This document shows positions 1 to 64,000 of a DNA stretch of 64,000 bases, piece by piece; within the stretch, counting starts at the first letter, position 1; every line of letters begins with the position of its first letter. Source of the stretch: Promethearchaeota archaeon (GTDB lineage Archaea > Asgardarchaeota > Lokiarchaeia > Sigyniarchaeales > SOKP01). The notes below the pieces were generated by a model, which had not been told where the DNA came from, ran no database searches, and was given only the letters and a program-made list of their open reading frames with translations. The stretch is from contig JBHLPW010000002.1 in assembly GCA_048939015.1 (NCBI GenBank), forward strand, positions 32,001-96,000. The letters are read 5' to 3'. Made by a program: the position numbers and the translations under genes.

Positions 1-640
1 TTCCTGCTTTAGTCATAATATCTAAGAATTTTTCAATTTCAAAGAGTCCTAATTCATGACGATCTACAAAATATTTAACATCTTCATTTCTTTCAGCAAT
101 TAAATAATGCATTTCCATAACTGATAACTCATCTTCCAATTTTGCTGTATTCAATCTAGCAATCTTTATATCTTCTCCATCATAAGTAGTCATTCCAGGA
201 TGTCCAACCGAATAAGTCGATTTTGTAAACCAGGGCTCGATAATTACTACGCCTCCTTTTTCCAAATGATTTGAAAAGTTTATGATCGTCTTTGTCAGAT
301 TAGCGTATGTTTTTACATATCCTATTGAACTAAATAAACATATAATTATGCCGTATTTATCTTTAAGCTTCATATTTATCATATCTGCTTGTTTAAAAAT
401 TACTCCATGGATCTTTTTTCTGGCAACTTCCAGCATTTCTTCATTAATATCTGTACCAGTACAAGAAAATTTATCTTTAAAATATTCTAAATGTTTTCCA
501 GTACCGCAACCAACATCCAATAATTTATTACCATCAGATACCTTATATTTATCAATTAATTCCTTAACTCTTTCCACTTCTTTTTTATAATCCTTCCATG
601 AATAGATTAAATCATAATACTTTGCTAATTCTTTATACAT
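1..640 (-). CDS. Class I SAM-dependent methyltransferase (3' end runs off the window)
   Basis: Not in the ORF track. Manual translation from ATG at 640 gives MYKELAKYYDLIYSWKDYKKEVERVKELIDKYKVSDGNKLLDVGCGTGKHL, containing motif I (LDVGCGTG). Confidence 0.85.
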   Translation of the reverse strand, partial: MYKELAKYYDLIYSWKDYKKEVERVKELIDKYKVSDGNKLLDVGCGTGKHLEYFKDKFSCTGTDINEEMLEVARKKIHGVIFKQADMINMKLKDKYGIIICLFSSIGYVKTYANLTKTIINFSNHLEKGGVVIIEPWFTKSTYSVGHPGMTTYDGEDIKIARLNTAKLEDELSVMEMHYLIAERNEDVKYFVDRHELGLFEIEKFLDIMTKAG

Positions 641-705
641 AATTTCAACTCCATTTATACAATAAATAATTTAATTATAATTAAAAAGAAAAAAATAAGA
701 ATGTT

Positions 706-3276
706 TTAGTCACATTCTTCTGGTATAACTAAAGGCTGGGTTCCAGTTTGGTTGCCAATTAGTTTTAATATCTCAGGACCAAAAACATTAGATAATATTT
801 CATTCATCTGTTTTCCGCCTAAATAGCTTTGACAGCCTAAATGAAGTTTATGAAAGGTATCACCTAGGTTTTCTTCAACTTCCTTAATGAATTCGATTAT
901 TTTATCTTCTAATGTTGGTGATGGAGTCTCGTTCAGTAAAAAGACTACTTTAAATTCTTTATTGGTAAAAAATCCACCTGAAAGATGGCCAAGGCTAAAC
1001 TTTATTGATAAAATTTCGCCTACTTTCAATGCATGGCTCGCTATATGATCCAATGCTGTGAGAAAACCAGAAAAAATTGTATTATCAACATCTTCAGTAG
1101 TAAAATTTAATTCATATTGATTAGCACCACTTTCTCGATGTTGTACCAGTAATTTCTGAATATTTTCTATATCTGGATCGACTATAAAGGGTTTTGTTAA
1201 GAAATTATAGATATCCTCAGACGAGTTTTTTAGCACTTTGAACAATTTTTTGTTTATATAACCATACTCAGGGCCAGTTGGTTCTTCCCAACTTGGATCA
1301 TTTATCAATTCTGTTGCTGCTCGTCCGCTATTTTTCATTATACCTACTTGCGCTCCAAAAACGATTGCTAAATGAAATTCAAAGGCAGAAATATCTCCAC
1401 CGTTTATTCCAATAAGTTTAACTTTACTTGGTTCAATACCAGATTTCATTATATCATACCAATATTGAATCGGTTCTCTAATACTGAAATCTTTTCCTTC
1501 TGTAAAATGAACTGTACTATATCTTTTATCTAATTCAACGTGAGCAGGCATATGACTTGGAACATAACCAATTGTTTTTATTTGATCTGGGTAGTTATCT
1601 TGGATTTCTCCTACTGTACCGCTAATTCCTGCTTTGGTACCACCTGAAATTATTGTTCCTTCAAAATTCCTAAAAGCTTCAATTATATTAGTGTTAAATA
1701 TTTCTAAATTTCGTTCAATACGTTTATCTGTCCCCCCAGCAATAATTACAATAGGCTCATCAAGATTTCTTTCCATTTGTTTTATTTCGGAATCTAATGC
1801 CAAAGTGGACTCATTAATCATTTTATCAGTTTTCTCAACTATATTTGGATGAAATAAAATCCCCAATCGAAGAACTTGTCTGATAAAATCGATGCCTTTT
1901 AATTTATCTTTTATTAGTTTAAGGTTATTCAGAGTATTTAGAGTAGTTTCAATCATCCAAATATCAGAGCTGAATCTTATTCCTTTTAAATAATAATCTA
2001 AAGCTTCATTTACATTTCTAAGAAATAAGTTAAATAAACCTACGTCAAAAAAAGCCCATGGAGTATCGACCATTACTTCTATTTGTCTTAACCGTATTTT
2101 AATTGCTTTCTGAATCATATCATAATTTCTTTCAATATGAACTAAATCTCCTGTTTGCTGAATAACTAGGATTAAATAATTACCTAAAGGATATGGATCT
2201 CCTGGATTCACTTTTAATGCTTGTTTATAGCATTCCAAAGCTTTAGTATAATTATTTTGACTTTTATATGTACCTCCTAATGATGACCATCCATTTGAAT
2301 CAAAAGGATTTCTTTGAGCTGCCTCTATTAAAAATTTCTGACCCTGAATAAATGCTGGGCTTGAGGGATTTTTTTTGTATTTTTGATGATGAGATACACC
2401 CAAATCTCTTAAAACTTCTGCTACTTCTAATTCTGATACTTGTTTAAAGGCTTCAGTTTTCATCAATTCATTTAAAATTTCAATACTTTTATCCATATCG
2501 TTAATTGCCATCGCCAATCTCGCAATTCTATAACCAATTTTTAAATTCTCTTTGTCAGCTTCATAGACCATTTCTAATCTCTCTATTTCAGACTTTATTT
2601 TTTCATTAGACATATAAGTGATTATGGTTGATTCATAATCCCGCATTTTTTTCATGATTTTATCTAATGATTCATCTTCAATAGTCAATAATGATTTTAC
2701 TCGGGTGAGTTCTTGTTCATATGGTTTAGGGACTTTAAAGTCGTGTTGGTTAAAGACTTTGTATTGATTCGCAGCCCATCCATAACTCAAATATGTACAA
2801 ATTTGAATTTCTGCTTTTAAATTGAACATTTTCTCAGGGATATTAAGTTCAAGTCTATCATATATCTTTAAATCAGGCATCAACTGAACAGTGTAGGTCT
2901 GAAAATGTCCAAGAGAAGTACTTATCTCACTTAGTTCGGAGATTTCCAAACCATCTACAGTATCAAATAAAAAATTATCTCGAATTGCTTCACTAACAGC
3001 ATTTAATTCGTTGATATTTGGTAAAAGTATCCTAAATCCGATTAAATCAGTAATTTCTAGAAAAGGATTGGTAATTTTCTTTTCTGATTTAAAGAGTTTG
3101 TTTGCAAAACTAGAAATCTTCTTTACTCGCCCTTGTATGATGAATTCAGATGAATGACCTCTTACTATATTCTTGAGGATCTTCTTCATAATTTTATGAA
3201 ATTCTTTGTAAAATGGACGAATTTCTTTATATTTATTAATTTGCTCTTCGTATGGTTTGCGTTGTTCTAATTCCAT
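706..3276 (-). CDS. Multidomain protein: degenerate RelA/SpoT-like nucleotidyltransferase, TPRs, SLOG (TRPM/LSDAT-like) and C-terminal longin-like domain
   Basis: GRVKKISSFANK, ITDLIGFRI and AEIQICT (RelA/SpoT-like); WSSLGGTYKSQNNYTKALECYKQALKVNP (TPR); IVIIAGG, IISGGTKAGISGTVG, INGG..SAFE and SGRAATEL (SLOG); DNTIFSGFLTALDHIA..GEILSI (Asgard longin-like). Confidence 0.75.
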   Translation of the reverse strand: MELEQRKPYEEQINKYKEIRPFYKEFHKIMKKILKNIVRGHSSEFIIQGRVKKISSFANKLFKSEKKITNPFLEITDLIGFRILLPNINELNAVSEAIRDNFLFDTVDGLEISELSEISTSLGHFQTYTVQLMPDLKIYDRLELNIPEKMFNLKAEIQICTYLSYGWAANQYKVFNQHDFKVPKPYEQELTRVKSLLTIEDESLDKIMKKMRDYESTIITYMSNEKIKSEIERLEMVYEADKENLKIGYRIARLAMAINDMDKSIEILNELMKTEAFKQVSELEVAEVLRDLGVSHHQKYKKNPSSPAFIQGQKFLIEAAQRNPFDSNGWSSLGGTYKSQNNYTKALECYKQALKVNPGDPYPLGNYLILVIQQTGDLVHIERNYDMIQKAIKIRLRQIEVMVDTPWAFFDVGLFNLFLRNVNEALDYYLKGIRFSSDIWMIETTLNTLNNLKLIKDKLKGIDFIRQVLRLGILFHPNIVEKTDKMINESTLALDSEIKQMERNLDEPIVIIAGGTDKRIERNLEIFNTNIIEAFRNFEGTIISGGTKAGISGTVGEIQDNYPDQIKTIGYVPSHMPAHVELDKRYSTVHFTEGKDFSIREPIQYWYDIMKSGIEPSKVKLIGINGGDISAFEFHLAIVFGAQVGIMKNSGRAATELINDPSWEEPTGPEYGYINKKLFKVLKNSSEDIYNFLTKPFIVDPDIENIQKLLVQHRESGANQYELNFTTEDVDNTIFSGFLTALDHIASHALKVGEILSIKFSLGHLSGGFFTNKEFKVVFLLNETPSPTLEDKIIEFIKEVEENLGDTFHKLHLGCQSYLGGKQMNEILSNVFGPEILKLIGNQTGTQPLVIPEECD

Positions 3277-3610
3277 AATACCATTATCACTCCTTATTTC
3301 TATTTGATTAAATTTTTCTTGAATTTCTTCTCTTACTAGAATTTTTACTGATTATTATTTAAAATTTTCTCAATAAATACAATTTAAAGAATAATGATCG
3401 ATAGAATTTAGATTCTCTATCAAGTTTAAAATAATGCCTAGACAAGATAAAATCGGATTTAATTTGAAAAAGTCATTCTATAGTAGTATTTTGAAACTAA
3501 ATTTTCATTTTCACTTAATTTGATAAAATGATTGTATAGAGATTATTATATTATATTAGAGAAGCTTTTTTGACTGTTATTTTCCTTATTTAAGATGGAA
3601 TTTTAAAATA

Positions 3611-3796
3611 GTGGAGATGATTAAAATACCAGAGTTAGTTTGTGATATTTGTGGTTCAAGAAAGGAAGTTCCTACATGTTGTGATACATCAATGATAGTT
3701 AAGGATGAATATTTATTATGTTGTTGCTCTGATGAGTGTGGATATCAACCAATTCCCGAATGTTGTGGTCAATTAATGAAATATATAGAACATTAA
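3611..3796 (+). CDS. Small Cys-rich metal-binding protein with two desulforedoxin-like motifs
   Basis: 10 Cys in 61 aa, arranged as two C..CG...PxCC...M units. The true start may be the ATG at 3617. Confidence 0.65.
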   Translation: MEMIKIPELVCDICGSRKEVPTCCDTSMIVKDEYLLCCCSDECGYQPIPECCGQLMKYIEH

Positions 3797-3839
3797 AAAT
3801 ATAATTTAAAATTATAACAATTTGAAAAAAAATTTGATT

Positions 3840-5900
3840 TTAAGCTGTAGGAGAAACCTTTTTTTGTAAACCTCTTAAAATTTCTTCATATAATTTCTCT
3901 ATAAAACCCTCAAAATCATTCTCAGTATACTTCACATTTAACATCTGCCATAATAAAACAGGTATGTCATCCTCATTATCATATACTGGAATAATTTTTA
4001 ACATTCCCTTTTTTCTCATCTGGAATGCAGCTTGCCATTCATCTTTAACAGCATTAGATTTTACTGAATTTTTCGAGCAGAAAAGTACGAATATATCCGT
4101 ATTTTTTAGAGTATCTTCCATGAATTCTACGATGTTTTGTTTACTGTCAGCTTGCCAATACGAAACCTTTTTTATTTCTGGATATACTTCTAATTCTTTC
4201 ACTATATCTGATATTCGAAAATGCTCAGCATCCAAAGTAGAATAACTGAGAAATACTCTCTGGTTTTTAATGTCCTCAAGTGGTGATACTGGTGCTATTT
4301 CTTTTGCTTTTTGATTAAAGGCGATTGATTTTGATGCTGAAAAATATTCCGCGTCAATTTCCCGATTTTTAATCATTTCAAGAATTATTTGTTCGATTTG
4401 ACTTTCATCTTTAACATCACTCTTTTCAACAATATCCATGAGTTCAAGGCGGGCAAATTTAGTTCCATAGTTCAAGATAGTCTTTTTGATCTTTTTCTTG
4501 ATATTAAACTGGAAGTCCTTACAATAATCAATTTTTTCTTCAATTTTCTCTAGTAATTCAGAAAGTTCATATTCTCTTGCTAATTCTTTTATTTCAACTA
4601 GTTTTAAAATTGCGTCATAAAATTTACTATTTTCAATTAGATTTTCAATTTTAGATAATTTCTTTTGTATCTTTTTATCCATTTTAGCTTGTTCTTTATC
4701 TCTCTTAATTTCTTCTTCCAGTGTTTTACACTGTTCTATTTTTTCTTCTGCTTCTTTCAAAATTTCTGATAATTCATATTCTTGTGCTATTTGTTTAACT
4801 TTTTCTAATTCTCGAAATGCATTTCTTAGCTTATTATCTTCAATTAAATCTTCAATTTCAGATAACTGAGTTTGAAGTTCGTCTTTAACTCTCTGTTCTT
4901 CTAATTCTTCTCTTTTTTCTATTTTAAGTGTATTAACTTCCTTTAATTTTACCTGCGCCTTTTTCATTAATTCTATCAATCCAAAATTTCTTGCAGATGC
5001 TATTATATTATTTAGATTTGCAATAGCTTCATCATATCTATTTCCTCTAATTAATTCATCAATTTCTGACATTTTTTGCTGAAGACCAGTTTTAATTTTT
5101 CGTAGTCCCTCTTCTCTTTCCTCTTTGGAAATTTCTTTAAAGATAATAACAAAATCCCTTACTCGAGCATTTATCTCATGATTAGTGATCATATCGTCAA
5201 CAATGGTTTCAAGAGTTTCACGTTTTATTCCTGTTTTTGATATAATTTCGAAAAAAGGCAGTTCCTTTGATTGAAATTGCATGGTTTTGATAAAATCAAT
5301 AGTTTTTCCTTCAACTAATTGTTTATCCTCCCAATCAGTACCAACTACTACTTCCTGTTTAATTTCGATAGGTTCAACTTCTAATACCTTCCGTTTCATA
5401 GGTTTAGCCTTTACTTCTTTTACTTTCGTCGATTTAACACGTCGAAATATTAATTCTCCTTCCTTACTTACAACAGCAACAACATTTGTTCCAATTAAAC
5501 CAATCCCAAAAATCAAACATAAATAGAATCCAGCTGTAAAGGTTATAGGATTTACAATTACTTGATTTAATGAGATTATAGAAGGATAGATCATTAAGCT
5601 AATTAAAATTAAAAGAAAACCAATTCCACCGAATAGGAGTGCCTTTTTTTTTCTTTCTGGGGTCAATAGTATAATTGAGATAATGGCAAGTGCAACACCT
5701 ACCCACCCCCCAAAAATTAAAGCAATATAACCCTCATATTCTGTCGTATAACCTTCCCATACAGGAGTTTCGGGTGGTGGTGGATATGGAGGGTGATGTT
5801 CTAAATAATATGGAAGAAATGCTGAAACCAATACAATTATAATTAAGATTCCATAAATTAATCTTATAAAATTGAATTTCTGTATTCTAATTTCTGTCAT
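3840..5900 (-). CDS. 4-TM membrane protein with PCI/winged-helix-like domains, three helical repeats and a C-terminal TIR domain
   Basis: Four N-terminal hydrophobic segments; two wHTH/PCI-like segments (IVDDMITNHEINARV, IILEMIKNREIDAEY); TIR motifs VFLSYSTLD, FVLFCSKNSVKSNAVKDEWQAA and KIIPVY at about 3870-4259. Confidence 0.85.
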   Translation of the reverse strand: MTEIRIQKFNFIRLIYGILIIIVLVSAFLPYYLEHHPPYPPPPETPVWEGYTTEYEGYIALIFGGWVGVALAIISIILLTPERKKKALLFGGIGFLLILISLMIYPSIISLNQVIVNPITFTAGFYLCLIFGIGLIGTNVVAVVSKEGELIFRRVKSTKVKEVKAKPMKRKVLEVEPIEIKQEVVVGTDWEDKQLVEGKTIDFIKTMQFQSKELPFFEIISKTGIKRETLETIVDDMITNHEINARVRDFVIIFKEISKEEREEGLRKIKTGLQQKMSEIDELIRGNRYDEAIANLNNIIASARNFGLIELMKKAQVKLKEVNTLKIEKREELEEQRVKDELQTQLSEIEDLIEDNKLRNAFRELEKVKQIAQEYELSEILKEAEEKIEQCKTLEEEIKRDKEQAKMDKKIQKKLSKIENLIENSKFYDAILKLVEIKELAREYELSELLEKIEEKIDYCKDFQFNIKKKIKKTILNYGTKFARLELMDIVEKSDVKDESQIEQIILEMIKNREIDAEYFSASKSIAFNQKAKEIAPVSPLEDIKNQRVFLSYSTLDAEHFRISDIVKELEVYPEIKKVSYWQADSKQNIVEFMEDTLKNTDIFVLFCSKNSVKSNAVKDEWQAAFQMRKKGMLKIIPVYDNEDDIPVLLWQMLNVKYTENDFEGFIEKLYEEILRGLQKKVSPTA

Positions 5901-6137
5901 TTAAATCTACTCTTCAATTATTTTATTTATTCGATTTTTAATAAAGATCTTTAATTTGTTTCTCGTTTAGTTCTATTAAGACGAGTTTAGATTTTATTTT
6001 TGGATTATACTACTTATATTAATTATATGATGACTTCATATTTATATCACTCTTGTGTATAAATTAAATTTCAATCAGAGTTAATATAAAGATACATAAA
6101 AAAAAAATAAAAGTAGTAAAAAGGCTAATATTAGAAT

Positions 6138-9100
6138 TTACTTTATTTTTTTCTTAAGTTGCCATGAAATTGATATTAAACTGAAAATCATTATTAAATA
6201 AAGCATATTAATATTATAAGTTGGTATAGCGGGAGATTCTGATTTCTTAATAGAAACCTCAGCATATCCTTCATGACCCAATGTATCAGTAGCATAAAAT
6301 CGTAGAGTGTATTCTCCAGGAGGTAATGCATTCCAATATTCTTGGATAATATCTCCAGTAAGGGTACAAGTTTCATTTATTTCTCCACCATCTAATGTAT
6401 ACCATATCTCATCTAAATTACCTTCATTTATAGTTAATTCAAAACTTGGAGCTCTATCTGTAAATGCTTGATTGTCTTCTGGAGAATTAATCGTGATCTC
6501 TGGTGAAAGTACATCTTTCCTCACAGTTACTTCTTCCCAATCAGAATTCCCTACCGAATCATTCGCATAAAATCTTATAGTAACAGTCCCATTGCCAAAA
6601 TTATCCCATTCCGTTTGGTCAATGTTTCCCATAGGTTCAGTAATAAGTAAGATTGTTACTCCTCCGTCCAAAGTATACCACATAATGTTCAAGTTTGGTT
6701 CTACAATAATTAAAGAAAATGAAGGAGTAGTGCTTCCGAAGAGATAATTTGAGATCGGTGTGGTGATTGTAATCTCTGGTGGAAGCACATCTTTTCTTAC
6801 TAACACATCTTCCCATCCAACATTACCAGCTGTATCATTCGCATAAAATCTAATAGTAACCGTTCCGTTTCCAAATTTACCCCATTCTATTTGGTCAATA
6901 TTACCCGTAGGTTCAGTAATAAGTACAATTGTTAACCCACCATCCAGGGTATACCACATAGTATCTAAATTAGGTTCAATAACTGTTATGTTAAAGTATG
7001 GTTCAGAACTTCCGAAAAGGTCATATAGAAGTGGTGAATTGATTGTAATGTTAGGATTGATAATATCAGCTATACAAGAAATTGTAAAATACCGAATTAA
7101 TGAAGATCTCATATATCCAACTGTATCATTTCCAAACACTTGAATGGTATGTAATCCATCTGAAGGCAATGGAATTGTAGTATTTCCTAAGATAGTCTTT
7201 ATTGTTTGAGAATCTAGTGAATATCCTTGCCAATCAAGAGCAATTTCACTCTCATAACTAAGTAATAGCCCTTCATTTAAATTATCTCCAATTTTATAAT
7301 TTGGATCCCAGGAATACCCTATCGCATCTACATATCTATTATGGCTATATGGCATTGACCAGCTTAACATATAGGTGGGTGCTATATTATTAATAAAGCT
7401 CAATGGTCCAATTTTAGTCCCATTAATATATAAATTCCATTGATATTGAGACAAACCCATATAACCTCCATTTGTAGCTTCAAAATCCATTCTAATATGA
7501 TACCACTTATTATTTATAACAGGAAGACCAGTATCATGCCAACCGGTATTATCTAGATATAAGAATTTATCTCCTACTCCGATTGCTACACAACAAATGT
7601 CTACAGTACCATTATGAAGTCTGATTTGAAATGAATGAGAAGAAGTGTAAGTAGTAATTTCATTTGCAGCCCAACATTCAAAAGTTCCATTACTCTGTGG
7701 TCCTGTAGTGAATTGCTGGAAAAAAATCGCCCCTCCTTCATAGCAATTGTATACCTTCTTATGACCATTAAATTCATCTATGACCTTCCAATTATCTTCA
7801 GAATCCAAAAAATTGAGAGGATCATTATTATTATGAGTATCTTCAAATCCATAGGTAGCTGGATAATAGCCACTCATCGGATCAGTATAGGTTTTGTTTT
7901 CAGGAGTGATTATATCTATAGGGAAATATTGAACGGTGAAATACCTAATCTGTGAATAATATTCTAATCCTAGTGAATCATTTCCAAATACTTGAACTGA
8001 ATGTACTCCATTCTCTGGTATCGGAATTGTTGTGTTTCCATAAATAGTTTTAGAGATGTGATCATCCAAAGAATACCCTTGCCAATCAAGAACGATTCTA
8101 TTTTTATAACTTAGCAATAAACCTTCATCCATATTAGCTCCAATTTGATAATTAGAATCCCATGAATACCCAATAGCATCAAAATACATATAATAATTCA
8201 TTTCTGTACTCGCAGTTGATATCCAAAATAGTGTTGCTTGAGGTTCATTATTTTCAAATTTAAAGGGTCCATATTTAGAGCCATTAATATGTATAAAACA
8301 GGAGTATTGATTCAATCCTTTATAATTCCCTGTTGAACATTCAAAATCAACACTTAAATGATACCAATTATTTGAAGAGGCAGGACACAATGAGTAATCC
8401 GTTCCATTAGTATATCGAAATTCATTATTCCTAATCTCAACAGCGAAAAGCGAATCAGTTACTACATCCAAATTCGCCAATCGAAAGGCTCCCGCCTGGG
8501 AAGCATCTGATATCCTCCACCAAAATTCTACTGTTCCATAAACTTGTACTGAGGAAAAGTTATTCCAAAGTTTTACAAGTCCAGCCCCAGCATTATTATT
8601 ATCATAGAGTTCTAAAACCTTTTGATGTCCATCAATTCCAGAAATGACTTGAACAGATGTATCTGAAGCTTCTAAAATTGTCCATCCTTCTGGATAAGTG
8701 CCATCCTCATCATTTTCAAATCCATGAGTTGCTAGGTAATATCCATCCATTGGTTGAGTATATGTTTGATTAACTGGAGTGACTAATTTAATCGAGGAAA
8801 CCTCAAAATGTTGTAGTCGTGATTGATATAACTCTCCTAATGAATCATTTCCAAATACCCGAATAAGATGTTCCCCATCTACTGGCATTTTTATAGTTGA
8901 ATTTCCTAGTATAGTTTTTATAGGCTGTAAATCAAGTGAAAATCCTTGCCAATCAAAGACAGTAGAGTTTGTAAAACTAAGTAATAACCCTTCGTTTAAA
9001 TTATCTCCAACATTATAGCCGGGATCCCATGAATAACCTATAGCGTCGACGTAATATGTAAGATTATTACTCGCACTAGAATAAATCTGAAAATTATGTA

Positions 9101-12100
9101 CATCAACTAGATCACCATCCCTAAAACCATAATCATCAGCTATCAAGGTATTATCGATATAGATATCGAATGTATCAGTCGAACAATTAAATTCAACACT
9201 AAAATGATACCATTTATCATTAATACAGGGAATAAGATCAGACCAAGATGTAGAATCATAACATTGAAACATATTTCCATCTGTTCTAATGACTACTGCT
9301 AGCTCACTGATAGATCCTCTTATTCTAATATATATATTCTCAGCTGAATCATTTGTACATATCCAAAATTCAACTACTCCATTTGATTTAGCGGAGGCAA
9401 AACTATCTAAAATATTAGCCGAAGGTGAAGAATTAGTGTCAATAAATTCCACAACTTTTTTATGATTTATGTATTCTTCAATTACTTGTACTGAAATGCC
9501 CTTCGCTACATCTGATACTAATCTTGAAGGTCTTGATCCAATTGAATCTTCTTCAAACCCAAAAGTTGCTGGATAATATCCACTCATAGGTTCATTGTAT
9601 ACTTTATCTTCAGGTGTTTTAATCTCTATTCCATAATCAACTTTAAAATATCTTAATTCAGATTCGTATAATATCCCTCGTGAATCCTCACCAAACAATT
9701 GAATTTGATGCACTCCTTCATCCAAATATGGAATGGTAGTATTTCCAAATATTGTTTTATTTATTTGTCCCTCTAATGAATAACCTAACCAAGTTAATTC
9801 GGTATTCTGAATAGTACTAATCAGTAATCCATCATTTGCATTATCGCCAATATTATAGTTTGAATCCCATGAATACCCAATAGCATCGGCATAGCATATA
9901 TCTCCATTAAAATGATAGAAATTTTGACCACTTGGAGTATTATTATATCGGAAACTAAAGGGTCCAAATTGTTCGTTATCTATAGCTACTTGCCAATACC
10001 ATTGTGATAAGCCCATATATCCTCCACTAGAGGTTTCAAAATCAATTCTCATATGATACCATGTGTTATCCAAAGTAGATTTTCCTAAATTATACATACC
10101 ACCAGTATGATTATTATAAACAAATTTTTCGTTATCTATTCCAATAGAAAAAGCTTGTCCTTGCCCAATTTGATATATCTGTGATGATATGGCATAAGAT
10201 GCATCTTCAATTGCCCACCAAAATTCAATAGTACCATGTTCTTCTGGTGTTTCAAATATATGATTTATCGAAATATCTCCAGGCCCAGGATCCTCCATTT
10301 TTAAAACCTTATTATGACCTTGAAATTCATCGATTATTTCACAAACACCATAAGTGTCGACCCACCCAAAAGGATCACTTGCATCTTGGTCATTCTCGAA
10401 TCCAAAAGTGGCAGGATAATATCCGTATGTTGGTGCAAAATAAGTTTTGTTTTCAGGTGTGCTAATATTAAAGAATGAACCTGTATCTACTGAAAAGTAC
10501 CTTAATTCAGAATTATAGATACTTCCTAACGTATCATTACCAATTACCTGAATATGGTGACTTCCATCTTTAGGAAAGGGGATTGAAGTATTTCCTAATA
10601 TTGGTATTATTGATTGACTGTCCAGAGAATATCCTTGCCAATCTAGATTAGTGCTATTCTCATAACTTAGTAGTAATCCTTCATTGAAATTATCACCAAC
10701 ATTATATCCTATATCCCATGAGTAACTTATTGCATCAGCCCAGAATTCAATAGCTTGAGTATTACCGGTATATAACTCTACTTCATAAGCATCTCCAGTG
10801 AAAGAATAATTAGCTATAGGTGATTCAAAATAGAGAGATCCGTCAGCTTGATAAATCCTAAATTTATATTTATTTGCATCTAAATCTTTATAGGTTCCAT
10901 CTCCAGAAAAATCTATACTCACTCGAAACCATTCATTTATAGAATTTAAACCTGTATTAATTTCGGTAGTACCATTTTTATAATACCACACATTATCATA
11001 GCTATATACATCAACTATATACTGATCGAGCGAATTTTTTATAAAAAAATGAGTGTGGTAATTATGACTATTATAGTATATCCAATATTCAACTGTTCCA
11101 CTAGTAATATTTTCATAGAATATTTGTGCAGGATATAGGTGAATACCACCTCCGGGATCGTTCAGATACAGAACATTATTGTGCCCATCTTTAGAATCAA
11201 CTACGTATACTCTTCCTTGATAAGAACCATATCCTTCTTCTGACCATGCATTTGGAAAATCCCCACTTTTATCATTCTCAAATCCATAGGTGGCAGGATA
11301 ATAGCCACTCATTGGACAAGTATAGATCTTATCTTCAGGTGTGATTAAATTTAAATGATGAACTGAAAAGCAACGAATATTAGATTGAAAATTAGTCCCT
11401 AATGAATTATTTCCATATACCCGAATTGAATGTGGTCCATCCTCTGGCAATGGAATCGTAGCATTCCCTAAAATTGTTCTATTAATCTGTCCATCTAAAG
11501 AATAGCCCATCCAATCAAGATTGGTATTATTTTCATAACTTAGTAATAATCCTTCATTGAAATTATCACCAACATTATATCCTATATCCCATGAGTAACT
11601 TATTGCATCAGCCCAGAATTCAATAGCTTGAGTATTACCGGTATATAACTCTACTTCATAAGCATCTCCAGTGAAAGAATAATTAGCTATAGGTGATTCA
11701 AAATAGAGAGATCCGTCAGCTTGATAAATCCTAAATTTATATTTATTTGCATCTAAATCTTTATAGGTTCCATCTCCAGAAAAATCTATACTCACTCGAA
11801 ACCATTCATTTATAGAATTTAAACCTGTATTAATTTCGGTAGTACCATTTTTATAATACCACACATTATCATAGCTATATACATCAACTATATACTGATC
11901 GAGCGAATTTTTTATAAAAAAATGAGTGTGGTAATTATGACTATTATAGTATATCCAATATTCAACTGTTCCACTAGTAATATTTTCATAGAATATTTGT
12001 GCAGGATATAGGTGAATACCACCTCCGGGATCGTTCAGATACAGAACATTATTGTGCCCATCTTTAGAATCAACTACGTATACTCTTCCTTGATAAGAAC

Positions 12101-13250
12101 CATATCCTTCTTCTGACCATGCATTTGGAAAATCCCCACTTTTATCATTCTCAAACCCATAAGTTCCGAAATAATACCCATTCATTGGTTTTGAATAAGT
12201 TTTCGCTTCTGGTGTTATTATATCTATTGGAAAATCTACTGTGAAATATCTAATTTCAGATTGGTGATTTATTCCTAATTGATCCATCCCAAAGATATGA
12301 ATTGTATGAAGCCCATCTTCTGGCATTCTAATTGTCGTGTTACCAAGAATAGGTCTTTTATTTTGACTATCTAAAGAATAACTTTTTCTATCAAGTGTGC
12401 TATTAGAATCAAAACTAATTAATAAGCCTTCATATAGATTATCTCCCACTTGATAGTTAGGATCCCAAGAATATCCTACGGCATCATAAAAAGTCGAATA
12501 CCCAGATTCAGTAGTCCTTGTATAAATTTGAAAACTACCAAGGGATTGGTGGTCGTGAGTACCTATCATTGGATAAGGACCATATTTTTCCCCATCGATA
12601 TATACTTGCCATTTCTCCTCCGGTAACCCACTATAGTTTCCCTCAGTACATTCAAAATCAATATGAATGTGATACCACGTATTATCTGAAGCAATTTTTC
12701 CCACATCATACCATAGAAAGCCAGGGCTATAATATCTTCTAAATTTATCCTCCCGTATTGAGATACAAACCGCATAGCTACCTCCAGGAGGCTCATATAT
12801 TACTGCATCGGCTGGGTCAGTTGCATCTGTAACTCTCCACCAAAATTCAATAGATCCATATGATTGAGTTTTTCCAAATGTTTGTATAGCTCGAGTTTCA
12901 TAACTAGTATCTGTATCTTGTAATTCTACTACTTTCTTATGACCATCTAGATCACCTATTATATCTGCTGCGCCGCCTTTTCTATCTATTTTCCAACCAT
13001 TCGGGTCAGTATTTTCTCTATCATTTTCAAATCCAAAAGTTGCAGGATAATATCCTTCCATAGCATCTGTATATGTTTTATTTTGCGGAGTTACAATTGT
13101 TATACTATTGCTACTTAATTTTAAATCTACTTTTTCATCAGAAACTTTATTTAATCTATTGATTCCAAAATTATTCATAAAAGCATAACTACATAACCCA
13201 ACTAAAAGGATTAAACTTAAGGAGATTAATCTTATTCTTATCTTTTTCAA
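6138..13250 (-). CDS. Giant surface protein A: signal peptide, 7 LamG/ConA-like cassettes in an Ig-like scaffold, 3 Ig-like stalk repeats, Loki-CTERM-like anchor
   Basis: TTG start with GGTGA SD; seven GYYPATxGFE...DAxGYSWDxxYxxGDN units with GTxEFW and WYHxxxDF motifs; tail PAIPTYN-hydrophobic helix-KKKIK; many N-x-S/T sequons. Confidence 0.85.
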   Translation of the reverse strand: MKKIRIRLISLSLILLVGLCSYAFMNNFGINRLNKVSDEKVDLKLSSNSITIVTPQNKTYTDAMEGYYPATFGFENDRENTDPNGWKIDRKGGAADIIGDLDGHKKVVELQDTDTSYETRAIQTFGKTQSYGSIEFWWRVTDATDPADAVIYEPPGGSYAVCISIREDKFRRYYSPGFLWYDVGKIASDNTWYHIHIDFECTEGNYSGLPEEKWQVYIDGEKYGPYPMIGTHDHQSLGSFQIYTRTTESGYSTFYDAVGYSWDPNYQVGDNLYEGLLISFDSNSTLDRKSYSLDSQNKRPILGNTTIRMPEDGLHTIHIFGMDQLGINHQSEIRYFTVDFPIDIITPEAKTYSKPMNGYYFGTYGFENDKSGDFPNAWSEEGYGSYQGRVYVVDSKDGHNNVLYLNDPGGGIHLYPAQIFYENITSGTVEYWIYYNSHNYHTHFFIKNSLDQYIVDVYSYDNVWYYKNGTTEINTGLNSINEWFRVSIDFSGDGTYKDLDANKYKFRIYQADGSLYFESPIANYSFTGDAYEVELYTGNTQAIEFWADAISYSWDIGYNVGDNFNEGLLLSYENNTNLDWMGYSLDGQINRTILGNATIPLPEDGPHSIRVYGNNSLGTNFQSNIRCFSVHHLNLITPEDKIYTCPMSGYYPATYGFENDKSGDFPNAWSEEGYGSYQGRVYVVDSKDGHNNVLYLNDPGGGIHLYPAQIFYENITSGTVEYWIYYNSHNYHTHFFIKNSLDQYIVDVYSYDNVWYYKNGTTEINTGLNSINEWFRVSIDFSGDGTYKDLDANKYKFRIYQADGSLYFESPIANYSFTGDAYEVELYTGNTQAIEFWADAISYSWDIGYNVGDNFNEGLLLSYENSTNLDWQGYSLDSQSIIPILGNTSIPFPKDGSHHIQVIGNDTLGSIYNSELRYFSVDTGSFFNISTPENKTYFAPTYGYYPATFGFENDQDASDPFGWVDTYGVCEIIDEFQGHNKVLKMEDPGPGDISINHIFETPEEHGTIEFWWAIEDASYAISSQIYQIGQGQAFSIGIDNEKFVYNNHTGGMYNLGKSTLDNTWYHMRIDFETSSGGYMGLSQWYWQVAIDNEQFGPFSFRYNNTPSGQNFYHFNGDICYADAIGYSWDSNYNIGDNANDGLLISTIQNTELTWLGYSLEGQINKTIFGNTTIPYLDEGVHQIQLFGEDSRGILYESELRYFKVDYGIEIKTPEDKVYNEPMSGYYPATFGFEEDSIGSRPSRLVSDVAKGISVQVIEEYINHKKVVEFIDTNSSPSANILDSFASAKSNGVVEFWICTNDSAENIYIRIRGSISELAVVIRTDGNMFQCYDSTSWSDLIPCINDKWYHFSVEFNCSTDTFDIYIDNTLIADDYGFRDGDLVDVHNFQIYSSASNNLTYYVDAIGYSWDPGYNVGDNLNEGLLLSFTNSTVFDWQGFSLDLQPIKTILGNSTIKMPVDGEHLIRVFGNDSLGELYQSRLQHFEVSSIKLVTPVNQTYTQPMDGYYLATHGFENDEDGTYPEGWTILEASDTSVQVISGIDGHQKVLELYDNNNAGAGLVKLWNNFSSVQVYGTVEFWWRISDASQAGAFRLANLDVVTDSLFAVEIRNNEFRYTNGTDYSLCPASSNNWYHLSVDFECSTGNYKGLNQYSCFIHINGSKYGPFKFENNEPQATLFWISTASTEMNYYMYFDAIGYSWDSNYQIGANMDEGLLLSYKNRIVLDWQGYSLDDHISKTIYGNTTIPIPENGVHSVQVFGNDSLGLEYYSQIRYFTVQYFPIDIITPENKTYTDPMSGYYPATYGFEDTHNNNDPLNFLDSEDNWKVIDEFNGHKKVYNCYEGGAIFFQQFTTGPQSNGTFECWAANEITTYTSSHSFQIRLHNGTVDICCVAIGVGDKFLYLDNTGWHDTGLPVINNKWYHIRMDFEATNGGYMGLSQYQWNLYINGTKIGPLSFINNIAPTYMLSWSMPYSHNRYVDAIGYSWDPNYKIGDNLNEGLLLSYESEIALDWQGYSLDSQTIKTILGNTTIPLPSDGLHTIQVFGNDTVGYMRSSLIRYFTISCIADIINPNITINSPLLYDLFGSSEPYFNITVIEPNLDTMWYTLDGGLTIVLITEPTGNIDQIEWGKFGNGTVTIRFYANDTAGNVGWEDVLVRKDVLPPEITITTPISNYLFGSTTPSFSLIIVEPNLNIMWYTLDGGVTILLITEPMGNIDQTEWDNFGNGTVTIRFYANDSVGNSDWEEVTVRKDVLSPEITINSPEDNQAFTDRAPSFELTINEGNLDEIWYTLDGGEINETCTLTGDIIQEYWNALPPGEYTLRFYATDTLGHEGYAEVSIKKSESPAIPTYNINMLYLIMIFSLISISWQLKKKIK
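10674..12155. repeat. Exact 609-bp direct repeat (10674-11282 = 11547-12155, offset 873 bp)
   Basis: Base-by-base comparison found no mismatch. The first mismatches are at 10673/11546 and 11283/12156. Confidence 0.95.
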
Positions 13251-13257
13251 ACAAATT

Positions 13258-13330
13258 TCACCAAAATTTATTTTGACTATTTAATATAATCTGAGATACA
13301 AAAATGTCAAGTTAGTATTTAAAAATTTGT
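13258..13330 (-). promoter_or_regulatory. Putative TATA box (TTTTTAAATAC, 13315-13325) and GGTGA SD for surface protein A
   Basis: Homologous to the upstream region of the paralog at 20241-20320. Confidence 0.5.
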
Positions 13331-13403
13331 CAAAAATTTAATAAATCAAATCTAAGATAACAATTTGACCAGACGTAATCAAAGAAAAAGAAAAAAGAGA
13401 ATT

Positions 13404-14410
13404 TTATTTTATTTTTTTCTTAAGTTGCCAAATCAAAGATATTGTTCCGATCATCATTATCAGAAAAAGTATAATATTATGATAACTAGATATAGCGGGA
13501 GATTCTGTCTTCTTAATAATAACCTCAGCATATCCTTCATGACCCAATGTATCAGTAGCATAAAATCTTAGAGTGTATTCTCCAGGAGGTAATGCATTCC
13601 AATATGATTGGTCAATTTGTCCAGAAAATGTACAAGTTTCATTGATTAATCCACCATCTAATGTGTACCATATAGTATCTAAATTACCTTCAATTATATC
13701 TAAATCAAAGTTTGGAGCTCTATCTGTGAATATTTGATTGTCTCCTGGGAGATTAATCGTGATCTCTGGTGAAAGTACATCTTTCCTCACAGTTACTTCC
13801 TCCCAATTAGAATTCCCTACTGTATCATTTGCATAAAACCTAATAGTAACCGTTCCGTTTCCAAACTTATCCCATTCCGTTTGGTCAATGTTTCCTATAA
13901 GTCCTATCATAGGTATAATTGTTACTCCTCCATCTAAAGTATACCACATAGTGTTCAAATTTGGTTCTAGAATAGTTGCATCAAATGAAGGAGCAGTACT
14001 TTCGAAGAGATAATTTGAGATCGGTGTAGTGATTGTAATCTCTGGTGGAAGCACATCTTTTCTCAATAATACTTCTTCCCATCCAACATTACCAGCCGTA
14101 TCATTTGCATAAAATCTAATTGTTACCGTTCCGTTTCCAAATTTACCCCATTCTATTTGGTCAATGTTTCCCGTGGGTTCAGTAATAAGAATAATTGTTA
14201 ACCCACCATCCAGGGTATACCACATAGTATCCAAATTAGGTTCAATAACTGTTATATTAAAGTATGGTTCAGTACTTCCGAAAAGGTCATATAGAAGTGG
14301 TGAATTGATGGTAATGTTAGGATCAACAATATCACCTGCGGTTGAAATTGTAAAATACCGAATTAATGAAGACCTCATATATCCCCAGGTATCATTTCCA
14401 AATACTTGAA
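13404..14410. repeat. ~1-kb 3' segment highly similar to 6138-7144 (offset 7266)
   Basis: Long identical runs, e.g. aacctcagcatatccttcatgacccaatgtatcagtagcataaaat at 6255 and 13521. Confidence 0.9.
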
Positions 14411-17400
14411 TAGTGTGTACTCCATCAGATGGCATAGGAATTGTTGTATTTCCCAGAATAGTTATAATTGGTTGAGAGTCGAGTGAATATCCTTGCCAAT
14501 CAAGAGCATAATTGCTTTGATAACTAAGAAGTAAGCTCTCATTTATATTATCTCCAACATTGTAATTTGGATCCCATGAAAATCCAACAGCGTCAATATA
14601 AAAACTATAATCTACATGATATATACTACTTGCTATACTAAAGTATTTCATCATTGTATTTGGATTCCGATAATCATAACCAGAAGAACCACCGTAGGTT
14701 GTTCCATTCACAGTAATCCAAAATTTATCTATAGTTGAATTGAATGTAATTGAGATATGATACCATATATTACTTAGAATTGGAGAGATGTTATAATAAG
14801 CGTCCGTTCTATAAGTAAGATATCCACTGTCAACACGTAGATATATTCCATCAGATGAATCTGTTTCAAAGAGGTTAATACTAGTTCGCATGCTTGAATT
14901 TTCAATTAAATAATAAAATTCGATTGTCCCATTATCTCTATTTGTCAAGTTAATTTTCATTTGAGTTTGTTCTGAATATACTGTGTCTGTTAGGTTGACT
15001 ACTTTTCTGTGATTATAATAACTATCTATTACCTCACACATACCTCCAAAAGCAACATCTTGATACCATCCATTTGGGAATGCTTTTTCTTCATCATTTT
15101 CAAATCCATACGTAGCATGGTAATATCCGCTCATAGGGTTAGTATATGTAATATTATAAGGCGTTATTATATTTATTGGGAAATATTGAACAGTAAAATG
15201 CCTAAGAGAGGAATAATAATTATTTCCAATAGAATCATTTCCAAATACTTGAATTTTATGTACTCCATTTGAAGGCATAACAAATGTAGTATTACCGAAA
15301 ATTGTTCTGTTAATTTGTCCATCTAAGGAATACCATTGCGAATCAATATTAGTACTATTTTCATAACCTAGTAACAACCCTTCATTAAGGTTATCTCCAA
15401 TATTATAATTAGGATCCCAGGAATAACCAACTGCATCAAAATAAGAATTGTATCCAAGTCCATAACTATAAGTATGCAAGTGAAATTCATCTAATTGTTC
15501 ATCAGCACCAAAAAGATATGGTCCATAACCAACTCCATTTATATATACGTAGAATTCATTTTCATTAAGGCCATGATATCCTCCTGTAGTATGTTCAAAA
15601 TCAATCCTAATATGATACCATGTATTTATCAATGGAGTTGCGGCTCCAATAATCGGAGTGTCACTACCATTATGATGTACATGCCATTCAGCAGGACTTC
15701 CACCAAACATCCTTACTCCAAACAAGATATTACCATTTCCCATCCCCGTGATCTGGCTTCTATCACCATCACTTCCTAAATCATCTTGTTGTACCCAAAC
15801 CTCAATTGTACCGTTATCTTTATTATTTATAAGATTATATATTCTTGTTGGATTTCCACTTCCACCTTGATTATCAAATAATCGAAGGACTTTTTTATGT
15901 CCATCTAGTTCTGAAATTACTTCCGCTTCGGGATTTTCAATTTGAATTACCCAATCTTTTGGATCAGCATTGTTTTCATCATTCTCAAATCCATAGGTAG
16001 CTGGAAAGTAACCACTCATCGGATTAGTATAGGTTTTATTTTCAGGAGTGAATATTATAAAAGGTGAGACTGTGAAATATCTAATCTCAGATTTATATAA
16101 AATCTCTCTGAAATCCATACCAAAGAGTTGAATTTTATTACGTTGTTTGCTATAATTACTAAAAGGGATTACTTTATTTCCGAATATTGTTCTATTAGAC
16201 TGTCCATTTAATGAATAACTAGTCCATTTTAGATCAGTGGTTTTAGTAAAATCCAATAATATACCTTCATCCTCGTTATCACCAATATTATAATTAGGAT
16301 CCCATGAATACCCGATTGCATCTATATAAGAGTAAAAATTCGAATCAGTACCAGTTGTGCCAAAATAAATTGTGTCCATGGCGCTTGGTGCTCCATAAAA
16401 GGCATATCCTGCGCCATTTGTTTTATTGCCATCTATCCATAAATGCCATTCTCCTGCTGTACAGTTCCATTCAATTCTAAGATGATACCATTGATCCATA
16501 TTGTAAGTCATTATATCTTGAGGCGCAGTAGTGTAATAACGAATCCAACCATTATCATCGAAGTATAAGTAAACTGCTTTCGTTTCCACACCATCATAAA
16601 TGAAAACTTTTGTTCTTGTTGTATTATCCCCACACCGAACATATAATTCAATAGTTCCTGTATTCTGATCAGCGAAATTGTGGTAAACTTCCACCATATC
16701 AGTTGAAGAAGTATCATGTAATTCCAAAACTTCATTATGACCATCAATATCAGATAAAATATTGACTGTTCCTCCCTTTTCACCTATTTTCCACCCAACT
16801 GGAACTGAACTATCTGAAAATTGCACAAGATCGTCTCTTTCAAATCCAAAGGTTGCTGGATAATATCCATGCATTACACTCTCATATGTTTTGTTTTCTG
16901 GAGTGATAATATTAAAGAAATTACCAGTATTTACAGAAAAGTATCGATTATCTGAATTATAGATATTCCCTAAAGTATCGTTACTAAATACTTGAATATG
17001 ATGAGATCCATCAGAAGGCATCGGAATTGTTGTATTTCCCAGAATAGTTATAATTGGTTGAGAGTCGAATGAATATCCTTGCCAATCAAGATTGGTAGTA
17101 TTTTCATAACTTAGTAACAATCCTTCATTTAAATTGTCTCCGATGTTATAATTGGGATCCCAAGAAAAACTCAACGCATCTAAATAGATATGATAATTGT
17201 AATTAGATATGCTTGTCCAATATAGAATTGTATCTAGATGTGTGCAATTAGTTAAAAAGGGTAAAGATGCTGATAATGTATTGTCTACCGTATATCTTAA
17301 TGTATATTGAGATAGACCGGTATAATTTCCACCTGTACATTCAAAATCTATTCTTATATGATGCCAATTATTGACCAACGGAGTCCCTAATGCCGGTATT

Positions 17401-20234
17401 ATTGTCCATGACGGATTTAACCCTTTCCAAGCCGAATCCATAAGTTGAAAACCTGCAAAAACACTTAAGGAGCTATCTTGAAATTCAAATTGAAAAGGTC
17501 TGTTAATATCAGTACTTCTAACCCAATATTCCATTGTACCATAGGTTTGGGGTATTGATAAGTTATTCCTCATAGACACATGACCATAAGTGATAGGATC
17601 ATCTAAATCTAAGATTTTTTTATGTCCATCCAACTCAGAAATAACTTTTAAATTACAACCCGACGCAGTAAGATTAATAAAATCTCTTGGAAGCGTCCCA
17701 TCTTTTTCACTCTCAAAACCATAAGTAGCAGGATAATATCCACTCATTGGAGTCGTATACGCTTTATCTTCAGGAGTAACAATACTTATATGATGAGTTG
17801 AAAAATATCGTGTAGTAGATTGGTATTGATTGTTCAAAGAGTCGTTTCCATATACCCGAATGAAATGGTTTCCATCTTCTGGAAGAGATAATGTAGTATT
17901 TCCGAAAATCCTTTTGAATGGTTGATTATCTAAAGAATACCATGTCTTATTTAAGCTAGTACTATTTTTATAATAAAGAAGTAATCCTTCTTTCATATTT
18001 TCTCCCACGTTATAATTAGGATCCCATGAATATCCTACAGCATCAAAGTAAGCATAATAATTTGGATCAGCCGCTGAGTTACCGGTTGTTATTCTGATTT
18101 TATTTGCGTAAGTAGATGGATTCTGCATTATAAAGTCGGAATTGCTTTGGTTTCCATTCAGATATACCCTAAATGTATTGGCTGCTAATCCCATATACCC
18201 TCCAGATCCACATTCAAAATCGATTCTAAGGTGATACCATTGATTTCCATTAATTGCACCAAATTCTGTCAAATCGATAGAGTCTGTATTGTTTACCGCA
18301 ACTAGATATCCTGCTGTATTAAATCTCACTGTTAAAATTGGTACAGCATCATAATAAGGTTGAACCCAAAGTGGATAGCCTGATATTTTCACGAGAACCC
18401 AAAGTTCAACAGTGCCATTAGATTGATTTGCATATGAATTATAGGTATCGGGATTTCCCCCTCCATTATTATCAAATAGTTCATACACTCTCTCATGTCC
18501 GTTGTATGAATCGACTAGATAAGAGTGGGTGGTTGATACCACATCATGCGTCCAATTTTTAGCATCAGCTCCAGGAAGATCACTCTCAAATCCATATGTA
18601 GCTGGATAATATCCACTCATAGGTTCGCCATAGACTTTAGCTTCTGGAGTTATTATTTCAATCGGAAAATCAACAGTAAAATATGTAATATTTGATTGAT
18701 ACTCTTGTTCATACTGATCAACTCCAAAAATTTGCATGCTATGAAGTCCATTTTCTGGCATTGTAATTATAGTATCTCCTTTTATAGCCCTCTTCAGTTG
18801 ATTATCTAAAGAGTAGCTCATTGTATGAAGAAGAACTTCTGTATCAAAACTAATAACTAAACCTTCTTCTGAATTATCCCCAATTTCATAATTTGGATCC
18901 CATGAATAGCCAATCGCATCAGCATAAGCGATATCTCCAGTATTAGAATAAAAAGCAATAGTATCAGGAACCTTATTATTCGCGAAAGTATATGGTCCAT
19001 AGGACTCACCATCAATATACAATTGCCATCTCCATTCTGACAAACCCATATATTTGCCTTCAGTAGTCTCAAAATCTATTCTTATATGATACCAAGTGTT
19101 ATCTAAAGCCGTCTTTCCAACATCATACCATGTACTATTGTAATATTCGAATTTATCACTTGTAATTCTAATACAAAAACAATTTCCAACTGCAAGATTA
19201 TTTATCTGATTTTGAATTGAAAGAGAAGCATCTCTTTCTGCCAGCCAATATTCAATAGTACCAAAATCTGGTGGTGATTCCAAAGTATCGCCTATTCCAA
19301 TTTGTCCCGCTCCAGGATCAACCATTTCTAAGACTTTTTTATGTCCTTGAAATTCTTGAATAATTTGTGAACTATCACCTCCATCATACCAATCCTCTGG
19401 ATCTCCACCATTTTTATCAGTTTCGAATCCATATGTGCCAGGATAATAACCATCCATAGGTTTTGTATATGTCTTATTAACTGGAGAAAGTAAATTTATT
19501 AATTTGTCACTTTCATAATAAAATGCGATGTCGTCAACGCGGAAATCACCGTTTCCTCCACCTGATACAAAAGATGTTATCCAGATATCTTGCGCATTTG
19601 CTGTAAAAATTCCGTGATTATAAAAAGGAAGACTATAATCTGCTCCATATCTCACACCATCAAGATCAAACATCCAACCTATACTTAGGTTAAAATAAAT
19701 CACAACATCATACCATTGGTTATAAGTATAAGTAGTAAGAGTATCTCCATATGTATCGTTCCTTATTTCACCATTCCACCAGACCATAGCTAAGATAGTT
19801 TCACCATTTGCAGAACGCAAGTTTGTACCAAATCCAGATGCATCATGATACACCTTTAAGTGGTATTCACCCACTATATAAGTTTCACCGAAATATGAAA
19901 AATTATCCCTTATGGAAACTCGTCCGTCGGCTGTTTTATCGAATAATAAATGCTTTTGCTGTTCATCTCCCAAATCTGCTATAATTAAATCTCCACCTGC
20001 TTCATTCATATTAGCAAATGTTGGAGCAGTAGGATCTTGACCTATGGTTTCATCCTCGAAATCGTATGTATGTGAAAGTATCTTATGTGATGCTGCACTG
20101 AGAGATGGATTATTTTCTTCCTCAAGATTAAAATTAGTTTCAGATTTATTTGGCAAGTTTCTAGGCATAAAACCCATAAAATTGATCAATAGCAAAATTA
20201 CTGTTATAATTAATATTTTTTTATTTTTTTTCAA
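13404..20234 (-). CDS. Giant surface protein B, paralog of A: N-terminal lectin-like domain, 6 cassette/Ig units, 3 Ig-like stalk repeats, Loki-CTERM-like anchor
   Basis: Same repeat motifs as A; C-terminal ~330 aa highly similar to A; TTG start with GGTGA SD. Confidence 0.85.
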   Translation of the reverse strand: MKKNKKILIITVILLLINFMGFMPRNLPNKSETNFNLEEENNPSLSAASHKILSHTYDFEDETIGQDPTAPTFANMNEAGGDLIIADLGDEQQKHLLFDKTADGRVSIRDNFSYFGETYIVGEYHLKVYHDASGFGTNLRSANGETILAMVWWNGEIRNDTYGDTLTTYTYNQWYDVVIYFNLSIGWMFDLDGVRYGADYSLPFYNHGIFTANAQDIWITSFVSGGGNGDFRVDDIAFYYESDKLINLLSPVNKTYTKPMDGYYPGTYGFETDKNGGDPEDWYDGGDSSQIIQEFQGHKKVLEMVDPGAGQIGIGDTLESPPDFGTIEYWLAERDASLSIQNQINNLAVGNCFCIRITSDKFEYYNSTWYDVGKTALDNTWYHIRIDFETTEGKYMGLSEWRWQLYIDGESYGPYTFANNKVPDTIAFYSNTGDIAYADAIGYSWDPNYEIGDNSEEGLVISFDTEVLLHTMSYSLDNQLKRAIKGDTIITMPENGLHSMQIFGVDQYEQEYQSNITYFTVDFPIEIITPEAKVYGEPMSGYYPATYGFESDLPGADAKNWTHDVVSTTHSYLVDSYNGHERVYELFDNNGGGNPDTYNSYANQSNGTVELWVLVKISGYPLWVQPYYDAVPILTVRFNTAGYLVAVNNTDSIDLTEFGAINGNQWYHLRIDFECGSGGYMGLAANTFRVYLNGNQSNSDFIMQNPSTYANKIRITTGNSAADPNYYAYFDAVGYSWDPNYNVGENMKEGLLLYYKNSTSLNKTWYSLDNQPFKRIFGNTTLSLPEDGNHFIRVYGNDSLNNQYQSTTRYFSTHHISIVTPEDKAYTTPMSGYYPATYGFESEKDGTLPRDFINLTASGCNLKVISELDGHKKILDLDDPITYGHVSMRNNLSIPQTYGTMEYWVRSTDINRPFQFEFQDSSLSVFAGFQLMDSAWKGLNPSWTIIPALGTPLVNNWHHIRIDFECTGGNYTGLSQYTLRYTVDNTLSASLPFLTNCTHLDTILYWTSISNYNYHIYLDALSFSWDPNYNIGDNLNEGLLLSYENTTNLDWQGYSFDSQPIITILGNTTIPMPSDGSHHIQVFSNDTLGNIYNSDNRYFSVNTGNFFNIITPENKTYESVMHGYYPATFGFERDDLVQFSDSSVPVGWKIGEKGGTVNILSDIDGHNEVLELHDTSSTDMVEVYHNFADQNTGTIELYVRCGDNTTRTKVFIYDGVETKAVYLYFDDNGWIRYYTTAPQDIMTYNMDQWYHLRIEWNCTAGEWHLWIDGNKTNGAGYAFYGAPSAMDTIYFGTTGTDSNFYSYIDAIGYSWDPNYNIGDNEDEGILLDFTKTTDLKWTSYSLNGQSNRTIFGNKVIPFSNYSKQRNKIQLFGMDFREILYKSEIRYFTVSPFIIFTPENKTYTNPMSGYFPATYGFENDENNADPKDWVIQIENPEAEVISELDGHKKVLRLFDNQGGSGNPTRIYNLINNKDNGTIEVWVQQDDLGSDGDRSQITGMGNGNILFGVRMFGGSPAEWHVHHNGSDTPIIGAATPLINTWYHIRIDFEHTTGGYHGLNENEFYVYINGVGYGPYLFGADEQLDEFHLHTYSYGLGYNSYFDAVGYSWDPNYNIGDNLNEGLLLGYENSTNIDSQWYSLDGQINRTIFGNTTFVMPSNGVHKIQVFGNDSIGNNYYSSLRHFTVQYFPINIITPYNITYTNPMSGYYHATYGFENDEEKAFPNGWYQDVAFGGMCEVIDSYYNHRKVVNLTDTVYSEQTQMKINLTNRDNGTIEFYYLIENSSMRTSINLFETDSSDGIYLRVDSGYLTYRTDAYYNISPILSNIWYHISITFNSTIDKFWITVNGTTYGGSSGYDYRNPNTMMKYFSIASSIYHVDYSFYIDAVGFSWDPNYNVGDNINESLLLSYQSNYALDWQGYSLDSQPIITILGNTTIPMPSDGVHTIQVFGNDTWGYMRSSLIRYFTISTAGDIVDPNITINSPLLYDLFGSTEPYFNITVIEPNLDTMWYTLDGGLTIILITEPTGNIDQIEWGKFGNGTVTIRFYANDTAGNVGWEEVLLRKDVLPPEITITTPISNYLFESTAPSFDATILEPNLNTMWYTLDGGVTIIPMIGLIGNIDQTEWDKFGNGTVTIRFYANDTVGNSNWEEVTVRKDVLSPEITINLPGDNQIFTDRAPNFDLDIIEGNLDTIWYTLDGGLINETCTFSGQIDQSYWNALPPGEYTLRFYATDTLGHEGYAEVIIKKTESPAISSYHNIILFLIMMIGTISLIWQLKKKIK

Positions 20235-20240
20235 ATAGTT

Positions 20241-20320
20241 TCACCCTAATCTATCTAAATTTATAATTTAGAAGTCTGTGAATTACAAATATGAAGAATT
20301 CGTATTTAAAAGTTTTGTTA
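20241..20320 (-). promoter_or_regulatory. Putative TATA box (TTTTAAATAC, 20302-20311) and GGTGA SD for surface protein B
   Basis: Shares tctg.ga..tacaaa.atg....gtatttaaaa..tttgt with 13290-13330. Confidence 0.5.
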
Positions 20321-20410
20321 GGATTACGGTAGTATTACAAACAAAAAGAGAGATTTCAATAGCTTTAAAATAAAAAGATTTGAAAAAGAAGGGAATTAAA
20401 AAATTATGGT

Positions 20411-21991
20411 TTACCAAATTAGATTAGCAATTATATCTTTAGTTGTTTCTGCTTGTTTTTTATTCAGTATTTTTCGAATACGCAGATCATTGATAGCATC
20501 ATCTAGGCGTGTGTCTAGGTTTTTCATTTCCATTAAATTATTTTTATCTCCTTGAGTCTCTACAAGTTCGATCATTGAATTTTCTTTATTCATTAAATCT
20601 CTTAATTTCTGTCTAAAACTAGCTTTCACTTTAGTTCTTACTACTTTCCCTCCATCAATTAAAATGGGTAATACGGGAGCTCTTTCAGTCGTTCGATTTG
20701 TATTGGGGTCCGTGAAGAAAAAGATATAGATTGGGATACCTACTATGACATTTTGTGACTTTAATTCAAGAGTATAGTTATTGAAGAAAGCCTGTACATT
20801 TGTCATTTCACTATCTTTAATCGATTCAATGTTATCCAAACAAGCTTGTTTTTCTGTTTTAATTTGTGCTAATACATCCTCAGCAGATGTTAAATCTTTA
20901 CTTAAGTCACTATGTTTTGCCTCAATTTGTTTTTCGACTTCAGATTTCTTACGTTCTAACTCACGTAGTTTTTGCTGTTTAGTTTTCTCTAGATCTGAGA
21001 TTTCACGTTGTACATTTCTCCGTAATTGTGCTATCTCATTTTTATACCTTGCTATAGAGTCTCCTAATTCACGATATTTAACATCGATATCTTTTAATCC
21101 CTCTTCTACTAAAAAGAGATCTCGTTGGTTAATAGCGTTTTTCAAACCATCCACGCTTTGTTTGAGTGTACTTAGATGATTATTAAGTTCTCCGGTTTTG
21201 TCATTGATTTTGTATTTTCCAAGCTTTACGAGTTCTTCTGGAGATTTTTCTATTTCTCGTTCTTTTTCTGCTTGTATTTCTTTATTCAATATTGCAAGTT
21301 GTTTCTCTTCTTCTCCTGTATCTACTTTTGTATCTCTAATTTTATCAGCTTCTTTGCTTCCTTTTTCGATCCATCTCTCGCATAATTTTATTATAATATC
21401 GCTATAAGAATCTAACGTTTTAACATCTGTTTGTGAAACGAATTCATTAATTTCTGGTACTATTTTAATCTGATTTACACTTTTTGAAATAGATCCTCCT
21501 TCCAACATAAAATAGGGAGTAGAGTGAGCCCCTAGATTATATTGATTAAGAAAAAAGTTTTGAAAATATCCTACTTCATTTGTATTAAACAAAGCTTCTT
21601 GAATAACTATACCACGCTTGAAGTTTTTGGCTCTCTTTAGATAGGAATTATTATAAGATTGTAAAGAATTCAAAAAAGACACAGGATCTGCGCCCTTCAC
21701 AACATTTTCAGGTCGAGGGGGCATCTGAGCGAATTGTCCAACACTTAATTTTTCTTGTTTATTTAAAAGATAACTACAGACACAAGCTCTTGTATCGCTT
21801 AAGGGAATTAAGCGAACAGGCCAAAATGCTGTAGTTATTTTTGAGATTTTCCCTAGCTTTTTTAATGATTTGCCATAAATACCTACACATTCAATCAAAC
21901 CCATGGCAAGTTCGTTAAGTAGGCTTGCTTGACTTCGAGCGGGAGTTATTTCACCCATATTAATTAAAAAAGGTGTTACTTTATCAACCAT
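20411..21991 (-). CDS. Hypothetical protein with a long central coiled coil
   Basis: E/K/Q/L heptad-rich region at about aa 200-400, flanked by globular segments; no TM or signal peptide; no recognised family. Confidence 0.75.
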   Translation of the reverse strand: MVDKVTPFLINMGEITPARSQASLLNELAMGLIECVGIYGKSLKKLGKISKITTAFWPVRLIPLSDTRACVCSYLLNKQEKLSVGQFAQMPPRPENVVKGADPVSFLNSLQSYNNSYLKRAKNFKRGIVIQEALFNTNEVGYFQNFFLNQYNLGAHSTPYFMLEGGSISKSVNQIKIVPEINEFVSQTDVKTLDSYSDIIIKLCERWIEKGSKEADKIRDTKVDTGEEEKQLAILNKEIQAEKEREIEKSPEELVKLGKYKINDKTGELNNHLSTLKQSVDGLKNAINQRDLFLVEEGLKDIDVKYRELGDSIARYKNEIAQLRRNVQREISDLEKTKQQKLRELERKKSEVEKQIEAKHSDLSKDLTSAEDVLAQIKTEKQACLDNIESIKDSEMTNVQAFFNNYTLELKSQNVIVGIPIYIFFFTDPNTNRTTERAPVLPILIDGGKVVRTKVKASFRQKLRDLMNKENSMIELVETQGDKNNLMEMKNLDTRLDDAINDLRIRKILNKKQAETTKDIIANLIW

Positions 21992-22097
21992 ATTTGATTC
22001 ACTTGATATTTCTATATTAATTTTTAATACCGATATAATAATTAAAGTTTTTGTATTGAAAATGTCCTAATCTAAGTAAGAAAATAAGAAAAAAAAA

Positions 22098-25000
22098 TTA
22101 TCTCAATATTTCCTCATAGAGTTTCTGGATAAATTCATCAAAGTTATCTTTTGTAAATTTAACATTCAATAAAGGCATTAATAAGAATGGAATTAAGTCC
22201 TCTTGTTCATATACGGGAACTATTTTCATCAAACCTTTTTTCCTCATTTGAAAAGCTGCCTGCCACTCATCTTCCACGGCTTTAGATTTTATAGAATTTT
22301 CTGAACAAAAGAATACAAATACTTTACTTAGTCTTAAAGTTCTTTCCATATAAGTTACTATACTCTCACCGCTATCTGCTTCCCAAAAGAATACTTTATC
22401 TATTTTTGGAAATGCTTCTAGTCGTTTGGCAATTTCATCAATATTGAAATGCTCCGAATCTAGAGTGGAGTAGCTTAAAAATACATTTAAGCCTCGAGTA
22501 AAGTATGTTCTTATAGCATTTATATATAGTGGATAGTGAGCGAAATCTTCTGTAGTTACATTTCCTTCATAAAGGTCTCTTTTGAATTGTCTTATTCTTT
22601 CGAAATTTTCTACAATAACATTTTTATCGGGAAAGGTTTCTGAAAAAACCTGCTCCCAATTGTTCTTATCAGTAATTATCGAATTTAATTGAATGAAATC
22701 AAGAGACTCCATTTCATCGGTAGTTGAGGGAAGCTTCTTAGGTGTTAATAATTTAGTTTTACTTTCAATTGTAGTCCTTATATATTCAGGGATTCCTTCT
22801 TGCCACCAAAGAGATTTATAGACACCTTTAAGTTTTGCTTTAGCAAAACTACGGATATTCGTTTCAAAAATTTCAACATCATTTTTGGCAGTCTCAATTT
22901 GTTTTTTGAGCGCTGCTCGTCTTTTCATTCTGGGTCTTATAACTAGGAAAGTGGAAATGGCACCTACAACACCAACAGAAATAACAATAATTGCGATTAT
23001 CACTCCGGGATCTATCCCCGCCGGTAATTCCCCTGAAATATACAAAATAGTTTCATCTGTATTATCGACTTCATTATCATCTCGAAAGCCTCCCGATTTT
23101 GAGCTATATGTTTCATTAATTTCATTATTAGGATCCAATATAATTTCCACTAACACGTTTCCACCTTGGTATAGTTCAGCTCCCTGTATGAGATCATTAT
23201 ATACTTCATCCACATCCAAGTCTATGGGGTTATCAGTGTTGTTAAATAAAATTACATTCAAATGTTCGATCCATATTATAATTATAACATTTTTGGCATC
23301 CCATATTCCATTATTTGTGATTGTGATATTTACTACAAAGGGTTTACCTATATCTGCTTCTATCGGATCAAACTTTAAGACTGCTAGATTAGGCATAGGA
23401 TACCAATAACCTAGCAATGGTTTTGTACCTAAGCCTGTTTCAATACCGTCTAAAAAGGTGTCTCCATCCGTATCATTATTATGAGGATCTGTCCCATTAG
23501 TAAATTCATGATAATTTATGAGGAAATCAGTATCAACATCAGTGATATTATCAGCATCGTTCAATGGATTTAAAATATTAAATACTTCCCATCCGTCAGG
23601 CATTCTATCTGAATCTGTATCAGAATTAAGAGGATTTGTAGAGTTTTTCCACTCCCAAAAATCAAATAACTCATCAGAATCAGAGTCAGGGTTTGTTACA
23701 TTTGTACGATATCCGTCTAACCCTAAAAGATATTCCTCAAGATTAATAAATTTATCTCCATCGGTATCTACGTCAAATCGATAAAATAATGGAAACTTAT
23801 CTTGGTTATAAGCCGTTCCAAAAATTGTCTGAGGATTATCTCCAATTGCATTATAATCTAAATCTAAACCACTATAATCATCCCAAAAATTCCCCACTGA
23901 TCCATCATCCCATATGTTTTTCTTCCCATTATCTTGAGCTTGTAAATTATTCCCTATAAAATTGTTATAGTAGATGCTATTATTCTCACAATATTCATTC
24001 TGGATAAATAAACCAAGTTCACTATTCCTTATTGTATTTCTAAGAAATGAGCTATTAGAACAGCTACTTAATATTATCCCATATTGACTATTTCCATCTA
24101 GATTATTATCTGTAAAGTTATTTAGCGAACACAACTGAGCTAATATTCCGTTAACATTATTAGATATTTGATTATTTATAAATCGGGAATAAGTACTGTA
24201 AACAATTTGGAATCCAGCTCCAAAAAATCCACTCTCCATTAATATTTTGGTACTCTCTGTTAACGTATTTCCTTCATATGTATTATTAAAGCCGAAAACA
24301 TCTTCTATACCAATTAAATTTTGTGAAGCAGAACAATTCATAATTTTACAGTTATTACTAAAGCCAAGATTAATGCCATAAGCGGTATTCATTGATGCAT
24401 TAATATTGTAGAGTGAAATATTATCGCAATATAGGATATTAAGAGCTAAAGTACACTTAGTAAGATTCAAATTTGAAATTATTGAATCAGTACACCCAGA
24501 TAAAATTATTTGCCCGGCATTCGCAAAATTAATCGGTTTCAGATTATTTATATGATAATAATAATAAATAGGCTTCCCATTTACTAAATTTGATGTATCA
24601 ATAAAGAGGATAGGTTCAAAAAACGTTGGATGAATATTTATCCCACAATTAGTCATTAAATTTCTTGATAGGTTATTGTTATCACATGATCCTGGTGATG
24701 CTGAAAGGATGTATACTCCTCCGAGAAAGTTATCATATAAATAGTTATTAATTATGTTGTTTTCATAACTATCTTCGATTTCTATTCCCATTCCATTCTG
24801 ACTAATATTATTATTAGATATAGTTATATTGAAGCAATCGACTAAGCTTAAAGCTACTCCAAGTCCGAAACTAATTGCAGGATCGATGAACTTATTATAA
24901 TTTTTAGTAATATTATTATTTTCGATTGAAGAGTTACTGTTTTGAATTGATATAATACCCAAATATGTGTTTTGTGTGAAAGTATTATCCCTTATTGTAT

Positions 25001-25793
25001 CGTTCATGCAATAAAACAAGGATAAAGCAGTCGTAGTATAAGATATTTCTAGGTCAAAAATTTGGGTTCCACTGCAGTTAATAAGGATTAATTGTCCTGG
25101 TTGAGGAAAATTACCTGGTACCAAATTTTTCTCATTAAATTTATAATAAAGAACCTTTCCATTAATTAAATTGGTTTCATCAATTGAGTGGGAGATTAAA
25201 TCCTCAACTAATGGAAGTCCACCATTAAATGGAAAATTTAATCCACAATTTGTGAAATTATTTTCAGTTAGAGTGATATATCTGCAATCTTGGATTGTTA
25301 TACCAGCGTGACTGTTATTATCAAAAATATTTCTAAAAATCGTATTATTATTAGACGATTGAAGTCCAACTCCTTTCCCTGCTTCATGATAATAATGGTT
25401 AATATTATTATTAAATGAATTATTGAATATAAAATTAAAGTTACTTCCCAATAATGTTATTCCAGCACCACCATTTCTGCAAACGAAATTTTGTGTAATA
25501 TTATTATACTCACACACATCTAAGACTATTCCTGTATTTTCATTGTATGACAAATTATTACGATGTATTAAAGTGAAGAAACTACTTAATGAATAAATTC
25601 CTGCATCATTGTACATCATGTTATTATTTTTAATTGTTGCATTGTTTACTTCGATTAGTTCGATTCCAAAATCATTAAAGTTTGCTGTACTCTTTTCAAT
25701 AGTGATATTTGTACAATATGATAAGGAAAGCCCATTTTTGGTACAATTATTGGTAATTATATTCGAAATAATATAATTTCTACCACCAAGCAC
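22098..25793 (-). CDS. C-terminal part of TIR receptor 1: NosD/CASH beta-helix, Ca-binding DxDxD repeats, CARDB-like Ig, TM, Swt1-like HEPN, TIR
   Basis: N/I/G-rich beta-helix repeats; GNFWDDY cap; DTDGD/DSDSD repeats; PNLAV..ITNNG..DPNNEINE (CARDB-like); TM at about 22938-23003; ETNIRSF..WW..IP..LDF.QL..II..NW..F...F (Swt1-like HEPN); VFLSYS..VEDEWQAA (TIR). Confidence 0.8.
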   Translation of the reverse strand: MLGGRNYIISNIITNNCTKNGLSLSYCTNITIEKSTANFNDFGIELIEVNNATIKNNNMMYNDAGIYSLSSFFTLIHRNNLSYNENTGIVLDVCEYNNITQNFVCRNGGAGITLLGSNFNFIFNNSFNNNINHYYHEAGKGVGLQSSNNNTIFRNIFDNNSHAGITIQDCRYITLTENNFTNCGLNFPFNGGLPLVEDLISHSIDETNLINGKVLYYKFNEKNLVPGNFPQPGQLILINCSGTQIFDLEISYTTTALSLFYCMNDTIRDNTFTQNTYLGIISIQNSNSSIENNNITKNYNKFIDPAISFGLGVALSLVDCFNITISNNNISQNGMGIEIEDSYENNIINNYLYDNFLGGVYILSASPGSCDNNNLSRNLMTNCGINIHPTFFEPILFIDTSNLVNGKPIYYYYHINNLKPINFANAGQIILSGCTDSIISNLNLTKCTLALNILYCDNISLYNINASMNTAYGINLGFSNNCKIMNCSASQNLIGIEDVFGFNNTYEGNTLTESTKILMESGFFGAGFQIVYSTYSRFINNQISNNVNGILAQLCSLNNFTDNNLDGNSQYGIILSSCSNSSFLRNTIRNSELGLFIQNEYCENNSIYYNNFIGNNLQAQDNGKKNIWDDGSVGNFWDDYSGLDLDYNAIGDNPQTIFGTAYNQDKFPLFYRFDVDTDGDKFINLEEYLLGLDGYRTNVTNPDSDSDELFDFWEWKNSTNPLNSDTDSDRMPDGWEVFNILNPLNDADNITDVDTDFLINYHEFTNGTDPHNNDTDGDTFLDGIETGLGTKPLLGYWYPMPNLAVLKFDPIEADIGKPFVVNITITNNGIWDAKNVIIIIWIEHLNVILFNNTDNPIDLDVDEVYNDLIQGAELYQGGNVLVEIILDPNNEINETYSSKSGGFRDDNEVDNTDETILYISGELPAGIDPGVIIAIIVISVGVVGAISTFLVIRPRMKRRAALKKQIETAKNDVEIFETNIRSFAKAKLKGVYKSLWWQEGIPEYIRTTIESKTKLLTPKKLPSTTDEMESLDFIQLNSIITDKNNWEQVFSETFPDKNVIVENFERIRQFKRDLYEGNVTTEDFAHYPLYINAIRTYFTRGLNVFLSYSTLDSEHFNIDEIAKRLEAFPKIDKVFFWEADSGESIVTYMERTLRLSKVFVFFCSENSIKSKAVEDEWQAAFQMRKKGLMKIVPVYEQEDLIPFLLMPLLNVKFTKDNFDEFIQKLYEEILR

Positions 25794-25850
25794 GGAGAGA
25801 CCAGTTGAAGTATGGGACAGATTAAAGTTGGTAATTACTGAATTATTACA

Positions 25851-26825
25851 CTAAATTAAAATAATCTGACCTGGAGATCCATAACTTACAAAATCAGGTG
25901 TAGCTAAACTCGTTTTATTAAAGTAAAAATAAACCGCTCTGTTGTTAACTTGATTACTTTCATCAATTTTGTTTGAGGACATTTCTGTGATTGAGCCATC
26001 AAGACCAATACCACATCTTTTCATTTCATTACCATTGATTGTATTATTAATTGTATATCTAATCAGTACTCCATATTGATCATTACGATAAGCTAGATTA
26101 TTGGAGATCGTATTATTTTGACCTCCTTCTACAGAAATCCCACTTCCTCCATTATCATGAACATTATTTAGTAAAATTTTATTAAAATCACAATTAGATA
26201 CAATCCTTATTCCATCATTATTGTTATCACTAGCTTCATTTCCTATAATTGTATTATTTATACATAAACTTTCGAGAAATACTCCCGTAAAAATATTATC
26301 ATTTACAGTATTTGCCGATAAAGTGTTATTTTCACTGTTGCTTAAATAGATCCCATAAGCATCATTCATCGAACAATCATTATTGATTATTGTACCATTA
26401 CATGTAGAAACTAATTTTATTCCTGCTTCTTTAGAATATCTGTCTCCATCTCCAGAATTAAATAATGTACAGTTTTCAATGATAAAAGGCACAATCGAAT
26501 TATTAATCAGAATACAACTCTCTGTTTCCTGTCCATCAATTACAACATTTTTAATAACAAATGGATCACTCCAAGTTCCTGATCCATTACACCATTCATT
26601 AGTTGCAGCGGTAATCGACCAATTTAAAGAGGGATTACTCTCATCAATGTGTATTTTATTTGAAAGAACCCAGTATCGAGCGAGTTTTAATTTGGAATCA
26701 TACTTTTCGGTTATAATTTTATTTGTACTAAATGATTTCATCCAGAGATCGCTACATAAAAAGGATGAGATTAAAAGGGTACTTAATAATAAGGATGAAA
26801 TTAAATCTCTACATTTTATTTTCAC
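25851..26825 (-). CDS. N-terminal part of TIR receptor 1: signal/TM and parallel beta-helix repeats
   Basis: GTG start with GGAG SD; hydrophobic N-terminus; WCNGSGTWSDPFVIKNVVIDGQ cap motif shared with the 2187-aa paralog. Confidence 0.8.
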   Translation of the reverse strand: MKIKCRDLISSLLLSTLLISSFLCSDLWMKSFSTNKIITEKYDSKLKLARYWVLSNKIHIDESNPSLNWSITAATNEWCNGSGTWSDPFVIKNVVIDGQETESCILINNSIVPFIIENCTLFNSGDGDRYSKEAGIKLVSTCNGTIINNDCSMNDAYGIYLSNSENNTLSANTVNDNIFTGVFLESLCINNTIIGNEASDNNNDGIRIVSNCDFNKILLNNVHDNGGSGISVEGGQNNTISNNLAYRNDQYGVLIRYTINNTINGNEMKRCGIGLDGSITEMSSNKIDESNQVNNRAVYFYFNKTSLATPDFVSYGSPGQIILI

Positions 26826-26850
26826 AGAAAATCAAACTCCTTAAAATTAT

Positions 26851-26915
26851 TTGGATTAAATAATAATTTACTTTTATGTATAATAATATTTTTACTCAAT
26901 GTTTTAAACTTTATT
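26851..26915 (-). promoter_or_regulatory. Conserved promoter/leader (BRE-TATA-like AATAAAGTTTAAAA plus AATATTATTATACATA)
   Basis: Ungapped match to 33611-33675 with identical blocks ttggatt, tatgtataataatattt and ttttaaactttatt. Confidence 0.65.
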
Positions 26916-27022
26916 CTGAGATCGGAGATTTAGAAAGTCTACAAATTAATGTTCTACTCTTATCAGAATGTAATGGGAGTTATAAAAGAAAACAGAAGAT
27001 GATTTTATTTCATGTAATAAAT

Positions 27023-30000
27023 TCAACGTAAAATCTCTTCATAGAGCCTTTGGATAAATCCATCTAAATCATCTTCAGTATATCTTACATTTAAAAATGG
27101 CATTAAAAGAATGGGAACATCTTCTTCATTTTCATATACAGGAATAATTTTAACAGCTCCCTTCTTATTTAATTGATAAGCTGCTTGCCATTCTCCTTCA
27201 ACAGATTTCGAATCTTTTGAGTGTTTAGTACAAAATAAGACGAAAGTGTTGGAAATACTTAAAGTCTTTTCCATAAATTCAACAATATTTTGACCACTAT
27301 CTTTAATATAATAATAGACTTTGTCAATTTCCGGATATTTCTCAAGGCCTTCTACGATTTTATTGATGTGGAAATGATCCAAATCCAATGAGGAATAACT
27401 TATAAAAATGTTGAATTTCCTTGGTTTTACAACAGTGGGAACAACTTTTGGTCCTTCTTCAACTTTTGATGCAGTTTTAGAGGCTTGTTCCATTTCTTTT
27501 TCTATTGTAGGAGTTGGTTTCTTTTCTTCCTTTAACTTCTCTTTCACTGCAGGTTTAGCAACAGGTTCTCTTTTAATTTCTCTGAGAATTCCTGACTCAA
27601 TATCCTTACATTGTTCAATTTTTTCATTCGCATTGTTAAAAATATCAAAAAACTCATACGTTTCTGCTGTATCTTGAATTTTTCCTAAATTTTTATATGC
27701 TAATTTAATATTTCTTTCTTTTATGAGATAATCAACAAAATCTAATTTTCCTTCTAGTTTTGTTCTCATCTTTTCTTTCTTTTTTTCACTTATCTCTTTT
27801 TTCTTCAATCCTGATACTGTCATTCTCTTCTTTATCAATATCGCAGCACCAGTCACTCCCACAGCAACTATCGCAATAACCAATACAATTATAAAAATTT
27901 CAGTGGGAAAACCAGAAGGACTAGGGATATTATTTCCTGTATTACCCACACTATTATGAATAATGATATCAGTTCCATTATCCGATAAATTATTCCCATT
28001 AATATTATTATAATTAGATTGATCGAGATATATGCCTACACCATTATTCGAAATTACATTATCAGTGATTTTATTATTATGACTGTTTATCAGATAAATA
28101 CCATTCTCAACATTCAAATTTATTGTATCTGAATTATTGAATATATTTATATGGTTACTATTTATCAATTTAATACCATTTAAATCATTAGAATTAATAG
28201 TGCTACTTGTAATATTTACATATTGGCAGGAATCTAAGAGAATTCCATTTCCATTGTTAAAAGAACAATTAAGATATATTAATACTCCATATGATAGATT
28301 AATTAATTTAACTCCTGCGTCGTTTTGATCATTACCAGAACTATAAAAGGAGCAATTATTTATTGTAAAGGAAATATTAGAATTACTAATTGTTATGCAA
28401 CTACCTGTACTTTGACCATCAATTTCTAATGATTCAATAATGAATGGATCAGTCTTGGTTCCAGAGCCAGAACACCATCCCTGTTTAACTGCTTCCATCC
28501 ATGTATAATCTCCACTACCACTATCGTCAATTATAAGCGGATTTAATGGCCAATAGTTATAATACTTTTCAATCGAAACTGATTGATATCCTATATTTCC
28601 AGCTGTGTCATTAGCATAAAAAATGATAGTTATTGTCTCACGTCCTTTTTTATTCCATTCTTCTTCATCTATGATCCCTGTACTAGTAGTCGTTTTATTT
28701 GTTATACCATCATCAATCGTATACCATATATAATCGGGGTTTAATTCTGTAATTGTTATGTTGAATGAAGGTGAAATTGTATCAAATCTATCTCCTGGAT
28801 GTGGCGAATTAATACTAATCATTGGAACATGAGTATCTTTTAATATATTCACTTCTGCAAATCCCATATTAGCAAATGTGTCATTTGCATAAAAAGTAAT
28901 ATTTACTGAACCATCTGGAAAAATATCCCATATAGTTTGATTTATAGTGCCACTCCAGATCGTAATATTCATATTAGCTGAAGAATATGATTTGTTGCTT
29001 ACAACGTACCAAGCATTGTGAAAATTACTATCAATAATTGATATATTATAATTAGGGGCTTTATAGCTAAAAGCTTGGTTATAAATTGGATTATGGATTG
29101 TAATTAGAGGTCCTAAGGTATCTTTTCTAACATTAATTTCGTGCGCTGTTTCCACTCCCCGCGAGTCATTTACATAAAAACGGATCAAAACAGTTCCATT
29201 TGCCATACTATCCCAAGCTGAAAAGTTAATAGTACCATTAGTTGTAAAGGTGTAGATAGACGTATCGTTGCCTAAAGTATACCACATTGTGTGACTGATG
29301 CCTTCCTCAATAATAATAGTATAATTTGGAGGAGTCTGTTGAAATATTTCATTCTCAGTAGGAGAAATTACGGAAAAAACAATAGGATCCCACCAAATTG
29401 GAAGTTTATCTTGACTTGGGGCTGTGCCTCCAATATTTAAATAAGGTACGTCTCCAATTCCATCATCATCCACATCCTTGCCCGAATAATCAGACCAATA
29501 ATTCCCTATTGTACTCGTATTCCATTTATTCTTGTAGCCATCATCATATGCGTTTAAAGCATTAGTATAAAAATAATTTTGAGATATTAAATTATATGAA
29601 GCATCACTTTGTAGATATAGTCCACGCTGTGTATTATTTATTAATACATTATTAGTCAAGTTGTTAGAGTTCCCATATTCGAGTTCGATTCCCCTAAAAT
29701 TTTCAATAAGTACATTACTTTTAATAGTATTGTTATTAATCAAAGTTCCCTGAAAAAATATACCCTGATTCGTATTATTCTTTATAATATTCTCAAAAAT
29801 ACAATTAAAACGAATGTCATTTCCCGAACAGTAAATTCCCTGATAGTTATTACTTATTTTATTATTTGAAATGTTATTATTATAGCAATTATACAACAGT
29901 ATGATTCCATAATTATTACTATTACTAATTGTATTATTTGAAATATTATTATTATTACAGCTCTCCAAAAAACCATTCAATTCAATGCAACTTCCTTTAT

Positions 30001-33000
30001 GAAATTGGACATAATTTAGCGAGACTACAGAATTATTGGATCTATGTATAGAAATTCCATCATAATTGTATTTAATTGTATTATTATAAATAAAACTTAA
30101 ATCACAATCTCCTAAATATAAACCAGTATTGGTATTATTATATATCATCTGTTCATAGATGTAGCTATACTGACAGTAATAAAATTCGACTCCACTAGGA
30201 TTATTACTCACTGTATTATTAGAAAAGGTAGTATTGATGCAAAACCTAATAGTAATTGAACCAAAAGGATTAAATACAATAGTGTTCTTCTGAATCGAAG
30301 TATGATTAGAATTCTCAATAAAAACTCCATAATATTGGTTGTTTGTAATCATATTTTCAATTAGACTAATATTAAGACCACTATCAATCGAAATACCTAG
30401 ATAATTATTGTCACTTATGGTACTATTTTCTAAAACACCATAAGTGACGTTATTAAAAATAATTCCAGAACCAGAATCGCTGGCATTCAAAAATTTACAA
30501 TCTTGAATGAGAAATTGAACTATAGAATTACTTATTTTAATACAATTTGAAATATTATTACCATTTATGATTAAATTCTTCAAGAGATAAGGATCTGTTA
30601 ATGTACCAGAACCAGAACACCATAATAAATCTGAACTTGCTTTAGACCATGTAAAATTCCCACTTCCTGTTTCATCAATAATAATAGGTGAAATAGTATA
30701 ATTGCAAACATTCCATGTAAAATTATTATTTAATCCATTATTATCTTCAAAACACTTTATACTATTTTCATTTATGATATTTCCATAGATTTCAGTATTA
30801 TTACTCGATTCCAGATAAATCCCATATTCGAAATTATTATTTATAAAAGTAGTTTTTATAGTATTATTTTCACAATTTTCTAACAATATTCCAATTCCAT
30901 TGTTAAACGAACAATTACTATTAATAATCGCTACGTTGCTAACATTCACCAATTTAATTCCAGCGGATCCAGCAATAGAACTGCTATTATAAATTTTGCA
31001 ATTATTAAAAATGATATATTTATTTGAATTTTTAATTTCAATACAACTGTTTAAATCTTGGCCATTAAAAATTAAACCATTAAAAATATATGGATCATTA
31101 GAAGTACCAGAGCCTTCTATAAGAGTTCTCCACCATGGTTGATTTCTTGCCCAAGTCCAATTATGCGCTCCAACACCAGATGCCACTCCATCGATTTCAA
31201 TAGGTTCACGATAAATTGAATGGATATCATTAAACCAAATTTTACCCATAAAATTCGGCTTATATCTGAAGTCATTACGAATGGCATAGTACATATGAGG
31301 TGTGTATATATATACGTATGGATAAAGATCCTCCACAATATATTTTTGCATATTATTGTATAACGACTTTCTTATAGAAAAATCAGTTTCATTTAGAGCT
31401 TGTTCCATTAAACCCTCGAGAACTGTATCGTTAACTTGACCGCGATTATATATTGAAGAATTTGAATAAAGATATTCTAGTAATACACTTGGATCATTGT
31501 AAGTTATACCTTCATAATAATAACCAAACAATTCAAGCGTTCCTACGTTATAGTACAATCTCATATAAAAATCAAACCATGAGAGAGGGTCATCGATAAC
31601 TTCAATACCAATTAAATTCAACGAATAGCTCCACGAGTTATAAATATTGGCAAATATTGGAGAACTATCTAAATAAGAATAATCTAAACTTGCAAAAATC
31701 GTAGAAGTCCAAAGACCTTCATCAGTTCCAGGATAATCGGTATCCCATCCAACACCAAAACCCATACTTTGCATAGTTTCTCTAGCTTTTGTAATATTGC
31801 AAGTAGCTATCTGATTAGAATAATTCGAATATAGCATTCCATAAGGTATTGGAGATCTTAATCTATTCGCATGCCCTTCGGCAATTTCATTAATTATATA
31901 AGAATAATTTGTTGCGTAAGAAATAGCTTTTCTCCATGTTTTATCTAGAAGTGTGTTGTTCATTCCTAAATAAATGAAATCTGAAGAGTTCTCTGGACCA
32001 ATAAGATTTATATTAGAAATATTTTTAAATGAATTTAACATTGAAGTGTCTAATGGATCCCAACTAGAAATTATACCTACCCTGTCTAAAAAATCTATAA
32101 CTCCTAATGACATGAATTTTTGTCTGTCTGCCATTGATTGAATCCTTATAATATTTACATATTTAATATCAGGAGCTTCTACCCAATAATCTTTAAAAGC
32201 TATAAGTCTTACTCTATCATCTTGAATATATTCAAGATACTCAAAAGGACCAGTCCCAATCAAATCATCTGTATTAAAATCAAGATATCTATAAAAGGGA
32301 GTTGAAGATGGAGATAATATTACTGATCCCTCAAAGCACAATAATCCTTCAAAAGCAGCAAAGGGTTTATTTAATACAAAGCGAATCATATAATCGTCAA
32401 TTACAGCAGTTCTATTAATTATAGGGGTGTTGTCGTTCCAAAAGTATACAGAAGTAAATTGGTTAAGTGTTGTATTTGAGGGTAAAGTTCCACTTGTATT
32501 CATAAAATAGTGTAACCTATCAATACTCCACTTTACTGTACTAGCATTAAACGGAGTTCCATCATGAAACTTTATATTTTGTCTCAGTTCAACAGTATAA
32601 TTTAATTTATCTGCAGACCATGTTCCCATTGATAAAGCTAATTTTGGAATTATTCTATTTTGTCGAGAACTTAAATTATATGTAAAAAGTGTCTCAAAGA
32701 TTTGAGAGGTTACTTTTAAGATATAATTATCTGATCGATAATGAGGATCAAAGTTATTCACAAGAAAATACTCAGGTAAATGAAATGTTCCATAATTTAA
32801 AACTTCTGGATCATTATTTACATCAATTCCATCATCCCAAATAGGATAATTATCTATGCTTGCAGCTACACCCTGGATATTTTCATATGACCTGTCTCCT
32901 ATCCCATCATCATCTAAATCTCTGTAATCATAATCAGACCAATAATTACCGATTGATCCATTATCCCAAAAATTAGTTCCATCATCATAAGCTAAGGGAG

Positions 33001-33586
33001 GATTTCCAATAATAAAATTACTAAACATTAGGTTATTATAACTGGAAGCATCTAAAAAAATATTATATCTACCATTATTTTCGAATATATTTCCTGTAAG
33101 ATTAATATCATGGGAATTATCTAAGCTAATTCCGTAACCATTATTGATTGAGATGTTATTTTCTTCTAAAGCGCCATTTCCTGCGTTTTGAATTTTAATT
33201 CCTGCCCCAAAAGCCGTATACATCGAATTGTATAAGATACAGTTTTTTATTTTGAAATATACGTTAGAATTTCGTATATCAATACAACTACTTGAATTTT
33301 GTCCATCAATGGTAACATTCTCAATAGTATAAGGATCAGTAATGGTTCCTGAACCACTACACCATGGCTGAGAAGAAGCTGTTGTTGCCCATTCAGAATC
33401 TCCATCTATTGAAATTGGAGTTCCTGTAAGATCCCAATATGCTGCAAATTTAATTTTCCCATTTTCATTTGATTTTAATCTATTTTCTACGATTAATTCA
33501 GTATAAAATATATTATTTACAAAAATTGAAGAGAAGAAAAAAATCAACAATATTGAGAGAATTATCATTTTACTTTTTTTTTTCAT
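27023..33586 (-). CDS. Single-pass TIR receptor 2: beta-helix, family-5 ABC solute-binding domain, beta-helix, 3 Ig-like, beta-helix, TM, helical bundle, TIR
   Basis: IFETLF..PKLA..WSADKLNYTVELRQNIKFHDGTPFNASTVKWS and IGTGPF (OppA/DppA-like, about 31220-32800); IIFYANDTAGNIG (Ig-like); TM at about 27835-27900; IFISYSS..VEGEWQAA..KIIPVY (TIR). Confidence 0.88.
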   Translation of the reverse strand: MKKKSKMIILSILLIFFFSSIFVNNIFYTELIVENRLKSNENGKIKFAAYWDLTGTPISIDGDSEWATTASSQPWCSGSGTITDPYTIENVTIDGQNSSSCIDIRNSNVYFKIKNCILYNSMYTAFGAGIKIQNAGNGALEENNISINNGYGISLDNSHDINLTGNIFENNGRYNIFLDASSYNNLMFSNFIIGNPPLAYDDGTNFWDNGSIGNYWSDYDYRDLDDDGIGDRSYENIQGVAASIDNYPIWDDGIDVNNDPEVLNYGTFHLPEYFLVNNFDPHYRSDNYILKVTSQIFETLFTYNLSSRQNRIIPKLALSMGTWSADKLNYTVELRQNIKFHDGTPFNASTVKWSIDRLHYFMNTSGTLPSNTTLNQFTSVYFWNDNTPIINRTAVIDDYMIRFVLNKPFAAFEGLLCFEGSVILSPSSTPFYRYLDFNTDDLIGTGPFEYLEYIQDDRVRLIAFKDYWVEAPDIKYVNIIRIQSMADRQKFMSLGVIDFLDRVGIISSWDPLDTSMLNSFKNISNINLIGPENSSDFIYLGMNNTLLDKTWRKAISYATNYSYIINEIAEGHANRLRSPIPYGMLYSNYSNQIATCNITKARETMQSMGFGVGWDTDYPGTDEGLWTSTIFASLDYSYLDSSPIFANIYNSWSYSLNLIGIEVIDDPLSWFDFYMRLYYNVGTLELFGYYYEGITYNDPSVLLEYLYSNSSIYNRGQVNDTVLEGLMEQALNETDFSIRKSLYNNMQKYIVEDLYPYVYIYTPHMYYAIRNDFRYKPNFMGKIWFNDIHSIYREPIEIDGVASGVGAHNWTWARNQPWWRTLIEGSGTSNDPYIFNGLIFNGQDLNSCIEIKNSNKYIIFNNCKIYNSSSIAGSAGIKLVNVSNVAIINSNCSFNNGIGILLENCENNTIKTTFINNNFEYGIYLESSNNTEIYGNIINENSIKCFEDNNGLNNNFTWNVCNYTISPIIIDETGSGNFTWSKASSDLLWCSGSGTLTDPYLLKNLIINGNNISNCIKISNSIVQFLIQDCKFLNASDSGSGIIFNNVTYGVLENSTISDNNYLGISIDSGLNISLIENMITNNQYYGVFIENSNHTSIQKNTIVFNPFGSITIRFCINTTFSNNTVSNNPSGVEFYYCQYSYIYEQMIYNNTNTGLYLGDCDLSFIYNNTIKYNYDGISIHRSNNSVVSLNYVQFHKGSCIELNGFLESCNNNNISNNTISNSNNYGIILLYNCYNNNISNNKISNNYQGIYCSGNDIRFNCIFENIIKNNTNQGIFFQGTLINNNTIKSNVLIENFRGIELEYGNSNNLTNNVLINNTQRGLYLQSDASYNLISQNYFYTNALNAYDDGYKNKWNTSTIGNYWSDYSGKDVDDDGIGDVPYLNIGGTAPSQDKLPIWWDPIVFSVISPTENEIFQQTPPNYTIIIEEGISHTMWYTLGNDTSIYTFTTNGTINFSAWDSMANGTVLIRFYVNDSRGVETAHEINVRKDTLGPLITIHNPIYNQAFSYKAPNYNISIIDSNFHNAWYVVSNKSYSSANMNITIWSGTINQTIWDIFPDGSVNITFYANDTFANMGFAEVNILKDTHVPMISINSPHPGDRFDTISPSFNITITELNPDYIWYTIDDGITNKTTTSTGIIDEEEWNKKGRETITIIFYANDTAGNIGYQSVSIEKYYNYWPLNPLIIDDSGSGDYTWMEAVKQGWCSGSGTKTDPFIIESLEIDGQSTGSCITISNSNISFTINNCSFYSSGNDQNDAGVKLINLSYGVLIYLNCSFNNGNGILLDSCQYVNITSSTINSNDLNGIKLINSNHINIFNNSDTINLNVENGIYLINSHNNKITDNVISNNGVGIYLDQSNYNNINGNNLSDNGTDIIIHNSVGNTGNNIPSPSGFPTEIFIIVLVIAIVAVGVTGAAILIKKRMTVSGLKKKEISEKKKEKMRTKLEGKLDFVDYLIKERNIKLAYKNLGKIQDTAETYEFFDIFNNANEKIEQCKDIESGILREIKREPVAKPAVKEKLKEEKKPTPTIEKEMEQASKTASKVEEGPKVVPTVVKPRKFNIFISYSSLDLDHFHINKIVEGLEKYPEIDKVYYYIKDSGQNIVEFMEKTLSISNTFVLFCTKHSKDSKSVEGEWQAAYQLNKKGAVKIIPVYENEEDVPILLMPFLNVRYTEDDLDGFIQRLYEEILR

Positions 33587-33610
33587 GAGATTCAGACTCT
33601 GAATGGTTTA

Positions 33611-33675
33611 TTGGATTGACAAAATATTAACTGATATGTATAATAATATTTCGTCAGTTTATTTTAAACTTTATT
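33611..33675 (-). promoter_or_regulatory. Conserved promoter/leader, second copy
   Basis: Matches 26851-26915 at an offset of 6760 with no gaps. Confidence 0.65.
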
Positions 33676-33752
33676 TCACTTTCAAAGTTTTATATATCTT
33701 AAAAAAGAATAAATATCAACATATTGAAATCTAAGAATTTATAGAAAAAATT

Positions 33753-34715
33753 GTGAATAATATGGAAAAAGAAGATAAATTAACTTTAATTCTAATTACT
33801 AGTTTAATAATAAGTATAATATTAATAATAGTTGTACTCTTAATCCCTTTTCTATTTAACTTCAGTATGAACCAAGCCTTGAGAGATTTACTTCCTGGTT
33901 CGTCATATTTCTTCCGATTTATAACCGAATTTGGAGGTACATTCATTTATTTAGTAATAATTTTTACAATTTTTTGGGGAATTGATAAAAAAATTGCCAA
34001 TTCATTATTAATGGTTTATGTTTCATCAAATTTTGTAAATTATTATGCTAAAGCGATAATTGCGAATGAAAGGCCACCAGAAGCTCAATGGCTTTTGATT
34101 GGAGCCTCTCATCTTAGTACTCCAAGCGGCCATGCGATGAGTTCAACGGTATTTTATGGATATTTATCAATGAAAACAAAAAGAATTGCTATGTGGATAA
34201 TTTCTATAGTTGTAATAATGCTTGTCGGGCTCTCCAGAATTTATTTAGGAGTTCATTGGGTTGGCGATGTTTTGACTGGTTGGTTCTTTGGAATTGTAAT
34301 TTTACTTTTGGCTTATATTTTCGAAGATAAAATTCAAGATTTTACTAATAAGTATAATATCGTTTACTTATATATCGGACTAGCTGTTTTAGGATTGTTA
34401 GTTATGATAATAACCGACATCATTTATCAATCATCATATAACTTCGGAGAACCAGGAGGTCAAATGATAGGATTAGGAATAGGCTTAGCATTAGAACATA
34501 AATATGTTAACTTTGAAATCTCTTATCAACCTGGAGAAAAATGGAAAATAATTCTTAGAATCTTACTAGGAATACTCTTAATTGCTATAATCTTTTTGGG
34601 TTTGTATTTAGTTATTGATTCTGATATTTTATGGTTAAGTGCTTTACATTATATAGTAACTCTTATATTAGGGATATTTATATGGCCATTAATTTTCACA
34701 AAGATTGGACTTTAG
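33753..34715 (+). CDS. PAP2-family membrane lipid phosphatase
   Basis: KxxxxxERP, PSGH and SRIYLGVHWVGDV catalytic motifs; multiple TMs. Confidence 0.92.
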   Translation: MNNMEKEDKLTLILITSLIISIILIIVVLLIPFLFNFSMNQALRDLLPGSSYFFRFITEFGGTFIYLVIIFTIFWGIDKKIANSLLMVYVSSNFVNYYAKAIIANERPPEAQWLLIGASHLSTPSGHAMSSTVFYGYLSMKTKRIAMWIISIVVIMLVGLSRIYLGVHWVGDVLTGWFFGIVILLLAYIFEDKIQDFTNKYNIVYLYIGLAVLGLLVMIITDIIYQSSYNFGEPGGQMIGLGIGLALEHKYVNFEISYQPGEKWKIILRILLGILLIAIIFLGLYLVIDSDILWLSALHYIVTLILGIFIWPLIFTKIGL

Positions 34716-34766
34716 GTTTAAGTCTTTAAATAGTTTAATTTTAATGATAAAGGAGTAGAATGAAAA

Positions 34767-34970
34767 ATGGAAAATAATGAAAAGATGAGTAATGAAAATT
34801 TAATAATACTATGGGGTTTCATTTTAACTATCATAGGAGGTTTGGGAATGGTTCAAATTGGATTATTAGAGGGATTAGATGATTTTCTAATAATTGGATC
34901 AATTCCATTCATAATTGGAATTATTATATTAGTTTGTATAGCAATCATCGACAAAAAGAAAAATAAATAA
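34767..34970 (+). CDS. Small 2-TM membrane protein
   Basis: Two hydrophobic helices, basic tail, upstream AGGAG. Confidence 0.6.
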   Translation: MENNEKMSNENLIILWGFILTIIGGLGMVQIGLLEGLDDFLIIGSIPFIIGIIILVCIAIIDKKKNK

Positions 34971-34996
34971 GAATATATTAAATAAAAAATAGATTT

Positions 34997-35815
34997 TTGA
35001 GTATGATTGAGAAATTCCTAGAAGGCAAGGGTGTTTTAATAACGGGGGGTGCAACTGGTTTTGGTAAAGGGGTTGCTTTTGAATATGCGAAAAGAGGTGC
35101 GGATTTAGTATTAGTAGACATAAAAGAAGAACAACTTGAAGATACTGCTAAGGAACTTAGAACCAGATACAAACAAAAGATCATTCCTATAATTTGTGAT
35201 GTATCAAAATCAGATCAAGTACAAGAAATGGTAAAACAGACTTTAGAAGAATTAGATAATGTATATATTCTATTTAATAATGCGGGAATATCACCTCATT
35301 ATAGCTTAAACGTATTTAGAACAAACGAAGATGAGTATGATCTAATAATGAATACAAATCTTAAAGGACAATGGTTAGTAGCCAGAGTGTTGGCAAAGAA
35401 GATGAGCCGTCAAAAATTTAGCCCATTAGCAGGAAAAATAATTTGTAATGCATCTATTGCTGGTGTAAAGCCAAATTCTGCTCTTCCAATATATAGCATC
35501 TCGAAAAGCGGTGTCATTTCTTTAATGAAAATACTTGCTCATGATTTAGCCCCTAAAGTAACTGTTAATTCGATTTCTCCTGGATATCATGTAACTCCAA
35601 TTTATAATAGTGATCCAGACTTAATTAAACAAATGTTAAGAGAAGGATATGTTAAGACTCCTTTAAATAGGCTAGGTACTGTAGAAGATGTAGTCAATTT
35701 AATGTTATTTTTAGCATCTCCTGAATCTGATTTCATTACTGGTCATAATTTTATGATTGATGGTGGGTTAGGTGATGCAGGAATAACAGCAACATTCTTA
35801 AAATCAGAAATTTAA
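34997..35815 (+). CDS. SDR-family oxidoreductase
   Basis: TGGATGFG, NNAG, YSISK and ITG..F.IDGG motifs. Confidence 0.92.
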   Translation: MSMIEKFLEGKGVLITGGATGFGKGVAFEYAKRGADLVLVDIKEEQLEDTAKELRTRYKQKIIPIICDVSKSDQVQEMVKQTLEELDNVYILFNNAGISPHYSLNVFRTNEDEYDLIMNTNLKGQWLVARVLAKKMSRQKFSPLAGKIICNASIAGVKPNSALPIYSISKSGVISLMKILAHDLAPKVTVNSISPGYHVTPIYNSDPDLIKQMLREGYVKTPLNRLGTVEDVVNLMLFLASPESDFITGHNFMIDGGLGDAGITATFLKSEI

Positions 35816-35845
35816 TTTCAAGTATAAGATATTTAGTGGAAAAAA

Positions 35846-36658
35846 ATGAGTGAGAATTTTTTAGAAGGAAAAGGTGCTCTTATTACTGGTGGAGCATCTG
35901 GTTTTGGGAAGGGGACCGCTCTTGAATATGCAAAAAGAGGTGCTGATATTGTATTAGTGGATATTAATGAAGATTCTTTAGAAGAAACATCAAAATACAT
36001 TGAAGGAGAAACTAATAGAAGGATTATTCCTATTGTTTGTGATGTCTCTCAAATTACTCAAGTTAAAAAGATGGCAAAACAAGCATTTGAGGAGTTAGAC
36101 AATATTTATGTATTATTTAACAACGCAGGAATAGCTCCAGGATACGGAAAAGATATCTTAAAAGTAAATGAAGATATCTGGGATTCTACACTAAACATAA
36201 ATCTTAAAGGTCAATGGTTAGTTTCTAAATTTATTTGTCGTAACATGAAAAGACAGAAATTTGAACCCTTAGCGGGCAAAGTAATTCATATGGCATCCGA
36301 TTTTGGAGTAACCGTTGATATAACTGTTCCTGTTTATAGTATCAGTAAAGCAGCAATAATTACCTTAATGCAAACTTTCGCAATAACATTAGCGCCTAGA
36401 ATAGCAGTAAATTCTATCTCGCCTGGATATCATCTTACTGGTATTTATGGAAATTCTAAGGAAGTAATGATTGAGACGATGAAGATTGGTAATGTGAAGA
36501 CCCCTTTGAACCGAGTAGGAACGGTAGAGGATGTTGTGAATGTGGCACTTTTTTTAGCCTCACCATTATCCAATTTTATTACAGGTCATAACTTCTTAGT
36601 TGATGGTGGTATATCGGAAGTAGGAGTACCACCAAATTATTTCAAAACAGATATATAA
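35846..36658 (+). CDS. SDR-family oxidoreductase (tandem paralog)
   Basis: TGGASGFG, NNAG, YSISK; closely similar to the upstream SDR. Confidence 0.92.
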   Translation: MSENFLEGKGALITGGASGFGKGTALEYAKRGADIVLVDINEDSLEETSKYIEGETNRRIIPIVCDVSQITQVKKMAKQAFEELDNIYVLFNNAGIAPGYGKDILKVNEDIWDSTLNINLKGQWLVSKFICRNMKRQKFEPLAGKVIHMASDFGVTVDITVPVYSISKAAIITLMQTFAITLAPRIAVNSISPGYHLTGIYGNSKEVMIETMKIGNVKTPLNRVGTVEDVVNVALFLASPLSNFITGHNFLVDGGISEVGVPPNYFKTDI

Positions 36659-36672
36659 AATTCTAAATTGAG

Positions 36673-37092
36673 GTGAAAAATATGTTAAATATTATGATGG
36701 CAATATTTCAAACAATATGGGTTTTTCTTTTCGTAGGGTATTGGCTAGTATTTTATATTACTGAGTATAAGAAAGGTAAAATGCCAGAAGTGGAATACAA
36801 ACATGAAATTTCATTTCCATTTCCAGATTTGGGATGGATTATGCCAAATCTTATCGTGGCTGCGATTGGATTATTTTTAAACCAAAATTTTGGTTACTTT
36901 TTCTCCGCTTTAGCTGGTAGTGGGATGATGTTTTTAGGAATTATTGATCTCGCCTTTGATATTCAAAATGAGAAGTTTAATAGAGAAAAATATGGATTTG
37001 ATGCAGTTGTCAGCATGGGAGTTGTTATCTTAACATTAATTTTCGGTCCAATTTTTATTATTTACGGAGCTTTTGGCTTAGGACTTTTTTAG
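36673..37092 (+). CDS. 4-TM membrane protein of unknown function
   Basis: Four hydrophobic segments; operon-like spacing with its neighbours. Confidence 0.7.
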   Translation: MKNMLNIMMAIFQTIWVFLFVGYWLVFYITEYKKGKMPEVEYKHEISFPFPDLGWIMPNLIVAAIGLFLNQNFGYFFSALAGSGMMFLGIIDLAFDIQNEKFNREKYGFDAVVSMGVVILTLIFGPIFIIYGAFGLGLF

Positions 37093-37112
37093 TCTGATTT
37101 GGTGATGTAAAA

Positions 37113-37994
37113 ATGGCAAAAGAAAAATTAATTAAAAAACAGCCTTTTAAAGGAAAATTAGCTTTTTTAATTGGTGCTTCAACTGGAATGGGTCGAGCAG
37201 CAGCAAAGGAATTTGTACAATTAGGAGGGAGTGTTTTAATAGTCGCTCGTCGTCAGAATGTTTTAGAAGAAGCTGGTGAAGAAATTAAGAAAAATATTTT
37301 TGATGATTCTCAATTTGTTGAAATTATTTCCTGTGATGCAACCAATATGGAGAAGTTGAAACCTCTAATCGAAGGTTTTATTAAGAATCATGGAGTTCCA
37401 GACTATTTATTTAATCTAGTAGGATTTGCAATACCAGGTTATATAGAAAACTACACTCTTGATGATTTTAAGAATAATATGAATGTGAATTACTATGGGC
37501 AATTGGTACCAACTCTTATTCTACTACCATATTTTATAAAAGAAAAGAGAGGGCATATAATCTTCTTTTCATCCTTGTTAGGATTTATGGGAATGATGGG
37601 ATATGGTGCATATATTCCAACCAAGTTTGCTATTGTTGGGTTAGCAGAATCCTTACGTAATGAATTGAAACCTCATAATATAAAAATTTCAGTAGTTTAT
37701 CCCCCTGATACCAATACTCCTGGGCTCTCAACAGAAAATGAAGGGAAACCACCAGAATGTGTAATAATGTCAGAAACAGGAGGACTCTTAGAACCTGAAG
37801 AAGTCGCAGAATATGTTATTAAAAAGGTTATGAAAAATAAACTTCATATATCTCCAGGTAATGCAAAACCGATTCGTTACATTCATAGGATCTTTCCTAA
37901 ACTTGTTAGATGGTTCATGGATAGAGATTATAAAAAAGCACGTAAAAAATTAAGGAAAAAACAACTCAAAAGTAAAGAAGATCCACCCAAATAG
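37113..37994 (+). CDS. SDR, 3-ketodihydrosphingosine reductase (KDSR)-like subgroup
   Basis: GASTGMG and YIPTKFAIVGLAESLRNE, plus the KDSR-type YPPDTNTPG...EN..KP.E segment. Confidence 0.75.
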   Translation: MAKEKLIKKQPFKGKLAFLIGASTGMGRAAAKEFVQLGGSVLIVARRQNVLEEAGEEIKKNIFDDSQFVEIISCDATNMEKLKPLIEGFIKNHGVPDYLFNLVGFAIPGYIENYTLDDFKNNMNVNYYGQLVPTLILLPYFIKEKRGHIIFFSSLLGFMGMMGYGAYIPTKFAIVGLAESLRNELKPHNIKISVVYPPDTNTPGLSTENEGKPPECVIMSETGGLLEPEEVAEYVIKKVMKNKLHISPGNAKPIRYIHRIFPKLVRWFMDRDYKKARKKLRKKQLKSKEDPPK

Positions 37995-38029
37995 TAATAT
38001 TTGTTAACATGTGCTAACTTTGACAAGAA

Positions 38030-38677
38030 TTATTTAGACTTTGAATTTTTCTCTTTTTTTTTTGCAAATATATATCTTAATTTATGAGTATGAGGTCCAA
38101 GATCACCATGATTCTCATTCTCCTCAATAATATCCGTTTCAATTACAGTAAAGCTTTTGAAATGCTCTATTAAATCTTGTTCTGAAAAATAATGAGTTGG
38201 TCTGTAAGGTTTGCTTTCAAAAGTGTTTTCCTCTATTAAATTGCCTTTACCATAACTATTCTCTTTGTCTGAAAATACTGAAAAAAATGCAAATCCATTA
38301 TTTTTCAATTGTCTATAACATTTATCTATGAATAATACTCGTTCATTTCTAAGTAATAAATGCAAAAGGTTATAACAAAATATAGCATCATATATTTCAC
38401 TACTAAATGGCATATCTAACACCGAACCTAAGATGAAATTAGATTTTGTATCAAATTCTCTAGCGATATTTAGACCTTCTTCAGAAATTTCAATTCCAGT
38501 TACTTGGTAGTTATTTTTTGAAAAAAGTTTAGTATGACGTCCATAACCTGCACCAGGAATTAGAATTGTAGTTATTTCATGTTTTTTAAACAATTTTAGA
38601 GCATAAAAAGCCGTTTTACTTGGTTCAATTCCCCAAATCTTTCCTTTTTCTGAGAACCTATTATTCCAATATTCCAT
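38030..38677 (-). CDS. Class I SAM-dependent methyltransferase
   Basis: LIPGAGYGRH, TGIEIS and YDAIF motifs. Confidence 0.88.
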   Translation of the reverse strand: MEYWNNRFSEKGKIWGIEPSKTAFYALKLFKKHEITTILIPGAGYGRHTKLFSKNNYQVTGIEISEEGLNIAREFDTKSNFILGSVLDMPFSSEIYDAIFCYNLLHLLLRNERVLFIDKCYRQLKNNGFAFFSVFSDKENSYGKGNLIEENTFESKPYRPTHYFSEQDLIEHFKSFTVIETDIIEENENHGDLGPHTHKLRYIFAKKKEKNSKSK

Positions 38678-38817
38678 AGATGCTTATTGATAATTGAATT
38701 AGAAGGTTTAATTATTCAAATTTAGAATATTTTAATAAATAATAAAATTTCTATTTAATTGGTTTTAAAGTTAGAATATACTGAATAAAACCAAAAATCG
38801 AAGATTTATTTAACAAA

Positions 38818-39921
38818 ATGAAAAAAATTGGCTTAATTATAAATCCAATTGCTGGAATGGGCGGAACTGTAGGTCTTAAAGGAACTGATGGTGATATATA
38901 TAAAGAAGCAATAAAGATGGGTGCTACACCAGTAACTCCAATCCGAGCAAATGAGTTGTTATCGAATGTAAAAAATAAAAACAAGATTACGCTTTTGGTG
39001 GCACCAGGTAAGATGGGAGCCGATGTTTTGCAAGATCTTGATATGGATTATACGATCATAGGAGAAATTAGTAAAGATACGACAAAAGAAGACACAAAAA
39101 GAATTGCAAGACAACTGGTTAGTGAAAGTATTGATCTATTAATCTTTTGTGGAGGAGATGGAACCGCACGAGATATATTTGACTCAGTTGGGTTAGAAAA
39201 GCCAGTGCTTGCATTACCGGCAGGAGTAAAAATGTTTAGTTCTGTTTTTGCTATTAATCCAAGAGCAGCAGCACAAATTCTAGATAGATTTATCGAGGAA
39301 ACCATTGAAACACATGAAAAAGAAGTTCTTGATATTGATGAGGAACTTTTTCGTAAAAATATATTACAAGCAAAATTATATGGATATTTGAAGGTTCCTA
39401 AAATTTTAAGCTTAATACAATCTGGAAAAACAGGTTCTGGATCTGGAAGAACTATTGAAGAAAATAAACAGGAAATCGCTCAATTTATTATTGAAAATAT
39501 GCAAGATGATGTTTTATATTTTTTAGGACCCGGTACTACAATAAAAGCTATAACCGACAATTTAAGCTTACCTAAAACGCTTTTGGGGATAGATGCTGTT
39601 TATAATAAAAAGGTTATTGGAAAAGATTTGAATGAAAAAGGTTTAATTGAATTACTAAACAAATATAATAATGCAAAAATAATTATTTCTCCTATTGGAG
39701 GGCAAGGATTTATTTTTGGACGGGGAAATAAACAAATTACACCTAAAATTCTAAGAATGATTGGAAAAGAAAATATAAAGATAATATCGACTGTAGTAAA
39801 AATGAGAGAACTAGATTGTTTAAGAGTGGATACCGGAGACGCTGAGATTGATAAACTATTGAGTGGATTCGGGAAGGTTATTACAGGATACAAGGAAGAA
39901 CTTGTTGTTAAAATAGAATAA
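38818..39921 (+). CDS. ATP-NAD kinase / AcoX-like family protein
   Basis: INPIAGMGG..GLKGTDG, GGDGTARD, PAGVKMFS and GGQGFIFGRGN motifs. Confidence 0.88.
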   Translation: MKKIGLIINPIAGMGGTVGLKGTDGDIYKEAIKMGATPVTPIRANELLSNVKNKNKITLLVAPGKMGADVLQDLDMDYTIIGEISKDTTKEDTKRIARQLVSESIDLLIFCGGDGTARDIFDSVGLEKPVLALPAGVKMFSSVFAINPRAAAQILDRFIEETIETHEKEVLDIDEELFRKNILQAKLYGYLKVPKILSLIQSGKTGSGSGRTIEENKQEIAQFIIENMQDDVLYFLGPGTTIKAITDNLSLPKTLLGIDAVYNKKVIGKDLNEKGLIELLNKYNNAKIIISPIGGQGFIFGRGNKQITPKILRMIGKENIKIISTVVKMRELDCLRVDTGDAEIDKLLSGFGKVITGYKEELVVKIE

Positions 39922-39943
39922 TCTATTCGAAATGGTTTTCACC

Positions 39944-40900
39944 TTATAATGGATCAAATGCGTTAATTTCTTCAAGGAGATCTAATACTTTTATACAATA
40001 CTTGTCTCTTTTTTTAAGGATTTCTTCCTCACTACGACCCTGATAATCATAAAAACCTTTACCTGTTTTAATTCCAAGATATCCTTGTTTTACTAAGTTT
40101 TCAACTTGTGGGTATCTTTTATTAGTTCTAAATTCTTTCTGTTTATCAAGAATTAATTCAAGACCAGTGAAATCCTGAGACTGAACAACTCCTTGCACAG
40201 GAAGTCTTACACCAAGAATTGTTTTCACTGCAAAGTCAATTTGCTCGGGTGTAGCCCACCCTTTTTGTAACATCTCATAAATTTGTACAAAAATTACTCT
40301 TTGAATACGGTTGAGGATAAAACTGTCCACATACTCCTTCATGACAAGTGGTTTTTTTCCTAGTTGTTCCATTAATTTTACTGAAAAATCAATAGTTTCT
40401 TGTGAAGTTTTTGATCCAGGAACGATTTCAACCAATGGCAATATATAAGCAGGACAAAACCAATGGTGAATAATTAATCGTTCTGGTTTTTTCACATCTG
40501 CTATATCATATATGTTTAATCCAGAGGTATTACTTGCTAAAATGGCATTTTCTGAACAATAATTGTTTAAATTCATTAAAAGATCTTTCTTTATATTTGC
40601 AATTTCATTTACAGCTTCAACCACTAGATCTGCCCTTTGAGCACAAGGTTTAAGTTCAGTTGTTAAATTAATTCTATTTAAAATAGCTGAAATCTCATTA
40701 GATGATATCTTTTCTAACTCTTCTAATAAAGATAGGTTTGATTTTATTAATTTACTAGCACGTTTTAAAGTAATTGGATTTTTATCAACTAAATCAACCA
40801 TAAATCCATGTTGTGCATAAACTTGTGCTATTGCATGTCCCATTGTACCTGCACCAACAACTACAACATGTTCAATTTCATTTAATTTCATAAACACCAA
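39944..40900 (-). CDS. 3-hydroxyacyl-CoA dehydrogenase family protein
   Basis: GAGTMG, EAVNE, ASNTS, H..P....LVE and LGIKTGKGFYDY motifs. Confidence 0.92.
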   Translation of the reverse strand: MVFMKLNEIEHVVVVGAGTMGHAIAQVYAQHGFMVDLVDKNPITLKRASKLIKSNLSLLEELEKISSNEISAILNRINLTTELKPCAQRADLVVEAVNEIANIKKDLLMNLNNYCSENAILASNTSGLNIYDIADVKKPERLIIHHWFCPAYILPLVEIVPGSKTSQETIDFSVKLMEQLGKKPLVMKEYVDSFILNRIQRVIFVQIYEMLQKGWATPEQIDFAVKTILGVRLPVQGVVQSQDFTGLELILDKQKEFRTNKRYPQVENLVKQGYLGIKTGKGFYDYQGRSEEEILKKRDKYCIKVLDLLEEINAFDPL

Positions 40901-40990
40901 ATTTGAATCTATTATTGTAAATATATTTTTCTAAGTAAATATAAAAAAGTACATTCAAATATTAAGCTTTAAGAAGTAGGAGATTATTAA

Positions 40991-42874
40991 CTATTTTATT
41001 ATATTCATTTCTTTTAATTTTTCTTCAGATGGCTTACCTGTCGCCCAATCCCAACCTCTTTTATCATAATAAACTTTCAAGCTATCTTCTAAATTTAATT
41101 TTACATGAACAGTTTTACCAGATTCTAATTCTTCAGTTAATATACCCGGAAGTTTATCATCTTCTCTAGTAATTCCTAAATTACAATTAATTACTCTTTT
41201 TAAATTATTAATGTGTTCTCCAACTTTCAACAAAGACTTTTTATTATAATTAAATCCAGTAGAGGCATTAATATGTCCGACAATATGTTCCAAACTAAGA
41301 TTTACAAACGCACAGTTTACAGCAGAATCATCTATAGCCCTGATATCCTGTAAGGCGATAACTCCTTTTTCTCTCCCCTTAATTAATGATCTGCTTTTCC
41401 CAATTTTCACACGTAGTTCTGGATAAGAGGCAGTAGTTATTTCAACACTATACCAATCACATTTTTGATGGCTTCCTCCTATACAAGCAGTAATATAACT
41501 TAACGCTTGCCCAGCAAATGCCCTTGGATCATGCATTGGCATTTCTAACCCTTTTACATGAGCGGCCAATTCAGGATTAACATTAAGTTTTATCGCCATT
41601 TTTCTTACTCCTTCAGCAAGTAAATTACCTATTCCATCCCTCTTTGCAATTTTCTCAATTAGTTTTAATAGAATAGCTCCATTATTCCATTTTAATTCTT
41701 CCAGAGTTATTTCATTTAACAATTGATTGATATTATCACTCTGTAAATCATTTTCAACTAAATATATCAAAAAAGCAATACTCACACCACATGAGATTGT
41801 ATCAATCCCAAATAAATTACATAAATGGTTAGCTAAAATGACATCTTTAGATTCATAAATACCTAATAAAGGGCCGAATGCAGCAACAGTTTCATACTCA
41901 GGACCATCGACTTTTATTTCCTTGCCATTATCTTGAATAATCGTTTGTTTACCACATCTTACAGTACAACCAGCACATCCATAGTCTAGGACGGGATATT
42001 TTTCTCTTAATGTTTTCCCTGTTAACTTTTCTGCGGGAAATTCAGTCTCTGTAAAATAATATGCAGGTGTATCACCAAGAGCCATCCCAATATCGAGGTA
42101 ACAATTTGTTCCATATAAACTGTATAAAAGTGGTGTAGTCGTTTTAAGGAGATTTCCTTTTTTTGCTTCTTCGTCTTCCTTTATTAATTTTCTACCTATA
42201 GTAGGATCTGCGATTGTAATTTTTTCAGTGCCATGAATAGCAATAGCTTTTAATTTCTTTGAACCCATTAGAGCCCCTAAACCACATCTCCCAATAGCTC
42301 TCCCTTCATCATTAATAATCCCTGCATATTTTACAAGATTTTCTCCACCACTCCCTATAGTAGCAACTCTAATTCTTTCGTTATTTAGCTCATTCTTAAT
42401 TAATGTCTGTGTTTCATATGTATTTTTGCCCCATAGTTTACTAGCATCTTTAAATTCTATAATTTTCTCATGAATGTATAGATATATGGGATCTTTTGAT
42501 TTTCCATTAATAACTATAGCGTCAAACCCGCAATTTCTAAGAGAAATACAAAAAAATCCTCCTGAGGTTCCTTCTCCCCAAATCCCTGTCAGTGGTGAAA
42601 TCCCTGTTACAGCATACCTGCCAGAAGATGGTCTTATAGTTCCTGTTAAAGGTCCAGTAGAAAAAATTAAAGGATTTCTTTCTGAAAGGGGGTCATTTTT
42701 TAAAACGTCATAATCGTCATCCGATAACAAATCATATGTTAATTTAGCGCTTAATCCAGTCCCACCAAGAAATTGTTTTGCAATTTGAGTTTCAAGATCT
42801 TTTATATCAATTTTTTGATTTGTCAAATCAACATATGCAATTTTTCCATTATATCCATATTCTACTTTTTCCAT
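40991..42874 (-). CDS. aor: Tungsten-dependent aldehyde:ferredoxin oxidoreductase family protein
   Basis: SPLTG..G...SGG, GRCGLGALMGSKKLKAI, CAGCTVRC, GPEYET, GIDTISCG and VKGLEMPMHDPR motifs. Confidence 0.92.
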   Translation of the reverse strand: MEKVEYGYNGKIAYVDLTNQKIDIKDLETQIAKQFLGGTGLSAKLTYDLLSDDDYDVLKNDPLSERNPLIFSTGPLTGTIRPSSGRYAVTGISPLTGIWGEGTSGGFFCISLRNCGFDAIVINGKSKDPIYLYIHEKIIEFKDASKLWGKNTYETQTLIKNELNNERIRVATIGSGGENLVKYAGIINDEGRAIGRCGLGALMGSKKLKAIAIHGTEKITIADPTIGRKLIKEDEEAKKGNLLKTTTPLLYSLYGTNCYLDIGMALGDTPAYYFTETEFPAEKLTGKTLREKYPVLDYGCAGCTVRCGKQTIIQDNGKEIKVDGPEYETVAAFGPLLGIYESKDVILANHLCNLFGIDTISCGVSIAFLIYLVENDLQSDNINQLLNEITLEELKWNNGAILLKLIEKIAKRDGIGNLLAEGVRKMAIKLNVNPELAAHVKGLEMPMHDPRAFAGQALSYITACIGGSHQKCDWYSVEITTASYPELRVKIGKSRSLIKGREKGVIALQDIRAIDDSAVNCAFVNLSLEHIVGHINASTGFNYNKKSLLKVGEHINNLKRVINCNLGITREDDKLPGILTEELESGKTVHVKLNLEDSLKVYYDKRGWDWATGKPSEEKLKEMNIIK

Positions 42875-42896
42875 ATTATTAACCTTCGACTTTTGA

Positions 42897-44183
42897 TTAA
42901 AAGTTTATAAACCTTCCATCCCAAGCATATTCAAAAATTTTTCTATACATTTCTTCATTAATAGGACGATACGTAGTTAAGGTTACAGCATCATTTAGAG
43001 CATAATCTACTAATTTATCTAATTTTTTGATGTATTCATCTTCAGTTATTTTTGGTTTTTTTATATCTCTAACACATGTAGGACCATCAACTGAACTGAT
43101 GAAATTTTTGAGTGATTGAATAAATTCTTTTAACAAATTGTCCTTATTCTTATTTTCTGTGGATATGCCGAAAATAGGGCATAACGGTATCCATCTATCA
43201 GTAACTTTCGCTTTAAAAGCAATACCATATGACAAGAATAAACTTACAGCAATCCCATGATGGACACTGAATATTTTTCCAAAACTATGGCCTAAGGCAT
43301 GATTTATTCCAGGAGCCATATTACCATATGATCCAAATGCGGCTAAAGTTGAAGCCATTTGCATATGACTTCGAGCTTCAATATCTTTCCCACCATATTT
43401 ATAGGATCGTGGAAGATATTTCACAATTTCTTCAATGGTGGTTTTATTGGTTGCATCAAAATAAGGATTACCCCAGTTTGTGGTAAATGATCCCATTGCA
43501 TGAGCTAATGCATCTAAGCCTGTAGCCATGGTTAAAAAAGGTGGCAAATCTTTAACAAAATCTGGATCTAATATGGTCATATCTGCTAGTAATTCTTCAT
43601 GTACAACCTCAATCTTTTTTGGGGGATCTCTTGAAGTATCAGTAATTAAAGCTGCTGTAGCAATTTCAGAGCCTGTTCCTGCAGTAGTCGGTATAGCAAT
43701 TAAGTATTTAATCTTTTGGCGTAATCCCAATGCTGCTCCTATACTAGGTAATATCATGAAAAGATTTTGCTTAGGTTTTTCATATTTCACCATAACCATC
43801 TTGGCTGTGTCCATTACACTTCCACCTCCAATAGCAATTATTATTTTTGGAGTGTATTCTTCACAAATTTTTGCTCCTTCATCAATAGTTTGAAGTGGTA
43901 CTTCTGGTAAAACCCCTGACCAAACCTTGTAGTCCATACCTATTAGGTCTAAAAATTCTTCTAAATTGTTAACAAATTTTTTTGTAAAATCATCAGTGAT
44001 AATTAAAGCCTTTCTTTCCTCCTTATTAATAGTTGCTTCTAAATATCTAAAAACCTTTAGTACAGCTGATTTCCCAGTATATATTCTTGATAAGAAAAAA
44101 TTAGTTTCTAAACCTCTTACAGCTCTAGCTCCCAAAATGGGCATCAGATCTTTAATTATTTGTGACTCATACCAAGTAGGCAT
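42897..44183 (-). CDS. Iron-containing alcohol dehydrogenase
   Basis: GGGSVMD, PTTAGTGSE, DALAH and HALGH...HG motifs. Confidence 0.92.
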   Translation of the reverse strand: MPTWYESQIIKDLMPILGARAVRGLETNFFLSRIYTGKSAVLKVFRYLEATINKEERKALIITDDFTKKFVNNLEEFLDLIGMDYKVWSGVLPEVPLQTIDEGAKICEEYTPKIIIAIGGGSVMDTAKMVMVKYEKPKQNLFMILPSIGAALGLRQKIKYLIAIPTTAGTGSEIATAALITDTSRDPPKKIEVVHEELLADMTILDPDFVKDLPPFLTMATGLDALAHAMGSFTTNWGNPYFDATNKTTIEEIVKYLPRSYKYGGKDIEARSHMQMASTLAAFGSYGNMAPGINHALGHSFGKIFSVHHGIAVSLFLSYGIAFKAKVTDRWIPLCPIFGISTENKNKDNLLKEFIQSLKNFISSVDGPTCVRDIKKPKITEDEYIKKLDKLVDYALNDAVTLTTYRPINEEMYRKIFEYAWDGRFINF

Positions 44184-44355
44184 TACTAAATCCCTATATA
44201 ATCTTATTTATTTACCTTTTTGAATAATAAATAGTAAAAGTTGATTCAATAAAAAAACATTTTTAATATCATTTTTCGATACTATCATAAGTAAGAAATT
44301 GATTATTGGTTTTCATAGTAAATATTGAAATTTATAATTACTGGGTGTTAAAATT

Positions 44356-45339
44356 ATGAAAATAAGATTGAATATGAATGAAATGTACAAAACACCACCA
44401 AAAGATATAATTATTTCAGCAAAAGAAAGTATTGATCAGATTAACAGATATACTCCTCAAAAAGAAGTAGATCTTTTAGTAGAACACTTGTCACAATATA
44501 CAAAAGCACCTTGTGAATCCATATTTTTAAGCTCTGGTTCAGATCTCTTAATTAAAGAATTTATCTTTTTATTTTCAGATAATAGACAAATAATAATTCC
44601 AGATCCAACTTTTATCGTAATTAATAATGCTGCACAGAATACTGACTCCTCTCTACTAAAAATTAAATTAAATGAACCTACTTTTAAAATTTCCATAGAA
44701 GCTTTTATTGATGAATTGACGACTCCATCTTTGATTGTGTTCGATAATCCTAATAATCCCACTGGAAATTTGATTATAACTCAGAAAGATATTGAGACCA
44801 TATTAGAATACGAAAATGTTATTCTATTAATTGATGAAGCTTATTTCGAATTCTCTAAAGTCAGTTACATCAACTTAGTAAATAAGTATCCTAATTTAGC
44901 TATATTGAGAACATTGAGTAAATCATTTGGATTAGCAGGATCAGGAATTGGGTATTTAATTGCAGGAGACCTAATACGTAAAAGGTTCCATGGATTAGAT
45001 ATCATGCTTCCATATCCGAGCGTAGTTGCTGGGATAAAAGCTTTAGAACATCAGAAATATATGCAAGATTATATCGATGAAATTGCGATTGAAAAAAGAA
45101 GAGTTGCCAATATCGTTTCAGAACTAGGGATTTCTGTTTATTCAAGTTATACAAATTTTTTACTAATGAAGACTGAAGTAAAAAATATTTCAGAAAAGCT
45201 AGCAGAACATGGTGTAATAGTACATGATGCATCAAATCAATTAAGTTCAGAGTATTTTAGAGTTACCATAGGTTCTGAAAAAGAAAATAACTTTTTTTTA
45301 GATGTTCTAAAAAGTATTTTAATTAATGTTAAGGAATGA
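44356..45339 (+). CDS. hisC: Histidinol-phosphate aminotransferase-like PLP enzyme
   Basis: RLNMNE, NPNNPTG, DEAYFEF and RTLSKSFGLAG motifs. Confidence 0.75.
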   Translation: MKIRLNMNEMYKTPPKDIIISAKESIDQINRYTPQKEVDLLVEHLSQYTKAPCESIFLSSGSDLLIKEFIFLFSDNRQIIIPDPTFIVINNAAQNTDSSLLKIKLNEPTFKISIEAFIDELTTPSLIVFDNPNNPTGNLIITQKDIETILEYENVILLIDEAYFEFSKVSYINLVNKYPNLAILRTLSKSFGLAGSGIGYLIAGDLIRKRFHGLDIMLPYPSVVAGIKALEHQKYMQDYIDEIAIEKRRVANIVSELGISVYSSYTNFLLMKTEVKNISEKLAEHGVIVHDASNQLSSEYFRVTIGSEKENNFFLDVLKSILINVKE

Positions 45340-45428
45340 GCAAAATTTTATTATAAATCATAGCTAAATGTATTCTATTAAAATTATTTTTATTATAAAA
45401 TGGTAAATTCTGAAATTTAGGTGATTAT

Positions 45429-46262
45429 TTGGGAAATCAAATTAATAATGTCTCTATAATTGGGGCAGGATATATGGGACGCCAAATTATTGAGAAATCT
45501 GCGTTATTTGGATATAATATATTTATTTTTGATGTTAGTTCTGAAGGTTTAGAGGACTTTATTAATGATGTAAAAAAGAAAATTGATGAGAAACAAATTA
45601 AAATTGAAATTAAGAGTTATAATAGTATTCCTGAAGCTGTAAAAAATGCAGATTTAATCATTGAAGCTGTTCCAGAAAAGCTTGAGCTGAAAAGAGAAAT
45701 TTTTCCTATAATTGATAAATCAGCTCCCCCTCATGCTATTATAGCAACTAATAGCTCGTCTATTCCAATTTCAAAATTGGAGGATGTTATTGAACGGAAA
45801 GATAAAGTAATGAACATTCATTTCTATAACCTTTTTACAATGCCTTTGGCGGATATCATGCGAGGAACTCAAACTAGTGATATTACATTCCAAAAAGGGA
45901 AATCTTGGGTAGAAAGTATTGATGTAATCCCTCTTGAGGTCAAAAAAGAATGTTATGGATTTGTACTTAACAGAATATGGAGAGCCATTAAAAAAGATTG
46001 TCTAAAGATTTGGGCTGGAGGATATGCTGATCTTGAAACTGTCGATAAGGCTTGGCCAATTTTTTGCCAATATTTCATCACTAATGACTATGGTCCTTTC
46101 AAATACATGGATAGGATTGGTTTGGATGTAATTTATGATATTGAAATGTCCTACTTCAAAAATAGCGGATTAGAAGATGATAGACCACCAGATTCTCTAA
46201 AAAATTTGGTTGAAAAAGGTGAAATGGGGGTTAAGACAGAAAAAGGATTTTACAAATATTAA
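45429..46262 (+). CDS. 3-hydroxyacyl-CoA dehydrogenase family protein
   Basis: GAGYMG, EAVPE, ATNSSS, GFVLNR and GPF..MD.IGLD motifs. Confidence 0.92.
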   Translation: MGNQINNVSIIGAGYMGRQIIEKSALFGYNIFIFDVSSEGLEDFINDVKKKIDEKQIKIEIKSYNSIPEAVKNADLIIEAVPEKLELKREIFPIIDKSAPPHAIIATNSSSIPISKLEDVIERKDKVMNIHFYNLFTMPLADIMRGTQTSDITFQKGKSWVESIDVIPLEVKKECYGFVLNRIWRAIKKDCLKIWAGGYADLETVDKAWPIFCQYFITNDYGPFKYMDRIGLDVIYDIEMSYFKNSGLEDDRPPDSLKNLVEKGEMGVKTEKGFYKY

Positions 46263-46335
46263 ACCATATAATTTTTTTTTTAGTTTTAATTTAAAGAAGT
46301 AATCCTTATAGTCAAAATTATATTTAGTCATACTG

Positions 46336-47052
46336 ATGCCAGAAAAAGGAAAACAGGAAATTCAAAGGATTAAAGAACTAGAAAGTATTAATTTAGCAAG
46401 AGAGGATGTTAGAGATCTCGTTATAGAAACAAAAAAAGCAGTTGAAAAAGATAATGATTCTTTAGCAGAACAGCTAAATGATATGCTTAATAATATAGGT
46501 ATCAAATCTATTGATATTGTTGGAGCTATAGGAGCAGGGAAGACTGCACTTCTAGAAAAAATAGCTAAAAAATTATCAAAAAAATACCGGATCTTAGTGA
46601 TATGTGGTGATATTACTACAAGAGTAGACGCCGATAGAATTGAGAAACATAATGTGAAAACGATCCAAATAAATACAGGCCGAGAATGCGCTCTGAATGC
46701 TTATCATATTTATCAAGTTATTAAAAATCAAGATCTAAATGATTTTGACTTAATTTTTGTAGAAAATGTTGGTAATCTAATTTGTCCCTCTGATTTCAAA
46801 TTAGGAACCGATAAAAGAATTACTGTTGTTTCTATTACAGAAGGTGAATGGGTGATTGAGAAACACCCAATGCTATTTAAAATGTCTGATGTTGCAGTTA
46901 TTAATAAAATTGATCTTTTAGAAAGATTAGGAACTAATATCGACAAAATGAAAAACGACGCTAAGAAATTTAACCCTGATATAAAAGTAATAACTACAAG
47001 TGCTAAATTGGATACTAATATTGACCAATTAATTGAAACCTTGGGATTATAG
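46336..47052 (+). CDS. hypB: Hydrogenase nickel incorporation GTPase HypB
   Basis: GAIGAGKT, DA.RI, QINTG.EC.L, ENVGNLICP and NKID motifs. Confidence 0.92.
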   Translation: MPEKGKQEIQRIKELESINLAREDVRDLVIETKKAVEKDNDSLAEQLNDMLNNIGIKSIDIVGAIGAGKTALLEKIAKKLSKKYRILVICGDITTRVDADRIEKHNVKTIQINTGRECALNAYHIYQVIKNQDLNDFDLIFVENVGNLICPSDFKLGTDKRITVVSITEGEWVIEKHPMLFKMSDVAVINKIDLLERLGTNIDKMKNDAKKFNPDIKVITTSAKLDTNIDQLIETLGL

Positions 47053-47063
47053 AAATTAATAAA

Positions 47064-47510
47064 GTGAACCTAAGAATGGAAAAAGACTTAAAAAAAATTG
47101 AAAAAATAATAAGTAACTTAGAGCTAAATTCTAAATCACATATCAAGGAATTATTAAATAATTTCTTGCAAACTCATCTTAAGCGGAGTAAAGTGGATAA
47201 TTTCATAGGAGATTATCCTACATTTATAGAACCCGTCCATTTAGAAGATAATGTTAAAATAGGTGACGATGTACTCTTAGGACCAAATGTATATATTGGA
47301 AAAAATACAGAAATAAAGGATTATGTAGAAATTTCAAACTCAATTATCTTCGATAATGCTATAATAGCCGAAAACATTAAGATGGATAAATGTATTATTG
47401 GTAAAGATGTTTCTTTAACAAGTCAAAATATTAGTATAGATAATTGTGTGGTAATTGGAAATGTGTCAACAAAAGAAGAACTTTATAAGATTATGTATAA
47501 GTTTAAGTAA
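47064..47510 (+). CDS. Left-handed beta-helix (hexapeptide repeat) protein resembling NDP-sugar pyrophosphorylase C-terminal domains
   Basis: PVHLEDNVKIGDDVLLGPNVYIGKNTEI..ISNSIIFDN repeats. Confidence 0.75.
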   Translation: MNLRMEKDLKKIEKIISNLELNSKSHIKELLNNFLQTHLKRSKVDNFIGDYPTFIEPVHLEDNVKIGDDVLLGPNVYIGKNTEIKDYVEISNSIIFDNAIIAENIKMDKCIIGKDVSLTSQNISIDNCVVIGNVSTKEELYKIMYKFK

Positions 47511-47552
47511 GTCTTTGCAAACTGATAGATTTCTTATCCTAGATTAAATATA

Positions 47553-48377
47553 GTGATTCTTATGAATGAAGAAAAATATTTTAAGACAAATCTAAAAAGA
47601 TGGAATGAACTTGTAGATATTAACGCTAAATCTAAATCTTATGATTTACCTGGTTTTTTAGAGGGAAATTCATCTTTATTTCCTATAGAGGTTGAGGAAA
47701 TAGGAGATGTTAAGGGAAAATCATTATTACATCTACAATGCCATTTCGGAATGGACACACTTTCATGGGCAAGATTAGGAGCAAAAGTTACTGGTGTAGA
47801 CTTTGCAGACAAAGCGATAGAGTTAGCAAAAGATTTGAGTAATAAATTAAATATCCCTGCAAAGTTCATACTTTCAAATGTTTATAATGTACTTCAAATT
47901 TTAAATGAAAAATTCGACATTGTTTTTACATCGTATGGAACAATTTGTTGGTTACCTGACCTAGTTCAATGGGCTCAAATAATCAGCGAATGCTTAAATC
48001 CAGGTGGTTTTTTTTATATAATCGATGGGCATCCTTTTGGCTTTATAATTGATGAAAAGCAAGAACCTTTTAAAGTAGGTTTCAATTATTTTTCTGAGGG
48101 AAAACCGATATTCTTCGATGAAGGGACCGCCTATGCAGATCCTTTAGCAGATCTAAAGAATCAAGCAGCATATGAATGGGACCATCCTATGAGTGAAATT
48201 ATAAATTCCTTAATTAATGCAAATTTAGAAATAGATTTTCTTCATGAATTCCCATTCACATTCTTTAGCATACATCCAGATATGAAAAAAAGGGAGGACA
48301 GATATTGGGAATTTAAAAACTATGAATTTACCATTCCTATGATGTTTTCAATTAAAGCTCATAAGAAAATAATTTAA
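47553..48377 (+). CDS. Class I SAM-dependent methyltransferase
   Basis: LLHLQCHFGMDTLSWAR, FDIVFTSYG..CWLPD and LNPGG motifs. Confidence 0.9.
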   Translation: MILMNEEKYFKTNLKRWNELVDINAKSKSYDLPGFLEGNSSLFPIEVEEIGDVKGKSLLHLQCHFGMDTLSWARLGAKVTGVDFADKAIELAKDLSNKLNIPAKFILSNVYNVLQILNEKFDIVFTSYGTICWLPDLVQWAQIISECLNPGGFFYIIDGHPFGFIIDEKQEPFKVGFNYFSEGKPIFFDEGTAYADPLADLKNQAAYEWDHPMSEIINSLINANLEIDFLHEFPFTFFSIHPDMKKREDRYWEFKNYEFTIPMMFSIKAHKKII

Positions 48378-48384
48378 AAAATAA

Positions 48385-49200
48385 TTACATATTTTTTGGT
48401 TTCTTTCCTATAAACAAACCATTTATCCCTGTAATCTCGAATTTAGAGTTTTTTTCAAGTATGTTTGAAATACCTTCCTCAACTTGAGGTTTTATTTTTT
48501 GAAAAGAAGGATATTTTTCTTTAGGATACATACTCTCAATGTATTTTATCAATGGAGCTAAAGAAGTAATAGATACTTGATTAATATACTCTTCAAAAAA
48601 AATATCTGAAAAATAAGGTTTTAGGACATTTCTCCCCGTTTCATTTCTGAATTCACTAAATAATTTTAATTTCTCGTCTGTATATAATCCAAATTTAGAA
48701 AGAAAGTCTTTTAATTCTTTAATATGATTTCTACTAATAGTTGTAGAGATAAATCTGCCACTTGGTTTCAACACACGACTTATTTCTACAAGAGCTTTAT
48801 CAATATTTGGAATGTGATATAACATATGACACCCTAATACAACGTCAAAATTATGATTTCTGTAAGGAATTTTCTGTGCATCTATAACTTTGAAATTTAT
48901 TGGCAGATTGATTGATTCTAAATTCTCCTTAGCTTTATTCAACATTTTTTGAGAAAAATCAGATAACACAATTGAACAGGTCGAAGGAATTTTTTTATAA
49001 TTTTCGAGCCAAATTTGACCTGTTCCACATCCTAATTCTAATACTCTTTCGTTTTCTTTAAGTTGAATTCTTGAAAAAATCCACTTCGGTAAGGTTTCGG
49101 GATTTGATCCATATGACCAAAGGTTCATTCGGTTAGTTAAGTTTTCATGAGAGTTATATTGTAATTTTGCATATTCCTTAACAGATTTATTATTTTTCAT
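48385..49200 (-). CDS. Class I SAM-dependent methyltransferase
   Basis: VLELGCGTG, FDVV and EISRVLKPSG motifs. Confidence 0.9.
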   Translation of the reverse strand: MKNNKSVKEYAKLQYNSHENLTNRMNLWSYGSNPETLPKWIFSRIQLKENERVLELGCGTGQIWLENYKKIPSTCSIVLSDFSQKMLNKAKENLESINLPINFKVIDAQKIPYRNHNFDVVLGCHMLYHIPNIDKALVEISRVLKPSGRFISTTISRNHIKELKDFLSKFGLYTDEKLKLFSEFRNETGRNVLKPYFSDIFFEEYINQVSITSLAPLIKYIESMYPKEKYPSFQKIKPQVEEGISNILEKNSKFEITGINGLFIGKKPKNM

Positions 49201-49245
49201 ATGAGATTAAAGAATGTGTTTATCTATTATAAATTAAGTATAAAA

Positions 49246-49276
49246 ATTAATCCTGTTGCTTGCCTCAAGGATTAAT
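49246..49276 (-). terminator. Hairpin followed by a T-run, downstream of the 321-aa membrane protein gene
   Basis: 9-bp perfect inverted repeat attaatcct/aggattaat; on the minus strand it is preceded and followed by T-tracts. Confidence 0.4.
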
Positions 49277-49302
49277 GATAAATAAAAGAAAAAAAAATAT
49301 GT

Positions 49303-50268
49303 TTAAGGATGTGCCCATGGGACTGGCAGTGACACGTTTACACTAATAAAGTTTAATGCATAATATGTTGAAAATGAAATCTTTAACAGTAAATTACCAT
49401 TAGTCGTTATTAATCCTTTAATATAGGTCGTATCAATACTTAACGTTATGTCTTGATCTAAAGTTTCTGTAAATGAGTGGAATGTGTTTTGGTATGCACT
49501 AGGTGCACTACCAATTTTAGTATCCCATGGAAGAGCAGAAGCATTATCAGTTGTTAATGTGTGAATTTCAGCATTTAAGACCACATCATTTATGGCATAT
49601 AATCCCATATTTCTTACATCAAAAGTTAATGTGATATCTAAAGAATCATCAGAAAAATCTAGTGGAAGTACTCCAGGATCATAATCATAATCAATAGAAT
49701 CATGAAGATTAACCCTAAGATTTATTCCACTAAATATAACAGTTCCAAAGTAACCAGCAATTCCGATACTTGCCAAAATTCCTAAAATTTTAAAAAAAGT
49801 GCTCAATTTAAATTCCTTTTTAACTTTAACTCGATATTCCCTCTTTTTACTTAATTCTATTGCTTCTACTAAGTACTGTAGCCCTTTGATTATAAGAGCA
49901 CCTAAAAAGAGCCACGCAATTAGTTTCAAACCTAAAAGAGCTTGAATCGTAGGCGTGTTAATATAGTATGTTCCTAAACTCCTTCCTGGCTCAAACCCGC
50001 CAAATATATAGAAGAGGAAAATTCCTGAATAAACAGTTACTCCAAACCTAACAAGGCGATTTGCCGATGTATCTTCCGGAAAAGCATATCTTAAAATAGA
50101 AATAATAATACCAATAATCCCAAAAATAATAATTGATGTTCGAAAACTTGCAGAGAATGTCATTATATTAAAGTATTCGAGAAAATAGAATAAAACTAAG
50201 GGAACAACTATGTAAGATATCGTAGCAAGAATCCCATGTAATATCATTTTACCATATTGAATTTCCAT
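49303..50268 (-). CDS. Membrane protein (about 5 TM) with a C-terminal beta-rich (LEA-2-like) domain
   Basis: Hydrophobic helices followed by ITLTFDVRNMGLYAINDV; family call is tentative. Confidence 0.65.
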   Translation of the reverse strand: MEIQYGKMILHGILATISYIVVPLVLFYFLEYFNIMTFSASFRTSIIIFGIIGIIISILRYAFPEDTSANRLVRFGVTVYSGIFLFYIFGGFEPGRSLGTYYINTPTIQALLGLKLIAWLFLGALIIKGLQYLVEAIELSKKREYRVKVKKEFKLSTFFKILGILASIGIAGYFGTVIFSGINLRVNLHDSIDYDYDPGVLPLDFSDDSLDITLTFDVRNMGLYAINDVVLNAEIHTLTTDNASALPWDTKIGSAPSAYQNTFHSFTETLDQDITLSIDTTYIKGLITTNGNLLLKISFSTYYALNFISVNVSLPVPWAHP

Positions 50269-50389
50269 AACTTTTTAACCTGTTTTGAATTCTTATTTTA
50301 AGTTAAATGAGATATTAACCTTAATATCCTTGAATCTAATATAAATTTTCATGGTATATAGTTATTTATTAATTTTTTTCAGTTTTTTA

Positions 50390-50938
50390 TCAAAAATGTG
50401 AAAGAATAAATTTAATATTCTCCCACCCATATGCAACTTCAGTATATTTTCTCCCTCCAATTTCAATGGACTGTTCTCCTAATATAGTTCCTCCTAATTT
50501 TTCATAGAATCGACGAGAAGAATTTTTCTTTAAAACCCAAGTAAGCATACTGTAAATAGTATTTTCTTTAAAATATTTTACAACTGATTTAACCAATTCA
50601 GTTCCAATATTTCTATTTTGAAAATCATTCAAAACGTAAATAGCACATAATTCACCAATAAATCTCTCTGCTTGGAGTAAAGCAATAACTGGGTTATATT
50701 TTTCTAAGGTAGCTAACGCAAATCCAATTATATCATTATTATTAGTCTCAGCTACGTAAATCATTGCTCCATGAGTAGGGTTTTCTAATCTATGTTTCCA
50801 ATTTTGTTCTTTATCTTTATAAGATAAACTTTGAAGATATTCTTCTGCGATTATCCCTTGATACGCTGTTTTCCACGTATCAACTTGTACTTTTGTAATT
50901 CCAAATGCATCTGATTTAATGGCTTCTCTATATTTCAT
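50390..50938 (-). CDS. GNAT acetyltransferase
   Basis: ELCAIYV...FQNRNIGTEL and N..SRRFYEKLGG motifs. Confidence 0.92.
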   Translation of the reverse strand: MKYREAIKSDAFGITKVQVDTWKTAYQGIIAEEYLQSLSYKDKEQNWKHRLENPTHGAMIYVAETNNNDIIGFALATLEKYNPVIALLQAERFIGELCAIYVLNDFQNRNIGTELVKSVVKYFKENTIYSMLTWVLKKNSSRRFYEKLGGTILGEQSIEIGGRKYTEVAYGWENIKFILSHF

Positions 50939-50955
50939 TGAATTAAATTATTTGA

Positions 50956-52590
50956 TCATAAATTCTTAATTTTTTCTTCAAAATATTCTTTTAACAGAAA
51001 GTAAGGCAAATCTCCACTTCTAAGGATAGTATCATGAAAGAATTTTAAACTGAACTTGTTTCCCATTTTTTCTTCTACTTCCTTACGTAAGTCCTCAATT
51101 AAGAGCTTTCCAGGGAGGTATGATAATGGATAGCTTGGGGTAAGTGTAAATTCTAAAGCTATTCCTTTGGCAGTAGACTCTTCATATGACAATATATTCA
51201 TCATTGTTTTACTTGCATCCTCTAATGTTCTTTGTTTACAGTGTAATTGAATATCCAATAATATATTCATCGCATATTGCATGTGCATTCCTGAAATCAA
51301 CTGTTGAGTTTTTTTTGCATCTTTATAAAAACCTTGTTGTAACATCATTTCCTCACAGTAAAGAGCCCATCCTTCAGAGGTTTCTGTCGATGAGAAGTAA
51401 CTCAATCCTAACATTCGAACAAGAGGTGCATAAATATTATTGCAAATAAAATCCAGATGATGTCCGGGAAAAGCTTCATGAACCAACGCCCAAGATATAT
51501 ATGTATAAGATTGAAATTCTTTTAGGGTGGGACTAATCATGAAAATTCCTGGTCGATCTTTATTAAAATAAGGAGCTTGCTCATAACCAGCACCAGCGAG
51601 GATTGGAACGAGATGGGGAGGTGTTTCGATTATTAATAACTTCTCTTGAGGAAGTGTAACAAGATCATGGTTTATTATGAACTCTTTTGCTCGTTCTGCT
51701 TCGTTCTGAGTGTATTTAAGTACTTCTTGAAACGTAGGGATTAGATCTTCTTTGAAAAATTCTTTAATTCCCTCAACCAGAGTTTTATCGGGATACAATT
51801 CTTTTAGAATTCGTTTTATATTTTTCAATCCTGAGCTGAATAACTTATTCCCTTTTGAGATCAGTGTCTTTCGATCCCAAGGAAATTTCCGTAGACTCAG
51901 TAGCTTATCGAATTTCTCAGGTCCTAAAGCCCAAGCAAATTCGTTAGTATCCACGGGTAAACTTTTTATCCATTTTACATGCCTTTGAATAGTTGATTCA
52001 ACATCTTTAAAAGCTTCTAGAAGTTTGTTTTTAATTGAATCGTTTACATCTGATGTTCCAGTGTACGCATCAGCAACACTTTTTAATATTTTAGGAGTAG
52101 TTTGAATTGTTTCTAACGCTATGTCTCTCCATATAATTGGAATTGGAGTTTCATCAAAACGTGATTGAAATTCCTCTATATATTTTGGTAAATTCTTTAT
52201 ATGTATGAGGAGAGTATCTGCTAAATCAACAGTTGGTCCTTTTCGCTGTAATAAAAGGTAGACAATCTCATGAAAATAGGCTAACCCGTCAGGATATTTT
52301 TTCCATAGTGGAAATTCCTCATGTATAAACAGATTAATATTATGATAGTATTCCATATCTTTTAGTGAAATTTTATTTTCAAAATTTAATTTTTCAACAT
52401 CTAATTGCTTAAGCTCTTCAATCCATTGACCGAACCATTTAAAATTTTCCTCTATATGTTCTTTCGTACCTGACTCTACTACTTTTTCGTATTCTTCTTT
52501 ACCAAACATGACAGCACTCCTGGGATTCCGCTTAAAGTACTCTTCTATCCCTCTATTCACAATTTCTTCGAACTTTCTATTCTCATTCAT
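50956..52590 (-). CDS. DUF885-family putative metallopeptidase
   Basis: HEAFPGHH, EGWALYCE, P.Y.LSY..GK and F.LK.FHD.IL..G motifs. Confidence 0.88.
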   Translation of the reverse strand: MNENRKFEEIVNRGIEEYFKRNPRSAVMFGKEEYEKVVESGTKEHIEENFKWFGQWIEELKQLDVEKLNFENKISLKDMEYYHNINLFIHEEFPLWKKYPDGLAYFHEIVYLLLQRKGPTVDLADTLLIHIKNLPKYIEEFQSRFDETPIPIIWRDIALETIQTTPKILKSVADAYTGTSDVNDSIKNKLLEAFKDVESTIQRHVKWIKSLPVDTNEFAWALGPEKFDKLLSLRKFPWDRKTLISKGNKLFSSGLKNIKRILKELYPDKTLVEGIKEFFKEDLIPTFQEVLKYTQNEAERAKEFIINHDLVTLPQEKLLIIETPPHLVPILAGAGYEQAPYFNKDRPGIFMISPTLKEFQSYTYISWALVHEAFPGHHLDFICNNIYAPLVRMLGLSYFSSTETSEGWALYCEEMMLQQGFYKDAKKTQQLISGMHMQYAMNILLDIQLHCKQRTLEDASKTMMNILSYEESTAKGIALEFTLTPSYPLSYLPGKLLIEDLRKEVEEKMGNKFSLKFFHDTILRSGDLPYFLLKEYFEEKIKNL

Positions 52591-52794
52591 AAACTATTCA
52601 CCATAATTATAGCTTTGAGTTGTATTCAAAATTAAGCTAAGTGGATTCCTTTAAAATAATATTAAAATAGATTTTTATTTAAATCTTGTAGATAAATAGA
52701 GAAAAATTTTCGGAAAACCGCGTTCATCTTAATTAAAACTTTAAAATAATTATATAATGTATTAAAATTTAAAATTGAAAAGGAGTGAAGAAAC

Positions 52795-53130
52795 ATGATG
52801 AATAATGAATTTGATAAAGAAAGAAGATATTTGTTGGCTTTAATGATAAATTCGGATAACTTTTTCAAGGATTTTGGAAAAATTGATGATGATGCATTTT
52901 CAGAGGGGAATATCCCAAAGAAATATAAGGAATTGACAATGCTAACTGTTTCAATTGTTTCTAAATGTAAAGAATGTATTGAATATCATATTAAAGAGTG
53001 TCTAAATGCTAAAACAAATAAAAATGAGATGATTGATGCAATTAAAATGGGAATGATGGCTAGTGGCTCAGTGAGTTATCCATATGTAAGATATTCATTC
53101 AAAATTCTAAAAGAACTAAAAATTCTCTAA
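52795..53130 (+). CDS. Carboxymuconolactone decarboxylase / AhpD-like protein
   Basis: G.IPKKYKEL......CKECIEYH motif. Confidence 0.88.
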   Translation: MMNNEFDKERRYLLALMINSDNFFKDFGKIDDDAFSEGNIPKKYKELTMLTVSIVSKCKECIEYHIKECLNAKTNKNEMIDAIKMGMMASGSVSYPYVRYSFKILKELKIL

Positions 53131-53140
53131 AAACATATCT

Positions 53141-53162
53141 TCGTGAAACCCGTCTTTCACGA
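53141..53162. promoter_or_regulatory. Perfect 8-bp inverted repeat TCGTGAAA-N6-TTTCACGA (terminator hairpin or operator)
   Basis: Seen directly, 10 bp after the AhpD-like stop codon; function unknown. Confidence 0.35.
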
Positions 53163-53456
53163 CTGTTTATATTTACTTTAATAATATTACAATATCATTC
53201 TAGTATTATAAGAATATCATATCTCCTTGATGTAAAAGATATGTTAGATTCAGTCTTTTATACCCATACTTTAGAATTAAAATAATTTATGTTTTTTTGC
53301 CAAACTTCAGGATACTATGTGATGTTAGAAAATTCTCTACTACAGAAATTCAGCAATCTGTAATATTTTAAAAAATATATTTTTAATATAAACGCATACG
53401 AATATATACTATTCAATTTCTACTTTAATCCTTATTGAATTTGAGAGGAAAATAAA

Positions 53457-53921
53457 ATGTCAATTAATAAAAAAGATGTTTCAAGGAATATATTAGAAGT
53501 AGGAATCAATGAAGATAAAACCAAACGATGTTCTAAGTGTAAACAAGTTTTCCTTGCTACTACAGAATTTTTTTATAAAAATAGAAATTTAAAGCATGGT
53601 ATTGATTCATGGTGTAAAGCTTGTAAGAAAAAGTATGATAAGATATATCACAAATTAAAAAATTTTAATTTATCTATAAAGGAATTTGAAAAATTATTAG
53701 AACAACAGAACTATAAATGTGCAATTTGTGGTAGGAATTTCAATGATCTCTTCGAGATATATAATAATAAGACAACCGTTCGTACACCTAGAATTGATCA
53801 TGATCATAAATCTGGGAAAATTAGAGGAATTTTGTGTAATAGATGTAATATGTTATTAGGTCGGTGTGTTGATAACCCATTTATCTTAATTAAAGCAGTA
53901 AACTACTTAAAAGGAAATTAG
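53457..53921 (+). CDS. Endonuclease VII-family (HNH-like) nuclease with an N-terminal Zn finger
   Basis: CSKC..CKAC; QQNYKCAIC, IDHDHKSGKIRGILCNRCNMLLG and A..YL motifs. Confidence 0.9.
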   Translation: MSINKKDVSRNILEVGINEDKTKRCSKCKQVFLATTEFFYKNRNLKHGIDSWCKACKKKYDKIYHKLKNFNLSIKEFEKLLEQQNYKCAICGRNFNDLFEIYNNKTTVRTPRIDHDHKSGKIRGILCNRCNMLLGRCVDNPFILIKAVNYLKGN

Positions 53922-53984
53922 AATAGCTTTAAGAATAAAATTAAAAAATATTAAATAAATTTGTTATTATTGAGAAAAACTAAG

Positions 53985-54815
53985 TTATTTTCTTTTTAAT
54001 TCTCGATTTATTGGTTTTAATAACATCAGATTTAATACGACTAATATCCAAGACGAGAGTGAAAACATAAGAAGCCATTCCCAAAAAGGAGCCCATTGCC
54101 AAAGTGGTAAAGAGGTCCAAAATGCATCAGTATACCATAAATATGGTACTGTATAAAAGAAGCCAAAGAAAATTGGAGTTAAAATCCATGTGTTAATCGC
54201 TAATAAAACCCTAGCTGTCTTTATATTTTTTAATCCAATTTGTGCTTCTAATATATCTGGAAAAATTATAAATTGCGAAGCAACAAGGATCCCACTAATC
54301 ATGAAAAAAGTAAAAGCGAAATCCGCGACAATATCATGCCAGAAATAATTAGGTATAGGTGGTCCAATAATACTGTCTAATTTTGCTCCAACATCCTCAG
54401 AAATTACACCTGTTAAAAATAAACCACACATTGCAATGACCATAGATATTAACGTTAAATTACCTAATACTTTTCTTAACTTTTTCGACCCATCTCCTAT
54501 TAAAATAAATCGTAGGTAGAAGGTAGCGGGTATCATTAATATAGATGTTTGCATCATTCCAAAATCGATGATTATAGGCATTGGAGTTAAGTCAAGATTG
54601 CCTAGATCACTAATATAATTGATTAATATATTAAATCCAGCAGGATCATAAGAAGGACCAGCAGGATCTAATTGAGCAATTAGAATTGCTAATATTACGC
54701 TTGAAATCCAAAAAAAGGTTGCCCCTATACATGAAAGTTTCACGACCTTGGGATGAATTAACATCTTATAAAAATTTTTTACTTTATCTTTAAATCCCAT
54801 ATATTTCATAACCAT
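53985..54815 (-). CDS. Multi-pass membrane protein, DUF998-like
   Basis: NYISDLG after TM1, a His in WHDIVA and about 6 TMs. Confidence 0.6.
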   Translation of the reverse strand: MVMKYMGFKDKVKNFYKMLIHPKVVKLSCIGATFFWISSVILAILIAQLDPAGPSYDPAGFNILINYISDLGNLDLTPMPIIIDFGMMQTSILMIPATFYLRFILIGDGSKKLRKVLGNLTLISMVIAMCGLFLTGVISEDVGAKLDSIIGPPIPNYFWHDIVADFAFTFFMISGILVASQFIIFPDILEAQIGLKNIKTARVLLAINTWILTPIFFGFFYTVPYLWYTDAFWTSLPLWQWAPFWEWLLMFSLSSWILVVLNLMLLKPINRELKRK

Positions 54816-54934
54816 TTCTTTTAGTTTTCGATTTTAGTAAACATAGTTAGGTTTATGTGGTATATATAGATTGTGAAATTAATTAGTACCTTAAAGTAGA
54901 AGGTAGAGATTAATTATTTAATACCTCTTAGGCG

Positions 54935-55654
54935 TTATGTAGAAATCATAGCTAAATAATTTTCATTTTCATCCTTACCAAGGATCTTACATGGAAATCC
55001 CATTTCTAAAGTAATTTGTTTAAGTGTATCAGGATCTATTTGTAAATTTTGGATTTTATCTCCCATGATATTTTTGTATTTCATCTGAAATATTGTCACA
55101 CCACTATACTTTCCTAACTTGCGGTTTCTTTCTTGATATTCAAGAAGAATTTGTTCTTTAATTGAAGGAAAATCTATTGAATCAAGAATTATAATTCCCT
55201 CTGGATTCAGGAGAGTTTTACAGTAAGATAAGAATTTTTTCATTCCATTTAAATTCTCCACAAACCCGATTGAACGTCCTAATAAAAGAATAGTATCAAA
55301 TGAGCCCATTTTTAAATTATAACAATCTGTACATTGAACATTTTTTATACCTCTTTTTTTCATTATTCGACAAGCATGAGAGGATATGTCAATTGCATAA
55401 ACCTCAAGACCTAATTTTTGAAGTTCCAAGGTATGTGGTCCAGCTCCTGCTCCAATATCTAAAACTCTACCTTTACATAATTGTAGTGCTTGTTTTTCTA
55501 TATTTGAAAAATTTTCAGGGCCTCTAAAGAAATATTCAATAGGGACTTTCCATTCTATTCCATCATCTCGACATAAAGTAACCTCAACTCCTTTTTTACC
55601 ATTATAAAAATCCTCAAGAGCTATACCAAAAGGTTCAAATGCTTCTTTTGTCAT
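54935..55654 (-). CDS. Class I SAM-dependent methyltransferase
   Basis: VLDIGAGAG, AIDIS and FDTILLLG motifs. Confidence 0.9.
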   Translation of the reverse strand: MTKEAFEPFGIALEDFYNGKKGVEVTLCRDDGIEWKVPIEYFFRGPENFSNIEKQALQLCKGRVLDIGAGAGPHTLELQKLGLEVYAIDISSHACRIMKKRGIKNVQCTDCYNLKMGSFDTILLLGRSIGFVENLNGMKKFLSYCKTLLNPEGIIILDSIDFPSIKEQILLEYQERNRKLGKYSGVTIFQMKYKNIMGDKIQNLQIDPDTLKQITLEMGFPCKILGKDENENYLAMIST

Positions 55655-55689
55655 AATAGTATTCTATGAAGATGAAAATTTTAATCTTT

Positions 55690-56547
55690 TTACATTTTTG
55701 TTTTCTTTTTTTCTATTTTTATTAACAGTTTTCCCACCGCTTTATGACTTATAAGTTGTAACCAAGCTAATAACCACCACCATCTAGGTACAAAAACTTC
55801 CCTCTTATATTTGCGTGAAGCTTTCATTACTACTTTTCCAACATCTTTTACCTCCACATATTTATATAAATGACCCCGTTTTTGATATTTTTTTACCCAA
55901 TCTTTCATTTCAGGAGTAGATTCCCAAAATTTAGTCTTAACAGGCGCAGGACAAATTGTTATGACTTGAATATTATGATTTTGCATTTTATATTCTAATC
56001 TAAGAGAATTAGCCAAACCGACTATAGCGAATTTACTCATTGAATAAGCCGCCATATTAGGAATACCTGTTTTTCCTGCTGAACTTGAGCTAAATATCAG
56101 TTGCCCTTCTTTTCGATTTGGGTATTTATTAGTAGGAGTGGGGCGTCCAATATAATGTAATGCTTCTTGGAGTACTAACCACATCCCATCGACATTTATT
56201 GACATAATCTTTCGATATTCTTCAAATGTTCCGCCGTTAGTTATTGAACAAGTAGTTCCTATACCCGCATTGTTATATAAAATATCTATATATTTTTCTT
56301 TTTCCCCAATCTTCTTAATAACTTCTTTAATTTGATTTCGATCAGTAACATCAAATTCAAAACTTTCTACATATTCTGCGCCTAAATCTTTGAGTTCCTC
56401 CTTTAAATTATCTAGTGGTGTATTAGGGAGATCCAACAGATATATTCTCATCCCTAAGGAAGCAAATCTACGGCACACTTCACTTCCAATAGCTCCACCG
56501 GCTCCTGTTATTACAAATACCTTCCCTTTGTACCATTTCTTTTTCAT
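55690..56547 (-). CDS. SDR-family oxidoreductase
   Basis: TGAGGAIG, NNAG and YSMSK motifs. Confidence 0.92.
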   Translation of the reverse strand: MKKKWYKGKVFVITGAGGAIGSEVCRRFASLGMRIYLLDLPNTPLDNLKEELKDLGAEYVESFEFDVTDRNQIKEVIKKIGEKEKYIDILYNNAGIGTTCSITNGGTFEEYRKIMSINVDGMWLVLQEALHYIGRPTPTNKYPNRKEGQLIFSSSSAGKTGIPNMAAYSMSKFAIVGLANSLRLEYKMQNHNIQVITICPAPVKTKFWESTPEMKDWVKKYQKRGHLYKYVEVKDVGKVVMKASRKYKREVFVPRWWWLLAWLQLISHKAVGKLLIKIEKKKTKM

Positions 56548-56607
56548 TTAATCATTCACTCATGTACTTAACAAATTATCATATACTAAAAAAAAAGATT
56601 AAATGGG

Positions 56608-56991
56608 TTATTCTCCCCTTTTTACATTTCCTTGAAATGAAGAAAATTGATTAAAAAGTGCTTTAGTATCACCCTCAATTTTGGCAAAGATATTAACAGG
56701 ACTCGCAGCAATAGGCTTATCACCAGAACTTGCGGGAGTGGGTCCCCAAAAAATACAAAAACCTTGACCACTAATCCAATATCCTACATCCCCGATATCA
56801 CATTCCGTTTGTGAATTCTCTGTAGGAATTTTAACAGGACAATCTCCATAAAGCTCCTCTCCCCATCTTGATAATTCAACTTCAAATGGAAGAGCATCCC
56901 AAATTGCTTGACATGTTTTTGGGTTTTTTTCAGGTAATAACTTTGCTTTTACTTCTCCGATTTTTTCATTTTCGATTATAATATAATTCAT
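56608..56991 (-). CDS. Cyclophilin-like fold protein (archaeal DUF369-type)
   Basis: PKT..IWDALP, RWGEELY and GDVGYW..G..FCIF.GPTP motifs. Confidence 0.8.
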   Translation of the reverse strand: MNYIIIENEKIGEVKAKLLPEKNPKTCQAIWDALPFEVELSRWGEELYGDCPVKIPTENSQTECDIGDVGYWISGQGFCIFWGPTPASSGDKPIAASPVNIFAKIEGDTKALFNQFSSFQGNVKRGE

Positions 56992-57090
56992 TGTATACCC
57001 TCAAAATTATAATTTTAACAATATATAAGAATCACTAGTATTTAAACAAAATAAATATAATTTACAAATAAAGCATTAGAGTTTTATAAA

Positions 57091-57534
57091 ATGATAAAAA
57101 CTAATAGGGATGACCTACCTGCAAATCCCATAGAAGCTCAAGGATTGTTATTAAAAGCTGTTTACAAAAAGTTTGGTAAAGAAGTTTTACCTATAATAAG
57201 AACTGTTTGCCAAAAACAAGGAAAAGCATTAGGGCTAAAAATTAAAAACAAACTTACAAAGAACAATTTAATTACTGTTGCTAATGCATTTTCAAAAAGT
57301 TTTGACCAAAAATATATTGAAATAATCTCTATATCAGATGAAAAGTTTCATATTCGTGGTACTAAGTGCCCATTTGGTCTTGAGAATACCTCTAGAGAAT
57401 TATGTGAAGCAGTTATGACAATTGATCATGAATATTTTCGTGAAGCAGTTAATGATAAGATTGAACTCAAGATTCTTAAAACTGTAGCTACTGGAGACCC
57501 TTATTGTGATACAATTTATGAGATAAAAGATTAA
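57091..57534 (+). CDS. ATC-hydrolase/V4R-like small ligand-binding protein
   Basis: KCPF...LC.....D and TVATGDPYC motifs. Confidence 0.7.
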   Translation: MIKTNRDDLPANPIEAQGLLLKAVYKKFGKEVLPIIRTVCQKQGKALGLKIKNKLTKNNLITVANAFSKSFDQKYIEIISISDEKFHIRGTKCPFGLENTSRELCEAVMTIDHEYFREAVNDKIELKILKTVATGDPYCDTIYEIKD

Positions 57535-57560
57535 TTTTTATTTTAAGAATGTTTTAAACC

Positions 57561-58376
57561 ATGATTTTAGAAAAAACTGTTGATTTAATTAAACAGATTT
57601 ATAAAATTCACAAGATTGTACCTCCCAAAATAACAAAGGTTGTAATTGGATTAGGATATACTGGGGTAGAGGTTACTGCTTATGCTTATGAACCTTTTTT
57701 AGGTTTAGCATCAACCCTACAAAGCGTATTAAAGAAAACTAATTGTAGTAAAATTAATTTTGCTGGAGAGCTGACAAGGTATCCTATTACAGAACTTTTA
57801 AATTGGTCATTCAAATCTCCTAGCCTTGAAAAAATCATCGGTATCGCTACTCTAAATGGAGTATCTCAACATATTTTAAAAATTATAAAACCTTATAGGA
57901 AAGTTAAAGAAGAAAGTTTGACAAATATTATAGAAATTAATTCAGATACTAGAGTTACTTTTATAGGATTAATTAAACCATTGATAAAAGAGATTCATAA
58001 AATTACTTCCTCAGTCATAGTTATAGAGGATTCACTTTTAATCTCCTCTGAATTCAAGAATATTATTTTCAGACATAATATCGAAGAACTAAAAGATGAT
58101 GAACTTTATACTGATGTATTAGTTTGCACTGGAACAGCTTTAATTAATAACACTATTGAGTCAATATTAGAAAAATTCAAAAATAAGGCTCGAAAAATTA
58201 TCTTAATTGGTCCTACTGCAAGTATGATACCTGATATTTTGTTTGATTATGGAGTAGATATAGTTGGTGGAATGAAAATCTTGAATTCAGATGCTACAAT
58301 AAGAGTTTTACAGGAAGGAGGGGGTACTAGATTATTTAGTATGTATGGAAAAAAATATAACTTAATTAAGGAGTAA
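57561..58376 (+). CDS. DUF364-family Rossmann-like protein
   Basis: IGLGYTGV, IGIATLN, TGTALINNT, GPTAS and LFDYGVDIVGG motifs. Confidence 0.82.
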   Translation: MILEKTVDLIKQIYKIHKIVPPKITKVVIGLGYTGVEVTAYAYEPFLGLASTLQSVLKKTNCSKINFAGELTRYPITELLNWSFKSPSLEKIIGIATLNGVSQHILKIIKPYRKVKEESLTNIIEINSDTRVTFIGLIKPLIKEIHKITSSVIVIEDSLLISSEFKNIIFRHNIEELKDDELYTDVLVCTGTALINNTIESILEKFKNKARKIILIGPTASMIPDILFDYGVDIVGGMKILNSDATIRVLQEGGGTRLFSMYGKKYNLIKE

Positions 58377-58485
58377 GTTGTTTTAATACTAGAACCTTAG
58401 TAATCATCTGTATTTTTGTTATCTGGATATTCAAAAAGTTTATAATTTTGTAGAAACCAATAATATAATAGGAAGTGTATTAAAA

Positions 58486-59016
58486 ATGTCTGAACAGGTA
58501 TTTTCTTTCAAGCTAATTGTAATCGGTCCTGCTGCTGTAGGCAAATCCAGCCTCATCCGAAGATTTGTCGAAAATAAATTCACTCTTCATTATAAATTTA
58601 CGATTGGAGTAGATTTTATGACTAAAACTGTAGATTACGAAACAGGTAAATCTGCTAAACTAACATTATGGGATATTGGAGGTCAGGAACGGTTTAAAGT
58701 ATTACGTAGAAGTTTTTATGAAGGAACCAATGGTGCATTAGTTGTTTTTGATCTTTCAAGAGCAAATACATTTACTAAAATGAAAGAGTGGCTTTCAGAT
58801 GCACGACAATCTATTTCAAATGCATTTCCAGCAATAATTATTGGAAATAAATCTGATTTAATTCCAGAAATTGGAGAAATAATCGATCGAAATGAGCCTC
58901 TTCAATATGCAAAATCTGAAAATAGCATTTATATTGAAACTTCTGCTAAAACGGGAGAGAATGTTGATAAAGCATTTCTGGATCTTACTCGACAGATGGT
59001 ACAAAAATTCTCGTAA
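58486..59016 (+). CDS. Rab-like small GTPase
   Basis: GPAAVGKSS, TIGVDF, WDIGGQERF, NKSD and TSAK motifs. Confidence 0.93.
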   Translation: MSEQVFSFKLIVIGPAAVGKSSLIRRFVENKFTLHYKFTIGVDFMTKTVDYETGKSAKLTLWDIGGQERFKVLRRSFYEGTNGALVVFDLSRANTFTKMKEWLSDARQSISNAFPAIIIGNKSDLIPEIGEIIDRNEPLQYAKSENSIYIETSAKTGENVDKAFLDLTRQMVQKFS

Positions 59017-59169
59017 TTTAAATCTTTAGAAAACTATTCCTTCTGTTATTAATTATTAAAATTTTTTTTTGAATAATTCAACTTTTTAAAATTTTCGAAA
59101 AGTGTACTATATAAATTATAAATCTTTTATAGAGAAGATATAAAAGCATATTTTTTAGATCTCATCAAA

Positions 59170-59700
59170 ATGCAAGATTATTCATTCAAGGTTATTGTTA
59201 TTGGGCCCGCAGCAGTAGGAAAGTCATCTCTAATACGTCGATTTGTTGATGATAAGTTTTCACTCCAATATAAATTCACTATTGGAGTAGATTTTTTAAG
59301 TAAAAATATTGAATATAAGCAAGATAAAAAAGCTAGATTACTTATATGGGATATTGGAGGTCAAGAACGTTTTAAATCATTACGAAGAAATTTTTATGAT
59401 GGAACTAATGGTGCTTTAGTGGTTTTTGATCTTTCAAGAGCTGAAACTTTCCCAAAAATGAAAGAATGGCTCTCCGATTTGAAACAGTTCATTGGAGAAA
59501 GCATTCCGGTTGTAATAATAGGAAATAAAGCTGATTTAATTTCTGAGATAGGTGAAGTGGTTGATCGAAATGAATTAGATCAATATAATAATTGTAAAAA
59601 CTGTGAATATATTGAAACTTCAGCTAAAACTGGTGAAAATATAGAGGATGCATTCGTCCATCTTACTCAGAACATTATAGAATCACTTCATTCTACCTAA
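59170..59700 (+). CDS. Rab-like small GTPase
   Basis: GPAAVGKSS, TIGVDF, WDIGGQERF, NKAD and TSAK motifs. Confidence 0.93.
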   Translation: MQDYSFKVIVIGPAAVGKSSLIRRFVDDKFSLQYKFTIGVDFLSKNIEYKQDKKARLLIWDIGGQERFKSLRRNFYDGTNGALVVFDLSRAETFPKMKEWLSDLKQFIGESIPVVIIGNKADLISEIGEVVDRNELDQYNNCKNCEYIETSAKTGENIEDAFVHLTQNIIESLHST

Positions 59701-59814
59701 ATTTTGATTAATTTACTCAAAAAAAATTATTATTTAAACTCGATCGTTTCGAAAATGTTTAAATATCTAATAGAGATTATTTATTAGAACTGCATTATTA
59801 ATTGGTAATCTCCT

Positions 59815-60351
59815 ATGCCACTCTATGTATTTAAGGTCATAATAATAGGACCTGGAGCTGTCGGTAAGACTTCACTTTTACACCGATTCGTTGAAAATAA
59901 ATTCTCATTTAGATATAAACTTACAATTGGAGCAGATTTTCTTTCAAAGATCATCACACATCCAAAAGATTCAAAGTCAACAGTAAAGTTGCAGATCTGG
60001 GACATTGGAGGCCAAGATAGATATAAATTTTTAAGATCAAGCTTTTTTGATGGTGCAAATGGTGCTTTAATTGTTTTCGATCTATCAAGATGGCATACAT
60101 TTGAAGAACTTGAAGAATGGTTAAAGGATTTGCGTGAATATGCTGGTGAACATGTACCTTTTATATTAATTGGTAATAAATTTGACTTGGTTGAAAAAAG
60201 TGATGAACTTTATGAAAGAGAGAATGCTCAGGTGTTTGCCAAAAAGGAAAAAACATATTATGTTGAAACTTCTGCTAAAACTGGTGAAAATGTAGAAGAA
60301 GCTTTTCTAAATTTAACAAAGAGCATGTTGAAAAATATAAATAATAAATAG
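59815..60351 (+). CDS. Rab-like small GTPase
   Basis: GPGAVGKTS, TIGADF, WDIGGQDRY, NKFD and TSAK motifs. Confidence 0.93.
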   Translation: MPLYVFKVIIIGPGAVGKTSLLHRFVENKFSFRYKLTIGADFLSKIITHPKDSKSTVKLQIWDIGGQDRYKFLRSSFFDGANGALIVFDLSRWHTFEELEEWLKDLREYAGEHVPFILIGNKFDLVEKSDELYERENAQVFAKKEKTYYVETSAKTGENVEEAFLNLTKSMLKNINNK

Positions 60352-60360
60352 GTTTCGCTC

Positions 60361-63300
60361 TTATATCCGTATTATAGCAAAAGATAATAAATTCGTGTAA
60401 AATTTAGCTAAATTCCTTCTTTTCATCTCATTTCTTAAATCTTCATACTCAAAAGCTAAATCATCCAATTTTTTTTCGATTAATTGAATGTCTCTTAGAT
60501 TGAATTTAATTTCTTCTTCCAATTTTATAATATTTTCTAATTTTTCTTGCTTTTTTGCTGAATCTGTAATTCTTTCGATATTTTGACGCTGTCGTGGACT
60601 CGGAAGTCTGTTTTTATTTCTCTCTAAAGTTCCATTTAATGATTCGCGTTTAAGATTTAATATTCTTTTTTTATGTGAGAATATTTTGTCTTTTTTCTTT
60701 TTTTCTTGATTGAATATCTTTTCATTTAGGATACTAATCTCCTTTTTCCAAGTTGAAGTTTTTGATTTAATTATGGTTTTAGCACTCTGCTGAATATTTA
60801 AAACCAAATTATAATCTAGATTGATTATATTATCATCCTTATGAAACAAAAACATTTCATTGAAACCATTAATATCCAATACAATTTCTGCTAAATTATT
60901 AATTTCATTTCCTTTCATATCCACAATTGTAGAAAGAATTTGGTTTTCAATAATATATCCTTGAAATTTAATAGAGAAAATGAACAGATATAATTGATCG
61001 TCTCTAATTAATCCCATATCAAATTTCTTTTGTAATTCCCTCTTATTTAGATGTAGAATGCTAAAATTTCCTTTAAATTCATCAACTATAATAAAATCTA
61101 AAACGTTGTTAATTAAGGGATGTCCTAAGGCAAAAAAATCTATTTCTTCTCTTTTTCTAGCCAATTCTAAGTTAAAAGTTCCCATATATTCATTTTTAAA
61201 TTTATATTTAGTATTGCTTAATAGATTATCATTCAATTTAATTTTTGATTGAAAGCCAATATCCTGTGAAAATTCTTCTTTCGAATCTCGAATATCTTCA
61301 AGAAGTCCAAATTTTTTATTATTAAGATTGAAAAAGGATTTTATTAAAAGATACAATTCATTATGTGTAAGTTTTACTTCCACACATGATGCTAATGAAC
61401 TAATAAGCCCCTCCATTTGAAATGATCTTTTATCGATCATTAAATCATCCAATTGCATTTCGATTTCTCTTGCCTTTCTTATTTCATCATCAAGAGTTCG
61501 ATAAAACTCATTTAATCTTTTACGCTTTTTCCCATCTTCTTCAGCAAAAATTACACTTTTAAAGTCATTTTCAATTCTACCGATGATTGGTTCCAAGATC
61601 CCTATAGATTCCTCAAAAAGATTTATCCTTTTAATTAAAGCATGAATCACATCGGTTTCTACAGTCCCTTCCAAAAAGATATTATAGATATATATTTCTT
61701 GAGATTCTTGTCCAATTCTATCTAATCTTCCAATTCGTTGTTCAAGCTTCATAGGATTCCATGGAAGGTCATAATTAATAAGAATGCGGCAAAATTGGAA
61801 ATTCCGACCTTCACCACCTATTTCTGTAGAAATTAAAATAGAGGACTTCTTACTACTCCTAAATTTCTCAACAGCCTCATCTTTTTGTATACTATCCAAT
61901 CCACCATAAAACAAATTTACGCTATTTTGTGGGTTATTATTCTCGATTAGGGATTTTAAATGATTTAATGTATCAACAAATTGAGTAAAAATAATAATTT
62001 TTTCATTTGGATTCTGAGAGTAAATATTATTTAATATTTCCAATAGTTTATCTGATTTTGAATCATAAGGTAGCGCTTTTAATTTATTATAAAATTCTTT
62101 CAATATTTTTTCCTGATTGAGAAGGTCAATTTCTTCATCTTTTTTTTCCTTCTGTGCCTTGTTGTTAAAAATCTCATCGACATCTAGAAATTGTTCTTCT
62201 AATTCTGATTCATAATATTCTGGATTTTCTTCTCTTATGATGTTAGTATCAAGAAATATATTTTTGTATCTATCAATCTGGTCAAGTCTCCGTTCAAGAC
62301 TCCTCAGAAATGCATATTTTGAGCTAGTTAATAGTTTTTGGAGAGTTGTTATTACAAAACCAATCCCTACATTTTCTTTACTTATTGAAGAATTATATAT
62401 TTTCGCTAAATAAAGCCGAATTTCATTATACACTTCCAATTCTTCCCTAGTAGGATTTACCATAATTGTATTTACAATTCTTTTATTCAGTGCGTCATCA
62501 GTAAACACATTTTTCTTGCGGTTTCTAATTAGAAATTTCGATAAAGTATGGTCTTCTGCAATTTTACTCAATAAGTTCAATTTAAAGGAGTCACTTTGAA
62601 GTTTTGAAAGAAACTCATTAATATTTCTATTTTTATCTATATATCTAAGATCTTTCAGAAGTTTTATTGTGTTTTTTACTTCAAAATTGTTTAATTTCTC
62701 AATATTATTCAAGTTGGTAGTTAATAAATTAATAAACGGCATATTTTTTCTAAAATGCTCAAAATCACTAAAGTTTTGAAATATTTCAGGATGAATAAGC
62801 TCAATTAGAGAAAATAATTCAAAAGAATGAAGTTGTAGAGGAGTGGCTGTCAATAGTAGCATACTTTCTGATTTTAAACTTAAATTTCTCGCTAATTCAT
62901 AATTAAGAGTTTCTCTATAATTTCCTGTTGTTGCATTAATAAGATATCTTCTTAAATGGTGTGCTTCATCAAAAATAACTATATCCCAAGATATACTTGA
63001 TAGTAATTCGATATATTTTCTATTTCTCGCAAATTGAAGTGAGCAAATAATTAGATTATCATAATAGAAAGGGTTTTGAAGAATTTCTGGGTGTTTATAG
63101 CTCCCTTTTCCTTTTAATTCTTTAATTTTTTTTCCGTCATAAATTGTAAATTTTAAATTAAACTTATTTTGCATTTCAAATTGCCATTGCTTCACTAATG
63201 AGGCAGGGACAATGATTAAAATACGTTCTGCTAAATCCCTTGCCATCATTTCCTTTATATAAATACCTGCTTCAATAGTTTTTCCAAGGCCAACCTCATC

Positions 63301-63957
63301 AGCCAAAATTATTCTTGGAAAGTGTTCTTCAGATAATCTATGAGTGACATTTATCTGATGGGGCATTAATGACAAGCGCGAATTTGTAATGCATTTAATT
63401 TGATACGATTTGTAATAAGAGTAAAATAAATTTGCCCAATATTTAATTAAAAAGTTCTTAGGAGGATCAATTAATTGTTTTGAAATCAGATTTTCTAAAG
63501 GCGTTTTGTATTTAGAATAAATTTCATGCTCAAAAATCTGAGATACTTTACCATTTTCCATTAGAAATTCATAGGAAATTACTCCATCTTTAACAAGAAA
63601 GTCCTTAATATTGATGTACCCTATTCCTTGTTTAGTAACGACCTTATCATTAAATTCATAGACATAGTGAATAAGATCAATGGGATGGATAATTTTAACT
63701 ACATTATTTTTAAAAGACACCTTGAATTTAGTTATGAAGAAGGTATCATCCTCGTCTAAAGATTTTGAAGCTGGTATTTCTACCCTCTTTATTACACGCC
63801 CTATTCCTAAATCAGTATTTAACCTATATATGACTTGATTACCTACATTAAACTTTTGACCTTGACAGTAGATATTAAAACATTTAGAGTATTTCGTTTC
63901 TATTTCCTTTCCACAAAAGGGGCAGTTAAAATTCAGAGGATTTATCTTTGAAACCAT
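60361..63957 (-). CDS. SNF2-family (RapA/HepA-like) helicase/ATPase with an N-terminal Cys cluster
   Basis: PHQ, LADEVGLGKT, DEAHH, LTATP, GGEGRNFQ and PWNP..LEQRIGRLDRIGQ motifs; N-terminal CPFC...C....C. Confidence 0.92.
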   Translation of the reverse strand: MVSKINPLNFNCPFCGKEIETKYSKCFNIYCQGQKFNVGNQVIYRLNTDLGIGRVIKRVEIPASKSLDEDDTFFITKFKVSFKNNVVKIIHPIDLIHYVYEFNDKVVTKQGIGYINIKDFLVKDGVISYEFLMENGKVSQIFEHEIYSKYKTPLENLISKQLIDPPKNFLIKYWANLFYSYYKSYQIKCITNSRLSLMPHQINVTHRLSEEHFPRIILADEVGLGKTIEAGIYIKEMMARDLAERILIIVPASLVKQWQFEMQNKFNLKFTIYDGKKIKELKGKGSYKHPEILQNPFYYDNLIICSLQFARNRKYIELLSSISWDIVIFDEAHHLRRYLINATTGNYRETLNYELARNLSLKSESMLLLTATPLQLHSFELFSLIELIHPEIFQNFSDFEHFRKNMPFINLLTTNLNNIEKLNNFEVKNTIKLLKDLRYIDKNRNINEFLSKLQSDSFKLNLLSKIAEDHTLSKFLIRNRKKNVFTDDALNKRIVNTIMVNPTREELEVYNEIRLYLAKIYNSSISKENVGIGFVITTLQKLLTSSKYAFLRSLERRLDQIDRYKNIFLDTNIIREENPEYYESELEEQFLDVDEIFNNKAQKEKKDEEIDLLNQEKILKEFYNKLKALPYDSKSDKLLEILNNIYSQNPNEKIIIFTQFVDTLNHLKSLIENNNPQNSVNLFYGGLDSIQKDEAVEKFRSSKKSSILISTEIGGEGRNFQFCRILINYDLPWNPMKLEQRIGRLDRIGQESQEIYIYNIFLEGTVETDVIHALIKRINLFEESIGILEPIIGRIENDFKSVIFAEEDGKKRKRLNEFYRTLDDEIRKAREIEMQLDDLMIDKRSFQMEGLISSLASCVEVKLTHNELYLLIKSFFNLNNKKFGLLEDIRDSKEEFSQDIGFQSKIKLNDNLLSNTKYKFKNEYMGTFNLELARKREEIDFFALGHPLINNVLDFIIVDEFKGNFSILHLNKRELQKKFDMGLIRDDQLYLFIFSIKFQGYIIENQILSTIVDMKGNEINNLAEIVLDINGFNEMFLFHKDDNIINLDYNLVLNIQQSAKTIIKSKTSTWKKEISILNEKIFNQEKKKKDKIFSHKKRILNLKRESLNGTLERNKNRLPSPRQRQNIERITDSAKKQEKLENIIKLEEEIKFNLRDIQLIEKKLDDLAFEYEDLRNEMKRRNLAKFYTNLLSFAIIRI

Positions 63958-64000
63958 TATCTTTATATTGTATTTAATATGAAGAAAAGTAAAAATTTTA

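Follow-up and report, generated by a model that had tools for sequence, protein, structure and literature searches.

The window analyzed here, a stretch of 64,000 nucleotides, encodes in a single intact open reading frame (27023-33586, reverse strand) a type I membrane protein of 2187 aa, P0001, which ends in a C-terminal TIR domain and carries a complete solute-binding domain of the SBP_bac_5 type in its ectodomain. We favor, at roughly even odds (about 0.5), the reading that P0001 belongs to a receptor-like TIR family of Asgard archaea, in which the solute-binding head would bind, the TIR domain would make an NAD-derived signal, and a SLOG-domain protein would read it. Members of this family would share the plan of a glycosylated single-pass surface protein: the ectodomain varies, and behind it come one transmembrane helix, a helical module, and, at the C-terminus, a TIR domain that is highly conserved. 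Receptors that bind a ligand or a multivalent surface would be brought together, and their TIR tails would then self-associate. With its catalytic-type Glu, the TIR domain may convert NAD+ to an ADP-ribose-derived signal, to be read by the SLOG domain of a RelA/SpoT-TPR-SLOG protein, whose gene closes the island in which the P0001 gene also lies; this protein would in turn give the output.

Architecture of P0001 and its binding domain

From its N-terminus, P0001 consists of a signal peptide, a first beta-helix block, the SBP_bac_5 domain, and beta-helix blocks 2 and 3; these are followed by three Ig-like units, beta-helix block 4, a transmembrane helix, a three-helix module, and the TIR domain (Table 1). 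NosD/Beta_helix Pfam matches flank the SBP_bac_5 domain on either side, and hydropathy gives the N-terminal signal segment, one transmembrane helix, and nothing else, in agreement with the original prediction of a single-pass TIR protein holding a solute-binding domain between beta-helix blocks. The Ig-like units have no Pfam match at E ≤ 0.01. The ectodomain of this membrane-bound protein comprises ∼1870 aa and contains all 71 of its N-X-S/T sequons, with none in the tail (shuffles expect 41.7 ± 5.4). Scans of the window for tRNAs and with Rfam gave no matches.

Table 1. Positions in the window of the parts of P0001 and of three neighboring or linked genes
Feature	Extent (aa)	Position	Strand	Evidence or remark
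Signal peptide / N-terminal hydrophobic segment	1-27	33506..33586	-	Hydropathy (segment aa 5-27)
Beta-helix block 1	about 45-262	32801..33454	-	Cap WCSGSGTxTDPY, end motif GNYWSDY...DxDDDGIGD
Complete cluster-C / SBP_bac_5 solute-binding domain	264-802	31181..32797	-	Pfam, NCBIfam, AF2, Foldseek, profile alignment
Derived pocket motif GYYYEGITYNDP, replacing consensus GW-x-x-D-Y-N-D-P	688-699	31490..31525	-	Alignment
Beta-helix block 2	805-985	30632..31174	-	
Beta-helix block 3	986-1399	29390..30631	-	
Three Ig-like repeat units	about 1400-1683	28538..29389	-	Repeated sequence motifs alone
Beta-helix block 4	1684-1885	27932..28537	-	
Sole transmembrane helix, then KKR	1894-1917	27836..27907	-	Hydropathy (segment about aa 1890-1920)
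Cytoplasmic three-helix module	1934-1997	27596..27787	-	Common to paralogs
Lys/Glu/Pro-rich disordered linker	1998-2055	27422..27595	-	
TIR domain	2058-2187	27026..27415	-	
Glu2132 codon	2132	27191..27193	-	Glu invariant in 39 tails, aligned with the Cat1 WDEL Glu
Paralogous beta-helix-TM-TIR gene		22098..26825	-	Split by in-frame TAG at 25851-25853
4-TM protein with the same TIR tail	686 in all	3840..5900	-	Directly upstream of the SLOG gene
RelA_SpoT-TPR-SLOG protein	856 in all	706..3276	-	Candidate receiver of a TIR-made signal; closes the TIR-gene island

The solute-binding domain is matched by Pfam PF00496 over aa 312-712, on profile positions 2-366 of 368 (E = 1.4e-47), with a score of 163.1 bits against a gathering cut-off of 32.4, and by the NCBIfam model Opp5A_nikA over aa 274-772, on positions 26-468 of 488. 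Its AF2 model has a pLDDT of 93.9 and reaches Foldseek TM scores of 0.8-0.9 to GsiB, DppA, and NikA, normalized to the whole solved proteins, while the family profile of the domain spans GsiB (1uqw), GbpA (3m8u), and DppA end to end. The family-5 domain that had been described as apparently complete is therefore not truncated, its PF00496 assignment is confirmed, and the position first proposed for it, 31220-32800, agrees with that found (about 31181-32797). Of the 86 columns conserved across the family it keeps 73, a count inside the range of other members. It forms a long branch in the SBP tree. It is about 20% identical to members with solved structures and 35-47% identical to SBPs from metagenomes, and no relative exceeding 47% identity was found among 54 genomes of the same genus. 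Situated near the outer end of a beta-helix/Ig-like stalk of more than 1000 residues, the domain is most likely a ligand- or partner-binding head.

For the nature of the ligand, we mapped by alignment one literature-backed anchor residue, the Asp with which OppA docks the N-terminal amine of its peptide (D445 in E. coli, D419 in S. enterica; PMC5736914). The column of this Asp holds Thr695 in P0001, the neighboring Trp, conserved at 98% in the alignment, is Tyr691, and the pocket motif carries one inserted residue. The paralog on contig C6 of this genome, by comparison, has retained GWxxD. Thus, the pocket is not conserved at its OppA-type N-terminus anchor, and the original prediction that the receptor senses peptides is not borne out for P0001. 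Because the canonical anchor for a peptide N-terminus has been lost, the ligand is probably no ordinary free peptide.

The TIR tail, its family, and the SLOG gene

Pfam assigns aa 2060-2179 of P0001 to TIR_2 (PF13676; 47.2 bits, cut-off 28), and Foldseek matches the tail with probability 1.0 to many TIR structures, the best being that of Hydra TRR-2 (4w8g; TM about 0.78). When solved structures were searched with the tail sequence, the sole hit was the Cat1 TIR, at a marginal E of 0.011 that serves for placing Glu2132 alone; this residue aligns with the Glu of the Cat1 WDEL motif, which in TIR NADases contains the catalytic residue. The tail is present in 98 of the 151 genomes sampled from the order. 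Eight membrane paralogs in the genome of P0001 have a median TIR identity of 61%, with ectodomains that are different in kind. Of 34 long proteins that share this tail, 12 have Peripla_BP_6/ANF_receptor domains and six have SBP_bac_5; the tail thus also follows binding domains of the LivJ/ANF-receptor type. This qualifies the original statement that solute-binding folds had previously been recruited as sensors from other classes: class C is indeed the one used in P0001, but the LivJ/ANF_receptor class is found in this receptor family as well.

Full-length orthologs of the SLOG gene were found in 15 genomes, in 12 of which the distance to a TIR-tail gene is at most about 2.6 kb (about 0.7 kb or less in nine genomes), with both genes on one strand in 11; the three remaining orthologs are at contig ends. 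In two of these loci (L006 and L007) the neighbor of the SLOG gene is itself an SBP_bac_5-TIR gene, and the gene of the SBP-TIR homolog P0192 directly adjoins a SLOG gene. In the window, 24 kb separate the P0001 gene from the SLOG gene, which is adjoined by a different TIR-tail gene. The SLOG protein was matched in 33 of the 151 genomes, as compared to the 98 with the tail. Because the TIR Glu is invariant and a tail gene lies near the RelA/SpoT-TPR-SLOG gene in 12 of 15 genomes, our best guess is Thoeris-like NAD-derived signaling. We tentatively extend this to a lineage-wide outside-in pathway of Asgard archaea, in which interchangeable ectodomains, among them two classes of Venus-flytrap binding domain, might act through a TIR-made NAD-derived messenger on a SLOG-RelA/SpoT effector. 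Ligands or partner surfaces are what the glycosylated ectodomains would report in such a pathway.

In the receptor family the tail is conserved far beyond the ectodomain, with its catalytic-type Glu invariant in 39 sequences, and tail genes are linked to the SLOG-domain gene as described above. Neither would be expected of a passive anchor, and both therefore argue against P0001 being a structural or adhesive protein, part of the envelope or used for attachment, in which the TIR merely anchors or oligomerizes inside the cell and gives no signal. We consider that reading unlikely but worth keeping in view: the ectodomain is very large, built of repeats, and rich in sequons, neighboring genes encode giant Ig-like surface proteins, and scaffold TIRs (MyD88, MAL, and TLR2) match the fold of the tail as well as enzymes do. 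Moreover, in many relatives ectodomains of this SBP and beta-helix kind are followed by a C-terminal anchor alone; since many such multi-SBP surface proteins of Asgard archaea have no TIR, the SBP domain may serve generally for binding at the surface.

To another reading we give a smaller chance, that of a surface-triggered antiviral sensor, whose ectodomain would be a bait for viruses or a detector of their attachment and whose clustered TIR NADase would lead to dormancy or death, in abortive infection of the Thoeris/SARM1 type; nutrients or partners would not be what it senses. In its favor, ectodomain sequences change quickly whereas the TIR is conserved, and tandem arrays and variable islands of paralogs exist (e.g. 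five in contig C34 of genome G133), one neighboring paralog having an in-frame stop. The flanks of the P0001 gene, however, are housekeeping metabolism that is syntenic between genomes, not a typical defense island, and the known Thoeris TIR sensors are cytosolic. PADLOC gives weak ThsB-like hits on the tail (E = 3.6e-5 and 6.5e-4), with no system assignment, and the layout of multiple TIRs with a SLOG protein resembles that of type III Thoeris (bioRxiv 10.64898/2025.12.03.692087).

Transporter context and recurrence

The receptor reading has a complete cluster-C (Venus-flytrap) domain removed from its transporter context. No permease (BPD_transp_1, PF00528) or ATPase (ABC_tran, PF00005) was found on the 152.7-kb contig that holds the window (C21), which extends to the whole contig the earlier observation that the window has no ABC permease or ATPase genes; neither profile has a match on C6, the contig of the paralog in the same genome. 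Canonical SBP-permease-ATPase operons are present elsewhere in the genome (C125 and C59), and it is in these that its free-standing SBPs sit; the TIR-linked SBP domains form two clades apart from them in the tree.

Archaeal SBPs are normally membrane-tethered, and the domain of P0001 could in principle be a tethered substrate-binding protein that passes peptides or solutes to the Opp/Dpp permease of an importer encoded elsewhere, as its fold places it fully within the Opp/Dpp/Nik family and Opp-type permeases and ATPases exist in the genome. We hold this to be very improbable. Besides the absence of transporter genes from both contigs and the distinct clades, the peptide-docking Asp is lost, and the domain stands off from the membrane by over 1000 residues, made up of beta-helix and Ig-like modules, while another beta-helix block caps it; with this long stalk and cap, docking to a permease looks sterically implausible.

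Other proteins that combine SBP_bac_5 and TIR, a search for which had been proposed along with the original prediction, do exist. At least 11 distinct SBP_bac_5-TIR proteins occur in independent Asgard assemblies, including a paralog in the same genome (P0195) and a positional ortholog (P0189) with the same flanking genes, namely three SDR genes, a methyltransferase, NAD kinase, and 3HCDH; the combination is also found in P0011, P0023, P0052, P0078, P0101, P0192, P0194, and P0196. An assembly chimera or a decaying gene, which might be suspected from the source, a genome assembled from metagenome data (completeness 94.9%, contamination 6.5%), and from the long SBP branch, is scarcely credible for P0001, given a frame open over 2187 codons, an even GC of 28-30% throughout the gene, the identical domain order assembled independently in JGI, ENA, and NCBI data, and family-conserved columns kept as in other members.

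Comparison with known systems

TIR signaling is known from cytosolic bacterial defense proteins, plant NLRs, and animal membrane receptors. If the receptor reading is true, TIR-coupled surface sensing exists in the lineage closest to eukaryotes, and a class C transporter SBP has been recruited as a receptor head, beside the LivJ/ANF class of eukaryotic receptors. It would also provide tractable parts (a soluble binding domain, a small TIR tail, and the SLOG protein) for studying what Asgard archaea perceive, whether partners, nutrients, or viruses. In literature outside the subscription journals we found no description of Asgard or archaeal TIR receptors with binding-protein ectodomains, and a systematic Thoeris preprint (bioRxiv 10.64898/2025.12.03.692087) does not mention such ectodomains.

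The SBPs of Opp/Dpp/Nik/Gsi importers (GsiB, 1uqw; DppA, 1dpp; H. parasuis GbpA, 3m8u; and NikA) have a homologous full-length fold, but the P0001 domain is embedded between beta-helix blocks in a 2187-aa membrane protein, with no permease or ATPase nearby and with the OppA-type docking Asp and adjacent Trp replaced. Venus-flytrap receptors derived from binding proteins include BvgS-type sensor kinases, natriuretic-peptide (ANF) receptors, class C GPCRs, and iGluRs, and DppA docks to the Tap chemoreceptor. A transporter-type fold appears to be likewise reused as a sensing head in P0001, whose sister proteins use the ANF_receptor/LivJ class; in contrast to those receptors, its output would be through a TIR, its binding domain is of class C/family 5 and covalently fused, and this domain is carried on a long beta-helix stalk rather than beside the membrane.

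Thoeris type I consists of a ThsB TIR and a SIR2-SLOG ThsA, and type III of several TIRs and a SLOG effector. The TIR genes of the Asgard family are likewise linked to a SLOG-domain protein, with the Glu conserved. However, the Asgard TIR proteins are receptor-like membrane proteins with extracellular domains, their SLOG protein has RelA/SpoT-like and TPR domains instead of SIR2, and the P0001 gene itself is not adjacent to the SLOG gene. With Toll-like and IL-1 receptors and Hydra TRR-2, P0001 shares a signal peptide, a large, apparently glycosylated ectodomain, one transmembrane helix, and a cytoplasmic TIR. The likeness is a resemblance in plan only: the P0001 ectodomain is made of beta-helix, SBP, and Ig-like parts in which Pfam finds no LRR, its Ig-like units make up just one section of the stalk whereas the IL-1R ectodomain is Ig only, and its TIR, unlike those of the animal receptors, belongs to the prokaryotic TIR_2 type and has a Glu of the catalytic type. 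In addition to the membrane paralogs, three soluble TIR proteins are encoded in this genome.

Domain architecture and topology

P0001, the protein under study, is encoded by one ATG-started ORF of 2187 codons. Sequence reading and motif positions give its order as a signal peptide, beta-helix block 1, the SBP domain, beta-helix blocks 2 and 3, three Ig-like units, beta-helix block 4, a TM helix and a cytoplasmic tail of helical module, charged linker and TIR domain. The Pfam match to SBP_bac_5 (PF00496) is strong (aa 312–712, E 1.4e-47, 163 bits against a cut-off of 32.4, profile positions 2–366 of 368), and NCBIfam nickel/oligopeptide SBP models align over nearly their full length with aa 274–772; both agree with the originally predicted 31220–32800, the correct frame of the domain. 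Several NosD and Beta_helix blocks flank SBP_bac_5 on either side, TIR_2 covers aa 2060–2179 (47 bits, cut-off 28), and hydropathy finds only the signal segment and one TM helix, so that the description of an SBP domain between the beta-helix blocks of a single-pass TIR protein holds. All 71 N-X-S/T sequons lie N-terminal of the TM helix, with none beyond it (shuffles expect 41.7 ± 5.4), and Asn content is 14% in the outer part vs 4.4% in the tail; this placement and composition fit an ectodomain outside the cell carrying N-glycans, and a tail in the cytoplasm.

Features of P0001, its island and related loci (window coordinates unless a locus is named)
Feature	Position	Strand	Details
Partial ORF at window edge	2–640	−	PADLOC mad2 (mads_2), E 9e-13
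RelA_SpoT-TPR-SLOG gene	706–3276	−	~856 aa; directly downstream of 4-TM TIR gene
4-TM TIR gene	3840–5900	−	
Giant surface-protein gene	6138–13250	−	2370 aa; Big_13
Giant surface-protein gene	13404–20234	−	2276 aa; Big_13
Coiled-coil protein gene	20411–21991	−	526–530 aa; also L006:2849–4429 and L045:4354–5943
Beta-helix-TM-TIR gene	22098–26825	−	Split by in-frame TAG at 25851–25853 (GQIILI*CNNS); ORFs 25851–26825 and 22098–25793, same frame
P0001 gene	27023–33586	−	
SBP domain envelope	31181–32797	−	aa 264–802; Pfam, NCBIfam
Beta-helix block 1 of P0001			Cap WCSGSGTxTDPY; end motif GNYWSDY...DxDDDGIGD
TM helix of P0001	aa 1894–1917		Single; KKR directly after
TIR of P0001			Extreme C-terminus, after charged linker
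PAP2 gene	33753–34715		
LRR (+ PCI-like) gene	L001:10287–12440; L009:15078–17258	−	~720 aa
Next TIR gene on contig C6	L001:12619–16710		1363 aa; Peripla_BP_6/ANF_receptor (LivJ-type) instead of SBP_bac_5, fn3, beta-helix, TM helix, same TIR as P0001

P0001 is laid out like Toll-like and IL-1 receptors, but its ectodomain is not LRR and its TIR belongs to the prokaryotic TIR_2 type; the likeness is one of plan and need not reflect common descent. Binding proteins have been reused as receptor heads in BvgS, ANF receptors, class C GPCRs and iGluRs; P0001 would be a parallel reuse, with a class C SBP as head and TIR as output.

Proposed TIR signalling and the SLOG gene

We infer, with a probability of about 0.5, that P0001 is a receptor-like surface protein. 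Its transporter-derived SBP domain would be a ligand- or partner-binding head, clustering would cause the TIR tail to signal, and the signal would probably be an NAD-derived nucleotide read by a SLOG protein. The AlphaFold2 model of the tail, built from 39 tail sequences, comprises a three-helix bundle, a ~50-residue disordered linker and a confident TIR, for which Foldseek returns the TIRs of Hydra TRR-2, MyD88, MAL, SPARTA TIR-APAZ, SARM1, AbTir and Cat1 about equally well. The TIR fold of the modelled tail is thus confirmed, and the fold match does not separate enzyme from scaffold. Beside it stands Glu2132, invariant in 39/39 tails and aligned with the WDEL-motif Glu of the Cat1 TIR NADase (the sole sequence-level match among solved structures), at the position that holds the catalytic Glu in TIR NADases generally. 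A passive envelope or adhesion protein, its TIR merely anchoring or oligomerising, would suit the fold match equally, and we consider it unlikely next to the invariant Glu and the gene linkage that follows.

Full-length orthologues of the RelA_SpoT-TPR-SLOG protein occur in 15 genomes of the order (48–84% identity). A TIR-tail gene lies within ~2.6 kb in 12 of these (within ~0.7 kb in nine, on the same strand in 11), and the remaining three orthologues are at contig ends. The adjoining TIR genes range from 4-TM forms to 1600–1900-residue single-pass receptors, with five in tandem ahead of the SLOG gene in one genome. The P0001 gene itself is 24 kb from the SLOG gene in the window. On the contig of P0192, an SBP_bac_5-TIR relative, the order is PAP2, 526-aa protein, P0192 and RelA_SpoT-TPR-SLOG, while in the window the PAP2, 526-aa and SLOG genes bracket an expanded island of three TIR genes and two giant surface-protein genes; between the two contigs the 526-aa protein is 83% and the SLOG protein 65% identical. 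By gene neighbourhood, the SLOG protein looks like a receiver for the whole membrane-TIR family; of the 151 genomes sampled in the order, only 33 have any match to it, vs 98 matched by the tail profile (up to 15 per genome).

We propose an NAD-derived messenger because in type I Thoeris cyclic ADP-ribose isomers produced by TIRs are sensed by SLOG domains, and in type III Thoeris a SLOG effector is combined with several TIR proteins (bioRxiv 10.64898/2025.12.03.692087). The signalling logic (TIR plus SLOG) is alike, but here the TIR proteins are predicted membrane receptors and the SLOG protein carries another kind of effector domain. The same mechanism could serve a different purpose, that of an antiviral sensor triggered at the cell surface, whose NADase would be lethal or induce dormancy; we regard this as doubtful.

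One of the giant surface proteins also has a sialidase-like CBM. The coiled-coil protein, which has no Pfam match, recurs inside TIR-receptor islands and may be another component of them. The single TAG in the neighbouring TIR gene could be a recent nonsense mutation or be read through.

Binding domain and transporter context

The SBP domain of P0001 is whole on three lines of evidence, bearing out its original description as apparently complete. In an exhaustive HMMER search of 1.84 billion representative proteins, query residues ~17–528 of 539 align with the entire mature part of ordinary 560–600-residue SBPs at 35–47% identity. The AlphaFold2 model (63 relatives, mean pLDDT 93.9) matches whole solved GsiB/YliB, GbpA, DppA, CtaP, NikA and CntA in Foldseek (target-normalised TM 0.8–0.9), and the family profile aligns with GsiB, GbpA and HbpA over their whole length.

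The pocket is altered. Of the 86 columns with ≥80% conservation in the other 62 sequences, P0001 matches the family in 73, within the 69% to 100% range of the other members. Three of its 13 departures fall together in the hallmark G-W-x-x-D-Y-N-D-P segment, whose sequence in P0001 is GYYYEGITYNDP. With E. coli oppA (from the K-12 record) aligned to the SBP family profile, Thr695 occupies the column of OppA Asp445, Tyr691 replaces a Trp (98% conserved in the alignment) three residues before this docking Asp, and there is a one-residue insertion. Asp445, which is Asp419 in S. enterica, forms a hydrogen bond with the amine at the N-terminus of the bound peptide; docking through this residue is typical of oligopeptide-binding proteins in Gram-negative bacteria (PMC5736914). 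GWxxD is kept in P0195, the 1805-aa paralogue of P0001 on contig C6 of the same genome, and in the TIR-linked P0011, P0078 and P0052; the docking Asp is also lost in P0023 and P0101. Since the fold is intact while the docking Asp and Trp are changed, the predicted sensing of peptides is not supported for P0001. Its SBP branch is long (0.91 vs a median of 0.43), and 54 same-genus genomes hold no SBP domain more than 47% identical to it.

The SBP domain of P0001 genuinely belongs to the SBP_bac_5 fold family and differs from working Opp/Dpp binding proteins in lacking both a transporter operon and the N-terminus-docking Asp. The absence of ABC permease and ATPase genes noted for the window extends to the entire 152.7-kb contig C21 that contains it: a whole-genome search placed no BPD_transp_1 permease or ABC_tran ATPase there or on C6. 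Ordinary SBP-permease-ATPase operons lie elsewhere in the genome (contigs C125 and C59), as do free-standing SBPs (C12, C32 and C61). A FastTree tree of 200 SBP domains places the TIR-linked ones in two clades, both apart from this genome's own free-standing SBPs; one unites P0001, P0195 and P0052 (local support 95). The operons would offer a distant ABC importer for P0001 to supply as a tethered SBP, a very improbable role: between the SBP domain and the membrane lie over 1000 residues of beta-helix and Ig-like units, which would make docking onto a permease implausible.

Recurrence and alternative putative heads

The search for further SBP_bac_5-TIR architectures yielded at least 11 distinct proteins in total (P0001, P0011, P0023, P0052, P0078, P0101, P0189, P0192, P0194, P0195 and P0196) from independent JGI, ENA and NCBI assemblies, the relatives being named as from Promethearchaeota, Lokiarchaeota, Hermodarchaeota and Hodarchaeales, all Asgard archaea. 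P0011 has two SBP domains, the second likewise nested between beta-helix blocks. P0189 is the positional orthologue of P0001, flanked by the same genes (three SDR genes and those for a methyltransferase, NAD kinase and 3-hydroxyacyl-CoA dehydrogenase); the membrane-proximal part and tail are 45% identical, the SBP domains only 28–33%. P0196 is the orthologue of P0195 and has the same LRR-protein neighbour, a conserved convergent gene beside the C6-type SBP_bac_5-TIR gene in two genomes. This recurrence, the even GC of the P0001 gene and its unbroken frame argue against a chimeric assembly, and we rate an assembly artefact or decaying gene as highly improbable.

The genome has 11 TIR_2 matches, eight of them in membrane proteins with unrelated outer or N-terminal parts that share a C-terminal TIR ending ...LYEEILR (median TIR identity 61%; three of the eight within the window). 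Among 34 long proteins with the P0001-type tail, 12 have Peripla_BP_6/ANF_receptor, six SBP_bac_5 and the others beta-helix only; by these domain counts, two different Venus-flytrap binding-protein classes appear to serve as heads of the family. Twelve Peripla_BP_6/ANF_receptor-TIR proteins like the 1363-aa paralogue occur in other Asgard assemblies, and this is the binding-protein class of ANF receptors and class C GPCRs.

Our literature search found no paper on such archaeal SBP-TIR receptor-like proteins, which public records label just "ABC transporter substrate-binding protein" or "NosD domain-containing protein". Asgard assemblies also contain genes for very long surface proteins in which SBP_bac_5 occurs two to four times in tandem (P0002, P0003, P0004, P0007 and others), some also with Peripla_BP_6 and several with a bare C-terminal anchor in place of TIR.
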